Below, piece after piece: positions 1-63,752 of a stretch of 63,752 nt of DNA. The position numbers and the translations under genes are program-made. The notes under the pieces were generated by a model, which was not told the DNA's origin, made no database searches, and worked only from the letters and a program-made list of their open reading frames with translations. This DNA is from Rhynchobatus australiae. Lineage: Eukaryota. Location of the stretch: the NCBI GenBank assembly GCA_034780895.1, contig JAUZTB010000082.1:3165699-3229450 (forward strand). The letters are read 5' to 3'. The first letter of the stretch is position 1. Every line of letters starts with the position of its first letter.

Positions 1-559
1 ATCCAGTTTTCATTCCTAACCCTAAACATTATGAGTTTCTCCCTTCAAATATTATTCCCTAGTATACATTTAGTCCTCACCCAGCTCCTCAAAAAACTCA
101 CACTAAACTCCACTGTTACTGCAGATTATCAAATTTCAGCTCTTTGCTTTCTCCTATATTCATTGCTGCCTATATGCAACTGCATATTTGACTTTCTCAT
201 CCAGGTTTCTGCCCTTCGACATCTCCAACCAAGGGCTTTCTCTCCTTGTTTCTTCACACTCTATGCACCCAAATCATCTTTCTCCTAGAGTAAATACGAG
301 CCAGCTCTATTGACAATAAGGGAACTGGTGGACATGCTTAAGTTCACTAGTAAAACCTGTGGATAGGGGTGGTGGAGGCAAAGGTTAAAGAAATAAAAAC
401 TTTTTTGGCAATGTAGGTTATGATCTGAAATATATTGATTGGTGGTTTGGAAAGGAATGCAGATATAATAATAATTTTCAAAAGAAGAATTAGATAAATA
501 TTTAAAAGGGATTAATGTGCAGACTATGGGGAAAAGTAACAGCAGAATTACAACTGACC

Positions 560-900
560 ACAGGTACTGTGTGTGGAGTTGCACATTCTCACTGTATCCT
601 CATGGGTTTCCTTCCACATCCCAAAGAANNNNNNNNNNNNNAATTGGCTGCTGTAAATTACTCCTTGGTGTAGATAATCAGCAGAAGAATCAAAGGGGAG
701 TTGATAGGTACACAAGAGAGAATATAGGGGGAAAATAAAGGGGGGGGGAAGTGGGATTGATGAGATGGCTCTTCTGCCAGCTAACATTGACCAGATTGGC
801 CAAATGGCCTTTAGTATTGTAATAAGTAAGTAGGCTATCAGGGGGAACTAACTGAGTAGCTCTTTCAAAGAGCCAGCACAGGCACAATAAGCCAAAGGAT
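560..900 (+). mobile_element. Degenerate V-domain SINE
   Basis: tgtgtggagttgcacattctc...gggtttcc...ccacatcccaaaga...aattggctgctgtaaatta, shared with many copies in the window. Confidence 0.6.
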
Positions 901-985
901 CTATTGGAGCCAGTTCACAGAAGACCTACTTGGTTAATTCCTGATTCTCATGCCTAAGTGGTGCAATTTGGGCCTACATTCATTG

Positions 986-1380
986 TGGTTTAGAAGAATG
1001 AGAGGTGATTTTACTGAAATGTATAGAATACATGACTCGATAGGGTGAATACTGCGAGGGTGTTTTCTCCAGTGGGGAATCTGGAAGCATGGGGTGTAAT
1101 TTTAAAGACGATGGTCACTGATTTAATACAGAGACAAGGGCGAATTTATTCTTTCAGGTAATATATCTTTGAACTTCTTATCCCAGAGGTGTGGAGTCCA
1201 AATCACTGAATATATTCAAGGCTGAGATAAACATGTTTTTGGATTACATAGGAAGTCAAAGATTATCCAGTTTAAACAGAAAAGTGGAGTTAAAGCCAAG
1301 ATCAGATCAGCTGCATAACCTTATGGCAATGGCAGAGCAGGCTCAAGGGCCTGTATCGCTTTATGTCTGTTGCTAATCCT
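986..1380 (+). mobile_element. CR1-clade LINE 3' fragment (old)
   Basis: agaagaatgagaggtgat (RRMRGD) ... aatatattcaaggctgagata (FKAEI); CR1 ORF2 C-terminus and 3'UTR. Confidence 0.7.
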
Positions 1381-1949
1381 TTGTTCTGCCATGCTATGTG
1401 AATGACTGTTGTCAATGGGATATTGGTTTCTAAGAATTGTTGCAGTGTCTACATGGGAAAGGATACAACTAATTTAGGTGGCATGGAATGTGCTTGGAGA
1501 TAAAGCACTCTAAATGCATGTCCTCACAAGTTGTACACATACTGTATTCTTTGTTTTAACTTTATTGTAACTTTTCAAATCTTTACAATTAAAAATAAAA
1601 TGGCAAAGTCTCCTGTCTCTACCTATCAAAGCTAAATAAGATCAAACATAGCTGGCAGAATAATCCAAATATTCCTCATCCATTTATTTTTCTGCATTGG
1701 GGTTAACCACACACATCCATTCGCCATACTGAAGTTTATATATAAGCAAGGATCATCTCAGAGGCTAACCCTATTTATCAATATGGCAAAGAGAATTATT
1801 CTTTTCAGCAGATGAATAATAGTTTGATCTCTTTCCAATAGCAAGCTAGAACTAGTTGTAATTGGCATGCACTTGGGTCACGTCTGGCACTATTCCCTCA
1901 TTCTCTTCAATGTTATAGCTGTCTTGTAGCTTAGAACTTGAGTTATTAC

Positions 1950-2290
1950 TGCATGGGAGCAGCCCATTTGGCCCACCATCCACACCAGCTCTCCACAGAA
2001 TACTCCAGTCAGTCCCATACCCCATCTCAGTCTCCATAACCCTGCAAAGTTACTTCCCTCAATTGTCTATCCAATCACATGTTGAAATCATTAATCATTT
2101 CCACTTGCATCATCCTTGTAGGCAGCAGGTACCTCTTGCTGTGTAAAAATGTTCTTCCTCACATACCCGTGTATCTCTTGCCTGAAATCTTAGATCTTCC
2201 TTAGTCCTTACACAATCATCTAATGAGAAAACCCTTTGTCTCCCTTATCTTAAACTGTCATAATCTCATACACCTCAATCTTTATCCTTA
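1950..2290 (-). mobile_element. CR1-clade LINE 3' fragment
   Basis: Reverse complement of the CR1 3' end seen elsewhere in the window. Confidence 0.55.
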
Positions 2291-2399
2291 GATTCTCAAA
2301 AAAAAATGACAGAAAACGAGGAAATGTTTGCTGCTGAGAATCCTTCATCTGGTCTGGGATCCACTTCATGCCTATCAGTTTGAATTTAATGATAACATA

Positions 2400-3172
2400 C
2401 TGACAACAAAAGTAGATCTTAAGGGCTCAGCCCCACTCCAGAGACTGGCCACAATCTGGATTAACACTTCAATGCTTTACTGCCATTTTACCAGAGATGC
2501 TTTCTTTCAGAAGAACTGCAAAAGTGAAACCCTATTTGCTTTTCAAGTGGAGGCAGAAGATTCTGACAATAGAAAGAGTTCTCCTGATCAATATTCCAAC
2601 AGTTCTCCCCACCACTCCTTAACTACTAAAACGTGGTTCTCTTTGAAGAAAACATAGGCACGACATGTTTTAAAGTGCCAGCCCCGTTTTCTATGATAAT
2701 ATTCAATATCCTCCAAATTCACTGGCAGGATAAGAGAACTGACATCAAGATTGTTTCCCCGCATCAAGGTCCTAGTTCCACTAAGTCAGCTGCATTGGAA
2801 AGACACATGCCCAACACCAGACTCCTGAAACAAACACTGTTCTGGGCTCCATCGTGGGAAGAGATAAGTAGGCAGGTGTATGGAAAAAAAGTCAGGGACG
2901 TGCTCAAAACCTCAGAGGAGAGGAATACAACATCTTCACCGACTAGGGGAATTTGGGTGGTATTGAGAACTTCAAACTCGTGCATTAGGAGTGTAAAGAG
3001 CTCCACGTAACTGGTGGAAGGCGCACACCACCCCCTAAACTACACACCCCATCAGGGATCTCATGCCCCTTCTGTGGAAGAACCTGTGGTTTCCATATCA
3101 TCCTCAGCCAGCTCAGAATCCACAAAACAGGAGTGAAAACAAGTCTTTAATCCCAAGGGACTGCCTAAGAAG
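2400..3172 (+). mobile_element. RTE-clade LINE 3' fragment
   Basis: Degenerate ILQIHWQDKRT and MPNTRLLKQTLF (RTE ORF C-terminus); 3' end gggactgcctaagaaga. Confidence 0.75.
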
Positions 3173-3399
3173 ATTATAGTAGCAGAAATACTGCTACATC
3201 TCTAAACCTCTTTGGGATGGCTGGAGATCATTGAATGCAATTATTAAATAAATGCAAATCTTTTCTTTCATACTTCCCAATGGAGAGCTAACTACATGAA
3301 AAATGTAGGCAAATCTACAAGTTTGCCTGTCAACACACAATAAATTAGCATAAAATTGTATTAAAATATGTAGACACTTTTGAGAGCTCATCTAGCTAA

Positions 3400-4145
3400 G
3401 AATTGGAATTGGCTTATTATTGTCACATACCAAGGTACGGTGAAAAACTTGTCTTGCATACTGTTCATACAGATCATTGCAATACGATGTCTTCATTAGT
3501 CACACATATATCAAAACAAACAGTGAAATGCATCTTTTGCGTAGAATGTTCTGGGGGCAGCCCACAACTTCCTAACCCGTATATCTTTGGAATGTGGGAG
3601 GAAACCGGAGCACCCGAAGGAAACCCATGCGGACATGGGGAGAACGTACAAACTCCTTACAGTGGCTGGAATTGAACCTGGGTCGCTGTAACAGCAATAC
3701 ACTAACTGCTACACTCCTGTGCCTGCCCCATTACACAATGCATTGGGGTAGTACAAGGTAAAACAAAATGCAGAATGAAGTGCAATGGCTATAGAGAAAG
3801 TGCAGTGCAGGTAGACAAGAAGGTGTAAGGTCATAATGAGGTAGATTGTGAGGTCAAGTCCCTCTTATCATACCAGGGAACCATTCAATAACAGTGCGAT
3901 AGAAGCTGTCCTCGAGTCTGGTGGCATGTGCTTTCAGGCTTTTGTATCCTCCATTGAGAGAGGGAAGAAGAGAGAATATCTGGGGTGGGTGGGGTCTTTG
4001 ATTATGCTGGGTGTTTTACCAAGGCAATGAAAAGTATAGACAGAATCCATGGAGGGGAGGCTGGTTTCTGTGATGTGCTGAGCTGTGTCCACAACTCTGC
4101 AGTTTCTTGCAGTTCCAGTACCAAGCTGTGATGCATCCAGATAGA
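3400..4145 (-). mobile_element. Rex1/Babar-clade LINE 3' end, interrupted by a SINE
   Basis: Reverse of the tail ...tgtgacaataa and of the IIKDPTHP..RxKSLKA coding region. Confidence 0.7.
3490..3728 (-). mobile_element. Young tRNA-headed V-SINE (HE1-like) nested in the Rex1 copy
   Basis: V core gtgggaggaaaccggagcaccc..ggaaaccca; B-box ggttcaattcc on the minus strand. Confidence 0.85.
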
Positions 4146-5099
4146 AAAATGATGCAAGGAAAGAGCTTTATAAGTATTTTCTTCCTGAAAACAGAAGTGA
4201 TTCTTTAAATCCCAGGAGGCACTCAAGGAAACTATCACATTTTACTTAATTGTAGTACATGTTTTTGTTTTAAAATTGACTCAAATTTGCCCTTATGAAT
4301 TCTTAACTTTTGGACAGTTAGGGGCAAGCTTTTAATTTTAAATGATGGAGAAACCGTGCAAGACAGCCAAATGCATCAATTAGGACATACTGCCTGCATC
4401 CCATCATATTGGCTGAGCCTGTCTGTTCATTGTTTAGTTTGGAAGATTCAGAGCATTACTGCACGGAAACCCAAGAGCCTGGCAGACATAAATATGTCAG
4501 AGACTGAACAACAAACACCNNNNNNNNNNNNNNNNNNNNNNNNNNNNNNNNNNNNNNNNNNNNNNNNNNNNNNNNNNNNNNNNNNNNNNNNNNNNNNNNN
4601 NNNNNNNNNNNNNNNNNNNGACTGAACAACAAACACCTTGTTTAGTTTCTGTTTACTTATCTTAATCCATCAAGACAACAGCAATTTCAAAATCACAAGC
4701 CTTGATTCAGTTACAAAGAATGTGAGCAGAATTCTCTTCCTGGTTAGTGATGATGCTGGAGAGCAAGCTCCTTAATACTTTGAAGCATATAGAGTTGGAG
4801 TTTCCACCTGAGCAGGTCTTCCAAATCTGTATAGCCAGCCACACTTCCCCAAGAGCTAACACCAGCTTAAATAGACTCCAATTAATGTGGACCGGTGGAC
4901 TGAGCCCCCAATTATAGGGGACACTAGAAACTAAGTGATGCCCAGCACCTCAGTAGGCAGGAAAGAACACCCCACCACACCAGCAGGTATGCCACATAGA
5001 CTACAACAGTTCAAAAGGGGCAGAGGAGCATCACCTGCTCCAGGTCCAAAAAGCAACTACTGTGCATTCTTTATTTGTCTTCAAGGACATTTCTTATGT

Positions 5100-5395
5100 T
5101 ATGACTAGATAGAAAGGAGCTTTTTGGCCCATCAAGTCTTTGCCAGCTCTCAGAGCATTCCCATCAGTCACATTCCACTGTACCCTATTCTCTCACACCT
5201 ATCAACTCCCCTAATTCTGCCCACACTTTACAATAGGCTGACCATCCAGAACGTCTTTGAGTTGTAGTTGGAAACCTGAGCACAGTTACAGAGAGAATGT
5301 AAAGTCCGCACAGACGACACCAGGAGGTCAGGAATGTACCTCGGTGGCTGGAGCTGTGCAGCAATAGCATTAACTGCTGCACCACTGTGCAGTTC
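5100..5395 (-). mobile_element. Degenerate V-SINE with CR1-like tail
   Basis: ggcccatcaagtct...cagagcattcccatcag...ggaaacctgagcac...acagacgacaccaggaggtcagga. Confidence 0.55.
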
Positions 5396-5543
5396 ATTTA
5401 TGCCCACTGGGCAATAGATAGTGATTGTGCCGGCAACCCATACACGATTTCTCCCCAAAGAGGTTAGTCTTCTGGATCGTACTTGTACAAAAGCTGAAAG
5501 TAATCTTGATTGCAGTGCTGTAGAGTGGGTTATTTTATGCGAT

Positions 5544-5730
5544 AAACTGCTGGAGGAACTCAGGTCAGGTAGTATCTGTGGAGGGAAATGGACAGCTAGC
5601 ATTTCAGATGAAGGATCTTGACCTGGAATATTGACTGTCCATTTCCCTCCACAGATGATGCCTGAGCCACTGAGTCCCTATAGCAGTTTTTTTTTGCTCC
5701 AGATTCCAGCATCTGCAGTCTCGTGTCTCC
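5544..5730. mobile_element. Penelope-like element terminal repeats in inverted arrangement
   Basis: Perfect 22-bp inverted arms at 5574-5595 and 5635-5656, inside the family motif ctgctggaggaactcagcaggtcaggcagcatctgtggag. Confidence 0.7.
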
Positions 5731-8700
5731 ATTGGTAATACCCTTTTAGTCACCTTCCATCATTCACATTGTGAATATTAGAGTGGGTGCTACCCATCCT
5801 CTCCTGGGCACAATACACACTTTTCACATGATATTGGCAGGTGCAATTACCAATCAACAGCTCAATACAAAATAATCCCCAACAAACAGTCTCTTCGCGC
5901 AAAATTAAGTCAGTGCAAAATCCATGGCAGTCTTTGTCAGTAAAATTCAATGGTGAAGGTCCTGGGAGGGAGTGACTACCCAAGAGAAAAAACAGTGGGT
6001 AAACTGCAACTACCAATTTCAGGAGCACTGTCCCTGCTGTTTAGGTATGAGAGGATAGTCACCTATTGGCGCACATTAGCTATGAGGCAAATAACTACTA
6101 AAAATTCTGAGAAACATTTTGTCCTTTGAAGATCAAATAATTTCTTAATTGGCAGTCAACACAATGTTCTTAACACTCAAGGCATCAAAAGTGTTCCAGG
6201 CAGCTGTATAGTCTATTCTTGACATCTGACTGCAGTTTGGAAACATTCTGCTTGTACTAAAGAGTTTCAATTATCAAAGTAACTGCCTGAAATCATTTGT
6301 CCCCTTCAAGTACCATCTTTAATTGTTGACCTTCAAAGACATCCAGCTTCCCATGCAAGTGTAGCCATTGTAAAAGACAGATAAATATTAAGCAGCAAAA
6401 AATTCAGCTTCTGTAGAGCTCACACAACCTGCTGCCCCTGGTCTACTGAGGTTGAGGATATGCATTCATTAAAAAGTACATTATTTAAATCCAGTTCTGC
6501 AACAGTGATTTTTGACCATTGTCAGATGTGGTACAAAGTTTATGGTACTTTTAGGTAGCTGCTATTCACAATTTTCCCAACAGGAGCTGGGGTTTGAGTG
6601 CAGTGGTCAAATCTCTGGTTGCAAGTGGACAAAGCAGTGCAGTCATATTATTCCAGCCTCCCCTTCCCACCATCATCCATCCCTCTTTCCAACTTCCCTA
6701 TTTATCCGAGTCAAGGCCATCAATTAACAAAAACAACCAGTTAGTTTAGCTTTCCTATCTCTGTCATTTAAATCCCTGTGAACTTCACTGCGAGTTTCCT
6801 CCAGGGTTTTCTAACTCTACTGCAACTGCAGCAGAAAAACACTAAAAAAAACTCATGGCAGCAAGAGTTTCCCACCAAATATTTTTCTATGTCAGACACC
6901 TGCAATGTGTTTCCATTGAGAATGGCTTTTAGGAAGTGCTTTGGTAATTTGAGAGAATTGCAGGTACGGTGCTGCCTCATTTTCAACAGGCAGGAACTTG
7001 TATTTGCATGGTGCTTTCAGCAAGGAGTAACATTCTGCTGCTAAATGGGTGATAAGATAAAGCAGCCTAGATTAAGAGAGGTGACCAAAAGCTTGGCCAA
7101 GGAGTTGAGTTTCATAAAGGGTGTTAAATAGCAAAATGATCAGGTGATTGGGTTCAATGGAGAATATTCAAAAGCATGGGGTACAGACAGATGAATGCAC
7201 AGCTGCCACAGTGGGTACTGGGGAGGTGTAAAAAGTTCACTGGATTTGGCAGCAAACTACACAAAACAAGCTTCCTGGCAGAACTTTTTCCTCTCTCTCT
7301 TTTCCCTCCCCCTCCCCCCAATACTTTCATTGGTTTCTCTTTCCCAATAAACTCCCACCTTTGGAAAGATTGGGGTGGGGGAAAAGAAAGAGATGGAAGA
7401 GAGACACAANNNNNNNNNNGGTGAGAAGAGAAAAGGTATCTGAAGAGTGACCTTTTGCGTTTGAGTCACCAGAGATACAAGATGAATCGTGGCACATCTG
7501 GGATTGCTTTGCTGCCTCATTTATCATCCAGCTATGCCAACAGTTTAGGCCAGAAGGTAAAAATATAAAACTTCAATGTTAAAAATCCTGAATTTGTACT
7601 TAATCTTGTTAAAAAATGTTAAACTTTTTTTGTTTAGAAAGAAAGGATCAGAAGAGGGAGAACATTTTACTAGGGAAATATCAGAAGTTAGGAGCCAAAT
7701 AGAAACCAGGAGCTCAAGGGTAATAATCTTTGTACTATTGCCAGACCCCTGTTCATCTTGGCAAAGAAACAGACAGATCACTTGAATTAGCATGTGGTTA
7801 AATATCTGGTGCAAGACAGAAGAGTACCTTTATTTTGTCTGTGAGGTGTGCACATTTATTGCCTTTGGGAAGATAGCACTGAGACTCTTCCAATGAACTA
7901 CTAGAGTACATCCGGTGAATCAACTTCCAAAACTTTACTGGGGAGGGAATTTCAGGATTTAAATCCACTGATATTAAAAGAAACAGTGATAGAATTCTAA
8001 GCAAGGTTTGTTTGTGACCCGAAAGGGAACTGGTGAGAGATATCACTTAATACACATTCTCTGTGGTAGAGATCTCAGGTTTGAGAACTGCTGTTTCAAT
8101 TACTTTGACAATTGACTGCAGTGCATTTTCAAAATGTTATACACTCACAGTGCACTGATGCCAAATGAAGTGGATGGACTACCAATTAAATGGCTGCATT
8201 TTCCTGGATGCTATTGAGTTTGCTGAGTGATGTTGTAGCTGCACTCATCCAGGCAAGTACAGAATATTACATTGCAACTGACCTGTGCCTGAAGATGATG
8301 GAAGGACTTTGGGTGAAGAAATTGCTGCAAAGTCAAAAGCTACTATTTATACAGCTGGTCTATTGTGTCTGGTCATTGGTGCCAACAAGAACAAGATCTC
8401 CACAGTGGTATTGCTATTGATAGTCAGTGGAAGTGGCAAGACTCTTAATCCCCATTGACAGTTTGCTTTGGAACACTAGCAGCAGGATCTCATCCTATCA
8501 TCACCAGTATCTACCTCCAGCACCCACTGAGGCAATTTTCTTTTTGGAGTCAAGATTCCAACCACCTTCTAGGTGCAAAAGTTCTTCCTCCAGTCCCTTC
8601 TAAGCCTCTCTAGCCCTTACCCTTGATGTCTGTTAATTTTTGATATCTCTACAATGGAGAAAGGTTTCCTACTATATTTGTACTTCTCAAACTTCTATCA

Positions 8701-9003
8701 GATCACCCTCAGCCAGAAACAATGGACAAGCTATACATAGTGGCTATAGATATTGCATCAGCAAGGAACGATGCCATTAGCATAGGCTCGATCTGGATTG
8801 AAATGTCTAAAATCAGGATGAGTGTCTGGATAACCTGGATTTATTTTACTTGGAGCAGAAAAGGCTGAGGGTGACCTGATAGAAGTTTGAGGTACAAATA
8901 TAGNNNNNNNNNNNNNNNNNNNNNNNNNNNNNNNNNNNNNNNNNNNNNNNNNNNNNNNNNNNNNNNNNNNNNNNNNNNNNNNNNNNNNNNNNNNNNNNNN
9001 NNN

Positions 9004-9065
9004 CAAACTTACTAACCCACCTATCCACATTTTCATCCAAGTCATTTATGTATATATCACATATT
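9004..9065 (-). mobile_element. CR1 reverse transcriptase fragment (IYINDLDENVDRWVSKF, leading to the catalytic ADD), cut by a gap
   Basis: Translation from the ORF track; adjoining CR1 pieces at 8560-8903. Confidence 0.8.
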
Positions 9066-9129
9066 TGGAGGCATAAGGGGGCATTTGGAGGCACAATCTA
9101 AATTCCGTTAATTAAATAAATCCAGCAGA

Positions 9130-9390
9130 CAAGGCTAGTCACGGTGATAGTGACCATAGAAATACTGAATTGTTGTAAAAACACTTCTAGTTCACTACTA
9201 TCCCTTAGGGAAGGAAATCTGCTGCCCTAACCTAATTGGCAAGCTGCCCAACTATTTTCTGCCATCTGCATTGGTGAAGAATGCCACTCAGTTGTGCCCA
9301 ACCTATAAGAGCTTCACCACACAAACTACAAAATTTCAAGAGAACAGCTTAAGGGCTACTAGCGGAGCATATTATATTTGGTCTTGCAAC
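9130..9390 (+). mobile_element. Second SINE family (gtgaccat...gttgtaaaaac...ttagggaaggaaatctgc); other copies near 28460-28760 and 62770-62990 (minus)
   Basis: Recurrent motif at several loci; the 28460 copy starts with a B-box-like gttcaaatcc. Confidence 0.5.
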
Positions 9391-9420
9391 ATCCCATGAG
9401 AGAATACAAAACAGATAGGA

Positions 9421-10092
9421 GCATTATGACCTTTCCTGGGCCCAGCACAGAGATGCAATCACAAAGAAGGCATCCTAGAAGCTGAAGGAGATTTGGCATC
9501 TCACCAAATACTCTGGCAAACTTCCACGGATGCGCTGTTGAAAGTATCCTGACCAGTTGCACCATGGCAATTCCAATGTACAGGAACGTAAGAGTAGCAG
9601 AGAATAATGGGCACAGCCTGGTGCATGATGGGCACAGCCCTCCCCACCATTGACAGCATTGACAGATGTTGCCTCAAGAAGGCGGCTTCTAACATGAAGG
9701 ATCCCCACCATCCGGGTCATGCTCTCTTGTTACTGCTACTGTCAGGCAGGAGGTACAGAAGCTTAAAGTCCCACACCACCAGGTTCAGGAGCAGCTGCTT
9801 TCCTACAACCATCAGGTTCTTGAATTGACCTGCACGACATTAATCCTACCTCAACAATGGAACACTATAGACCACCTCTTGCACTGCTATAGACTTGACT
9901 CTAACTGCGTGCAGAAACGAGATAAAGACAAAGAGAAAGTCTTTTTTTCTCTTCACTATCTTGTACAATTTATGTATAATTTGCGCTTTGTGTGTTGTCT
10001 GAACCTACATGCCTGTGATGTTGCTGCAAGTAAGTTCTTCATTGTACCTGTACCTCATCGTACTTGTGCATATGACAATAAACTTGACTTAA
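9421..10092 (+). mobile_element. Rex1/Babar-clade LINE 3' end
   Basis: KKAASxxKDPHHPGHAL...SGRRYRSLKSHTTRFRSSCFPTTIRFLN, followed by a 3'UTR ending tgacaataaacttgactt. Confidence 0.85.
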
Positions 10093-10254
10093 TGATCACA
10101 CAATATGTTATTCAACGGCTAAGGTGTAGGTCAATATCGCTTTAACAAAATGTAATGTTTCTTGTTCATAAAGATAAACTAAACTAATTACTGGCCCGGT
10201 GGGTTTTCTTTTCTTTTGTTTAAACATTTTAGACTGTAATATAAATAGAATCAG

Positions 10255-10480
10255 AGGTCATTATGTGTAATTGCTGCTTACTGAAGTTCCTCTTAATTTA
10301 CTTGTTGTTCAGTCAGGGATCTTGACAGATTTTGAGTTGCCAAGCAGCATTTATGGGATTGCTGATCAAAAACATTCAGCATTAACAACTGACCATTAAT
10401 TTTACAGCCATAATAAATTGTGGTGTTTATTTTACAACCGCTAGCTCTTAAAGTAATTGTAACATCTATAATATTGTCTA
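10255..10480. promoter_or_regulatory. Candidate homeobox/Fox-rich enhancer (CNE-like)
   Basis: Non-repeat AT-rich block with TTTATGG, CCATAATAAA, TAATTTTAC, TGACAG and TGTTTATTT. Confidence 0.35.
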
Positions 10481-11680
10481 TGCATGGATAACCTTTTCTT
10501 CAATTATAAAAGTCCATTTTCAAATGTACATTCCTTCTGACCAACTCAGATGAGCTTACTTCCCTGATATATTCCTTCTCCAGCTTTATTTTCTGCAATA
10601 TATTTCTGGAGGCTCCAGCAATCAAGGTGACTTCACATTAACATTCTATTGGAACTCAACTGTGCAATTTTGTTGCATGTTTATGAGGTTCTTAATTCTA
10701 TGTGATCTTTGGATTTGGTGCAGATGCCAGCTAAAAATCAGTGTTTAAGATGCAAGTCATGTTAAAGCAGAATCCTCGTGGTCATACACAACATTGCCAT
10801 TAAATCAGATGAGTTTGCTTGTTGCTATTGGTCTACCTCAATATTATTGACTTGACACTTGGGGAAAACTAGCCTGGTATTAACAGCTGATATCACTGTC
10901 ACCATGGAGGAATACAGAAGAAATGGCCGTACATGTGAAGTATCAAACAGAAAGTTTTAGGCCATTAATATTCGGGGTCTAATTAACTGATTTGTTGCAT
11001 ACTGTTAAAGTGGTTGAATCAACTGATACAAGATAAAGGTTCAAACATTTGAATTGTTTAGTTTTCCTTTTTAATAAATGTCTTAATGATTAAAGTGTAT
11101 GTGTTCTAATTTTTCACCCTTTCCTGAAGGTAACAACTCCATATTTCCCACAACTAATCAACAAGAGGCTGATTCTCATAAATACTGAATGTGGATGGGA
11201 TATTCTAATGCAGGGGATATAATAAGAGGGATCCTGTAATTACCTGATCAAATTAAGTACACAAAGAAGAACAAGGCATTGAATAACAATCTCCATTCTG
11301 ATTTAGACTTCATCATATTTACTTATTGAATCCCACCATTGGTGGCACAGCCAAAGATAGCTGCAGAGCTCACGGATCAAACCCAATTTTCATAGTTTAG
11401 AATTATAATCATAATTCATCTATCTACAAACCCATGGTGTTCTTCAGCAACACCTATCAACATTTACCATCAAAGCTGGGTCACAACTTACTCCTTGCCA
11501 ACAAAACCATATCTGTGTAACTTGCATAGGATTCTGCATTCTTGAAATGTAGAGTGGAAACAGAAGATGACATATCAAAAAGTCAATTATTTTCATTTGA
11601 AACGATTCTATATATTCTGGTTTGAGATGAGTTGTGGCAATACATTTATTTGAATGTTTTGGAACATTCCCTTTTAGAAC

Positions 11681-12183
11681 AAGACCCCACTTGGAGTACT
11701 GTGCTCAGTTCTGGTCGCCTCACTACAGGAAGAATGTGGAAGCCATAGAAGGGGTGCAGAGGAGATTTACAAGGATGCTGTCTGGAATGCGGAGTATGCC
11801 TTATGAAAGCAGGTTGAGGGGGGACCTGATAGAGGTCTATAAGATGATGAGCGGTATTGATGGGGTAGATAGTCAGAGGCTTTTCCCCAGGGCTGAAATG
11901 GTGGCCAAAAGAGGACATAGATTTAAGGTGCTGGGGAGTAGGTATAGAGGAGATGTCAGGGGTAAGTTTTTTACTCAGAGAGTGGTGAGAGCATGGAATG
12001 GGCTGCCAGCAATGGTGGTGAGGTGGATATGATAGGGTCTTTTAAGAGACTATTGGATAGGTACATGGAGCTGAGAAAAATAGAGGGCTATGGGTAAGCC
12101 TAGTAATTTCTAAGGTAGGGACATGTTCAGCACAGCTTTGTGGGCTGAAGGGCCTAAATTATGCTGCAGCTTTTCTATGTTTA
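11681..12183 (+). mobile_element. Young CR1 (HER1-like) LINE, 5'-truncated, with an internal deletion
   Basis: RPHLEYCAQFWSPHYRK...GDLIEVYKMM...FFTQRVVRAWNGLP; tail ttttctatgtt. Confidence 0.92.
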
Positions 12184-13009
12184 CTTCATGATGGTACTCA
12201 ATATCATTTTATTAGTCAATGGAAACAATTTCTCAGAAGTAGCCTTAATATAATTTTCCACAATCTTGATGAATAAGCTTTAGTTCATTTATGAAACCTC
12301 TGAAGTCTCCAGTTTCTTAATCACTTTATGTGTCTTCTTCGTTAATATCTTTCTGAATTTATGCAGCACTATTTGTATTGCCTTCTTAACCTTAATTTAA
12401 AAGGGTGCCCAAAACAGCGAATTATATTCCTACTGGTTTGTATGTTCATCTCTTCTACTCTAAATCTCCAGATAAATAAACAAAAAATTCTTTGGTCTTT
12501 TTTATTGTTTGGCCTATCTATACTGTGAAATTTCCAAGTTAGTAGTTGGTGAGGGAGGCAAGGATATGGTATTTTTGGATTTTCAAAGAAATTTGAGAAT
12601 GTACTGCACTTTAAGAAGTATCTGGATAAGCACTTGAAGCACCAATGCACGTGGACCAAATGCTGGAAAATTAGAATTGTTAGATAGGACTTGATCATCA
12701 GCACAGACAGGGGTGGGTCAAATGGTCTGTTTCCATGCTGGGCATTTCCATCGCTCAGTTTTTCCAAACTATTTTAAACTTTTTCTAGAACTCTAATTAC
12801 TACATCCACCATTTGTCCTATCCCTTCCTGTCATTTATCTTTAGTGTAATTTCATTTTTAAAAAAAAACTAAATCTGCCCTCCACCTTACTAGTTTAGAT
12901 CCTTTGTCAGCTCTATCCCCTTTCCATGAGACACTTCAGTTATGGTAGAGCCCTTGCTATTGGCAGAGCCATGCTGACAATGCCTGTGATAGAAGGGAAT
13001 TGGAAGCAA

Positions 13010-13135
13010 GGAATCAGATACTGCAGATGCTGGAATCTGGAGCAATAAAAACAACTGCTGGAGGAACTCAGCAGGTCAGACAGCATCCATGGAGGGAAAT
13101 GGAGAGTTGGTGTTTTAGGCTGAGACACTGCCAGA
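13010..13135. mobile_element. Penelope-like terminal repeat copy
   Basis: ctgcagatgctggaatctggagcaa...ctgctggaggaactcagcaggtcagacagcatccatggagggaaatgg. Confidence 0.7.
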
Positions 13136-13199
13136 TATAGTATGATTACTACAATACTACTGGGGGGAAAAAAAATCAAGACTGGGGATTTATTGAAAC

Positions 13200-14770
13200 A
13201 GCTGCACTTAGAGATAACAAGGACTGTGGATAAAAATTACACACTCTTCAGGACAGAAAGATTCCCTGTAGATAAAATAGTGAATTAACTACATAAATGG
13301 AGATCGTTTACAGACCACCTAAAAGCAGAAACAAGATGGAGGATGAAATATGCAAATTAAAGAATCCAGCAGAAAAGAAACAGCAAGAGAATTTCAAGTA
13401 AATTAATTGGCTGCCTCTTTCTTCATGGTTCTCCAGGCAGTGATCCCTATTTTCCTATCAGAGATTTGGATTAACAGGTACCTCAAGGCACTGGAGAAAT
13501 ACCAATGTTGTCTCCATAAAATCCTCCAAATCTACTGGGAAGAATAAATAAAGGAACATCATTTTTTCCCAGGTCACTGTCCCCTTGCTCTAAGCTCTCA
13601 AGTCAGCTATGTTGGGTAGGCCACAGCATTCACATGCTTGACACCAGCCTCCCATGACAGACACTGTTCCAAGCCTTGTCACAGGAAGAGATTACCAGAT
13701 GGACAGTGAAAAAGATTTAAAAAGTTCTCAAAGCCTCCTTGGAAAAAGTGCAACATTCCCACCAACTCCTGGGAATCACTGGCCTATGATCACTTAAGTG
13801 GAGGGAGGAGCATTTGGGATTCAAGAACCTAGGAACGAACACACTGGCCAGCATGAACAGCAGGAGGAGCGCACCATCTCACAAACACCTGCCTATCTAT
13901 TCTATCAGTTACCTTCTGCCCCATCTGGGGAAGGGTCTGTGGGTCCTACATTGGAATGATCAGACACAGAATAACAGAACCTGAGTCATCCGTGAACCCA
14001 AGGGGCCAAGGAGAAAATTAATTGGCCAGACAGGGTTGGCAAAGTGGATAATGGAATGGAATCCCCATTGTATGAATGACTCATTTTTAATCCAATTAGG
14101 AAAGCAGATTCAAACTGAAGAACTGAATTATCATGAAAATAAAGCAAAATATTGACAGGAAAGCAAATGGCACAAAATTGGGACAGTAATACTGTTCCAG
14201 ACAGAAGGACAGGGTAAAATGACAGACTTCAATCATGAAATAAGAGGAATATAGTTACTTTGCTTCTGTATTTACGAGGTAATTAAATAAGCTGGCTATG
14301 ACAGAATAGAAATTACAAATGTTTTTAAAATAAAGAGAAACATCAAATAACTAAATTATATCCATGAATATCAAAATAAAAAAGGACAGCAGTGACTATT
14401 ACATTCAACATTTTTATTCGAAAATGTCTCAGACTATTAGATAACTAATGTAAATTTATGTTTAATAAGGAAGACATATCCACAAAACTACAGGCTGAGG
14501 TTTAACACTGGTGGCAGGAAAATTAATGGAATTTCTATTAGAGAAAGTAGAAACTAAAAATATAAAAAGAACAATCAGCATGGATTTCCAAAGGAAAATC
14601 TTACCTGACCAACCTCATTGAGTCCTTCGAGGAATATATAAATTTCTCAAAGGCTTTCACTGAGATGCCATGTAATAGATTCATGAAAATGGCCAGACCA
14701 GGCAGAATCTGGGGCCAAGTTGTAGAATGGATTGCTAAATAACTCAAGAATAGAAAGTAGAGAATGTCAT
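13200..14770 (+). mobile_element. Old degenerate CR1 (endonuclease to RT N-part), split by an RTE insertion
   Basis: YRPP and FxxxINW endonuclease remnants; aatcagcatggattt...accaacctcattgagtccttcgagga (NQHGF..TNLIExFEE). Confidence 0.65.
13412..14014 (+). mobile_element. RTE LINE 3' fragment flanked by a 12-bp target-site duplication AAATTAATTGGC
   Basis: LKALEKY...KILQIYW remnants, similar to 2400-3172; TSD at 13400-13411 and 14015-14026. Confidence 0.75.
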
Positions 14771-14829
14771 GCTATGAATTTCAAAACAGGCAAGTATGGA
14801 GTATTCTGACATGAAGCAGGACGGAAAAT

Positions 14830-15200
14830 TGGGGTCTAAATGGGCTTAACAGAAGAGATGGTGAGGGAGGCATAGGGGCAGGGGTAACATTGGGACAGTT
14901 GCAGGGAAGGGTGCCTGGAGGGGGATTGGTGGGGAGAGATGAATGGACAAGGGAGTCATGGAGAGAGCAATCCTTGTGGAAAACAGAGGGAGGAAGATGT
15001 GCCTAGTGGTGGGATCCTGTTGGAGATGGCAGAAGTTGTGGAGAATGACATGTTGGATGCGGAGGCTTGTGGGGTGGTAGGTAAGGTCAAGGGGAACCCT
15101 ATCCCTGTTATGCTGGTGGTGGGGGGGGGGGAGAAAATGGAGATGTGGGTGAGGATGGCATTGACAGCAGTGGAGGGGGAAGTCCCGTTCATTTCTGTTT
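14830..15200 (-). mobile_element. Penelope-like element ORF fragment (RT to GIY-YIG linker)
   Basis: Minus strand reads RDRVPLDLTYHPTSLRIQHVILHNFCHLQQDPTTRHIF...DCSLHDSLVHS...PCNCP.CYPCPY, a Cys-knuckle linker typical of vertebrate PLEs. Confidence 0.8.
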
Positions 15201-16699
15201 CATGACACTTTAAAACCTATTGGTCCAAGTTTTTAGTCACCTAAAACCTCCTGAATTGGCTGGGTGTCAGAATTTCTGATATTGCTTCTGGGATGTTTTA
15301 TTCAGTTAATAATAGGCAGTGTTGCTCACTCATTTCTTAAGTCCTGATTGAGGAACTAACGTGTTACTTCCATTTGTTTCTTTATGCTGCGACCCCATCC
15401 ACTTTCACCTCCCATCTGCAGTAAGCTTCAGTGGACCCTAGGTGGCAGTCCAATCCATATGCAAGCAACTCGAGTGTGATGGAATTATCCCTGAAGTTCA
15501 CCTTGGGTCAATGATCTCCTGTCCTGGGCTGTACATCCCTTCTCATCAGTTTGAGAAGGAAAACAAGGCAAATTTTCCCATCAATCCCATTCCTGCTTGA
15601 TGCATCTTAGCTCCACTCCTATCTTCTCTCTCTTTTGGTCAGTTTGTCTCCTGAAATTGCTCCTGATTCATCTTGGATCAAAACTGGAATGTTTTCACCC
15701 CATTCTGCGTGTTGTTAAGACATCCCTCAATAACTACTACTACTGCGTATTAGGAAATTAGCTATCTCTCTGGTACTGTCTGAAGCAAAACAGGAAGAAA
15801 TAGTCTGTTGAATGTTACTAAGAAACAGTGTTTCTAAAGGAAGTAATAATCCAAGTGTAGAAAAACTTAGTATTGATCACCAAGCAATCAGTATTACAAT
15901 AAACTCAGAATGACCTGAATTTAGACAATCCATGGCAATCTCTCGAGTTATGCTGAGAACCTCCTTGGTTGGGGAACAGAACGAGTCAGGAGGGATGGCA
16001 ATTTTTCTTAATCATCCAGCACAATATTGGTAGATTGGCAGAAACAGAATGGAGTCCCTGGTGTCAGGGTCCATTACGCAAGTAATCACAGTCAACTGGC
16101 AAAATGACTTTTCAAACATCTGGATCACATTTCAATATGAGAAGTTTTGAATATTTGTGATATTCTAGTCAATTAGTTCTGCACTTGACTGTGCCATAAC
16201 TGACAGAGGAAAAAGGCATGAACACCTACACAATTCTAAAATGTACTCAACAGGCTTTGATTAAGCTACCCAGTAAGATCATCTTATTTACTGGAAAATG
16301 AGGAAGGACCATTTGGAAAAAACATTTGTTGAATTAAATCCATGAGATGATTTAACACTATCATCTTGAGCTGATTTCAATACTGCTGAATAAACTAGTT
16401 TGGGTAATTAATTGAACACGATCAGTTTATAGCATTCAAAGAATCATTTGAAGTAACATCTCTGATGGTTTGGAATACAGGAAATAATTGTCTGTGGGAG
16501 CTATAACATCTGATGAGAGCTTGAAATGCAAAACTATTGAAGATTGTACAAGATACCTCCGCAGTGTTTGCACAGTTGTCAAGGAACATGAAGCAGTTAA
16601 ATGCAACAAACCTACACCTAGTTAGCATTTGGCTAAAATATCTCTTAAATATATTCCTCAGTTTCTTTCCCCAGCAGAGGATCTCCTAACAGAGATTTT

Positions 16700-17230
16700 A
16701 GCAGCCTCTCATTGTAAAAAAAACCCAGGGGACACAAAATGAGGGAGAGGGATTAAAGGGATTTGAGAAGATCTTGATTTATGTACAGCATCATTGATAT
16801 CTGTAACTCACTGCCAAAGGAGGTGGAGGAGTCAGATACAATCACTATGTTAGAGGCATTTAGACAAGCATTTGAATAGGCATAGAAGAATATGGACCTA
16901 ATGCAGGCAAATGGAATGAGAGTGGATGAGCAAAAAGTCAGCATGGGCCAAAGGACCCGCTCCTGTGCTGTACAACATGATTCTGAGGACGATGGTCAGA
17001 AGAACCAAAAATGACACAAAGAAAAGCTTTTTTCACCTCCGTGAGTAGTTAGCGTCTGAAGTGCACTGCCAAGGCTAGTCCTGGAAGAAGGTTCAATTGT
17101 ACCATTCGAAAAAGAGCTGGTTAAGTAGCTGAAAGAGAATTGATAAGGCTGTAGGAAGAGGGCAGGTGGTGAGACTAGCTTGATTTCTCTTGCATGGAAT
17201 AGGTACCAACTCAGAAGTCCTTCTGTGACT
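16700..17230 (+). mobile_element. Two tandem CR1 3' fragments
   Basis: ctgccaaaggaggtggaggagtcagataca...tttagacaagcatttgaatagg, then a second degenerate copy. Confidence 0.6.
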
Positions 17231-17779
17231 CAAAAAAAAATGCCCATTTTAACCTTTCAGAACCCTCTGCTTATATCAGCTTTTCCAAACTCCCTTTGTG
17301 TAATCTTTAAATATTTGGGAATGTTAAGGCAAAAGAAAATAAACATCACTTCCTCAATCTTTTCCACCAAGCTTGAATTCTTAACACTGGCATTGCACTA
17401 CTTTCCTTGATCAGCTTTATATAGTTTAATGGATAATAATATCCATCTTTTGATGGTCAACTCAGTTCTTGGTACAAGCACAATATTTACATAATGTCCA
17501 TCAAAAACACTTTAGAAAATTTTCCTTTTCAGCTAGCACTTACATCCTTCACCATAACCCCACCACCTGACTTCCACCCAAACTCCAAGCCACTTTCCTT
17601 CAGATCAAGGGCTCCCGAGGATGTGACAAGATGCTACACAAATTCAACTTGCTTCCTCTGAATTTCCAAAACACATTTTCAGTCTGGTGTTTACTCTGAT
17701 CATCTTGTGCAATGGCTTAAATGAAATATCACTGCCCTGCAGCAACTTTCATGCTTCACTATAAATCTACACTCTCTCT

Positions 17780-18090
17780 CAGGACCACACAGTGATACCG
17801 TCTGGAGCTATGCTCCTGGTAGGGTCACCCATGGTGGTAAGGTCGATGACAAAGTCCCTAACAAAGAACAATCCAACCAAGATCTCAACGGTGGAATAGG
17901 CAGATGATGTTATTTTGAACTCAATGGCTGTGAAGGCAGATGAAGGCTGCAACAAATCCATCCGCTCCAGTCATTGTGGTTTCCATGCCATTGGAATCAG
18001 TTGGTTGATTGAAGTATCATGTGCTTTTTGTAGTGCAACATCAAGTACATGTTAAACACATGCACAGGCGTCTTCGCTCTGTGGGCTACT
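17780..18090 (+). mobile_element. RTE/Expander-like 5' head (possibly non-autonomous)
   Basis: ggagctatgctcctggtagggtcacccatggtggtaaggtc resembles the 5'UTR of Rex3/Expander/BovB RTEs as recalled. Confidence 0.5.
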
Positions 18091-19124
18091 TTGATAGAAC
18101 ATAAGCCACTTGAGAGCCCATAAATAGATCAGCAGAACAAAGACCATCATCCTTGACCTCAAGCGATTGCCATGACGATGACACCCTCTCTCACAACCCC
18201 TTGCCCTAACCAACCCAAGGTCACCACTTTTACCTTCATTACCAAATTGGTACCAAACAAAATTTCTACCTGGTTCCAAAGCGTGGATCTTACTTTCCAA
18301 TCTGCTGGGATCTGAGAATTTAGTTAAACTGTCACACTTCTCTTACCACTCCTTCAATTCTCAGCAGGGCCATGAATATCAAGAGGTTTGGCACAAGGAG
18401 CATTATTGGCCCCAATTGCAGACACAGTCTTGGCTGCAGGAAAACTATTCCTTGGAACCGAAGCCAAAAGCCATTTCACAATTATACTTGATACCATTAC
18501 ATCTCATAGCATCCCAACAGTTTGTTCAAACAAACATGACTGCCTTATTAAAACAAGCTTTTCCTACAAGGTAGTGCAGATTACTGTTGGTTTGCATGCT
18601 ACAATAAACCACAGGTCACAAGAGGTTAAGGAACAGCTCGATGAAAGAGGAAACTCGAGTGCAGAGACCAATTGGGCTAAATGACTCGTCTCACTGCTCA
18701 TCTTGCGTAACAATCCTTGGACTGATTTGCAGACAGACAATGAAACGTTCATGTTGTGCCAGTGCTGGATAAGGATATGCTTTGCTTTGCTTTGCCCTCG
18801 CTGTGTGGACGCTTGGTCAGGAGTCCTGCTCCTGCAGTGTTACTCACTCAGCCCTCCACGGCCTCGTGCTAGATAGGAAGCAATCATGGACCATTTGACT
18901 ACAGCAATCACCACAACTAGATTCAGATTTCCTTACATATTGATCCTCAGACCAGCATCACAAAATGTAGGGAGACTACCCAGTCCTTTGGAGGTTAGCC
19001 TGATTAGAAAAAGTCTTGCACTTTCAGACCTTCAAGGAATCAGGTCTTTTTTAAATCTCTCGTACTCAATCTGAAAGACTGTTCCAAGGAAAGACAGAAG
19101 GAGGAAGGAACACAGATAGATAGA

Positions 19125-19250
19125 AACAAAACGACTGAAGATGCTCAAATCCAGAGCAATAAACAAATCTACTGGAGGAACTCAGTGGGAAGCATCTATG
19201 GGGGAAGAGAAATTGTCAATGTTTTGTGTTGAATCCCTGCATCAAGACAT
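19125..19250. mobile_element. Penelope-like terminal repeat copy
   Basis: ctgaagatgctcaaatccagagc...ctactggaggaactcagtggg...atctatggggg. Confidence 0.6.
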
Positions 19251-20018
19251 TAGGATATTAGATGGATATATACAGACAACATTAAGACATCCTGAACTAC
19301 TTTAAGGTCTTGCATTGAGTCAGTTACTGTTATAACATTATAATGGGGAGGCAAATTGTACACAACTAGTTCCCACTGAAAAATGTGATAGTGATCAGAA
19401 AGTTATTTGTTTGTAAAATGATTAAGCAAATGTACAGAACACTGGGAAAAGTTTCCCCTCTTTGAAAGAGCTATGAGGTTTCTTACATCATATGAGAGAG
19501 CCAATATCTCATTCAAAAGTATTGATCGTTCATTGAATGAGGAATTCATACTCAAACAGGAATTCTAACTAATTGTGTCATGTTTGGGAACCAAGGCCAG
19601 TTATATCCAATGAAACTAAATCAACACAGACCAGCAACTGTGACATTCTAGTCTGCAACAGGAAGAAAAGGGAAGTTTCTTGGTAGGGCACCATCACCTC
19701 CGACAGTTCGTTATTAGTCTTCGTTCCTGGAATAGTCAAGACAAACTGCTCCATTCAACTTCCATAGCCACCTTAATGGGTACTGGAAATATCTGAGTCA
19801 AATCAAATGGAATATCTGTTACAGGGCACGATGTTTGGATGTGTGTGTACTGGAGCCAACCAGATTGGTGGAGCAAGGGGGTAATTACAACACCAACCAC
19901 CTCACTGACATCTGTGTCACAGATGCCTGGTGAAGTGGTATCTCAGGCCCTTCCACCAGGATAGCAAAGTACCTGCAGGCACTGGCGTCTACCAAAGTGG
20001 GATTTACTTCTGAACTTT

Positions 20019-20141
20019 TAGCGCGATGCTATTACAGCGCCAACGATCGGGGTTCGATTCCCATCGCTGTCTGTAAGGAGTTTGTACGTTCTCCTGTGTC
20101 TGCGTGGGTTTCCTCTGGGTGCTCCAGTTTCCTCCCGCATT
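20019..20141 (+). mobile_element. Young V-SINE 5' part (runs into an N-gap)
   Basis: gggttcgattcc B-box, then ctgtaaggagtttgtacgttctcc...gggtttcctctgggtgctccagtttcctccc. Confidence 0.85.
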
Positions 20142-21166
20142 NNNNNNNNNNNNNNNNNNNNNNNNNNNNNNNNNNNNNNNNNNNNNNNNNNNNNNNNNNN
20201 NNNNNNNNNNNNNNNNNNNNNNNNNNNNNNNNNNNNNNNNNTCAGCTCAGCCACAGTATTCAAGCAAAGCAAATTTTAAAGAAGTGAATACGAATTATTC
20301 AAATAGCCACTTGGCCTGGAAAAGCCAATTCCATGTTTCACATTTCTGGCATCTTGTCAATGGTGCATTATGCAATAAATGTACTTTGCCTAGTTAGTTG
20401 TAGGTCCAGAGGGATACACTGGTACCCCATCAGTCCTGTTGACGTGCCACCTAACTGGTGATTTTTGTCTCCTGTACACATGCCTAAGNNNNNNNNNNAC
20501 AGATCTTCTCACCCATCCATCAAGTTAGCTTCAATCCTTTATCTTTCTCCCTTCTGTCTGTATCTATTCTCTATCAGCACCTGCACTGACTGGACAAGAA
20601 GTATTCAGAAAAGAGAACCGTGTCAATTCTTGGTTTGGTAAACTGGAGAAGACATTTGGAATGACTTGGCCACATGAAAATATCTGGCATTTATGGGAAT
20701 AAACATGCATGTTACAGCCCATCGAATAACATCAACCATGGGAAGCCCCAATCTTGTGGGTGTGGGATCAAATGGCCCTATGATCCTGCTTTGAACTACA
20801 AAGTGGGTTGCCTCCAGCAAGATTACCTTGCAAGAGGGAACCATCAGTCATCACATTGTAACAGCCTATTGCAAAGCATCTTTAAGATTTTCCTGAAAAC
20901 CAACCNNNNNNNNNNNNNNNNNNNNNNNNNNNNNNNNNNNNNNNNNNNNNNNNNNNNNNNNNNNNNNNNNGTAAAGCTTCTCAGCATATTCTAGGTGCCA
21001 AACCTCCTGTGAATACAATTTACTTATAAAGCCTCCTACTGCATATTCTCAGGAGATGAGAAAAAGAACAAAGTAATTTTTTTTAAAAAAATGGTTAAAT
21101 GTGAAGGTATCCATTCCACCCCCCCCCATACACTCAAAATTCTACCTCCCAAATAAACTGAACTAT

Positions 21167-21172
21167 TTTAAT
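21167..21172 (-). terminator. ATTAAA candidate poly(A) signal
   Basis: About 175 nt after the candidate stop at 21346, followed by U/GU-rich sequence on the minus strand. Confidence 0.3.
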
Positions 21173-21345
21173 GTCCACTTAATCATTCATCACACTCTTA
21201 ATGCAACCAGGCAAGATTTATGTGAATCGTATGGTGTTTTGGTTTATGAGCTTGCTGACATCTGTTACCACACACACAAAATCTTCACAAAAACATGAAC
21301 AAACAACAAGCCAGGTTGGCACAAAAGTTCCAAAGGTTGCCGGCC

Positions 21346-21398
21346 TCAGACCTTCAGGTTAGGAGGTAATTCACATTCAGTTGCTGTTAAGTGAACAC
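21346..21398 (-). CDS. Candidate terminal coding exon (SVHLTATECELPPNLKV*)
   Basis: Acceptor ctcgtttttctgtag, phase 1, open to TGA; ATTAAA at 21167-21172 downstream on the minus strand. Confidence 0.4.
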
Positions 21399-21529
21399 CT
21401 ACAGAAAAACGAGTGTTAACACAAGCCAGTCCTGAGGGCAATGTTTCCACCTGCCCCCACCCCACCCCCAACACCTTCAATTTTTTCCTTGCTGCATTGC
21501 TACATCTCACCTCCAAGTTCCTACATGAG

Positions 21530-21870
21530 CAGGGCTAATCTTCAGAACTAATGGAAACCAGCAGCACCTACACTTCAGAAACAAGATCACCACAATTTCA
21601 GTGGCTGTGCTGAAGTAGGCAGATGATGCATGCATTTGCTCAAGCAGAGAAGCCATGCTCCAAGCCAGCCTCATCATTCACTGGGCCATACCAGNNNNNN
21701 NNNNNNNNNCTCATGGGCAAGACAACAGTCCTCTACCAACTTGCCCCTACTGCCCTCCAACAATAGCAGTTCACGGTGAGTCTCTGGAAAATGTGGTTCA
21801 GTCTTTGTATCTTGGGAGCCACCTCTCAGTAAAGAAATCACTGACAACCTAACCTAATCATGATCTAAGA
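21530..21870 (+). mobile_element. RTE RT fragment
   Basis: Degenerate YADD-like region (gcagatgat) and ESLENV...YLGSHLS. Confidence 0.55.
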
Positions 21871-22305
21871 ATTTTGTGCATGAAATTCCCAAACACCAAT
21901 GTGTGTACTTGAATAGATAGTGATTGAGAACAAAGAGGTCGTTAGAACCCATTTCAGAGACAGGTCCTTCAATTGGAGGTTTCTGGCAGACCATCTCAGT
22001 ACAACTCTTGTTCTGAGAAATGAGAAAAATATTTACAACCTTTCAGACTTCATTTTTGTACATTGCTATTCAGTGAGATGAGTCTTCAAATTAAACAATG
22101 AAGTAATACAAAATGAGGACAGAATACAATTTAACAGATGTTGCCAGAGAGAAGAATTCTTCCCTTCATTTGTGCAGGAGTGATGTGTAGACACAAGTTC
22201 TGTGTCTACAGCATACATTGAAGTAGTGCTATGAGAGGCCAGCCTGCAACAATTTTGTGCAAGTTTCCCAACTTCCAATATTTAACCAAGCATGAGGTAC
22301 AAGTG

Positions 22306-22373
22306 TCAGGTGGAGTAACACAAGTCATAACTATATGTCCATACACAAATGCCTGTACTCTGATCTCCCACCA
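22306..22373 (-). CDS. Alternative candidate terminal exon (MVGDQSTGICVWTYSYDLCYST*)
   Basis: Long pyrimidine tract tttttctctccttcaatctgctgtcgcacttctgcag, phase 1, open to TGA. Confidence 0.3.
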
Positions 22374-23124
22374 CTGCAGAAGTGCGACAGCAGATTGAAG
22401 GAGAGAAAAATCATTGGCGGAACACCAGAGGACTGGATTGGGAGAGAATGCAAGGGGAGGAGTAGATGATTGATGGCAGGGTAGGCAGGTGAGAGGATCA
22501 TGACAAATGACAGTGAGGACGATGGGTAGTCTTCATGGCACTTTAATGCCCAATAATTTTTTATGCAGTGAATCAACATGAACATTGCATGCTGTGTGAC
22601 AACTCTATGCTGCATGTGGACAATGTACAGAGGACCCAGACTGAGAATCCAGATGTGCAAAAAAGTGCCCAATTGTATTTATTATTCAAATCTTAGAAAT
22701 TATCATGCAATACCTAGAAACGTATGACATGGAATATCAAACACTTAGATTTTAAAAAAGGTACACCACTTATTCCACCAGGAAGCATCAGGTCAAGAAA
22801 AACTTTGACCCCAGTGACTTTGCTCTTCGGTCAACTTTGNNNNNNNNNNNNNNNNNNNNNNNNNNNNNNNNNNNNNNNNNNNNNNNNNNNNNNNNNNNNN
22901 NNNNNNNNNNNNNNNNNNNNNNNNNNNNNNNNNNNNNNNNNNNNNNNNNNNNNNNNNNNNNNNNNNNNNNNNNNNNNNNNNNNNNNNNNNNNNNNNNNNN
23001 NNNNNNNNNNNNNNNNNNNNNNGGTGTGAAGTTGCAGTATTCAAAGATGTGCATCAGGTGCCAACATATTGAACTAACCTAGAGTGCAGATGATTAATCC
23101 AGTGGCATAACCATCATACTACCA

Positions 23125-23130
23125 TTTATT
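23125..23130 (-). terminator. AATAAA poly(A) signal about 50 nt after the read-through stop of the EF-hand exon
   Basis: tttatt on the plus strand, just downstream of tandem TAA TAA stops (23178-23183). Confidence 0.4.
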
Positions 23131-23180
23131 ACCCAATTCCCAGCATCCTTAACCTTGATGAACATAAAGTCAGAAAGTTA

Positions 23181-26100
23181 TTAAAATATATGCCTACTTC
23201 TGCTTTTGATGAACCCCAAGCATCCCTTCAGCTCGTTCAGTGAAATGGACTTGCTGCCATTGAGGTCACAGTATTCAATGAACTTTCTGGTGCACTTTCT
23301 TGGCTTTGCATTCTTCCTCAGGTAAACCTTAAAGGGCCTCAGCTCTTTCTCAGAGATCTCATTGTTGAAGTCCTTGTCCAGCCTGCCAAAGTACCAGCGA
23401 ATGGCACGGTCTTCCAGCAGAAAACCAACTGATCCTTCAGTAACTCTGCAAAGAAATAGAACACACATCTATGCCAAATGTAGACCAGAAAGTCTCAGGT
23501 TCCTTTCCTGTTGTGGGAATAACTGGTGGCGTCTAGATTGGCCTCAGCATGCCATAATAACCAATTAAAACCCCAGAACCCCCCACAACTCAGTCTACAG
23601 CAGTTCAAGATGGAAGCTGATCACCACCTTCTTGGAGGCAGGAGCTGAACAGCAACTGCTAGATGGGTCAGCAATGTGCACGCCCACAGGATTAACAATT
23701 TGACTTGAATATTGTCAACATTGTAATATGTCCCTTTTAAGTTTCATTTCTTCATCCAGATTTCAATCATCTGAAAAAATATTCCTAGAAATTGTGAAAA
23801 AGGAGTGTCAGTGGTGAATGCACTCCTATGCAGACAAGGCTTTTTGTAAGAACATTGGGATGACATATTAAAAGGCATGCCCAACAAATATTAATAATCC
23901 ACCACACCACAAAACAAAAGCAGCTGCATCAATTGTATACTCAGACCATAATACCCATTTTCGTCATCAGTAATGACAAAAAAATTACAACATTCCAGCC
24001 TCACTGGAACATGCTTACAATTTCTTGGAGTCCATGGGTATTAGAATAAAATCAGTGTGTATCACAAACACTAGCTGGGATTTTATGATTCAATTGATTT
24101 GATGAAGTGCATTATGCAGATACGTTCAGTGCTTCCTACTACTTGAACCAGTGTTAGAGACAAAGGATGTGCAAGTGTCCTATAACACCTATAGATGGAT
24201 GTATATAGGAAATCTAACATGGTGGACTTCCACTGAAGTTACAATAGCAGAGCAAAAGCAGCTCTGCTGAGATCACTAAACAGAAACAAAGAACGGCCAA
24301 GGAGAGAAGGAGAAATATCTGAGGGATTGTCCAGAATATCTAAAGTCAAAGTTCAACATGCAATTTTGGCTGGAGGTCAACTTTCAGACCATGTTAGAGA
24401 GACTACTGGCCGCCAGCCCTCAACCTAGGAAATTATGCCCGTGTCGACATTAAGCACTACTGGGTCAAAGACTTGCAGAGCAAAGTCCTGCACTGTCCCA
24501 ACAAGGCACCTCAATGCACTGCCTTTGCAACAAAAGTGTAACCCAATAATTTAATTTCTCCAGCCAATCTCATGCCATGCATGCACAAGATTGTCCATTT
24601 GTGATAAATTAGGTGGCATGTGTATTGTTCACCCCATCAACAGGAACAGGTGGAGACCACCTCACCCTGCTTGTTATTGTTGAACGAAAGGAATGCAAGA
24701 TTCAGTTGCAGNNNNNNNNNNAGATCTTGAGAAACAGGGGCTTATCGTCAATGCCCATTACTTAACAGCAGAAAACAAGTGTGCAAACTGATGCGCTGTG
24801 TAAAAAAAAACCAGGACTCCATAAAATGGAGCTTCTCAGGCATGCAGCTTCTAAGTGCACGTGAACTATACCTTCTCCATGTTATGTGCGAACCAGCCTG
24901 GGCCATATCCATAATGAGAGACTTCAATAATCCTGTTACAAACTCTGTCTTCTTCCCACCAGGGCAACCTGAGACAAACATTAGCAGGTCATAGTGATGA
25001 GCTTCAAGATATTTCTAGGCAAAGGCAGCAGACAATTTGAAAAGATCTAACAAACAGCAAGCAAGATGAATGCCAGTTAATTACCTTTTGGTGCTGGTTG
25101 AAAAGTGAATATCGCTCAACATACTAGGAAATCTCAATGTTCTCCTTCAGAGAACTGATATAATGTGTCTTACAGCAACCTAAATTGGGGCCTCAGTTTA
25201 ATATTGTATCTGAAAGACAGCAGATGGTGGTGCAACTACCCCTATCCCAAAGTAGCAAACTGGATTAGAAACTCAAATCCTGGCTGGGGATTGAGCCTAC
25301 AACTTGATGACCCTGAAGCAAGAGTGCATATACCAAGCCAAACTAACTGGTTAAAAAAAGGAATGTTTCAACAAGTCTAGTTGTAGTATAAATGGCTCCA
25401 CAGTCTGGGCTGCACTGTGCTTTATATTTCACCATTTTTCCAGACATTGTAAAAATGATATCAAACTGGCCTTTGATGACCCTTTATTCTTCATTCTCAA
25501 TCCAAACTTTTTACAAAGGAAAAATAAAAAGGCACAGAAACACCCTAACCATCCCACTCGGTATTTAGAAGCTTCCCTCACCCAAATATAATATAACCCT
25601 CTGTGCCCTTCTCCTTCACATCCTTATCCAGCCTCCCCCTAAATGCATTTATACTACTCCCCTCCACCTCTCCCTGGAGCAATGATTTCCAGATTCTCAC
25701 CACTCTTAGGGTAGAGGTTTCTTCCAAATCCCCAACTGGACTTCTGGGTGACCATCTCATATTGATGGTCTCTGGTTATGCACTTCCCCCACAAATGGGA
25801 ACATTCTCTCTGCATTCACTATTAAACCCCTTCATGATTATTACACAGGTCTCCCCTCACCTTTTGTTTCCAAAGAGAAAAGACACCCAGTCTTTTCATC
25901 CTTTCCTGATGGACAAACACTCATATTTCTGGTACCATCTTCGTACATCTCTGCAGTGTCTCCAGATTCTTTCATTAAAAAGGCAAGAAAACTATTACTC
26001 ACCTTGGAGTTTTCTGTCCCTGAAGAGGGGGCCCATCTCAGAGATTTTTGACCTTGCACCACTCCCACAGTCAGGTGTCTGATTACTGCAGAGATAAATA

Positions 26101-29100
26101 GTAAAACTGAAGCCCTTTGGTCTGAAAATGGACATCAGATATCACGCTGTCCCCCGGCTTTACTGGAATCCTCAGGCATTCCAATGAATTCCTCCCATAT
26201 TTTTGAGCTGTTGAGCAGACCACTTGTCTTTCTATTTCTGAACCCGAGAACCTCCCATTGGTGTAACGATTGGCCAGTGGAGTATTCTGTCCAGCTATTG
26301 CAATATGGCAGAGAGTCACGCAGCATGGAAACAGACCATTTGGCCCACCAAATCCATGCTGACCTTTCAGCAGCCATTTATCCAAGTCCTATGCTAATCC
26401 CATTTTATTCTCCCCACATTCCCATCAACTTGCCCCAGATTCTAGCACTCATCCCTACACAAATGGTGCAATTCACATCGGTCAATCAACCAATGTCTTT
26501 GGGACGTGGGAGGAAACCAGAGCACCTGGGAGGAAACCTGTGGTCACAGTGGGATCATGCAAACTCCACACATACAGCACCTGAGATCAGGAATGAACCT
26601 GGGCCTTGATGCTGCCAGGCTGTGGATCTGCTACCTATGCCAAGTTGCCATCTTTTGGTGAATTGTTTACTATCCTGCTCTATCACTAATTCTTGTTACT
26701 TGCAATTCGCACACTTACAACTTGACACATTAGCAACTAGTGACCACATCCCCAAAGTAATTTAGACTTTACAACCCATCTGTCCCTTTAAAAGGGATGT
26801 CCCAGCAGGCAGAATCGCTGTCTAATGGGCATTTACTCTCAAATGTAAAGTGCTAACTATTTGTATATAGGCAATGCCTTTAATATAGTAAAGCGGTCCA
26901 AGTCACTTCATTAAAAAAATGGACACCATGCCATTTTTAAGAGAGGGTAACCAAAAGCTTGCTCAAAGACGCAGGTATTTAGGAAAGTCGTGAAGAAAGT
27001 CCAGATTACTCACTAGCTATCACATTGAGGGAGGGGAGAAAACCTCTGCGTAAATTAAAGATTGGCTTTCCATATAATTCGCAAGAGAATTCACTCTACC
27101 AAGGACAATTTGTGTATATGGATATTTACAATTACAAGAATTTCATTCCCTCCACTCTCAATTGTTTTCCGCCCCCCTCACTTTTCACTCGCACTGCACT
27201 TTCCTCACTGACGAGCGAGTAAACAGACGATTTGCTGACAAAAGTTTATCCATAACCAGTCCTGAAGAGGAGCAGGGTAGGTGCTCAGTACACTGAACCC
27301 AACCCAAGAGTCAGAGCAACTTCTGTTCATAGTCAGTCACAACACATTCAGGGTATTCCTCATTGTGTACAGTGCTCACCGTGCGGTTGTGCCTTGGATC
27401 GGGAGGCCTGAATTCACCTGAACACACCAGCAGTATCCAGTGGCTTGGTGACACTGCACCTGTTTGTATAATCCACCAGTGCTGCACTGCGGGACAAAGG
27501 CTCCCTCGTACTGATGCTGTTTTGCTTCTTCGATGGCAGCTCGTCGCTCCTGTTCACATGACACCGGCTGGTCTAACAAGGGCACAAAGTACACAAGGGA
27601 CAGTCCAACATTTAAAAGCAAATGCACTTTCCCCAACTCCCTCTATCCTCATACTGTTTGCAGGGTCTTGACAGTGTCAGGCACAAGCCAGTGGTTAGCC
27701 AGATCCTGATTTATCCAAGAGAACAGTTAGATCCAAAAGACAGCATTATGAACAGTGCACCAATCCTTCAGTGCTGGCACTGGAATATTAACTCAGCTTT
27801 TGTCTTCATCTCTCTGGGTCCCATACCAGAACAACAACCTTCTGAATTAGAGACACAAGTTATTAGCAGCATGGACAGAGTAGGCCACAAAGATCCTGTG
27901 GGCCTGGTTCACCATTCAGTAGGATCACTTCTAACCAGCTGAACCACATCTGGCACATTAACATAGGTTTGTATCAAATGGGGTAGCTCATACTTACCAA
28001 GCTTCGAACTGCGGTTTGACTTGGCATCTCTGATGAATAGAAACCACAGGGCTGGATACATCAGTTCTACAGAACAAACGCAAAATATTAAAGTGGGAGA
28101 AAGCTTCTATATCCCTTAGGGTTACTTGTTCTTTTCCATACCTATTCAACCCCACAGGCACAACCTTCCCCACCATCAAGGATATCAAGAGGCGGGTGCC
28201 TCAGACTGCAGCATCCATCACTAAGGACCCTCACCATCTGGGACACCCTCTTGTTACTACCATTGGAGAAGGTACAGGAGCCTGAAGACCCACACTCAAT
28301 GATTCAGGAACAGCTTCTTCCCCTCCATCAGATTTCTGAACAATCCATAAACACTACCTCATTTTTTTGCACTATATTTTATAATTTATAGTAGTTTTAG
28401 GTCCTCACACTGTACTGCTTTTGTACAAGACTGATAATCTTGTGCCTGCACTACCGATCCAAGTGTTAGTTCAAATCCCACCGTGCCAGTGTAAAAAAAA
28501 TTCAATTACTGACTTCAAATGGAAATAAGTGACCATGAAGTTATTAGATTGTCGTCAAAGTCCAACTGGTTCTTGGAGGAAACCTTACCCACTCTGAACT
28601 TAAACATACTTGCAGTCCCACATCAATGTTGGTTGTCTCTTAGCTTCCTTCAGAAGTGACCCAGCAAAGCTAGGTCATATCAAACTGTTTGAACTAACAA
28701 CAATGAATGGACTGCGAATGCTATACCTGCCAATGATACCCACATCCCAGTAGTGAATAGACATTAGTCACTTCTACGTATTGTGTGCTGATAGAGAAAC
28801 CACATACTTCACCTGGATTTTTAGAGACCAGAAGAGCATCTTTATGCTTCTCTTCCACTGGCTTCTGCTTGGGATTGTCCACTGCCTCACCTGTTTGGGG
28901 GAAAATACAATCAAAAATATAGTCGGAAGGTTTTTGGAACTGGATCTTTGCTGTTTGGATTGGATGTCTCGATCATGAAGCAAGCTCCTTCTGCTGTTTG
29001 AGCAGAAATTCCAAGGAGATTTGCAAACCCAGTTATTACAAAGATGATAATTAAACAATTAATGTAGATCCCTGGGGCTTACTATCTCCTCAAAGCTTTC

Positions 29101-32100
29101 TGTTCTCGCTTGGAATTCCCAATCTTAGCTGCCCAACCACAAGTAAAACAAATCAGTGGTTGCTGCCCTCTATTGAGAAGGTGGCAGGGGGAACATTACT
29201 ACGATAGAACCCTTATGGGTCTAGTTAGCCTTGCCTTTTTGTGGCTACGTGGAACATTCTTTGTTCAAGTCTCTCAGATCCCCTCCTCATTTCCTCTTCC
29301 AGTACATTTGGAGAGAGTTTCAGTCCTGTTTCCTATTCACTCAACTACAACCCTTTCATTCCTTAAATCAGTAGCATACATAGTTGCTAGGTAGTGCCCA
29401 CCAAAAAAGATGCAGCGCAGATGATTAGAACATAATGTGGGCCGTGTACTTTTACCTTTGTTACGAGTCAGGCTTCTTGTGGTAGCTCGAAGCTTGGTTC
29501 CTTGTTCTGGGATCAGAGAAGAAAAGAATTGAAAAGACACTATTATTGAGGTTAGGGTTATCTATTCTACCCACACACTTGATTGGATGATCAGAAGCAA
29601 GAAGAGCCTTGAAAGGACGGTTTGCAAGAAAGGAGACGGCCTTGTGCAGTTCTAGTTTTGATGCTGTCACATGCACCACAGCCTATACTGTCCTCCACAC
29701 ACAAACAAGATGAGTTCTACATACTTCAAATCAGGTTCCTCAATAACAGGACATATACATGGATAGGAAAGGTTATGGGCCAAATTCAGGCAAATGGGAC
29801 CAACTTGGATGGGCTTCTTGGTCAGCATGGATAAGTTGGGCCAAAGGGCCTGTTTCCATGCTGTATTGCTCTATGATTCTATGACTCATGTGCAACAGTT
29901 CAAATCTTTCACACTTTTGGGATCCATAGTCATACCCTCAATAGTCTTCAGATCAACTTGCATTTTGATGGAAATAGAATATGAACTTTATGACATAAAA
30001 GGCAGCCATTCAGCCCATCTTGTCTGTGCCAGTTGAGAACAATAATGACCTAGTTTAATCCTACCTTCCACCACTAGGCCTAAAGCCTTGCCGGTCATGG
30101 CTCTTCAGTTACATAGAAAAGTGAGGGTTTTTAACCTAATCTTTCAGGCAGAGAGTTCCAGAACAGAGTTAAAAAAGCCCCTCTCATCATTCTACCAATT
30201 ACATTAAATCTATGACTGACTCTGCTCCTGGCTTTTAACCCTTTAGATAAGGAAATTAGATCCTTCCTATTTATCTAGGTCCCTCCCAAAATTCAGTACC
30301 TCCTCAATCTCCACATTCCAAAGAAAACAATCAAATCACTTGCCACAGCTGCAGTCTTCCAGTCCTGGCACCATCCTGGCAAATCGCCTCTGCACCTCTC
30401 CAGTGCGATCACATCTTTCTTGTAACGTGGTGACACAGTAGTCAAGTTGTGGCCTGACTAATGTCACTTGGAATCCTAGCAAAACCTCCCTGCTCTCATG
30501 TTCTGTGCCTGTTAACAAGTATTCAGCTAAACTAGGATCAACCAGTGCTGCTGCCTTTAAGCGTGTGGACTTGTACTCCAAAGTCCATCTGTACCACTGC
30601 ACTTGTCAATATCCGATCACTTATCCTGTATGTTCCTGCCCAGTTGTACCTCCCCGTTAGCTGACACTTCTGTGGATTGAATTCATTTGCCACTTCTCTT
30701 CCAAACTGATCATCTTCCTGGATACAATGTTGTTAATGCAGATTCTTTTGATGCATCCATGCAGTGTTCTCAAACAAAAATAACATCAAGCCTTGCAAGG
30801 AGACATTGGGACAGGGACGAGTACTTAGGAAAAGAGATCAGTTTTAAAGGAGCAACAGGAGGAGTGAAGAGACCAGGTGGGATTTACAAAGCTTTGGCAT
30901 TAGGTAGCCAAGGGCATAACTGCCAGTGATGGAATTGTGAAAATCAGGAATGGTCAAGTGGGTGGGAAGGATACAGATCTCAGAACATCAGAATGTACCT
31001 GGGAACACTTTACAGGAAAAATATTTACCATCTGGGATGTGAAGCAAAAGTTAACATTGNNNNNNNNNNNNNNNNNNNNNNNNNNNNNNNNNNNNNNNNN
31101 NNNTATGCAAAGGAACAGTGTTGAAATGATTTTAGGAAGAGAATTCCAAACTCCTGGGCTGCTGAAGGATTTTCCTCTGGTGATTTAATAAAAGTCTCCA
31201 AATGTAAAATAATTTTTTTAAAAAGTGGATTTCTGTTAAAGATTTGGATCAGAATCCCTTCAGTCTTGGAGTTTGATGCAACATTAGTAATAAGAGTTTC
31301 CCCGCTTAACACCTCCATTTCTCACCTTTTCCAGGTTTCCATCCTGTAGCTAAAGGGAGAATTTCTACATTAAACAGACTTAGCTATTTTCTATCCAAAA
31401 ATCACTAGCTCAAAGTTCAAAGTGAGGAAGATTACTGTTGGAATGAGAACTCCTTCCCATGTCAGACAACAACTAGTACAGACAAACATTTCTGGATCAA
31501 ATATGGCAGAGTTAGTGTCTCACTGTATGCCTCCAATATTGTCTCAGCCACAACTTTATTACAAAGTCTTACCAGATGATTATGCAATACAACCCCTCAA
31601 ATTAGTACCATCAGATGGACCAGGTACTCAGAACTAGATCACATCTACTCAGTTTATTTCTCAAATAGCCCCCAGATAAAGGGAGAATTTCATCCCAGCG
31701 TATTGAGCTCTTTTGAAATCTAGGTACCAATAATAGACATTGAATTATATTGCAATTTGGCAGTTAGTCACATTAGTTCTGTTCAGAAGTGTGGTGCACT
31801 GTACTGCACCAGAATCAACTAAAATGGCCAAAAGCTTCAAAAATTACCCATTCTGCCGGAGTCATGATCCCTCTGGGAAGCCTTGTCCTTTGTGGAATCT
31901 GAAAGGAAAATAAAGTTAGTTCCAGATAAATTATAGTTCTTTCATTGTACACCATATTAAGGATTCATCACACCCAACTTACAAACTTCCAGCTTAGTGT
32001 GTACACCAATAGGTACAGTGGCTATGCTCATGAAGTTTATTGTCATGTGCACAAGTACAGTGAGGTACAGGTACAATGAAAAACCTTGCTTGCAGCAGCA

Positions 32101-35100
32101 CAGGTACAGACAACAGAACACAAATTATACAGGACAGGAGAAAATAAAACTGCAAAACAAGACATTAAATGCAAAAAAGAGACAAGTCCATGGTAATGCA
32201 AGAGGTGGCCTCTAGTGATCCATTGCTGAGTTAGGATTAGAATTGTGCAGGTTGGTTCAAGAACCCAATGGTTGAAGGCCAAACAAACTTTTACTAATGA
32301 GTTATCTCCCTTATCCCTGGCTGTTGCACGTAGCATCGATTTCTCCTGTTTTGCAAAGCTACTTATGGATGAGATGGCAGTGTGGTGCTGGTGAGTAACA
32401 CTGGTGGAACACACTTTATGCAGTGTACATAGGCTCTGCTCTCCCTGACACTTCTTACTGGGCACCATTCCTTCTCCAAGTCAGAAGTTTGTGGTTGAAT
32501 TTCCACTCCAGAACCTCGAGCACAAAATCAACACCAACACTAATATGAAACTGGGGGAGTGCCACATCAGAGTTGTTATTCTTCAAATGAGGTGTTAAAC
32601 CAAGCTGATTGCCAGCCTGCATGTGTGGACATATTGTGATCTTACAGGTGGCCTCCTCAGTGTCTTGGTGAATATTTTTAATTCAGCTAATATAACCAAA
32701 AAGTCAGATTTTTGGTCATTATTGTTGCAAGGTTCCATTAACAATAAGCGTAGAAATTGGCTGCTGCATTTCCTCCATTAGCAAAATAACCATATTTCAT
32801 ATCTCATAAATGCAAGCATTTGATCCAAATTTACATAACCCTTTTGACATCTCATTTTAATGTTTATTACATGACCTTCTGTGACATTGCTTGTGGAGCG
32901 TGGAATACTGTTGTCACATCCAGCTGTTGAAAGGTTTGCCCCTTTAAAGCCAATGCTCAGCTACTACGATGCTGAGTTCCTCCAGCATCAGTGTTTTGCA
33001 TCTAGATTCCAGCATCTGCAGTCCTTTGTTTGTCTAACAGGGGCTTCTTGTTGTACAAACAGTTGCACGTTTCCTCTCAACTACCTGCCCAAATGGCATC
33101 AAGGAGACAAACAACTTCCAAATAATGACTGGCTTCCTTTACAGTTGTTTGGTTAAGTAGTTTGGGTTTTGGTGTCACATCTGGAACCTGACATCAGTCA
33201 AGGGCAAACTGAATCAACTGCGTTGACCTCCACACCCAGATACCCATTCCTACATCAGTAAATTGCAACAGTCAGAAATCACAGGAAAAACTCAGGAGGT
33301 CAGGCAGCATCTACAGAGAGAAACAGTCAATGTTGTGTTTCAGATTTCAATAAACTGCAATCAGATTTCTGAACAGTCCAGAATACTACCTCTTTTTTTG
33401 CACTATTTGTTTTTGTAATTTATAATATTATGTCTTTGCACTGTATTGCTACAAACAACAAATTTCACATCATACAAGTCAGTAATAATAAATCTTATTC
33501 TGACATTGCAATTCCCAGATTTCATAAGTCTCAGTTTCCCCATCTACCCGTTTCAAGAGTAAATATATTTAGAGAGTCCCGGTGGAGGAGCTTTGACCCA
33601 AAATGTTACTATATGTCATTCCAGATGCTGTCTGACCTGCTGAGTGATTCCAGCATTTTCTGTTTTGTTTCAATTTTCCAGCATCTATAGTTTATTTGAT
33701 TTTCATCTAAAGTAAATATTTGTTTCACTTCCTATTTCTGCAAATAAATTATCCAACAAGCAAAACAAACAATTTTTTTTTAAGGCTTCTTAGATTGACA
33801 AGCAGCTATAGACCACAGCACATATACCAATACCTGAGCAGGTCGGAGTCTGGTTGTGGACTGAAGACCCACTAACTGGTTTGCCCTCAGGTGTGACACA
33901 CCAGCAGTAGCCCGTTAACTTATGGCACTGAACCTGTTGAATCAAAGACAAAGTGGTAAACAATCATGCCAAGAAATTGAATTTCACACTCTTCTGGAGC
34001 AAACTAAAAGTGTGTCACATTTAGCATTAGTTTCCATTTTGATGCTCCGCAAGAAAATCTTGAAATTGGCCAAAAATGCATTACAAACAGCAGCATGGTG
34101 TTTTGTACATTAGAACCGTGCATTAAAATCAGGTCTGCATGGCCCCAGCAGAGCAGCAGGTAAAGTTCACGACTGCCATTTCATTGTCATTGGGAAAGGC
34201 GTCAGGTCTTAGTGAACTCTCAAGATGGCCACAGAACAGGTTGCCATAGAGATGTAGGAAAACATGGGGATGGGGGGACTAAACAGAAGTTATCTGGGCA
34301 GTCGCCATACAACCCTCTACCCTGATAGAGTCTCATCCACTGCACAGCAAGGGATGATCAAGGAGGCAAAAGGTAGCAGCAGCATGGAACTCGGATGTGT
34401 ACATGTGCACTATGCCCGAGAGCTGGCAATAGACTTGATGGGCTGAATGGCATCTTTCTGTGCCCAAAGAATACACAAGAACTGATGAATGTATAGAATG
34501 TTAGGGCTGGTTTGATCAGCTGAACTGTTCAATTTCTGTTCCTGCGTTCCCAACTTCATCTTGCCAGTTAAATGGAACTAGGTGATAAAATTGTCAAGAC
34601 ATAAAGCACCAGCAACCACAGCCTCTTGGAATGTTACTGCTGCCTCACACCGTATTTCCTGCATTGACCACAGTTTTTATGTTTCTGTGTCACAAGGGAG
34701 CAGATGGATAATTTACAGCAACAGCAAACTGCACATGGCCGATCCCTCTCTTTTTATACTTGCATTGGTAAGTTTTCACCTACTGAAGAGAGTCTGATTG
34801 TCCCTATAGTTCACTCACAAGTTAAAACCCAACAAGTGAAAGTGGGCCAATCAGTTCAGGAAAATAACTGATTTGCTTGTAATTTTAAATTTATCTCCCC
34901 ACTCAGCCTATTGCTCAGTTTACTCTTTAGAGATGAATGGACAAGTAGATTTTGCTCAGTGACTGAACCTATGGTCCTCCAAGCTCTCCAGCACATTACC
35001 CCATGGTGGCGTTGCTAGCTAATTAACAGAGGTTGATTGATATGGTTAGTTAGCGGCTCTAATTATTGGTCATGCTTTTCTATAATTTTTTTTTAAAGAG

Positions 35101-38100
35101 TATTTTCATGTCCATAACTTCCTCTGAATGTGGAGCATTTCAGTGCCATATCACACTGATACTTGGCAACCTTCACACAAGGGTCCATCTCCAAATAAAA
35201 GCCAGGCTTTTTGGCTTATGGAGAGTGGGAGCCAACAATATTCAGTGGAAATGGTCCTGAACCAGTTAGGCCAATTCCACCAATACCTCAACACCTACCT
35301 GCTTCTCTCCAGGAATACTTCAGTCAACCACGGCAAAAGCTCAGTTTGAAGAATAATTTGCAAAACAGCAAGTGATCACTATAAGTCAGTCCATCCACGG
35401 TACAGTTGGCCCTACAAGCTCAGAATCCTGAACTGTCTCAACAGGCTGTGTGTTAATTTGAATTCTTTTTTAAATTTAATTTTACAGAGTGTGGTAACAG
35501 GCCTTTCTGGCCCAACGAGTCCACGCCACCCATGTTAACCTACCCGTACATCTTTGGAACGTGGGAGGAAACGAGAGCATCCGGAGGAAACCCACACAGA
35601 CACAGCAGAACGTACAAACTCCTTATAGACAGCGACAGGAATCAAACCCTGATCACTGGCGCTGTAATAATGTCACGCTAACCGCTACTGTGCCGGAGAA
35701 CAGATCTCAGTGCACCGTTCAGAGTAGGGGGCAATCACCAAGTATCATAACCCAGAGGATACAGGAGCCTGAGGGCACATACCACCAGGCTCAAGGACAG
35801 CTTCTAGCCCACTGATCAGACTATTGAACAGTTCTTTTATGATGAGATGGACTCTTGACATCACAATCTACCTTGTTTGACCTTTCACCTTATTGTCCAT
35901 CTACAATGCACTTCCCTGCAGCTGTGACACTTTACTCTGTATTCTGTTACTGTTTTACCTTGTACTACCTCAATGCACTCTGTACTGACCCAATGTAACT
36001 GCACTGTGTAATAATTGACCTGTACGATCGGTATGCAAGACAAGTTTGTCTGCTGTACCTCAGTACAAGTGACAATAATAAACCAATTCCAACATTTACC
36101 TCTTATGCCACAAACTGTTTATTTGATCACTTGTCTAACTGCTGAACAGGAGATTGCTGCCTGTGGATTGGATGTATACATTATGACACCAAAATAATCT
36201 CTCTGGGTAAAAAAGTTTATCCTCACATCCTGTGTTTGGCCTCAGATATTCAACCCACATCTCATGGTCCTTGACCAACATTTTCCCCTCTATGTAGTCA
36301 TCTAAACCAGTTCACACCTCTATCAACTTTCTTTCATACAGGGAGAACAATCCCAGCTTCCCTAGTGTAATTTTACAAGCAAATCCCTCTTCCTTGGAAT
36401 TACTCCAGTAAATCTTCTCCTCTCGATAACCTTCGAACCTCCCCAAAGAGCAGCGAGCAGATTTTGTGCTCTGTCCAGTATCCTGACATATTGCAGAACT
36501 TCCTTGGTTATTTACCCACCTACAAACCATTAAAAGCCAAATCTGGCATCACAAAATAATTACTTCGATTTGTTTTACTCTCTTCTGCATTGTTTTCGAC
36601 TCAGATTGTCTTGTGCGCTAGGTCTTGGGTGTTTCACTTGGCTTGTCAGTTAACTAAACAAGACAGTGCTAAAACTGAGCAAACTATCAACCCATGCTAT
36701 ACATTTCCAAGTCTTACAGACATCACTGCACAGCGAATCACCCCATGTCTATCGAGTCTTCAAGCGATGAGCTCACCCAGAAGACTTAATCAATTCCAGG
36801 GCCGGACGTCATTGTTTGGTGAAAGTCTTCTCCAGTGTTACCAAGCCTCAGCATCTTAATGTCACAGTTCAACCGATACTCCACCCTTCAACCAACATTC
36901 CTCATACATTACTAAACCATCTGAGAAATACCAGTATCAGTGTTACAGGAGAAATTAAATTTCAAGCAGCTGAAACACATTCTCTAGAAAGGAAGAAAAA
37001 TAATCAAAATGTTTCTTAAAATTCCATTTCTCAAATTGCTCAGATGATTTGATCTGTAACCGTTATAATTTAACCACTTCCACGGTGAAGTCATTTACTT
37101 GCTCAACATCTCCTAAATATTCCTCAGCAGCTTCTTTTCTAGTTAAAAACTGTCCTCACTCATTCTGCTCCATTGGCTCAAGATTAAAGTGAGCGGTCTG
37201 ATGTGTCTTTTGGGTTTTATCACATCCTGGGCACTGAGTTGTACACCAGGATATCTGAAGGTTATGCTCAATACAAATTGGGGTAGTGAATCAGAAACCT
37301 GATTTATTCTGGGGATATGAATGTTGCTAGCAAGACACAGAGCATCTTCCTTGAACTTGGTAGTCCATGTGGTGAATGTGTTCTCATTGTGTTGACGGGC
37401 CAGAAGTTCCAAGATTTTGATCCAGCAACAATGTGTGAATGGCGATACATTTCCAAGTCAGATTGGAGAGGATCTTGAACTTTCTGGCATATCTACACAT
37501 TTGGACTTGTTGAGCCTGTGGTGATACAGGTTTGGAAAGTGCTGTCAAAGCAGGCCTTGGAGAGCAATCCCAGTGGATTTCACAGCTCCAATATTTGAAG
37601 GAATTAATGTTTGGGGGTGGATGAAATACCAATTATAAGGGCACTTCCTTTGCTCATTCTCAGCTTCACTAGATGCCCCAAATAATTGTACAGATACCAA
37701 CTTAAGCAACCCTGCTGACTTTCACATCAACATTAACCTTCTGGTAACACAACTGAAAGTTAAGCCTTAGTCAAGAGATCACTAACTGCAGTCAAGTCAC
37801 TCTGCACTCAAAAGTGCAGTAAATTTGTTTTAACTATAAATTTGTTACACAATATATCAAAAAATATTGGAGAATTCTGTTAAACTCAAGTATTTCTGTA
37901 ACTTCACCATTTTACTTGTGCATCATTTCAACATCAGCATTTGCCCACATTACCTGTGCAAAGGAGCCATCCTCATTGCATTCTGGCACAATGATGGAGT
38001 CTGTTGCCTTCCTTGTTTGTGCCAGTGCTTGGGCTCTGTCTTCCTGGCATCTCACTTTAGCCCTCTCTGAAACACAGATCAACCCATTTCAGAAATAACC

Positions 38101-41100
38101 AGTGCCAATGCATTCCCAGTAACTCCACTCACTACTGCAATCTCCAGGGTCAAAATGACATGACAATCAACTGTCTCTTCAAAGACTCACTTGTACTTCA
38201 GAGACTATTCCAATTTCCTGTTATGATGCAAACCAAATTAAAATCAAAGCAAGCCAGCACCATAACCAAGGTCATTGACTGGAACCTCAAGTTCTGGGTT
38301 GATATTCAAGAGGTTTAAAACTTAGTTCAAGGGATAGCACAAAAAGGTACTGGAGGAACTCAGCGGGTCAGGCAGCACCTGCTGAGGGAAATGGACAGTT
38401 GATATTTCAGGTTGAGACCCTTCATCTGGACTGGGACTAGAAGTCAGTAGTGCAAGGGATGGCAAGTTTGCTTACTGATGGGAGATTGAGTATATTAGGT
38501 CTGGAATTATGTTCTTGGACACAAGAACAAGGGGAGATACCATCAAAATAGAACAAAAATTCTTAACGGGCTAGCTGCCGGGATGAGGGTTTCCCCCAAC
38601 TTAGGGCCAGGGAGCACCCAAAATAAGGGGTAGATCATTTAGGACTGAGATGAGGAGATATTTCACTCAGAGGGAGGTGAACCTGTGGAATTCTCTACCT
38701 CAAAACACTGTGGAAGTTCAGTCTGCTCAAAATAGATCGATAGATTTCTGGGCAGCAAGGAGATTGAGGGCACAGGGAACGTACAGGAAAACATCGATCG
38801 GCCACAATGCTAATGAATGGCGGAGGTGGCTCCAAGGGCGAGATGGCCTACTCGTGCTCCTACTTTTAGGTTCTTATGGCTAGAGGGAAGGGTTCCATCA
38901 GGTCCCCGCAAAGGATGTCCAGCAATTGGTCACGTAAAGGATGATCCATTCACAGCTGCTGTACTAGGACAATCCAGCCATTAGTACAGAAACCACACCT
39001 TTTGTTTGAGGGCATTCATCTTGGAAGTTCAGTCTGAGGATTAGGGCAAAGGGTAGGTAGAGGGTCAAGGGGAGGTTAGCTAGCCAGAGATTGGTTGGAG
39101 AGGGAAATTGGTTGAGTCAGCAGTAGTTGAGGTTGGGCTGGCACAGAGGAGCAGAAGCGAGCTTCACATGCCTGGGTAGAGCATTGAGTGTTCACTAACA
39201 AGTGTAGGGTTGGGTGGGAAGTTTAAGCACAGACTTGAAAAAGGATCTACCTCCCAGCTCAGTGTTGGGACTGACTCATGTAGATCACCTTTGGGGGAAA
39301 AAAAATGAAGCAGGTCCCACTTGCATGAACAGAAACTGAAGTGGCATCCAGCCACAAGTTTCCCATGTGTGTCTGACACAAAGGACGGAGGAAAACTACA
39401 GACTTTATGCAACTCCCTGTAAAAGGCCATAATTTCCCACCAGGTCTTCTCCCACCAAAACTGAATCTGGTACCACACAAAACACTACACAATTGTTACA
39501 TGAACCAATTTCTAGGCAAATGTTTTTGAAGATTAACTGGTGCAAGATAAAGGAAAATCTACAGCAGTAATCAATAAAGTTTAATAAAGAAGTCCGACAG
39601 AGCATTAAAAATTGGAATGATTGCTGACATGTGCAGCTTTGTGCTGAATTGGTAACAGAGCTCATTTCTGTCAACTGGCAAAATATTGATTTTGAACAGA
39701 TCACTTTCAAAATGTTTAGACCCTAAACACTGAATTCTGTATGCTTCAGAGTAATGAGAATTAACATCAAGTTGTATTGTTGTGAATTGACTGAAATGGC
39801 CCTAGAACATCCCCTGCCCCACAATTACATGCCAAAAGGCAAGTTCTCTTAGCTAGAGAGAAAATTACCAGAATCTGGAGAAAAATGGGAGGAAAACTGT
39901 CAGTTCATTCGCAGAGCTAACCTGGTCATGAGGAACCAAATGGGGCTCCATCTAAAAGATCAAAAGAAAACCAGAGCAGGGGTAGGCCACTCAACCTCTC
40001 AAGTCTACCTTGTCTTTATGATCTGCCCATCTCCTCCTCTCTTCTATTGCAGATTTCTATCATCTACTGCCTCTTGAAATACCCCCAATGATCTAACCTC
40101 CACAAACCTTTGGGTAGAGAATGCCAGAAATTCACCTCCCTGTGATGCCAGAGATTCACCATCTATGCTATAATTGGTGGAACTACCTTCAACTGTCCCT
40201 CGTGCCCACAAGCTCCTAGCACCTTGGCACCCAAGCTTTGCATTCACTTTGGCTTCTCAGTAATCACTCAACATCTGTGCAACATTTCCTTGTTGCTTAT
40301 CTTCCCATTCTGGATTGGTTTCAGAGCTAGTATAATGTTCTTTATTCCCTTTCGTGCAGCTGAGTGGATCATCTTTCCTTAGCCCTGCACCCTGCTCTTG
40401 CAGGGAGATTTATGGAGAATGGGCAGGGGCAGGGCAATGCAGGTCAGGGAAATCCCTCAAGGAGTTATGCAAGGAACACCCAACTAATTGCTCCAATAAT
40501 TTAACATTATCCTGTCATCCAATATTTAAACAGATGACTTGCACATGATTAATTGGAGTGTACAGAAGCAGGCTACAGGCCCCTGTAGGAGAGGTCCCCG
40601 TTTAGTTGCCCGGAGGGGTATCAGAGACTGGAGTTTCTCCTCTGCAGTGCCACTGTGCCAAGTGGAGGAGCATCTTTGTGGATCCTGGAGGCACCACAAA
40701 CATATAGACCTTGTGCAGAAANNNNNNNNNNNNNNNNNNNNNNNNNNNNNNNNNNNNNNNNNNNNNNNNNNNNNNNNNNNNNNNNNNNNNNNNNNNNNNN
40801 NNNNNNNNNNNNNNNNNNNNNTGGATCCTGGAGGCACCACAAACATATAGAACTTGTGCAGAAATAGGCCATGCACCATTACAGATTCACTTCAGTGTTT
40901 GTCCTCCTGCCTCAACACACCTAATTATTAGAGTTGTACAGCACAAAAAACAGGCAGTGCAGTCCATGGTGTCCATACCAACCACTGTACTCATCTACAC
41001 TAGTCCCACCCCCGTTTGGTCTGTCGCCTTCCAGAGCTTGCCGATGCGAGAGCTTGCTTAATGTTTAAGTGCTGAGAGTTTATCTGCCTCCACCACCTCC

Positions 41101-44040
41101 TTGGGCAGTGCATTCCATGGCCTATTCACAACCACTATATGATTGGCCTAGGTCAGCTGTTTTATGAAAGGGAAAACTTGTTACTTTATAGATTCTTCGG
41201 GTGAGAGGGAATCAAGGCCCAGAAATCATCATCGGGCATGGGAGAGATGGGAAAAGCTCCTGGTTTGGGAGGGTAATTGGTTGCGGCTAATTGCTTCTAG
41301 TGTGTAGGCAAGTGGTAGAATCTGGGAGAAGTTGATGGCAACGTAGGAAGAACAAAGTGGGATTAGTACAAGTGGATGCTCGACAGTTGGTGTGGACTTG
41401 GTGTCTGAAGGGCCTGTTCCAATGTAGGACCGACTCCACGAGTAATGAGACTTGCTTTAGTGGAGCCACGGATTAGCAGTGCTGCTAAAAGCTAGTGGTC
41501 CTGGCAGTGAGTAGTGACAGTTGCACGTCAACATTATGTGGTCTAATTTCCCCCACCATCTCCTGAAGGAGCCAACTGCAAGTGATGCTGCTGCAAGTTT
41601 TTTTAAAATTATATTACACCTCACTGTAATTGTGCACATAACAATAAACAACTTGCACGGTGAATGATATCAATCGATACACATTAGAGGCAGAAGTTGC
41701 ATGTGTTGTGGGAGTATGGCTCACGCCAGAAGGTACCTGGTCAAATTTTTGGAGCAACAGACAAAACCCATCAGTGGTCATGATACCAGTTCACAGCAGG
41801 ATTGCCCACACGCCATGATGTGGCACTGAAATAAACCACACCAAGTGTCCACACAAACCTAACTTGATTTTCAGAAGACATTCAAAAGGATGCCATAGAA
41901 TAAGGTTCTCCTGAAAGAAAGTAGAACTTATGGGATTGGGAACAATTCTAAACTGGTTTAAAGGAGAGGGAAAGATTTAAAAAGGGACTGGAGGAGTAAC
42001 CTCTTTGCACAGGGGGTGGTGGGTATATGGAACGAGCTGCCAGAGGAAGTGGTTGAGGCAGGTACAACAACATTTGAGACACTTGGATCGGTACATAGAT
42101 AGGATAGGTTTAGAGGGATATGGGCCAAGTGTAGGTAAAATGGAACTAGCTTAGATGGGCATCTTATTTGATGTGGATGAGTTGGGCTGTACGACTTGGA
42201 GGACTAATCAAAGTACAGAAGAGAACAAGAATAAATCAGTTCACTCAGGAAGAGGGTAGGGTGTGACTCGTGTAGTGCTACACACAGTGCTTGGGCCTTC
42301 ACTGCATAACATCCATAAGCAGGACTTATAGATGAGGGGACAGCGTAATACGTCTACATTTGTAAAGGAGGTAAAGAGGCTACAAAACATTATAACGTGA
42401 AGAGGCAAGAGAATAGGCAGTTTAATGAAGGGCAGCATCACATTTTTCATTTTAGCAGAAAGAATGGAAGTCCAGAATAGACTTAAGGTGGGAAACTATT
42501 AAAATAGTGGGATTCAGGAGTTACATACCTGAGTATGCGAATCAGTGTTGATTTGCAGGTACAACAAGCAATAGGAAGACATGGGCTGAGGAATCTATCA
42601 CTCAGAGCCATGTGCTTACATGGCAATTGAGTTTTCCAAAACTTTATCAATCTCTAAACAAGATTAGATATGTAGCGAGTGACCTTTGCACTTCACAAGT
42701 TTCTTCCTGGTCCTCCTTATGAGGAAAGGACTCGTAGATGAACAGAACCCATGTGGACTATATCACCCAAAGCAGACTCACGTTCTTGATGCCTGCTTCA
42801 GGTTAGTCAAGGAGCCCAACCTTGCCTTGTCCACTGCCAGGATCTTTCAAGCCAATCATTTTCCAGGTAGGTCATTTTCATACTTCAACCCTACCCACCA
42901 TCTCAGCCACTCAAGACCCCAATCATGTGCCCAATTCACCCCATCCAATCGTCTGACTGACCCCTCCCCAGAAGCAACTCTCATTTCCGTTCATTAAAAA
43001 ATGGTACCAAGCATAACAGGGTTTTGGAACAGCCTACAAACCCAAAGTATCAATTGTTAGGTCATCAAAAGGTTACTTGAAAAGAAAGATAACAAAACTT
43101 TAAAACGTGCAGTTATGATACCAACTAATAAAACAAGAGCATTGAGTTATAGAGCCAAGGAGACTGCTGCCCTCAGATTTACTCAAATTCTTGGAAAAAA
43201 TATCAGAGACTTGTTGACAAAAGGAACTCCAGAGTTATTATGCATTTAGATTTTTCTTCTTGACATGCAACAACTTATTTAGCAACCCTAAAAGGAACAA
43301 AACATCACAAGAAGTTTCAAATGACTATAGTCAGACAGAACTTGATGCTGGTGCCTGGGAAAAATATTAACACAAAGTGGCCAAAAGGTAAAAGCTTCAG
43401 AGCAAAGGGAGGAAGTGGGGGAGACACTAGAGACGGCAGACGCTGGAATCTGGAGCAACACACAACCTGGAGGAACTCAGAGGGTTGGGCAGCATCTGTA
43501 GAAGGAAAGGAATCATTGATGTTTCAGGTTGAAAACCTGCATCTGGAACAGGTGGAGAGATTTTAAGGTGGGCCTTGGCAGCTGAAGACATGGCTGGTGG
43601 TGGTTGAGCAATTAAAGTCAGTGTTCCATTAGCTGAAGGGTAGAAAAGATGACTTCTTGGAGTTTAGGGTTGGAGGACATTACAGAGATTGATATGGCCA
43701 TGGAGGGACAAGTCAGAGTTTATTGTCGTGTGTGCAAGTCCATGTGTGCACAGGTGCAATAATAAAAACTTACTTGCAGCGGCACCACGGCATCAGATAC
43801 ACAACATCCACAAAACACAAATTAAACGTTAGTAGTCAACTGATGAATGGGAGTCAGGCCACACTTACCGCTGCATCGACTCCGTGGCATCGTTTCGAGG
43901 GTCGGGTCCCTGCATTTTGCACGTTGGAAGGCACAGTGGGATTTGTAGAGCTTCCTGTCACTCCCACAAACTGGCTTCTGTTGGGCTCTGGAGCAGTCAA
44001 TGTTGCAAAGGCCCCCACGGTCACTCTCAGCTATAAGAAA
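23181..44040 (-). CDS. SMOC1: SMOC-family gene (SMOC1-like; Kazal - TY1 - linker - TY2 - EF-hand/EC), multi-exon, 5'-incomplete (signal-peptide exon not found in window)
   Basis: Ten core exons with canonical AG/GT ends join in frame (172+113+100+51+51+69+193+83+97+248 nt) and give the SMOC domain order. Motifs CRDPTL, RAQAL, KPVSGSSV, CPGGKKTEF and ELKGCLG resemble SMOC1 more than SMOC2 as recalled. Orthology to SMOC1 itself is uncertain. Confidence 0.93.
23198..23445 (-). CDS. SMOC1: SMOC EF-hand pair exon (RVTEGSVGFLLEDRAIRWYFGRLDKDFNNEISEKELRPFKVYLRKNAKPRKCTRKFIEYCDLNGSKSISLNELKGCLGFIKSR)
   Basis: Acceptor tctatttctttgcag; two EF loops DKDFNNEISEKE and DLNGSKSISLNE. Ends either at donor GAA|gtaggc or reads through to TAA at 23181-23183. 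Confidence 0.96.
24872..24968 (-). CDS. SMOC1: SMOC EC-domain N-terminal exon (GCPGGKKTEFVTGLLKSLIMDMAQAGSHITWR)
   Basis: Acceptor tgtttgtctcag, donor AAG|gtatag; 97 nt, phase 1 to 2; GCPxxKKxEF..LL..L..DM motif. Confidence 0.94.
25600..25960 (-). mobile_element. CR1 3' fragment
   Basis: RVVRIWKSL...FRGRLDKDV in the ORF track. Confidence 0.65.
26003..26085 (-). CDS. SMOC1: SMOC exon ending TY2 (NQTPDCGSGARSKISEMGPLFRDRKLQ)
   Basis: Acceptor tttatctctgcag, donor AAG|gtgagt; 83 nt, phase 2 to 1; PxC...AR...F(K/R)DRxL pattern. Confidence 0.93.
26310..26640 (-). mobile_element. V-SINE (older subfamily with CR1-derived tail)
   Basis: gtgggaggaaaccagagcacctgggaggaaacc...tgcaaactccacac. Confidence 0.7.
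27380..27572 (-). CDS. SMOC1: SMOC TY2 exon (DQPVSCEQERRAAIEEAKQHQYEGAFVPQCSTGGLYKQVQCHQATGYCWCVQVNSGLPIQGTTAR)
   Basis: Acceptor cccttgttag, donor ACG|gtgagc; 193 nt, phase 1 to 2; GGLYKxVQCHQxTGYCWCV motif. Confidence 0.97.
27998..28066 (-). CDS. SMOC1: SMOC-specific linker exon (ELMYPALWFLFIRDAKSNRSSKL)
   Basis: Acceptor ttttgcgtttgttctgtag, donor TTG|gtaagt; 69 nt, phase 1-1; YPALW matches the PTLW motif of SMOC1/SMOC2. Confidence 0.9.
28150..28420 (+). mobile_element. Rex1/Babar 3' end
   Basis: gcagcatccatcactaaggaccctcaccat...ggtacaggagcctgaagaccc; near-identical to 54290-54690. Confidence 0.75.
28813..28890 (-). CDS. Candidate extra linker exon (GEAVDNPKQKPVEEKHKDALLVSKNP)
   Basis: Acceptor tattttcccccaaacag, donor CAG|gtgaag; 78 nt, phase 1-1, open, purine-rich and hydrophilic. 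Confidence 0.6.
29456..29506 (-). CDS. SMOC1: SMOC linker exon (EQGTKLRATTRSLTRNK)
   Basis: Long pyrimidine tract tcttttcaattcttttcttctctgatcccag, donor AAG|gtaaaa; 51 nt, phase 1-1; positional counterpart of SMOC1 DDGSKPTPT. Confidence 0.75.
30000..30720 (-). mobile_element. CR1 3' fragment
   Basis: TLVRPQLDYCV...VQRRFARMVPGL in the ORF track. Confidence 0.7.
31326..31349 (-). CDS. Candidate 24-nt cassette micro-exon (ATGWKPGK)
   Basis: Acceptor ttctccctttag, donor AAG|gtgaga; symmetric phase 1-1 and open. No homology support. Confidence 0.45.
31848..31898 (-). CDS. SMOC1: SMOC linker exon (DSTKDKASQRDHDSGRM)
   Basis: Strong acceptor ttattttcctttcag, donor TGG|gtaatt; 51 nt, phase 1-1; resembles SMOC1 SVTDKPLSQGNSGRK as recalled. 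Confidence 0.85.
32030..32280 (-). mobile_element. Rex1/Babar 3'UTR tail (same family at 43715-43830 and 63490-63700)
   Basis: agtttattgtcatgtgcacaagtacagtgaggtacaggtacaatgaaaaac. Confidence 0.7.
32475..32790 (+). mobile_element. Deu-domain SINE (SacSINE1/AmnSINE1-like), degenerate
   Basis: agtcagaag...ccactccagaa...gagcacaaaatc...atgaggtgttaaaccaag...aaattggctgctgcatttcct. Confidence 0.6.
33283..33705. mobile_element. Two Penelope terminal-repeat pieces in opposite orientation, separated by a Rex1 tail (33360-33505)
   Basis: aactcaggaggtcaggcagcatct ... cagatgctgtctgacctgctgagt. Confidence 0.55.
33834..33933 (-). CDS. SMOC1: SMOC exon 4: TY1 C-half (VQCHKLTGYCWCVTPEGKPVSGSSVHNQTPTCS)
   Basis: Acceptor ttcaacag, donor CAG|gtattg; 100 nt, phase 0 to 1; QC and CWCV thyroglobulin motifs. 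Confidence 0.96.
35480..35695 (-). mobile_element. V-SINE
   Basis: gtgggaggaaac...ggaggaaacccac...gtacaaactcctt...cgctaaccgctac. Confidence 0.8.
35750..36090 (+). mobile_element. Rex1/Babar 3' end (similar tail at 56620-56880)
   Basis: atacaggagcctgaggg...caaggacagcttc...acaagtgacaataataaacc. Confidence 0.7.
37954..38066 (-). CDS. SMOC1: SMOC exon 3: TY1 N-half (ERAKVRCQEDRAQALAQTRKATDSIIVPECNEDGSFAQ)
   Basis: Acceptor ctgtgtttcag, donor CAG|gtaatg; 113 nt, phase 1 to 0; PEC..DGSF thyroglobulin motif. Confidence 0.95.
38340..38435. mobile_element. Penelope-like terminal repeat with hammerhead-like remnant
   Basis: ctggaggaactcagcgggtcaggcagcacc...gatatttcaggttgagacccttcatctgg. Confidence 0.7.
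38530..38880 (+). mobile_element. CR1 3' fragment
   Basis: MRRYFTQREVNLWNSLPQ. Confidence 0.75.
41960..42580 (+). mobile_element. CR1 fragments (3' end plus degenerate RT middle)
   Basis: gtggtgggtatatggaacgagctgccagaggaagtggttgaggcagg (VVGIWNELPEEVVEA). Confidence 0.65.
43420..43550. mobile_element. Penelope-like terminal repeat copy
   Basis: gcagacgctggaatctggagcaac...ggaggaactcag...gcagcatctgtag...gtttcaggttgaaaacctgcatctgg. Confidence 0.65.
43869..44040 (-). CDS. SMOC1: SMOC exon 2: Kazal/follistatin-like domain (FLIAESDRGGLCNIDCSRAQQKPVCGSDRKLYKSHCAFQRAKCRDPTLETMPRSRCS)
   Basis: Acceptor ttgctgtttcag, donor G|gtaagt; 172 nt, phase 0 to 1; six-Cys Kazal pattern with PVCGSD. Confidence 0.95.
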
Positions 44041-44477
44041 CTGAAACAGCAATGGTTCCAGTTAACAACATCTGTACTTACTGCATGCAACCATCCCATT
44101 GTTCCCCTGTATGATTGGCTACATGAACACCCCCCCGCCCCAGCCCCCCCTAAATTCTAAAGGGACACAATCTGCCCAGCACATTGGCAAAATTCTGGAA
44201 TAACCCCTTCTAACCTTATGGTTGCATTTCCGCAAATCCTGGATAATAAATCAGGAAGAGGCAGCATTCATTCAGACCAATGCTTTTCCATCATTTGATT
44301 ACATCTTGGGCAATCTACAACTTAATTTACCTACCTTCATTCAGTAGCATTTAATACCCTTGCTGAACAAAAGTTTGGAAATGCTAGTTTGTACGATCAT
44401 CAACTGAAATTATTAAAACAGCTTCTTTGGGAAGAGCTCCAGGTTCCTCATTCCTTGCACGAAGTACTTGATTCAGT

Positions 44478-45480
44478 GGAAACAGGCCCTTCAGCCCACC
44501 TGACCATTAATTACCCATTCACTCTAATAGCGTAGTAGTTAGTGTAACGCTATTACAGCGCCAGTGACCCGGGTTCAATTCCAGCCACTGTCTGTAAGGA
44601 GTTTGTACGTTCTCCCCGTGTCTGCGTGGGTTNNNNNNNNNNNNNNNNNNNNNNNNNNNNNNNNNNNNNNNNNNNNNNNNNNNNNNNNNNNNNNNCCTCC
44701 CACGTTCCAAAGACATACAGGTTAGGAAGTTGTGGGCGTGCTATGTTGGTGCCAGAAGTGTGGTGACACTTGCGGGCTGCCCCCAGAGTACTACGCAAAA
44801 GATGCATTTCACTGTGTTTTGATGTACATGTGACTAATAGAGAACTTAATTCTCTCCACATTCCCATCAACTCCTCAAACTCCACAAATTCTGTCCCTCA
44901 CCTACACACAAGACAATTTATAGTGGCTAATTAATCCACCAATCCACACATCTTTGGGATGTGGGAGGAAACTGGAGGAAACCCACATAGCCACAGGGAG
45001 ATGCAAACTCCACACATAACAGCAGAGGTCAGGATTGAACCCAGGCCTCTGGCACAGCTGGTGGAGCTACTGCCTGACAGGACCAGAGACCTGGGTTCAA
45101 TCCAGACCTCAGATGCTGTCTGTGTGGAGTTTGCATGTTCTCCCAGTGACCATGTGGGTTTCCCCCAAGTGCTCTGGTTTGCTCCCACATTCCATGGTAG
45201 GACACATAGGACAGTTGCAGGATCTGGAGGGAGGTGATGGGAATACAAGGAGAATAAAATGGGACTACCGAAGGATTAGAATGATTGGGTGTTTGATGAT
45301 CAGCATGAACTCAATGGGCTCCATGACTGTGAGGAGTTGCCAGAGATGGGAAGTGTGTGGGAAGGGGAGCTGGTGAGAGTGTGGACAAAATAAACAAGGG
45401 ATTAATGTCAGATTAGTGTAAATGGGTGTTTGATGGTCAGCATGACTCAGTGGGCACGTTTCCATGCTGTGTCTCTACAT
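44478..45480. mobile_element. SINE cluster: young plus-strand V-SINE (about 44528-44842) nested in a minus-strand V-SINE, then plus-strand copies
   Basis: Several V cores and tRNA heads in both orientations. Confidence 0.8.
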
Positions 45481-45929
45481 CCCTCAGATGGAGGATGGCT
45501 TAGACTCTGTAGGTAATGCCTGAAAGTAGGTCATCAGGAAGAAGTGGTTTTGGAAGAGAATTCTTCAGAGAAAAAAGTTGCACTTGTATTCTCAGTGATG
45601 GGACAGCCACCTTGTCAAATACCTTGCACACTGCAGAATGAAGTTGGCAGATGCTGCATGGAATAGGTTAGTGTCACAATGGGGACCTTTTATTCACAGC
45701 TCTCTGCCTGCCTCAGTGGTTTTCTTGCCTTGTTTTACTGAGATCTTAGTGACACTCTACTCCACTTTACATTGGTTAGGACAGAAATAAGCATTATGCA
45801 AATAATGACATTACATTCTCCCCTGACACCAGGAAAATTTTGGACATGAACATGGTCCAAGCCCAGAGCTGTCTCACCCACTTTCCCCAACGGGTGCTAT
45901 TTCACCCAGAGTAGCACCCGTCTGGACCT

Positions 45930-46220
45930 AATTGAGGGGAACAGTGGGTAGTGTTCAGTTTCATTGCCCTCCTCCAGTACTGCCCACAGAGAGTTTGCAC
46001 ATTCTCTACGACTGCTTGGGCTTCCCCGGGTGCTTCATTTCCTCCCTCATCCCAAAGACATCCAGGTCGGTAGGTTAGTTGGCCACTGTAAATTAACCCC
46101 CCTGTAGGTAGATGGTAGAAGAGGTTGCTTATGGGTAGGCAAGAGAAATGTGGAGTAACATGACTGATGGAATTACTCTGACAGCCAGCATAGACTTGAA
46201 GGGCTGAATGGCCTTCTACA
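45930..46220 (+). mobile_element. V-SINE, degenerate
   Basis: gagtttgcacattctc...ccgggtgcttcatttcctccc...catcccaaagac...ggccactgtaaatt. Confidence 0.65.
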
Positions 46221-46399
46221 TCATAAAGGTACGAGAAATACAAAGAGACTGTGGGGGTGATCTTATTCCAGGTTAACTCGACCTACTTGAAACTTGGGCG
46301 TTAAAATGTTGATCCAAGTTCCAGACAGTTTTTTTGGTGAATTTCTGCACTCGCCTCTATCATGCACGGGGGAAGGTGACGGAGGATCAAAACTGTCCT

Positions 46400-46512
46400 T
46401 GGAGACAGGAGACTGCAAGTCCTGGAATCTGGAGCAAAAACTGCTGGAGGAACTGAGTGGGTTGAGATGCTTCTGAACCCATGGAGTTCCTCCAGCAGTT
46501 TGTTTTTTGCTC
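46400..46512. repeat. Penelope terminal-repeat fold-back
   Basis: Perfect 17-bp inverted arms aaactgctggaggaact (46438-46454) and agttcctccagcagttt (46485-46501). Confidence 0.75.
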
Positions 46513-48174
46513 AAATTTTCACTGTACTCAATTCATCACAGCAGGAGAAAGTGAATAGGATGGAGAAAGAGGCCAAGCGACAAAAAGTTTTGATGTAGGA
46601 AGGAGAAAAAGAGGCCAGAAAGAAGAGGGAGCTTAGAAAGATGAAGACAGAAAGGATCAGAGAGCGGAGAATGAGAGGGTGGAAGAGCGAGGAGAGGGTT
46701 GGGAGAGCTCCTTCAGTGTTTACTAGCTTGGAAACAAGCAAACAGTAAATAATATTGCACACACTATATTTTTAGTAACAGTGAACACTAGGAACAGAGA
46801 ATCATTGTCTAGCTATGGCATGTTGCTGCAGTTCATGGTTTTTCATAGAAAGACTCACAGACTGGAGTCTGCAAGGAAGGGAGCAACACATTCCAATTAC
46901 CACAGGCAGTGTCTTGAGAACTCTACTGCATATTTTTATTACCAGTTATTGACTGACTTGACTTTATTTGCATGGATGTTTATTTTAAGGATCTCTTCCC
47001 GTGTGTGGGTGCAACTATTGTCAGAAGATAGAACAAGTTCCCAGAACCGTTAGCTGTACATGCAGAGACCCCACCATCCCTCTAGACGGGGGATGTTTGA
47101 AAGTTGACTGTACACTTCGGCTGAAAATGATATTTGAAGTCACATTTGCCCAGAAGTCTCTGAACAACTATCCTCTAACTTGGTTCTTGGAATGTAGGCA
47201 GCTCACAGTTCCTAGGGCCACTGAATTAACAATGTGCATCAACATGGCAAAACATCCGAAGATGACAAAGTTTACCGAGAGAGAAAAAATGACAAAAAAC
47301 TTGGTTAAAGATGCAGGCTTCGAAAAGGGGTAGAGAGAGCACATGAGTAAGTGCATGAGAGAGAAAGGGAGATCATGTGAGAGAGACAGTTCTGGAGTTC
47401 AAGGCCCAGGCAGTTAAGAGACGCACTAAAATGTGAGAAAAGGAATTGGACAGGAGGCCAGACCTGGTGTACACTGGAAATACAGAGGGACAAAGCCATG
47501 CACAGAACGGAGACCAGGATGAGCATTTTAATTTGAATCATTGCTCAAAAGATAAAAAGGACTTTCACTCCTCCAGCACCTTTCACTCTCAGGAAGTCTG
47601 CTACTAGTTTACAGGCAAAGAAGTCATTTGAAGTGGAGGCACTGATGCAACTCTAGACCAAGGTTGGATGGGAACCAGAACACAAGCAGTAGAATGCTGG
47701 ATGAAGGACATGGGCAACAACTACTGGAACAGGACTGGCCCAGCATCAGCCAGTGTGGGACTGGCATCACCAGAAAGCTAGAGGTGGATAATCGTCTTCC
47801 ATCTAAGCCAGCTGGGTTTGAATGACCATCAGCAAATTTCACGATCATTTCCTGATCCAGAGGTAAATCATATTGTAGGTTGAATCATTCGTGATGTGGT
47901 GATGTGCTTTGCCAATAGTTAGGCCACCTTCAGAAACTTTTGCTGCATTGTGTGTTCAGGGAATTAATGGGGCTACTAAAGAGCTCCATGAATATCTATC
48001 CAACTACGAAATTAGTTAGCACTCCGAAGCATTCCCATAACAACAGCCTGGAGTGGCCACCACAGTTCCACTTGCCTGAGCTGGATGAAGGACTAACCTC
48101 ACCTGGTCCACCGTCAGCAAGTCCCAGGTGGACGTGCAGAGTCTGTGACAGAGTCATCAGCACGAATGCAGGTT

Positions 48175-48480
48175 CTTCAGACCACTGCCCGCACTGACCA
48201 TCAAGCACCCATTTACACAAAGCCCATTTTACTTGCCCCACATTCCCATCATCTCCCCACAGATTCTACCACTCACCTACACTGGGGAAACTTACAGTCA
48301 TCAATTAGCCTACCTACTTGTACATCATTGGGATGTGGGAGGAGACTGGAGCACCCAGAGGAAACCCCACACAGACACTGGGAGAACGTGCAAGCTCCAC
48401 ACAAACAGGCAATGTCAGAGGTCAGGATTGAACCCAGGTCACTGAAACTGTGAGGCAGCAGCTCTACAAGCTGCATTACC
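48175..48480 (-). mobile_element. V-SINE
   Basis: gggatgtgggagga..ctggagcacccagaggaaaccc...gaggtcaggattgaacccagg. Confidence 0.75.
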
Positions 48481-50399
48481 GACTTACTCAAGGTCAAACG
48501 GATGAACACCTGTAGGCCCCATCAGAAACGCCAGTGACAGCCAGCAAGGTTCACCACATTAGGACTTGCTTTCAGTCAAACACAAAAGAAATCATGCTCA
48601 GATGATTAACACCCACTCAGCTCACTGATCAGGACAAGATGCTGCCAACCTTACACCAAGACCTGGCAGAGTTGGAAAACTGACTTCAAGAGATCGGCAT
48701 TGGACCCTGATACAACTCTCTCCCACATGGTCTACGTTTCAATGGGTAACATTCTCATTGCTACAGCTGTAAAAGTGGAGTGTTCCGACCAGTAGTTACT
48801 GCTCAAGAATATTACTGGAGCAGATTGTCTGATCATTATCACACAACTGTGGGACCTTCACTGCATAAAATTTGTGCTGTGTTTGCTATGTTATAGCTAC
48901 AAAGTACTTAAGTGGCTGAGAAACACTATGGAATGTGAAAGGTGGAATACAAAGCATGCCTATACTCGATATCACACAGTGAGAGTTCGACAGAGCTGGA
49001 AGAGTTTAGGTCGCTGCAGCAGGTCAGGCAAGCTGCCTTGGTGGCTGGGAGATGTACCATAGCTTGGAGTTGAATTTAGAATAGAATGGACCAGAAGGCC
49101 ATGTGGATACCAAGCCAAGTAGGACAAGGGACACCAAGAGATTTGAAAAAAAAGGAAGAAGATAACTGGCCTTATTCCTAAGATTCAAAATGAAAATGAA
49201 TTCTGGGCCAGGCTGTTGCCTGAGTTTCTAGTCTCCATTACTCTTGGCAACGTACGTCAGCAAGAAAGATCCCAGCTCATAACCGGCCATTTACAGCAAT
49301 GAAGAGGTGCATTAAGCACAGTGGAAGAAAGGTTACCTGTTCAAAGACCAGGAGGAGTCCTGATTGTTGTTGCTCCTGTGAAACATTTCTTAGGTCTTCC
49401 CTTTACAATGTCACTGCACCTACACACTTGGCACAGGGATGACCTCCAGGGCTGTCCAGCCTCACCGGCGACAGCAGAGGCCAGGAGCTAGCTAGAAGTT
49501 TTATCCTACTGGCTGGCACTCTCCAATCTCGCAAGAGATCAAATGCAGTCCCTGGCGTAATGCCAGGAGCAAATACACAATGAGCCACAGAACAGTTAGT
49601 CATCGCCACACCACACTGGGTTTTGCTGCCACCTGTGCAATGCCAATGAACTAATTTAAGATTACTTTCCTTAATGCAAATAGTCCATCAGCCTGCAGAA
49701 AACCCACTTTAATAAATATTGCATTGAATAAATAAAGACTTGATTTTTTTTAACTAAGCCATGAATTTAACGGGCCTGGGAAGAGTTCATTCACCCCATT
49801 CTGTCTATTCCCCCATCCATTCCTCAGTCCATGAAAATTTCTGATATTAATCCGATTCTAGGTTGAAAGCAGTGATTAAAATTGCTCCCAATGCCCTTTC
49901 AAGCAGGACATTCCAGCTCAACATTCTGTAAAAGAAGAAATTCTCCTCAGTTGCCCTCTGGTTCTCTTATCAGATATCCAAGTCCTGTGGGTAATGCCCC
50001 TTCTGCCAATGGAAACTGTTTCATTTTATTTAAACCCCTCCTTAAGCATCCATCTCCCCGTAACCTTCTCCACTCCACAATGTTGCCATCTCTCCACGAG
50101 TATCTACATGCTGCAATATACTGAAGTCAGACACAAAGACAATACATGCTCAGTATACCCGGTAACAGCTGTGCAGAGGTACTGAGGAAACACTTCAAGT
50201 CCTTCAGAACTGGAAAATAAGCTTTAACATGCAGAGAAAGGGGAAAATGTTACTATCTATACATATTGCACTCAATGCAGCATTTTATTTCCATCTTGCT
50301 CTCATCTAACTATTAAAAGTATTAAATGGTTTTGACGCAGGTCAGCTGTGTTAACAAAACCACTTAGGAGTCACTTTGACAGGTTATGCAAGGGCAGAA

Positions 50400-50495
50400 T
50401 GAGAAACAACCTGCTGGAGGAACTCAGTGGGTCAAGCAGCATCTGTGGGAGGAGAGGAATCATCGATGTTTCAGGTCGAGACCCCAAATCAGGGC
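50400..50495. mobile_element. Penelope-like terminal repeat with hammerhead-like remnant
   Basis: ctgctggaggaactcagtgggtcaagcagcatctgtgg...atcgatgtttcaggtcgagacccc. Confidence 0.7.
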
Positions 50496-51499
50496 AAGTG
50501 GCCTTTAGAATCACTGGTGTGTGCAGCAGTTGGCAGAATTCCTGCTTCGCTCCAAGATGCGGATAGCTTTTTACCAGCAGCAGCAATTTTGTAGCATTAA
50601 TATTGGGATAACTGATATCCTGGACTGGTCTCCCTTGCCCTATGGAATGGAGATGTTTTTTTTTTAAATTTTCCCCACCAATTAGCCAAGGATTTTTATT
50701 CCATTCCCAATCAGTTTTAATTCTTAGGAAAGTACATAGTTACAAGTAAATCACGACAATGAGAAGTGGGGAAGAATGAACCAGTGTTACTTTTTTTGTT
50801 ATTTGTGTGCTTTTTAAAGTTTTATTAGCTAGGGATGAATATGCAGATCCCCAAAGTTGTTATTTCTAAAGTTCTCTTCTTCTGCCAAGTGTCGTTGGTG
50901 GGTCTGAAAACCAGACGCCTGCTGTTGGCTGCACTATATCCATCTAAGAGTTGATTGGCATTTCACATATAGGACCTTGCCAGCAATGTGAGACTGCACA
51001 CGCACATGTCATATGATGCACTGAGTAATTTCAGAAGACATTAAGTGCCTGTCTGTTGCAAGGGAAACAGGAGCAAGAGGGAGACAGTTGAAGAATGTTT
51101 TAAGAGTAGCAGTGGACTCCCAGCTCGGCAACAGTGCCAGCCACAATTGGCTTCTGTCCCCCAGACTCTAAAGGAGAGAATTTTAAATTCAGATTTCCAA
51201 TCGATGCCCAGCAGCATCCAAATTAATTAAATCAGCATCAGATTTATTATCAGGATTACCTGTGCCAGATGTACGCAAAAATTGAGTGTTATTTCAGTCT
51301 TAAGTTTGGCAGCAATTATCCTGCCATTCAGAATGTGTGGTGAGCGTGGATGTTACTGCTGTATGAAACAGGAGAGAAAATAGTGTAGGACGAGACAGAC
51401 AGATGACCAGACAAGGACAAGAACTGAAACACAGAAAGGGGCAGAGATGTGCACGATGCAGCATTTTCCGTGACTTCTGGATATTCCAAAATATCTTTA

Positions 51500-51790
51500 C
51501 AGCCAATAGCAAAAAAAGAGAAACGCAGTGGCCACCTCATGCAGCAAGCCCCCAGAAGCAGCAATGCAACTCTGATGAGATGATCTGATTTTTGGTGATA
51601 CTGTTAGAAAACTAATGTCTAAAGGCACAGGCCAAGGATGAATTCTTTTGCTTTTCTATAACACAGTAACCATGGGGTCTGCTAATATTCACCTAGAGAA
51701 CAGGAAAAGCCCCAGTTTAACATGGCATTTGAAAGGCAGCATTTTGGATGGCAGGACACTTCACTGGTACTCTGTTGGAGCATTGTCCTG
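51500..51790 (-). mobile_element. Deu-domain SINE, degenerate (also 53540-53810, 25080-25330 and 19350-19570 on minus)
   Basis: Reverse complement of the 32475/57045 family (gaaacgcagtggcc...cagcaatg...cagtttaacat..catttgaaaggcagca). Confidence 0.5.
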
Positions 51791-52439
51791 GAGTCATGTT
51801 GCTGCTGGGATTTGAGGTGCTGTTTGGGAAGGGGGGGGGGTGGGGGGTGGTGGGAGAAAGGGTTGAACAACAACAACCAAAGAGCAATGGCTTACTGATA
51901 TGGAGGAAAGATGTAGGCAGTATTTGCATCTGCTTTTGGTAGTGAATCAGCCAATGTATTACCAACGGAATTTACCAGCCAGTGTCACTGGTTCCACTTG
52001 ATTTTTCTCATCTACTTGGGCATGTGTTGGTCCTTCACCACATCACTGGCAGCTGCACCTTCAACCACCTCAACCCCAAGTAGCAGAATTCCCTCCCTAA
52101 AACTCTCAACCCTTCTCTCTCGTTTAGGACCCTTCTGCCTGACTGAGCTTTGAATGATCACACCCTTGATGCCTCCCACATGTGAATAGCCAAGTTCACT
52201 CACATCCAGCGTAGTTTATAGCTGGCTGAAATTCCAGTTGCTATAAAAATTCCACTCTCTGCTGCAGTTTGCTTAGTCCAGCAGCTCAATACATTGCTCT
52301 GGCACTCAAAGAGTTAATTCAATGGTCAATTGGAAAATTTCACACATAAGAAAAAAGCCCCAAGGAAAACTTAAAACTGAAAATATTTTTTTTAAAAATG
52401 GGGTACGAGGTTAATTTCTCTCAATTTGTTTTGTTTAAT

Positions 52440-52715
52440 GTTCAATTAGTGAAACTGCCTCTTGTGTATCTTGATGGCAGCCACATTCCAGAGCTTCCCC
52501 TGGGAGACTGGCCGGCTGGGGGCCGGCAGTCTGCTCGGGAATCTCTTCGCTGCCAACTGGGTTCCCAAACCACCGCAAGCCGCAAAACCACAAAACCGTC
52601 CGACTGCAGCTGCCAAACTATTCCACAAATATACAAACGGCAATTAGACGTGTTTTTTCTGCTGAAGTGTCTCTCACTCAGCTCTATCAAACTGCCGCTT
52701 GCTTTCGTTTAGGAC
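52440..52715. promoter_or_regulatory. CpG-rich candidate enhancer in SMOC intron 1
   Basis: About 12 CpGs in about 190 bp; EBF TCCCCTGGGA, TEAD ACATTCCA, RUNX AACCACA and ACCGCA, NFI TGCCAA half-sites. Confidence 0.45.
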
Positions 52716-53899
52716 ATAGCCTTTTATTAAATGCTTTTCTTTCCCCTCTAAGTTAATCCCTGGTGTCCTGTTCTTGCCTTTGCTCTCTCTATTGCTGTGT
52801 GGCTAAGTCTATACTTCTCTGTACTGTCTCTTTTTTCACTCAATCTTCTCTCCCACCTAACCATGGACATACCCCATCATCAATCCTGACCATCTACCTC
52901 TGATGCAGTGCAGAGCTGGGATCAGCTAACTCACTGCAGACTGGTATGAAAACTCCAGACTGCTCTGGTCTTCATTTTCCTCAGAATACATTTACCCATT
53001 CACTCACTGGGGGAAGATGTCATTTTGTTGGTCAAAATGATACATATTACTCAATGTCAGTGGTAATATGCAACAACCTGCTAAAACTGAACAAAAANNN
53101 NNNNNNNATATCACAAGAAAGATTTTTGAAGTTGGACAAGAAAAATGAAACGTGGACAGATTCCTACACTGCCTTTCACGACTGCACTGATTCACCTCGC
53201 GCACCCTGACAGAACCTCCCAGACCCATGTCCTCTACCATCGAGGAGGGCAAGAGCAGCATAGGAATGTCACCAACTGCAAGTTCACCCTCCACTTTACA
53301 CACCACTGATTTAGGAATGCATCTCCAGCCCCAAATCGTCACTCGGTCCAAATCCTGGAGATCCCCCCCCCCCCCCCACCGGCCTGGGGGAGCCGCGTCA
53401 CCAGCAGGCCTGCAGAGTTTCAAGTGGCTCACCCCCACCTTGCAGGGTGTTAGGAGTGGGCACTGAACACTGGCTTTGCCAGTCACGTCCAGGACATCCC
53501 ACAACTCTTTTGAACGGTGTCTGCGGTAGGAAACACCAGCCAATTTGCACATGGTAAGCTCCCACAAACAGCAATATAATCACCCAGAAACAACTCTTTT
53601 GCTTTTCTCCAAGATCTTGGCTATGGGATCTTCTACCACCTGAGTGGTGCAGTCAGCATCTCAGGTTAATGTTTCACCTGAGACGTGGTACCCCAACAGC
53701 AATGCAGTACATTTCTGGAGATTCAGCCAAGTCCTTCGTACTTGGATCTCTGGGTTAACCTGCTCAGAGGACGTCGGTGCGACCAGAATTCCAGTCCATT
53801 GAGACCTGAAGGCAGGCAGCCCAAGAGTTTGTTAAAACAGGAGAGTCTCAACCTTTCGCTTCACCACTTTGGAAGACTTGGCTGCACGAGGCATTCGGG

Positions 53900-54190
53900 G
53901 CAAGCTGTGCAGTGCTGCGTTACTGCAGGTAGTGCTGCTCCAGCAGTCCAGGTTCAGATCCCATGTGGAATTTGCAAATGCACCTCCCTATCACTGCCCA
54001 AGTTCTGCAGTTTCCTCCCACATGTGCTGGTTGGTAGGGTAATTGCCCAGTGTAAGTTATTGCTGATGAATGTGGCTGCTGGAAGAACCAGAGTCATTGA
54101 TGGGCAGGTGGGAATGTTACAGGGAAATGGGTGGAAGAACGGGAAAATAGCTCAGAGCAGCATAGACTTGTTGGGCCGAATGGTCTCCTA
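53900..54190 (+). mobile_element. V-SINE, degenerate
   Basis: caggttcagatcc...gttctgcagtttcctcccaca...ggtaattgcccagtgtaagtt. Confidence 0.55.
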
Positions 54191-54289
54191 TGTTGCAAGA
54201 TTAAATACCAGTACCACATTCCTCCAAGAGCCTGAAGTCAGCAAAGTTGATCATGAAACAGATTTTCATATCCAGCCAACTGACTTATC

Positions 54290-54690
54290 AACGTCCAAAA
54301 TGGATTCTGACTGGTTGCGTCACCACCTGGTGCAGAGGCTCCAATCCACAGGATCACGAGCAGCTGCAGAGGGTTGTAGACTCAGCCAGCTCCATCACGG
54401 GCACAACCCTCCCCACCATCAGGGACATCAAGAGGCGGCGCATCAAGAAGGCAGCATCCATCACTAAGGACCCTCACCACCCGGGACATGCCCTCTTCTC
54501 GTTACTACCATCGGGGAGGAGGTACAGGAGCCTGAAGACCCCCACTCAATGATTGTGGAGCAGCTTCTTCCCCTGCCTCCAGAATGGTCTGTGAACCCAT
54601 GAATACTACAATTTAAAAAGAATAGGTAATTTATAGCAATTATGTCTTTGCACTGTACTGCTGCCACATCATACCAATCTGATTCAGATT
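54290..54690 (+). mobile_element. Rex1/Babar 3' end
   Basis: ILTGCVTTW...LQRVVDSASSITG...KKAASITKDPHHPGHALFSLLPSGRRYRSLKT. Confidence 0.88.
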
Positions 54691-57044
54691 CTGGATGGAA
54701 ACTTTACGATCTTGGGCGATCTGGCCTACAGACTCCAGTCCCACACCTAAGTGGTTGATATGCAACTGAAATGGCCCAGCAAGCCACTTGGTCAAACCTA
54801 TTCCACTCAGGGTCTCGTACAAATATTGACACACTTCCAGAAACCTCCTACAAATAGACAGTCCCAGGGACTCCCTACAAATATTGACCGTTTCCCAGGA
54901 GTCACCCATGGAATCTTGCAGCAACACCACTAGAAGATGAGCAAGAGGAAGCACAGGAACAAAGTGGTGTATAAAGAAATGTTGAGGTTACTGTGGTCAG
55001 AGGCTCACAGATGGCATCTGCGGAGGTATGGAATAATTTAAATATTACTGGTCTCATTCAACAGTGGGAGAAACTGTCACCCCAATGGAGGATTTCTATT
55101 TCAAATCAATGTCTCTCACAATTACAAATCGCAACATCAAACAGTGGCAGATTCTACCCCTGCACAGCCCTCACCGACACAAGTACCAAGAGTAAAGGAG
55201 GGGGCAAAACTAAAGTCAAAGACTGACATATTTTCAGCAGTTTGGAAATAGGTGAAGGGAGAAACAAGGAATGGATAAACCTGAACATGGAATGTTCGAA
55301 TGAAATAGTGTCCAACATAGTAAGCTGGCCAGCACATGTCCATCACCTGAATAAGTGGTGGTCTATACTCCGTTATAGAATCACAGCAGTGTGTGTACCC
55401 CATGCTCTCCCAGAGCAGTGAGCCCCAAGCTGATATATTATGAAGGAATGTGACCACAGATTACATAAATACACCATGGTATAAAAGCCCTTTTTATTTT
55501 CTTAACATTATTGCTACATAAATATTATTTTGTTGAAGCTGAAACGGAGTTGGTAAAGTTAAATAAAGCAGAACACTGGCTGAAAGGTAAAAATAGCTCA
55601 ATGCTAGTTAAAGTTTTCATTATTTTATTGTTTTTTAAATGTGCAGCCAGTTGAACTGAACCACTTTTAGCTGTACAAACATTTTTGAGCTACTACTGAT
55701 AAAAAGTAACTGCTTCTGTTACGTTTTGCAAAAAGCTCTTCTTGAGAAAACTCTTCTGTCATTTGTGTGCACTTTATTTGAAGTAAATAATTNNNNNNNN
55801 NNNNNNNNNNNNNNNNNNNNNNNNNNNNNNNNNNNNNNNNNNNNNNNNNNNNNNNNNNNNNNNNNNNNNNNNNNNNNNNNNNNNNNNNNNNNAGCATGTT
55901 TACACAAATGCTCTTCACAGCTCACAGGGTTTACTGTGCCGTATTAATAGCCCAATAAAATGCAGGGCCCCAACATACAAGGCCGCTGGGTGCAGAAATG
56001 TATCTTTGGTAAACTTTGGATTTGGAAAAGTCCCTCAAATTGCAGCTGACAGCAATCCATTTTCCAGCCGTCTTGATCCCCCTGCTACCGTTCAACTGAG
56101 CTGGCCAGGACATTTGCCAGGCAGAGTTGACATGGAATGCTGGAATACAGAAGGTGACCATTTGGCCCTAACAGGAACCAGCAGTTCATACTCTAGTGGA
56201 CTGCTTTCTTCCCACAACCCTCAGTTTTTAAAAAAATACCGCATTTAAAAAAGGCTGCCCCATCCTTTTACAGTGAGGCACCCCTTGTGCCTTTAAAAGG
56301 GGACGAGGCACTTCAAGGTAGTACTTGAGCAGTGCCAAGTATCACTTAGCCTTCAGATCAGATGTTAAACCAAAGATCAACCTTCAGGCACTGAAGACTG
56401 AGGGAGTAAACAACTTTCCCCAATCACCCATTTTCTCATCAGTACCACTTGCTAGAGACTGTGGAATCTTGCTTTGCATACACCAACTCTCAGGCATTTA
56501 CACAACCAGCTGGGGTAAGTTTCAGCTACTCTGTCAGGCAGGAATGCAATGGAACCAGGCTCTACTTTATTACTCTTCACTACTTTTGAGTGGGAATAAG
56601 CCAAGGCAGGTGTACAACCACCCAGGAATCCCATTGCTAGAAGACTATAGAACAGACCTTGTACAATAAGATGGTCACTTGATCCACGATCTACTTCATT
56701 GTGGCTTTGCACCTTATTGTCTGCCTGCACTTGCTCTAACTGTAACACTATTCAGTTATTGCTTTTCCCTTGTACTACCTCAGTGTACTGAGGTGACAAT
56801 GACATTTGTGGATGGCATGCAAAACAAAGTCTTTTCACTGTACCTCAGTACATGTGGCAATAATAAAGCAATTTACCAGTATTGCATCTGGTCACATCAA
56901 CTTACCGATCAGGCTAGGCTAAAATTACCCCAAGTACCAGCAACACCACCCAGATCAGGGGCTGTCTGATGTAAACGTCAAAACCAGTAAGTGTCTGTCT
57001 GAGCACGTCTGGGCTGACAGATGTTGGCTACAGCCCAGTTGAGA

Positions 57045-57360
57045 GCATTCTCACCTCCAAGAGCAAAGCTCATGGGTTCAGGCCCCCACTCAGAGGCAGG
57101 TCGTCACAGCTGACTTTGCAGTGCAGGACTGCCAAGTTGTCAAAAGACGTTGCCTCTTGCTTGACATTTAAACATAAAGCCTCTTTTTTACCCTTGCAAA
57201 TAAAAAGGGCTGTTTCAAAGTTTGGGGAAAATCCCCTGTGTACACTCTGGTCCAATATTTATTGCTCAACAAATATCAAATTCTCTCATCATTGTCACAT
57301 TACTGCCTGTGGAAACCTTGCTGTGTGTGTGAATAGGCTGCCACATTTCCCTACTTTAAG
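57045..57360 (+). mobile_element. Deu-domain SINE
   Basis: ctcacctc...atgggttcaggcccccactcagag...gctgac...ggtccaatatttattgctcaac...tgtcacattactgcctgtggaaaccttgctgtg...ggctgccacatttcc. Confidence 0.6.
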
Positions 57361-57379
57361 ATGGCCTGGTTGTGCAGTC

Positions 57380-57910
57380 TGTGACCTCATTGGTTGCCCC
57401 TGGGTGCTCTGGTTTCCTCCTAAAGACACGTAGGTCGGTAGGTTAATTGGCTGCTGTAAATTGCCCCTCATGTAGGCAAGTGGGAGTTGATAGGAATGTG
57501 GAGGGGATAAAACTGAATTGGTGCAAATGGGTTCTTAATGGTCAGTGTGGACTCAGTGTTTCTGCACCCACACCACTCCAAAGTTGTAACTCTGCAAAAT
57601 TTGTGGATTTAGAATTAAAGATGACCCTGCAGTTTTAGACTGGGCAGTACGTGGTACAGCAGCTTACACCACCTGCATCACAGCTCCAGGGACCCAGGTT
57701 CAATCCTGACCCCTGGTGCCAGATGTGTGGTGTTTGCACATTCTGCCTGTGGGCATCCTCTGGCGTCATCCCGCATGCCAAAGACACTGGCCACTAAATT
57801 ACCCCTAGTCAGGGTGGTGGGGATGACAGAATCAAACAAGGGATTGGTGCAAGATTAGTGTAGATGGCTGCTTGACGGTTGGCATTGGCATGGGCTGTGC
57901 TCCATGACAG
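57380..57910 (+). mobile_element. Two V-SINE copies
   Basis: ctgggtgctctggtttcctcc...; cacagctccagggacccaggttcaatcctgacc. Confidence 0.65.
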
Positions 57911-58292
57911 AGTTTACTGTTGTCAGGTGGGGTGGTCAGAGACCATATGCAAGAAAGACAGCAGGAAGAACAGCTGAATGAAGAGAAGGATCATTTTCAA
58001 AAGGGAGTCATGAACAGAACACTTCTCACAAATGGAGTCAACAACGCAGCTTGTGGTAGAGAGGTTCCACCATCTCAACACACCCATCCTATGAGCACCT
58101 TTCAGATAAGGATCACATCAAATGCACAATGTCTGCTTACACAAACACAGGCACACACTCTGACTGCAAATGTGCAGCACGTGCCAGTGTATATTCTTGT
58201 ACAATCAGCATGCACTTATGCACAGTTGGAATTTAATGAACTTCACACAAATGCACTCACCAGCCTAGAAGTTCTTTGGCAGTAATTTTAAG

Positions 58293-58568
58293 ATGTCTTT
58301 ATTAGTCACATGTACATCAAAACAGTGAAAGGCATCTCCATAGAGTGTTCTGGGGGCAGCCTGCAAATGCCACACTTCCAGTGCCAACGTAGCACGCCCA
58401 CAACTTCCTAACCCGTACGTCTTTGGAATGTGGGAGGAAACCGGAGCACCCGGAGGAAACCCACGCAGACACGGGGAGAATGTACAAACTCCTTACAGAC
58501 AGTGGCAGGAATTGAACCTGGGTCACTGGCGCTGTAGTAGTGTTATGCTAACCGCTACACTACTGTGC
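58293..58568 (-). mobile_element. Young near-full-length V-SINE with candidate TSD TTTTAAG
   Basis: Intact V core ggaggaaaccggagcacccggaggaaacccacgcagacacggggaga with CpGs retained; TTTTAAG at 58286-58292 and 58569-58575. Confidence 0.9.
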
Positions 58569-60599
58569 TTTTAAGCTGTGCAGTGATCCTATACCACTTG
58601 TGGATGGCCTTACTCACCTGCTTCCCCGCCCCAAAATTCTATTATCCATCCCCTTCCCGTGAGAAAGGCCATGTACTACTGACCCCGCACAAAGACCCTC
58701 CCTCTGCCAGCCCCACCATTGTGGGTTGGGGAGCAGATGCGTGATCGTGATGCACAGGAACCACTTGAGCACAAGGAAGGTCAGGCCAGGACTCAGGGCA
58801 AGGTCAACACCTGGGTGGGGAGGAGAGGAGATTAGTAGTCAGAAACATGTTCAGGCAACAGAGGTGGGGGGGGCGGCGCAGGGGAGGGAGAAGAGGGAAT
58901 GCACACAGAGCTGCGACCTAGGTGAAGAGTTGGAGAGGGTGTAGAAGAATCAAGCAACATTCGGAACAAGGGGGCTGTGGGACAAACAAGAAAAATTCTT
59001 AAGCAGCACCTACACAATGCAGGATGGCATACCATGCCAAACTGGTCCCCTTTAGGCAATACCTCAGATAAGGCATGCCTGTGTGTGGGCTCCCAGTACC
59101 AACCAAGGTTCAGGATCAGCAAGTGAAGTTTATGCATGCAATGTCAGAGTGTGCATGGAACATCATTCAATGGCCAGAGTGATACCAGTTGGGTTCTGCA
59201 AGTAGGTCATAGGCATGGAGACCTTGGAATAAATTTTGAGAGCTACACAACCTGGGCCAGGCTACTGAACACGATCGAGTTTTAGATTAAATTCCTTTGC
59301 GCAACACAAAAGGATTGCGAGCCCAATGTGTCCTTGCGTGCACACTCAGTGTGCATTCAAACATGCAGTGTTGTTTTTCCAGAAACTATACGCACACAGT
59401 GCGCATTGGCACTGTGCTGCTGATGGGTTTCTGGAGCACAGTGTCCACTGCAGGGGAACCCATTAACACCTCAGCTTTGAGGAGCAACATTGAAATACAC
59501 ACAGGCATGAAATCATTAACATTGATAGACTGAAGGCCTTTGAAAGATTGAGTAGCAGCAAGTGTTTGCAGCAGGGGAAGGCCTTGGTGAGAGCAGGGTG
59601 GTGGTGGTGGTGGAGTGGTTGTCAGTCTCAGAGATTTAACTGCAAATTCCACCTCTCAGGGGTGTTGGGGCTGCCGAATGTGACTGAGATCCTCACACCT
59701 CACTGCGAACCGTGTACATTCAAATATCAATAGTGGCTTTGTATGTGGGTTGGTGTAGTGTTTATGTCACTGCTGGAGACAATACTGAATTCAGCTCAGC
59801 GACTGTTCAGAAGCTAAAAAAAATACTGCTAATGCACAAGTGAGTTTAACAAATTAGCTGATTGATGCTTTAGAGCAAGTTTTGCAGCACCCTTAACAAG
59901 CCAAGGTCAAAACATCAGCTACCTAGGGACAAGGTGAACATAACCTTCTATGTACCCGCTGACTACCTGGGGTCTACCCAAGTGCCAGCAGCCTGTCACT
60001 CAACAACATCTGTAATTACTCTGCTGTGGCAAGGGCTGTGTGGCATTAGAACGAAAAAAATTGGATCTTTTTTTCCAAAATAAATTGTGAAATAGGGCAC
60101 AGGGGATTCACACCCTTCACACATAACATGAGTAGTGCTTTTGTAAAGCTGCAGCCAAGTCCATCTGAGCAGGGCTTCATTCCATGAAGATTGTGACTCA
60201 CATAACTTCAGCTCGCTGTCAAACCTGAGAAATTACAATCCTCCTCCTGCAGAGTACAGAGCCTCAATGTTAGAAGTGTTTAGGCAATTAAAAAATAAAT
60301 AAATACTCTTTCTAAAGAAAATAAAGTACTTACAGTAGCTGTGTATAAGGCTTATGTGAGCTCTCTCGGTAGGTGTGACAGGCTTTATTGATGGCGTGCT
60401 CTGCCTTTTCAAAAGAGTTCTGAATTTCTGAGATACACTGGGGCAGTGCACTGCATTTCTACCGTAAATATGGTGTATACAAGGCAAGATTTGGATTAGC
60501 TTTTGATGTACATTTGAGGAACCAGGGTCTGGCTTCAATGGTCACTGTGCAAACTGCAGCAGATCAAGGCCATCACTTGCTATGTGGTGGGGGGAGGGG

Positions 60600-61040
60600 G
60601 GGGTCGTGCTGCACTGTCAGAGGCACCTTCCATCAGAAGAGACATTAAACACTCCCTCAGACAGATCTGAGGGAGGGAGGGAAGATCTCTGATACCCTGG
60701 TCAATATTCACCCCAGGCAACATCTCAAACAGATGATAAAAATCATGGCATCGTAGAACAGGCCCTTCAACAGCATGAACATGGGCCAAAGGGTCTGTTT
60801 CTGAGCTGGATGATTGTACAAGTCTAGGCCAACCATCAAGCACCCATTTTACACTAACTCTACACTGATCCCATTTCGTTCCCCCCACCCCACGCATTCT
60901 ACCATTCACCTACACAGCAGAGGAATTTAGTGGCAATTAACCTACCACATCTTTGGGATGTGGAAGGAAACTGGAGCACTGGGAGGATACCCATGTGGTC
61001 ACAGGGAGAACATGAAAACTCCACACAGACAGCACTAATG
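60600..61040. mobile_element. Deu-SINE fragment (plus, 60600-60750) followed by a V-SINE (minus, 60755-61040)
   Basis: gtgctgcactgtcagaggcacc...; ctttgggatgtggaaggaaactggagcac. Confidence 0.65.
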
Positions 61041-61509
61041 GCCAGCACTGAAGCTGACCCACACCCTCCACGCCATTAGAATTTTGTCCACCTCCATCAG
61101 GTGCCCCCTCTGCTTCAAGGGAAAACCTTAGCCCATCCACCCTCCTTGCAATGCCACATCTGCCCCCTACCCTGATCTGTGCCTCTGTGGCATATTCAGG
61201 ACTCTGCACAGGATTGCCACTTTCAAGATGACATCTAGCACAAGAGCACCAGTCCAGGAACACGGGGGAGCACTTAAAAGGGTCGCAGCAGCATAAAGAT
61301 GGCTGGTGGGTCCCACTGAAGCTCAGGGCTAAAGGCTGGGAAGGAGATGTCTCCTACAAGACACTGTCACCCCACAGGGGGATGTGCAGTGCCATCACTG
61401 CTTCACGAGGTGTAGTCCCAGCTGGACTATGATGTGGTGGAAATCCAGCAAACAAGAGGGAGGGCAGTAACAGGCACACACGGTGGGACCAGATCCTCAG
61501 ATAGGATCA

Positions 61510-61870
61510 CAAGGGGCAGCAGTGACACAGCTGATAGAGCCGCTATCTAGCACCAGCGGAGACCCAGCTTCAATCCTGATCTTGGGTGCTGTCTGCGCGG
61601 AGTTTGCACACTCCGCCTGCAACCACACGAGTTTTCCCTGGGTGCTCCAGTTTCCTCCCACATGCCAAAGGCGTGTGGGCTGGTGGGTTATTTGGCTGCT
61701 TTAGGTACCCAGAGTATAGGCGAGTGGTAGGATCTGGGGAGGGTGGGGTTGAGGGGAATGTGGGGAGAATAAAAGTGGCGAGATTAATGCAGGATTGGCA
61801 CAAGTGGGAGGGTGATGCTCAGCATGGACTCTGTGGGCTGAAGGGCCTGTTTCATGACCATCTCTCCGAC
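61510..61870 (+). mobile_element. Full-length older V-SINE with CR1-like tail
   Basis: ggggcagcagtgacacagctgatagagc...ttcaatcctgatc...gggtgctccagtttcctcccaca...gggctgaagggcctgtttc. Confidence 0.8.
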
Positions 61871-63139
61871 TCTAAACTGCTTTTAAAATGAACCCACTGA
61901 ACCATCACAAACCTGTAGTTTTAAATCATGTACAACAGCACACTGTCACAAACAATTATAATAGAAGTGTAGGCTCCAGTTCTTGGGCACTGCAAGTATG
62001 ATATGAAATTTAAAACAATGCATTCTTCAAACGAATTTTGTACTTCATTGTAATTTAGTTGGACAGATCCCATTTGCTCTCAGAACAAGCAGCTTTTACT
62101 AATCCCATTTCTCCACAAACAATGGCACCAGAAGGACCAACGTCCAAACTCCGTTCCCAGGGAGATCTCGGAACTCCTGACCTTGGGTATTACCTTGCCT
62201 GTGGTTGGATCACTTCGCCCATAGATACAATCATGGCCGCTCTCAGTCTGAGCCACAGGACCACTCCCGATTGCTGGCACGTTTCAGTTGGCTGCTGCAT
62301 TAGGGAGGCCACTCATACCCCATACTCGGGGGGGAGGGGGGGGGGGAAGACTTCATCTACTTTCCTTTCAGGCTACAGGAGCAGGAACAGGCCCTGAAGG
62401 TTGGTCAGAGCAGATAGTCAGAGAATGCACTCACGTTTTCAGGCAACCTCCTGCCTCACCCACCTGCCTGTGGCCCTGGAGAGCTTCCATCCACAGAGAA
62501 CCTGCAATGTCCTGGCCTTTCCAACCCCTGGAGATACTCATGCATCCCCTCCCATTGTTGCAGTGCCATTCAGCAGAAACCCTCCCACGGAGCTGGAAGA
62601 GTGCTACTTGTTTTTCCAGACCAGAAAGGATGAAAACAGCACTGTTGATTTCTTGGCTGAGCACCACTGCTGCCATCATTTGTTTCCAGTGCAAAACTCA
62701 AAGGGCCAGAGAGAAGGAAAATCCCTCTAGAAAGTGAGGGAAACTTCCCAACCAGGGCAGCCAGAAATGTGCATGTTTTCAGTTGGACAGTAGAGTTTTA
62801 TTGGAATTGTGCAAGTAAATATCAAGCCTACAGACTGTGGATGGATGGCTGTGTTCTTTCCCCATGTGTCATTGATTCAGTTGGGTTTTTATGATGGTCC
62901 AGTGGCATTGTCTTGGTAACTACTGATACTGTTACCAAATTTATTCAGTTCACAGGGTTTAAATTCCCCAGTTGCCACAGCGAGATTGGAATGATTTAGG
63001 ATCAGTAGTCCAGCTCTCTCATTTCCCAGTCAACAAACAGGAGGCCACTCAGCCCCACAAACCTAACCCACCAGCTAACACAATAGCTGATCTGCCCTAG
63101 GCATCACCACCTTTTCTGTGCCACTACCCCACAGCCCTC

Positions 63140-63350
63140 AGTGACAGAGTTATACAGCACTGACTGTTTGGCCCAACTCATCCATGCTGACCAAGTTGCC
63201 TAACTGAGCTAGTCCCATCTTTCTCCAAACATTTCCATGTAGCTGTCCTAATGTCTTAGGAATGTCATAGTGGTACCTGCCTCTCCCACTTCCTCTGGCA
63301 GCTTGTTCTATACACCCACCACCCTCCGGGAAAACTTGCCCCTTTTAAAT
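63140..63350 (-). mobile_element. CR1 3' fragment
   Basis: gtacctgcctctcccacttcctctggcagcttgttctatacacccacc, the reverse of VVGxxNKLPEEVGEAG. Confidence 0.7.
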
Positions 63351-63752
63351 TCCCTAATCTTTCAAAATGATACACTTGCTCCACCACCAACCTGTAAACA
63401 ACTACAATCTTGGACAAACTGAAGTGCAGCAACACGTGAAGGAGGAATTAGCTGCACTGCACCTGCTCAGCTTGCAGGAGGGGGATCATCCAATGTATAG
63501 TCATGTGCACAAGTATGGTGGGGTACAGGTACAATGAAAAACTTGCTTGCAGCAGCATCACAGGCACAGAGGTACAGACACAGAACACAAGTGTTACAAG
63601 ACAGTGAAAACTGCAAAACAAGGCATCAGTGCAAATAAAAACAGACATCCACGGCAGTGCAAGAGGAGGTCCGCAGTCTTTCATTGTTGAGGTAGGAAGT
63701 GGACCTGATCAACAGGGTAAAGGGGCAATTCCGTGGGTACATTTAATCTCAC

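What the first reader, a model, noticed from the sequence alone, without database searches (positions are those of the whole stretch)
23181..44040. Divergent SMOC1-like gene: possible third vertebrate SMOC paralog kept in cartilaginous fishes
Seen: a complete Kazal-TY-linker-TY-EC architecture with all domain cysteines and SMOC exon phases. Known: mammals have only SMOC1 and SMOC2, and chondrichthyan orthologs are usually slow-evolving. Inference: this protein is nearer SMOC1 but differs at many positions I recall as conserved (GSDRKLYKSHC vs ASDGRSYESMC, ELMYPALW vs EITAPTLW, LLKSLIMDMAQA vs LLDALTTDMVQA). No SLC8A-type terminal exon, the tail-to-tail neighbour of human SMOC1, is visible in the 21 kb downstream. 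This fits a genome-duplication ohnolog sister to SMOC1 that was lost in tetrapods.
Basis: partly seen in the sequence, partly recalled or inferred. Interest (0 to 1): 0.7.

Follow-up and report, generated by a model that had tools for sequence, protein, structure and literature searches.

The report
Third vertebrate SMOC gene, shark copy
This shark or ray gene is a real third member of the SMOC family of secreted growth-signal regulators, but it is not special to cartilaginous fishes: bony fishes, lungfish, salamanders, lizards and turtles have it too, and a 2018 survey had already listed it as missing from mammals and birds.

Summary
The gene is real. Eleven coding exons on the minus strand (44040-23181) splice into an open 423-aa Kazal-TY-TY-EC protein; the signal-peptide exon was not found in the window. 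It is 87-92% identical to elasmobranch 'SMOC1-like' proteins and 54-56% to chondrichthyan SMOC1. Trees place it in a fully supported third SMOC clade. A shark-specific SMOC1 duplicate is rejected (AU p<0.001).

'Lost in tetrapods' is wrong. The clade holds 30 tetrapod rows (salamander, caecilians, squamates, turtles), plus coelacanth, lungfish, gar and 63 teleost rows. All 47 bird, crocodilian, mammal and frog rows fall outside it.

Hara et al. 2018 (PMC5901865, Table S10) already lists this paralog as an unnamed 'elusive gene' beside SMOC1 and SMOC2, without cartilaginous fishes. 'Sister to SMOC1' is favoured but not shown: it ties with a position outside SMOC1+SMOC2, and synteny could not be tested.

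The likely function is a secreted, calcium- and heparan-sulfate-binding modulator of BMP signalling. Its basic patch is weaker than in SMOC1 (10 versus 13 K/R, with a conserved K-to-E change). Modest interest.

The parts
43869..44040 (-). Coding exon 2 (first in the window): follistatin-like/Kazal domain
   Evidence: Pfam Kazal_2 E 2.4e-9; 57 of 57 residues identical to Cetorhinus SMOC1-like
37954..38066 (-). First half of thyroglobulin type-1 domain 1
   Evidence: Exon search; Pfam E 5e-5; tblastn
33834..33933 (-). Second half of TY domain 1 (QVQCH...CWCV)
   Evidence: Pfam E 2.6e-11
31848..31898 (-). Linker exon, 51 nt, phase 1-1; absent from the Leucoraja isoform
29456..29506 (-). Linker exon, 51 nt, phase 1-1
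28813..28890 (-). Optional 78-nt linker exon, phase 1-1; seen only in elasmobranch members, skipped in Heptranchias X3 and Hypanus X2 isoforms
27998..28066 (-). Linker exon with the hydrophobic ELMYPALW motif (EITAPPFW in gar, EITAPTLW in SMOC1)
27380..27572 (-). Thyroglobulin type-1 domain 2, main exon
   Evidence: Pfam E 2.2e-18
26003..26085 (-). End of TY domain 2 and spacer to the EC domain
   Evidence: 28 of 28 residues identical to Heptranchias
24872..24968 (-). [quoted passage not shown]
23181..23445 (-). EC domain: two EF-hand loops, the basic heparin-binding-type stretch and the TAA stop
   Evidence: Pfam SPARC_Ca_bdg E 4.3e-10; loops and charge

Best explanation
The window holds the elasmobranch (probably batoid) ortholog of a third jawed-vertebrate SMOC gene, an unnamed paralog of SMOC1 and SMOC2 that arose before sharks and bony fishes split. 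SHOWN: intact gene, full domain set, membership of one clade from sharks to turtles, coexistence with SMOC1, faster evolution than SMOC1. INFERRED: it arose in the early-vertebrate genome duplications, most likely as the second-round sister of SMOC1 (about 60-65%), sits on smaller chromosomes, and was lost separately in mammals, archosaurs and frogs. Mechanism, inferred from SMOC1: the protein is secreted (signal peptide seen in orthologs), binds calcium through two EF hands, binds heparan-sulfate proteoglycans through the basic stretch of the EC domain, and tunes BMP signalling. The TY-containing part damps the signal inside cells; the EC domain widens BMP range by competing for heparan sulfate. 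Its basic stretch carries fewer positive charges than SMOC1, so matrix binding is probably weaker.
For: Gene model. Clade support: SH-aLRT 100; 100/100 and 99.9/100 with ultrafast bootstrap; FastTree 1.0, holding 103 of 187 named rows. AU rejects 'shark copy sister to shark SMOC1' (p 9e-10 LG, 2e-4 JTT) and 'shark and bony copies are two different paralogs' (p<=0.0014). In 7 of 7 species with both, the paralog and SMOC1 are only 44-54% identical. In 6 of 6 species pairs the paralog is less conserved than SMOC1 (e.g. Cetorhinus-Narcine 83 vs 92%, Cetorhinus-Rhinatrema 54 vs 74%). In 4 of 4 same-species pairs it lies on the smaller contig. Hara et al. 2018 Table S10 lists the paralog in gecko, anole, python, coelacanth and gar with 0 bird and 0 mammal orthologs, paired with SMOC1 and SMOC2. 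For SMOC1 sisterhood: best likelihood under both models and SMOC2 sisterhood marginally rejected (AU p 0.017, 0.034); gar and coelacanth keep E[IM]TAPPFW, close to SMOC1 EITAPTLW. Function: both EF-hand loops keep D at position 1 and E at 12; heparin binding by the EC basic cluster (PMC3578922); BMP inhibition and range expansion by SMOC1 domains (PMC5360445).
Against: The order among the three paralogs is unresolved. A quick mixture-model tree put the paralog outside SMOC1+SMOC2 (support 89); AU cannot separate that from SMOC1 sisterhood; informative sites are 5 vs 5 vs 1; an earlier run with unmasked partial rows rejected none of the three. SMOC2 and outgroup rows are unnamed and thin (one full-length SMOC2-like row). 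No neighbouring gene was detected in the window, so there is no direct synteny. Absences rest on ranked lists cut at 120 and on annotation: the 2018 table scored 0 for Pelodiscus and Thamnophis, yet one search finds the gene in both genera. No functional or expression data exist here for the paralog.
Confidence: 0.82

Rival explanations
1. Same third paralog, but the second-round sister of SMOC2 (it would lie in the Dact4/NCX4 region), or an older duplicate that branched before SMOC1 and SMOC2 split.
For: The mixture-model quick tree places it outside SMOC1+SMOC2 (support 89), and AU keeps that topology (p 0.50-0.51). The shark motif YPALW resembles the SMOC2-like YPTLW. Dact4 and NCX4 have similar patchy distributions (PMC4236578; PMC2408596). 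The paralog fails PF16597, which both SMOC1 and the SMOC2-like row match.
Against: SMOC2 sisterhood has AU p 0.017-0.034. A basal position is what long-branch attraction of a fast paralog towards the outgroup would give. In the 2018 table the gecko accession lies 10 numbers from a CIPC-like gene and 22 from a CYP2-group gene, which hints at the region paralogous to SMOC1's (human map positions recalled; accession order is only a hint).
Confidence: 0.3
2. One reading: a paralog kept in cartilaginous fishes and lost in tetrapods.
For: The closest relatives are all elasmobranch (87-92%), and no mammal, bird, crocodilian or frog row falls in the clade (0 of 47).
Against: 30 named tetrapod rows, lungfish, coelacanth, 2 gar rows and 63 teleost rows are in the same clade. 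Splitting shark and bony copies into different paralogs is rejected.
Confidence: 0.03
3. A fast-evolving SMOC1 ortholog, or a chondrichthyan-specific SMOC1 duplicate.
For: Databases name it 'SMOC1-like', and SMOC1 is the closest named family outside the clade.
Against: Cetorhinus and Narcine each have a separate conventional SMOC1. AU p<0.001 for a shark-specific duplicate. The other two SMOC genes of the source genome itself could not be searched.
Confidence: 0.02

Closest known systems
'Elusive gene' AmnPhylome_0000799_sub_001, SMOC1-like (Hara et al. 2018, PMC5901865, Table S10)
   Same: A third SMOC group beside SMOC1 and SMOC2, present in squamates, coelacanth and gar, with 0 bird and 0 mammal orthologs. 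This matches the clade found here by taxa; the accessions were not cross-checked by sequence.
   Different: The table has 5 species, no cartilaginous fish, and zeros for turtles, amphibians and teleosts; the main text never mentions SMOC. Here the clade extends to sharks, rays, lungfish, salamander, caecilians, turtles and teleosts.
[quoted passage not shown]
   Same: Kazal-TY-linker-TY-EC order, 22 cysteines, two EF hands, basic EC stretch.
   Different: Only 54-56% identical to chondrichthyan SMOC1; no PF16597 linker match in the Cetorhinus ortholog; 11 near-fixed differences between the clades, among them K-to-E at window residue 368; basic stretch 7-11 K/R in 12 members against 13 in 3 of 3 SMOC1.
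SMOC2
   Same: Same architecture.
   Different: 47% identical to an unnamed teleost-like SMOC2 row (assignment to SMOC2 recalled from motifs).
Patchily retained genome-duplication paralogs such as FoxG2, Dact4 and NCX4/SLC8A4
   Same: Kept in fishes and reptiles, missing in mammals and birds; FoxG2 and the elusive set evolve faster than their retained paralogs.
   Different: A different protein family; this paralog is also in salamander and caecilians, and whether it shares their chromosome region is untested.

Membership tests
SMOC family | Follistatin-like/Kazal domain, two TY domains, C-terminal EC domain, in that order | tested here: met
   Pfam on window exons and on the Cetorhinus ortholog
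SMOC family | N-terminal signal peptide | tested here: inconclusive
   Exon 1 not found in the window; orthologs begin with a hydrophobic leader; no signal predictor was run
SMOC family | Two EF-hand loops and a basic cluster in helices E-F of the EC domain | tested here: met
   Loops DKDFNNEISEKE and DLNGSKSISLNE; 10 K/R between them; feature described in PMC3578922
SMOC family | Binds heparin and calcium, modulates BMP signalling | not testable with these tools
   Inferred from SMOC1
SMOC1 orthologs | Branches inside the SMOC1 clade | tested here: not met
SMOC1 orthologs | SLC8A3/SLC10A1 neighbourhood (recalled) | tested here: inconclusive
   No Pfam-recognised neighbour among 161 of 161 downstream and 120 of 181 upstream stretches; the window is too short to reach neighbours
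Third SMOC paralog ('elusive' SMOC1-like of Hara et al. 2018) | One clade with the coelacanth, gar and squamate SMOC1-like proteins | tested here: met
   Support 100; alternatives rejected
Third SMOC paralog ('elusive' SMOC1-like of Hara et al. 2018) | Absent from mammals and birds | tested here: inconclusive
   0 of 14 mammal and 0 of 13 bird rows in the clade, but the lists are cut at 120 and depend on annotation
Whole-genome-duplication ohnolog | Duplication older than the shark/bony-fish split | tested here: met
   Both the paralog and SMOC1 clades hold chondrichthyans and osteichthyans
Whole-genome-duplication ohnolog | Lies in a block of paralogous neighbours (paralogon) | not testable with these tools
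   No eukaryotic genome collection; only indirect hints from contig size and accession order

The most novel reading that the evidence does not exclude
The third SMOC is a functionally shifted BMP modulator. A conserved charge reversal (K to E at window residue 368) and a thinner basic patch weaken heparan-sulfate binding, so it diffuses further or leans towards BMP inhibition rather than range expansion. It was lost at least three times (mammals, archosaurs, frogs). No paper found describes it, so fish and reptile studies of smoc1 and smoc2 may overlook a third redundant or opposing gene, and database names (often plain 'SMOC1') hide it.
Probability: 0.2. Interest if true: 0.55.

Novelty: new member of a known kind. 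Interest (0 to 1): 0.3.

Why it matters
It corrects the usual statement that vertebrates have two SMOC genes and extends an unnamed, table-only paralog back to the root of jawed vertebrates. In practice, several database entries named 'SMOC1' (Anolis, Microcaecilia, Latimeria, Larimichthys, Esox) or 'SMOC2' (Pelusios) are this paralog, which can mislead orthology and expression work. It is another case of a well-described pattern, the patchy loss of genome-duplication paralogs, so a specialist would find it tidy rather than very surprising.

Tried and rejected
Exon 1: an ATG-to-donor scan and tblastn with four shark leaders gave only chance matches. Alternative last exon (...TNKP in Heptranchias, Narcine, Leucoraja): two pattern scans of 1-23190 found none. 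Neighbour genes: Pfam on 161 of 161 downstream stretches of 50 aa or more gave one sub-threshold Nup153 match (17.8 bits, cut-off 25), taken as chance; 120 of 181 upstream stretches gave nothing. Rfam 0 matches; tandem repeats 0.

The protein atlas only returned SMOC clusters. The AlphaFold model of the Cetorhinus ortholog was too poor to use (mean pLDDT 52, pTM 0.27), and no fold search was run. The careful mixture tree did not finish; the quick tree is reported. The first AU run was spoiled by non-homologous ends of two partial rows and was repeated with them masked. P0039 (Chelonoidis), first labelled as the paralog, proved to be SMOC1.

Literature: 'SMOC3', 'smoc1-like / smoc1l / SMOC-3 / third SMOC / smoc paralog' and searches found no paper describing a third vertebrate SMOC. 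Subscription papers, such as the 2006 thyroglobulin-domain survey (recalled, not read), were not searchable. Dact paper supplements: 12 of 14 files searched, no SMOC. The search for human neighbour coordinates in a cut supplement found nothing.

Full report
OBSERVATION. Six-frame translation and motif search located SMOC-type exons on the minus strand, and tblastn with five elasmobranch homologs confirmed them. Eleven exons (44040-43869, 38066-37954, 33933-33834, 31898-31848, 29506-29456, 28890-28813, 28066-27998, 27572-27380, 26085-26003, 24968-24872, 23445-23181) have AG/GT ends and give an open 423-aa frame ending in TAA. Pfam recognises Kazal, two thyroglobulin type-1 domains and the SPARC calcium-binding domain. 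The protein has 22 cysteines, like basking-shark SMOC1. The signal-peptide exon was not found in the 19.7 kb upstream, so it lies beyond the window or in a gap. Agreement of intron phases with SMOC1 and SMOC2 genes was not tested.

RELATIVES. A search with the last exon returned 8 proteins among 37 candidates: six elasmobranch 'SMOC1-like' proteins and two caecilian ones. The Cetorhinus ortholog gave 602 hits, of which 120 were listed. A profile of 11 clade members gave 735 hits among 8000 scored candidates, 120 listed. A profile scan of 1.84 billion cluster representatives listed 150 rows without names. The window protein is 87-92% identical to the six elasmobranch proteins, 51-57% to sarcopterygian 'SMOC1-like' proteins and 54-56% to chondrichthyan SMOC1. 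It groups with batoids in two trees, so the source is probably a ray or skate; that is inference only.

TREES. In a 57-row tree and a 33-row tree, both quick mixture-model trees, the window protein falls in a clade with support 100 that joins elasmobranchs, lungfish, coelacanth, ray-finned fishes, amphibians, squamates and turtles, separate from SMOC1 of the same lineages. A FastTree of all 187 named rows (five unnamed Logan rows left out) put 103 in this clade: 6 elasmobranch, 1 coelacanth, 1 lungfish, 3 amphibian (salamander, two caecilians), 17 squamate, 10 turtle, 2 gar and 63 teleost. The other 84 fall outside it, among them all 13 bird, 1 crocodilian, 14 mammal and 19 frog rows (taxa counted by hand from the names; rows are 90% clusters and isoforms, not species). 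Constrained trees on 23 rows and 291 domain columns (10 of the 33 rows dropped, mostly long or redundant ones) rejected a shark-specific SMOC1 duplicate (AU p 9e-10 and 2e-4) and both ways of making the shark and bony copies different paralogs (p<=0.0014). They marginally rejected sisterhood with SMOC2 (p 0.017, 0.034) and did not separate sisterhood with SMOC1 (p 0.53, 0.55) from a position outside SMOC1+SMOC2 (p 0.51, 0.50). Informative sites against one outgroup were 5:1:5.

RATE AND LOCATION. The paralog is less conserved than SMOC1 in 6 of 6 species pairs. Contig lengths have a median of 39 Mb for 23 paralog records and 156 Mb for 17 SMOC1 records, and the paralog is on the smaller contig in 4 of 4 same-species pairs. 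These rows were picked by hand: teleosts, birds, mammals, frogs, lungfish and apparent scaffolds (for example Callorhinchus, Lerista, Varanus) were left out, and species are not independent, so this is suggestive only. It fits the tendency of loss-prone duplicates to sit in microchromosome-derived regions (PMC5901865, passages).

SYNTENY. No other gene was recognised in the window. NCX2 and NCX3 descend from one first-round precursor (PMC2408596, passages), so a second-round sister of SMOC1 could equally sit beside SLC8A2, and 23 kb is short. Smoc2 sits by Dact2, and Dact1/3 and Dact2/4 are the second-round pairs (PMC4236578, passages and section 15). SMOC1 is on human chromosome 14 (PMC10208646, one supplement row). 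If SMOC1 and SMOC2 belong to different first-round blocks (recalled), the third gene should be sister to one of them, and the trees prefer SMOC1. One weak hint agrees: the gecko accession of the paralog is close in number to a CIPC-like gene and a CYP2-group gene.

PRIOR KNOWLEDGE. Six searches found no paper describing a third SMOC; a 2026 review listing names only SMOC1-2 (PMC13414566, start of abstract). But Hara et al. 2018 (PMC5901865; seen: passages, section 9, rows of Table S10, a term search of 12 other supplementary files; six files and one oversized file not seen) list 'SMOC1-like' as one of 469 elusive genes, in gecko, anole, python, coelacanth and gar, paired with SMOC1 and SMOC2, with no bird or mammal ortholog. 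The elasmobranch copies are also already in public annotation under automatic names. What this work adds is the extension to cartilaginous fishes, lungfish, amphibians, turtles and teleosts, and the tests of monophyly.

MECHANISM. SMOC1 binds heparin and heparan sulfate through a basic cluster in helices E-F of the EC domain (PMC3578922, passages and section 17). In Xenopus and cell assays the construct without the EC domain inhibits BMP signalling, while the EC domain alone enhances it and widens its range by competing for heparan sulfate (PMC5360445, passages). The window protein keeps both EF-hand loops and the basic stretch. The stretch has 10 K/R against 13 in 3 of 3 SMOC1 proteins and in the SMOC2-like row; 12 clade members have 7-11 (the gar row did not parse). 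One of 11 near-fixed differences between 29 paralog and 26 SMOC1 rows is K to E at the start of this stretch (residue 368), and another puts an acidic residue in the first EF loop (D361). I therefore infer a secreted BMP modulator acting like SMOC1 (about 75%), probably with weaker matrix binding (about 35%). None of this was tested; the structure model was unusable.

VERDICT. The claimed distribution is wrong, sisterhood with SMOC1 is likely but unproven, and the paralog was already catalogued in a supplementary table. Novelty: new member of a known kind. Interest 0.3.

Noticed in passing
window 28813-28890 (-): A 78-nt phase 1-1 linker exon seen only in elasmobranch members of the 20-row alignment and skipped in some isoforms, making the shark linker longer and more charged (88 aa, 18 K/R).
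   Followed up: partly
window 23181-23200 (-): The last exon can read through to a stop (…SRSRHIF, like Cetorhinus and Hypanus) or may use an internal GT donor to a further exon (…SRTNKP in Heptranchias, Narcine, Leucoraja). That further exon was not found in the window.
   Followed up: partly
P0125, P0142, P0270-P0337: Ray-finned members of the clade sit on a long branch and often carry Ser/Pro-rich inserts before the EF hands. No cypriniform, bichir, sturgeon or chimaera row appeared in the clade within the listed hits.
   Followed up: no
P0007, P0012, P0013, P0081, P0271, P0332: Database names 'SMOC1' or 'SMOC2' are attached to proteins that belong to the third paralog.
   Followed up: yes
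window 1-63752: About 9% of the window lies in short dispersed repeats shared within the window, and there are 15 N runs of 10-183 bases; no tandem repeats or Rfam families.
   Followed up: no
window 53682-54464 (+): A 261-codon stop-free stretch in the presumed first intron with no Pfam match; its 3' end overlaps one of the dispersed repeats.
   Followed up: partly
P0132: An unnamed invertebrate-like SMOC used as outgroup has two EC domains, as described for Drosophila Pentagone; vertebrate SMOCs, this paralog included, have one.
   Followed up: no
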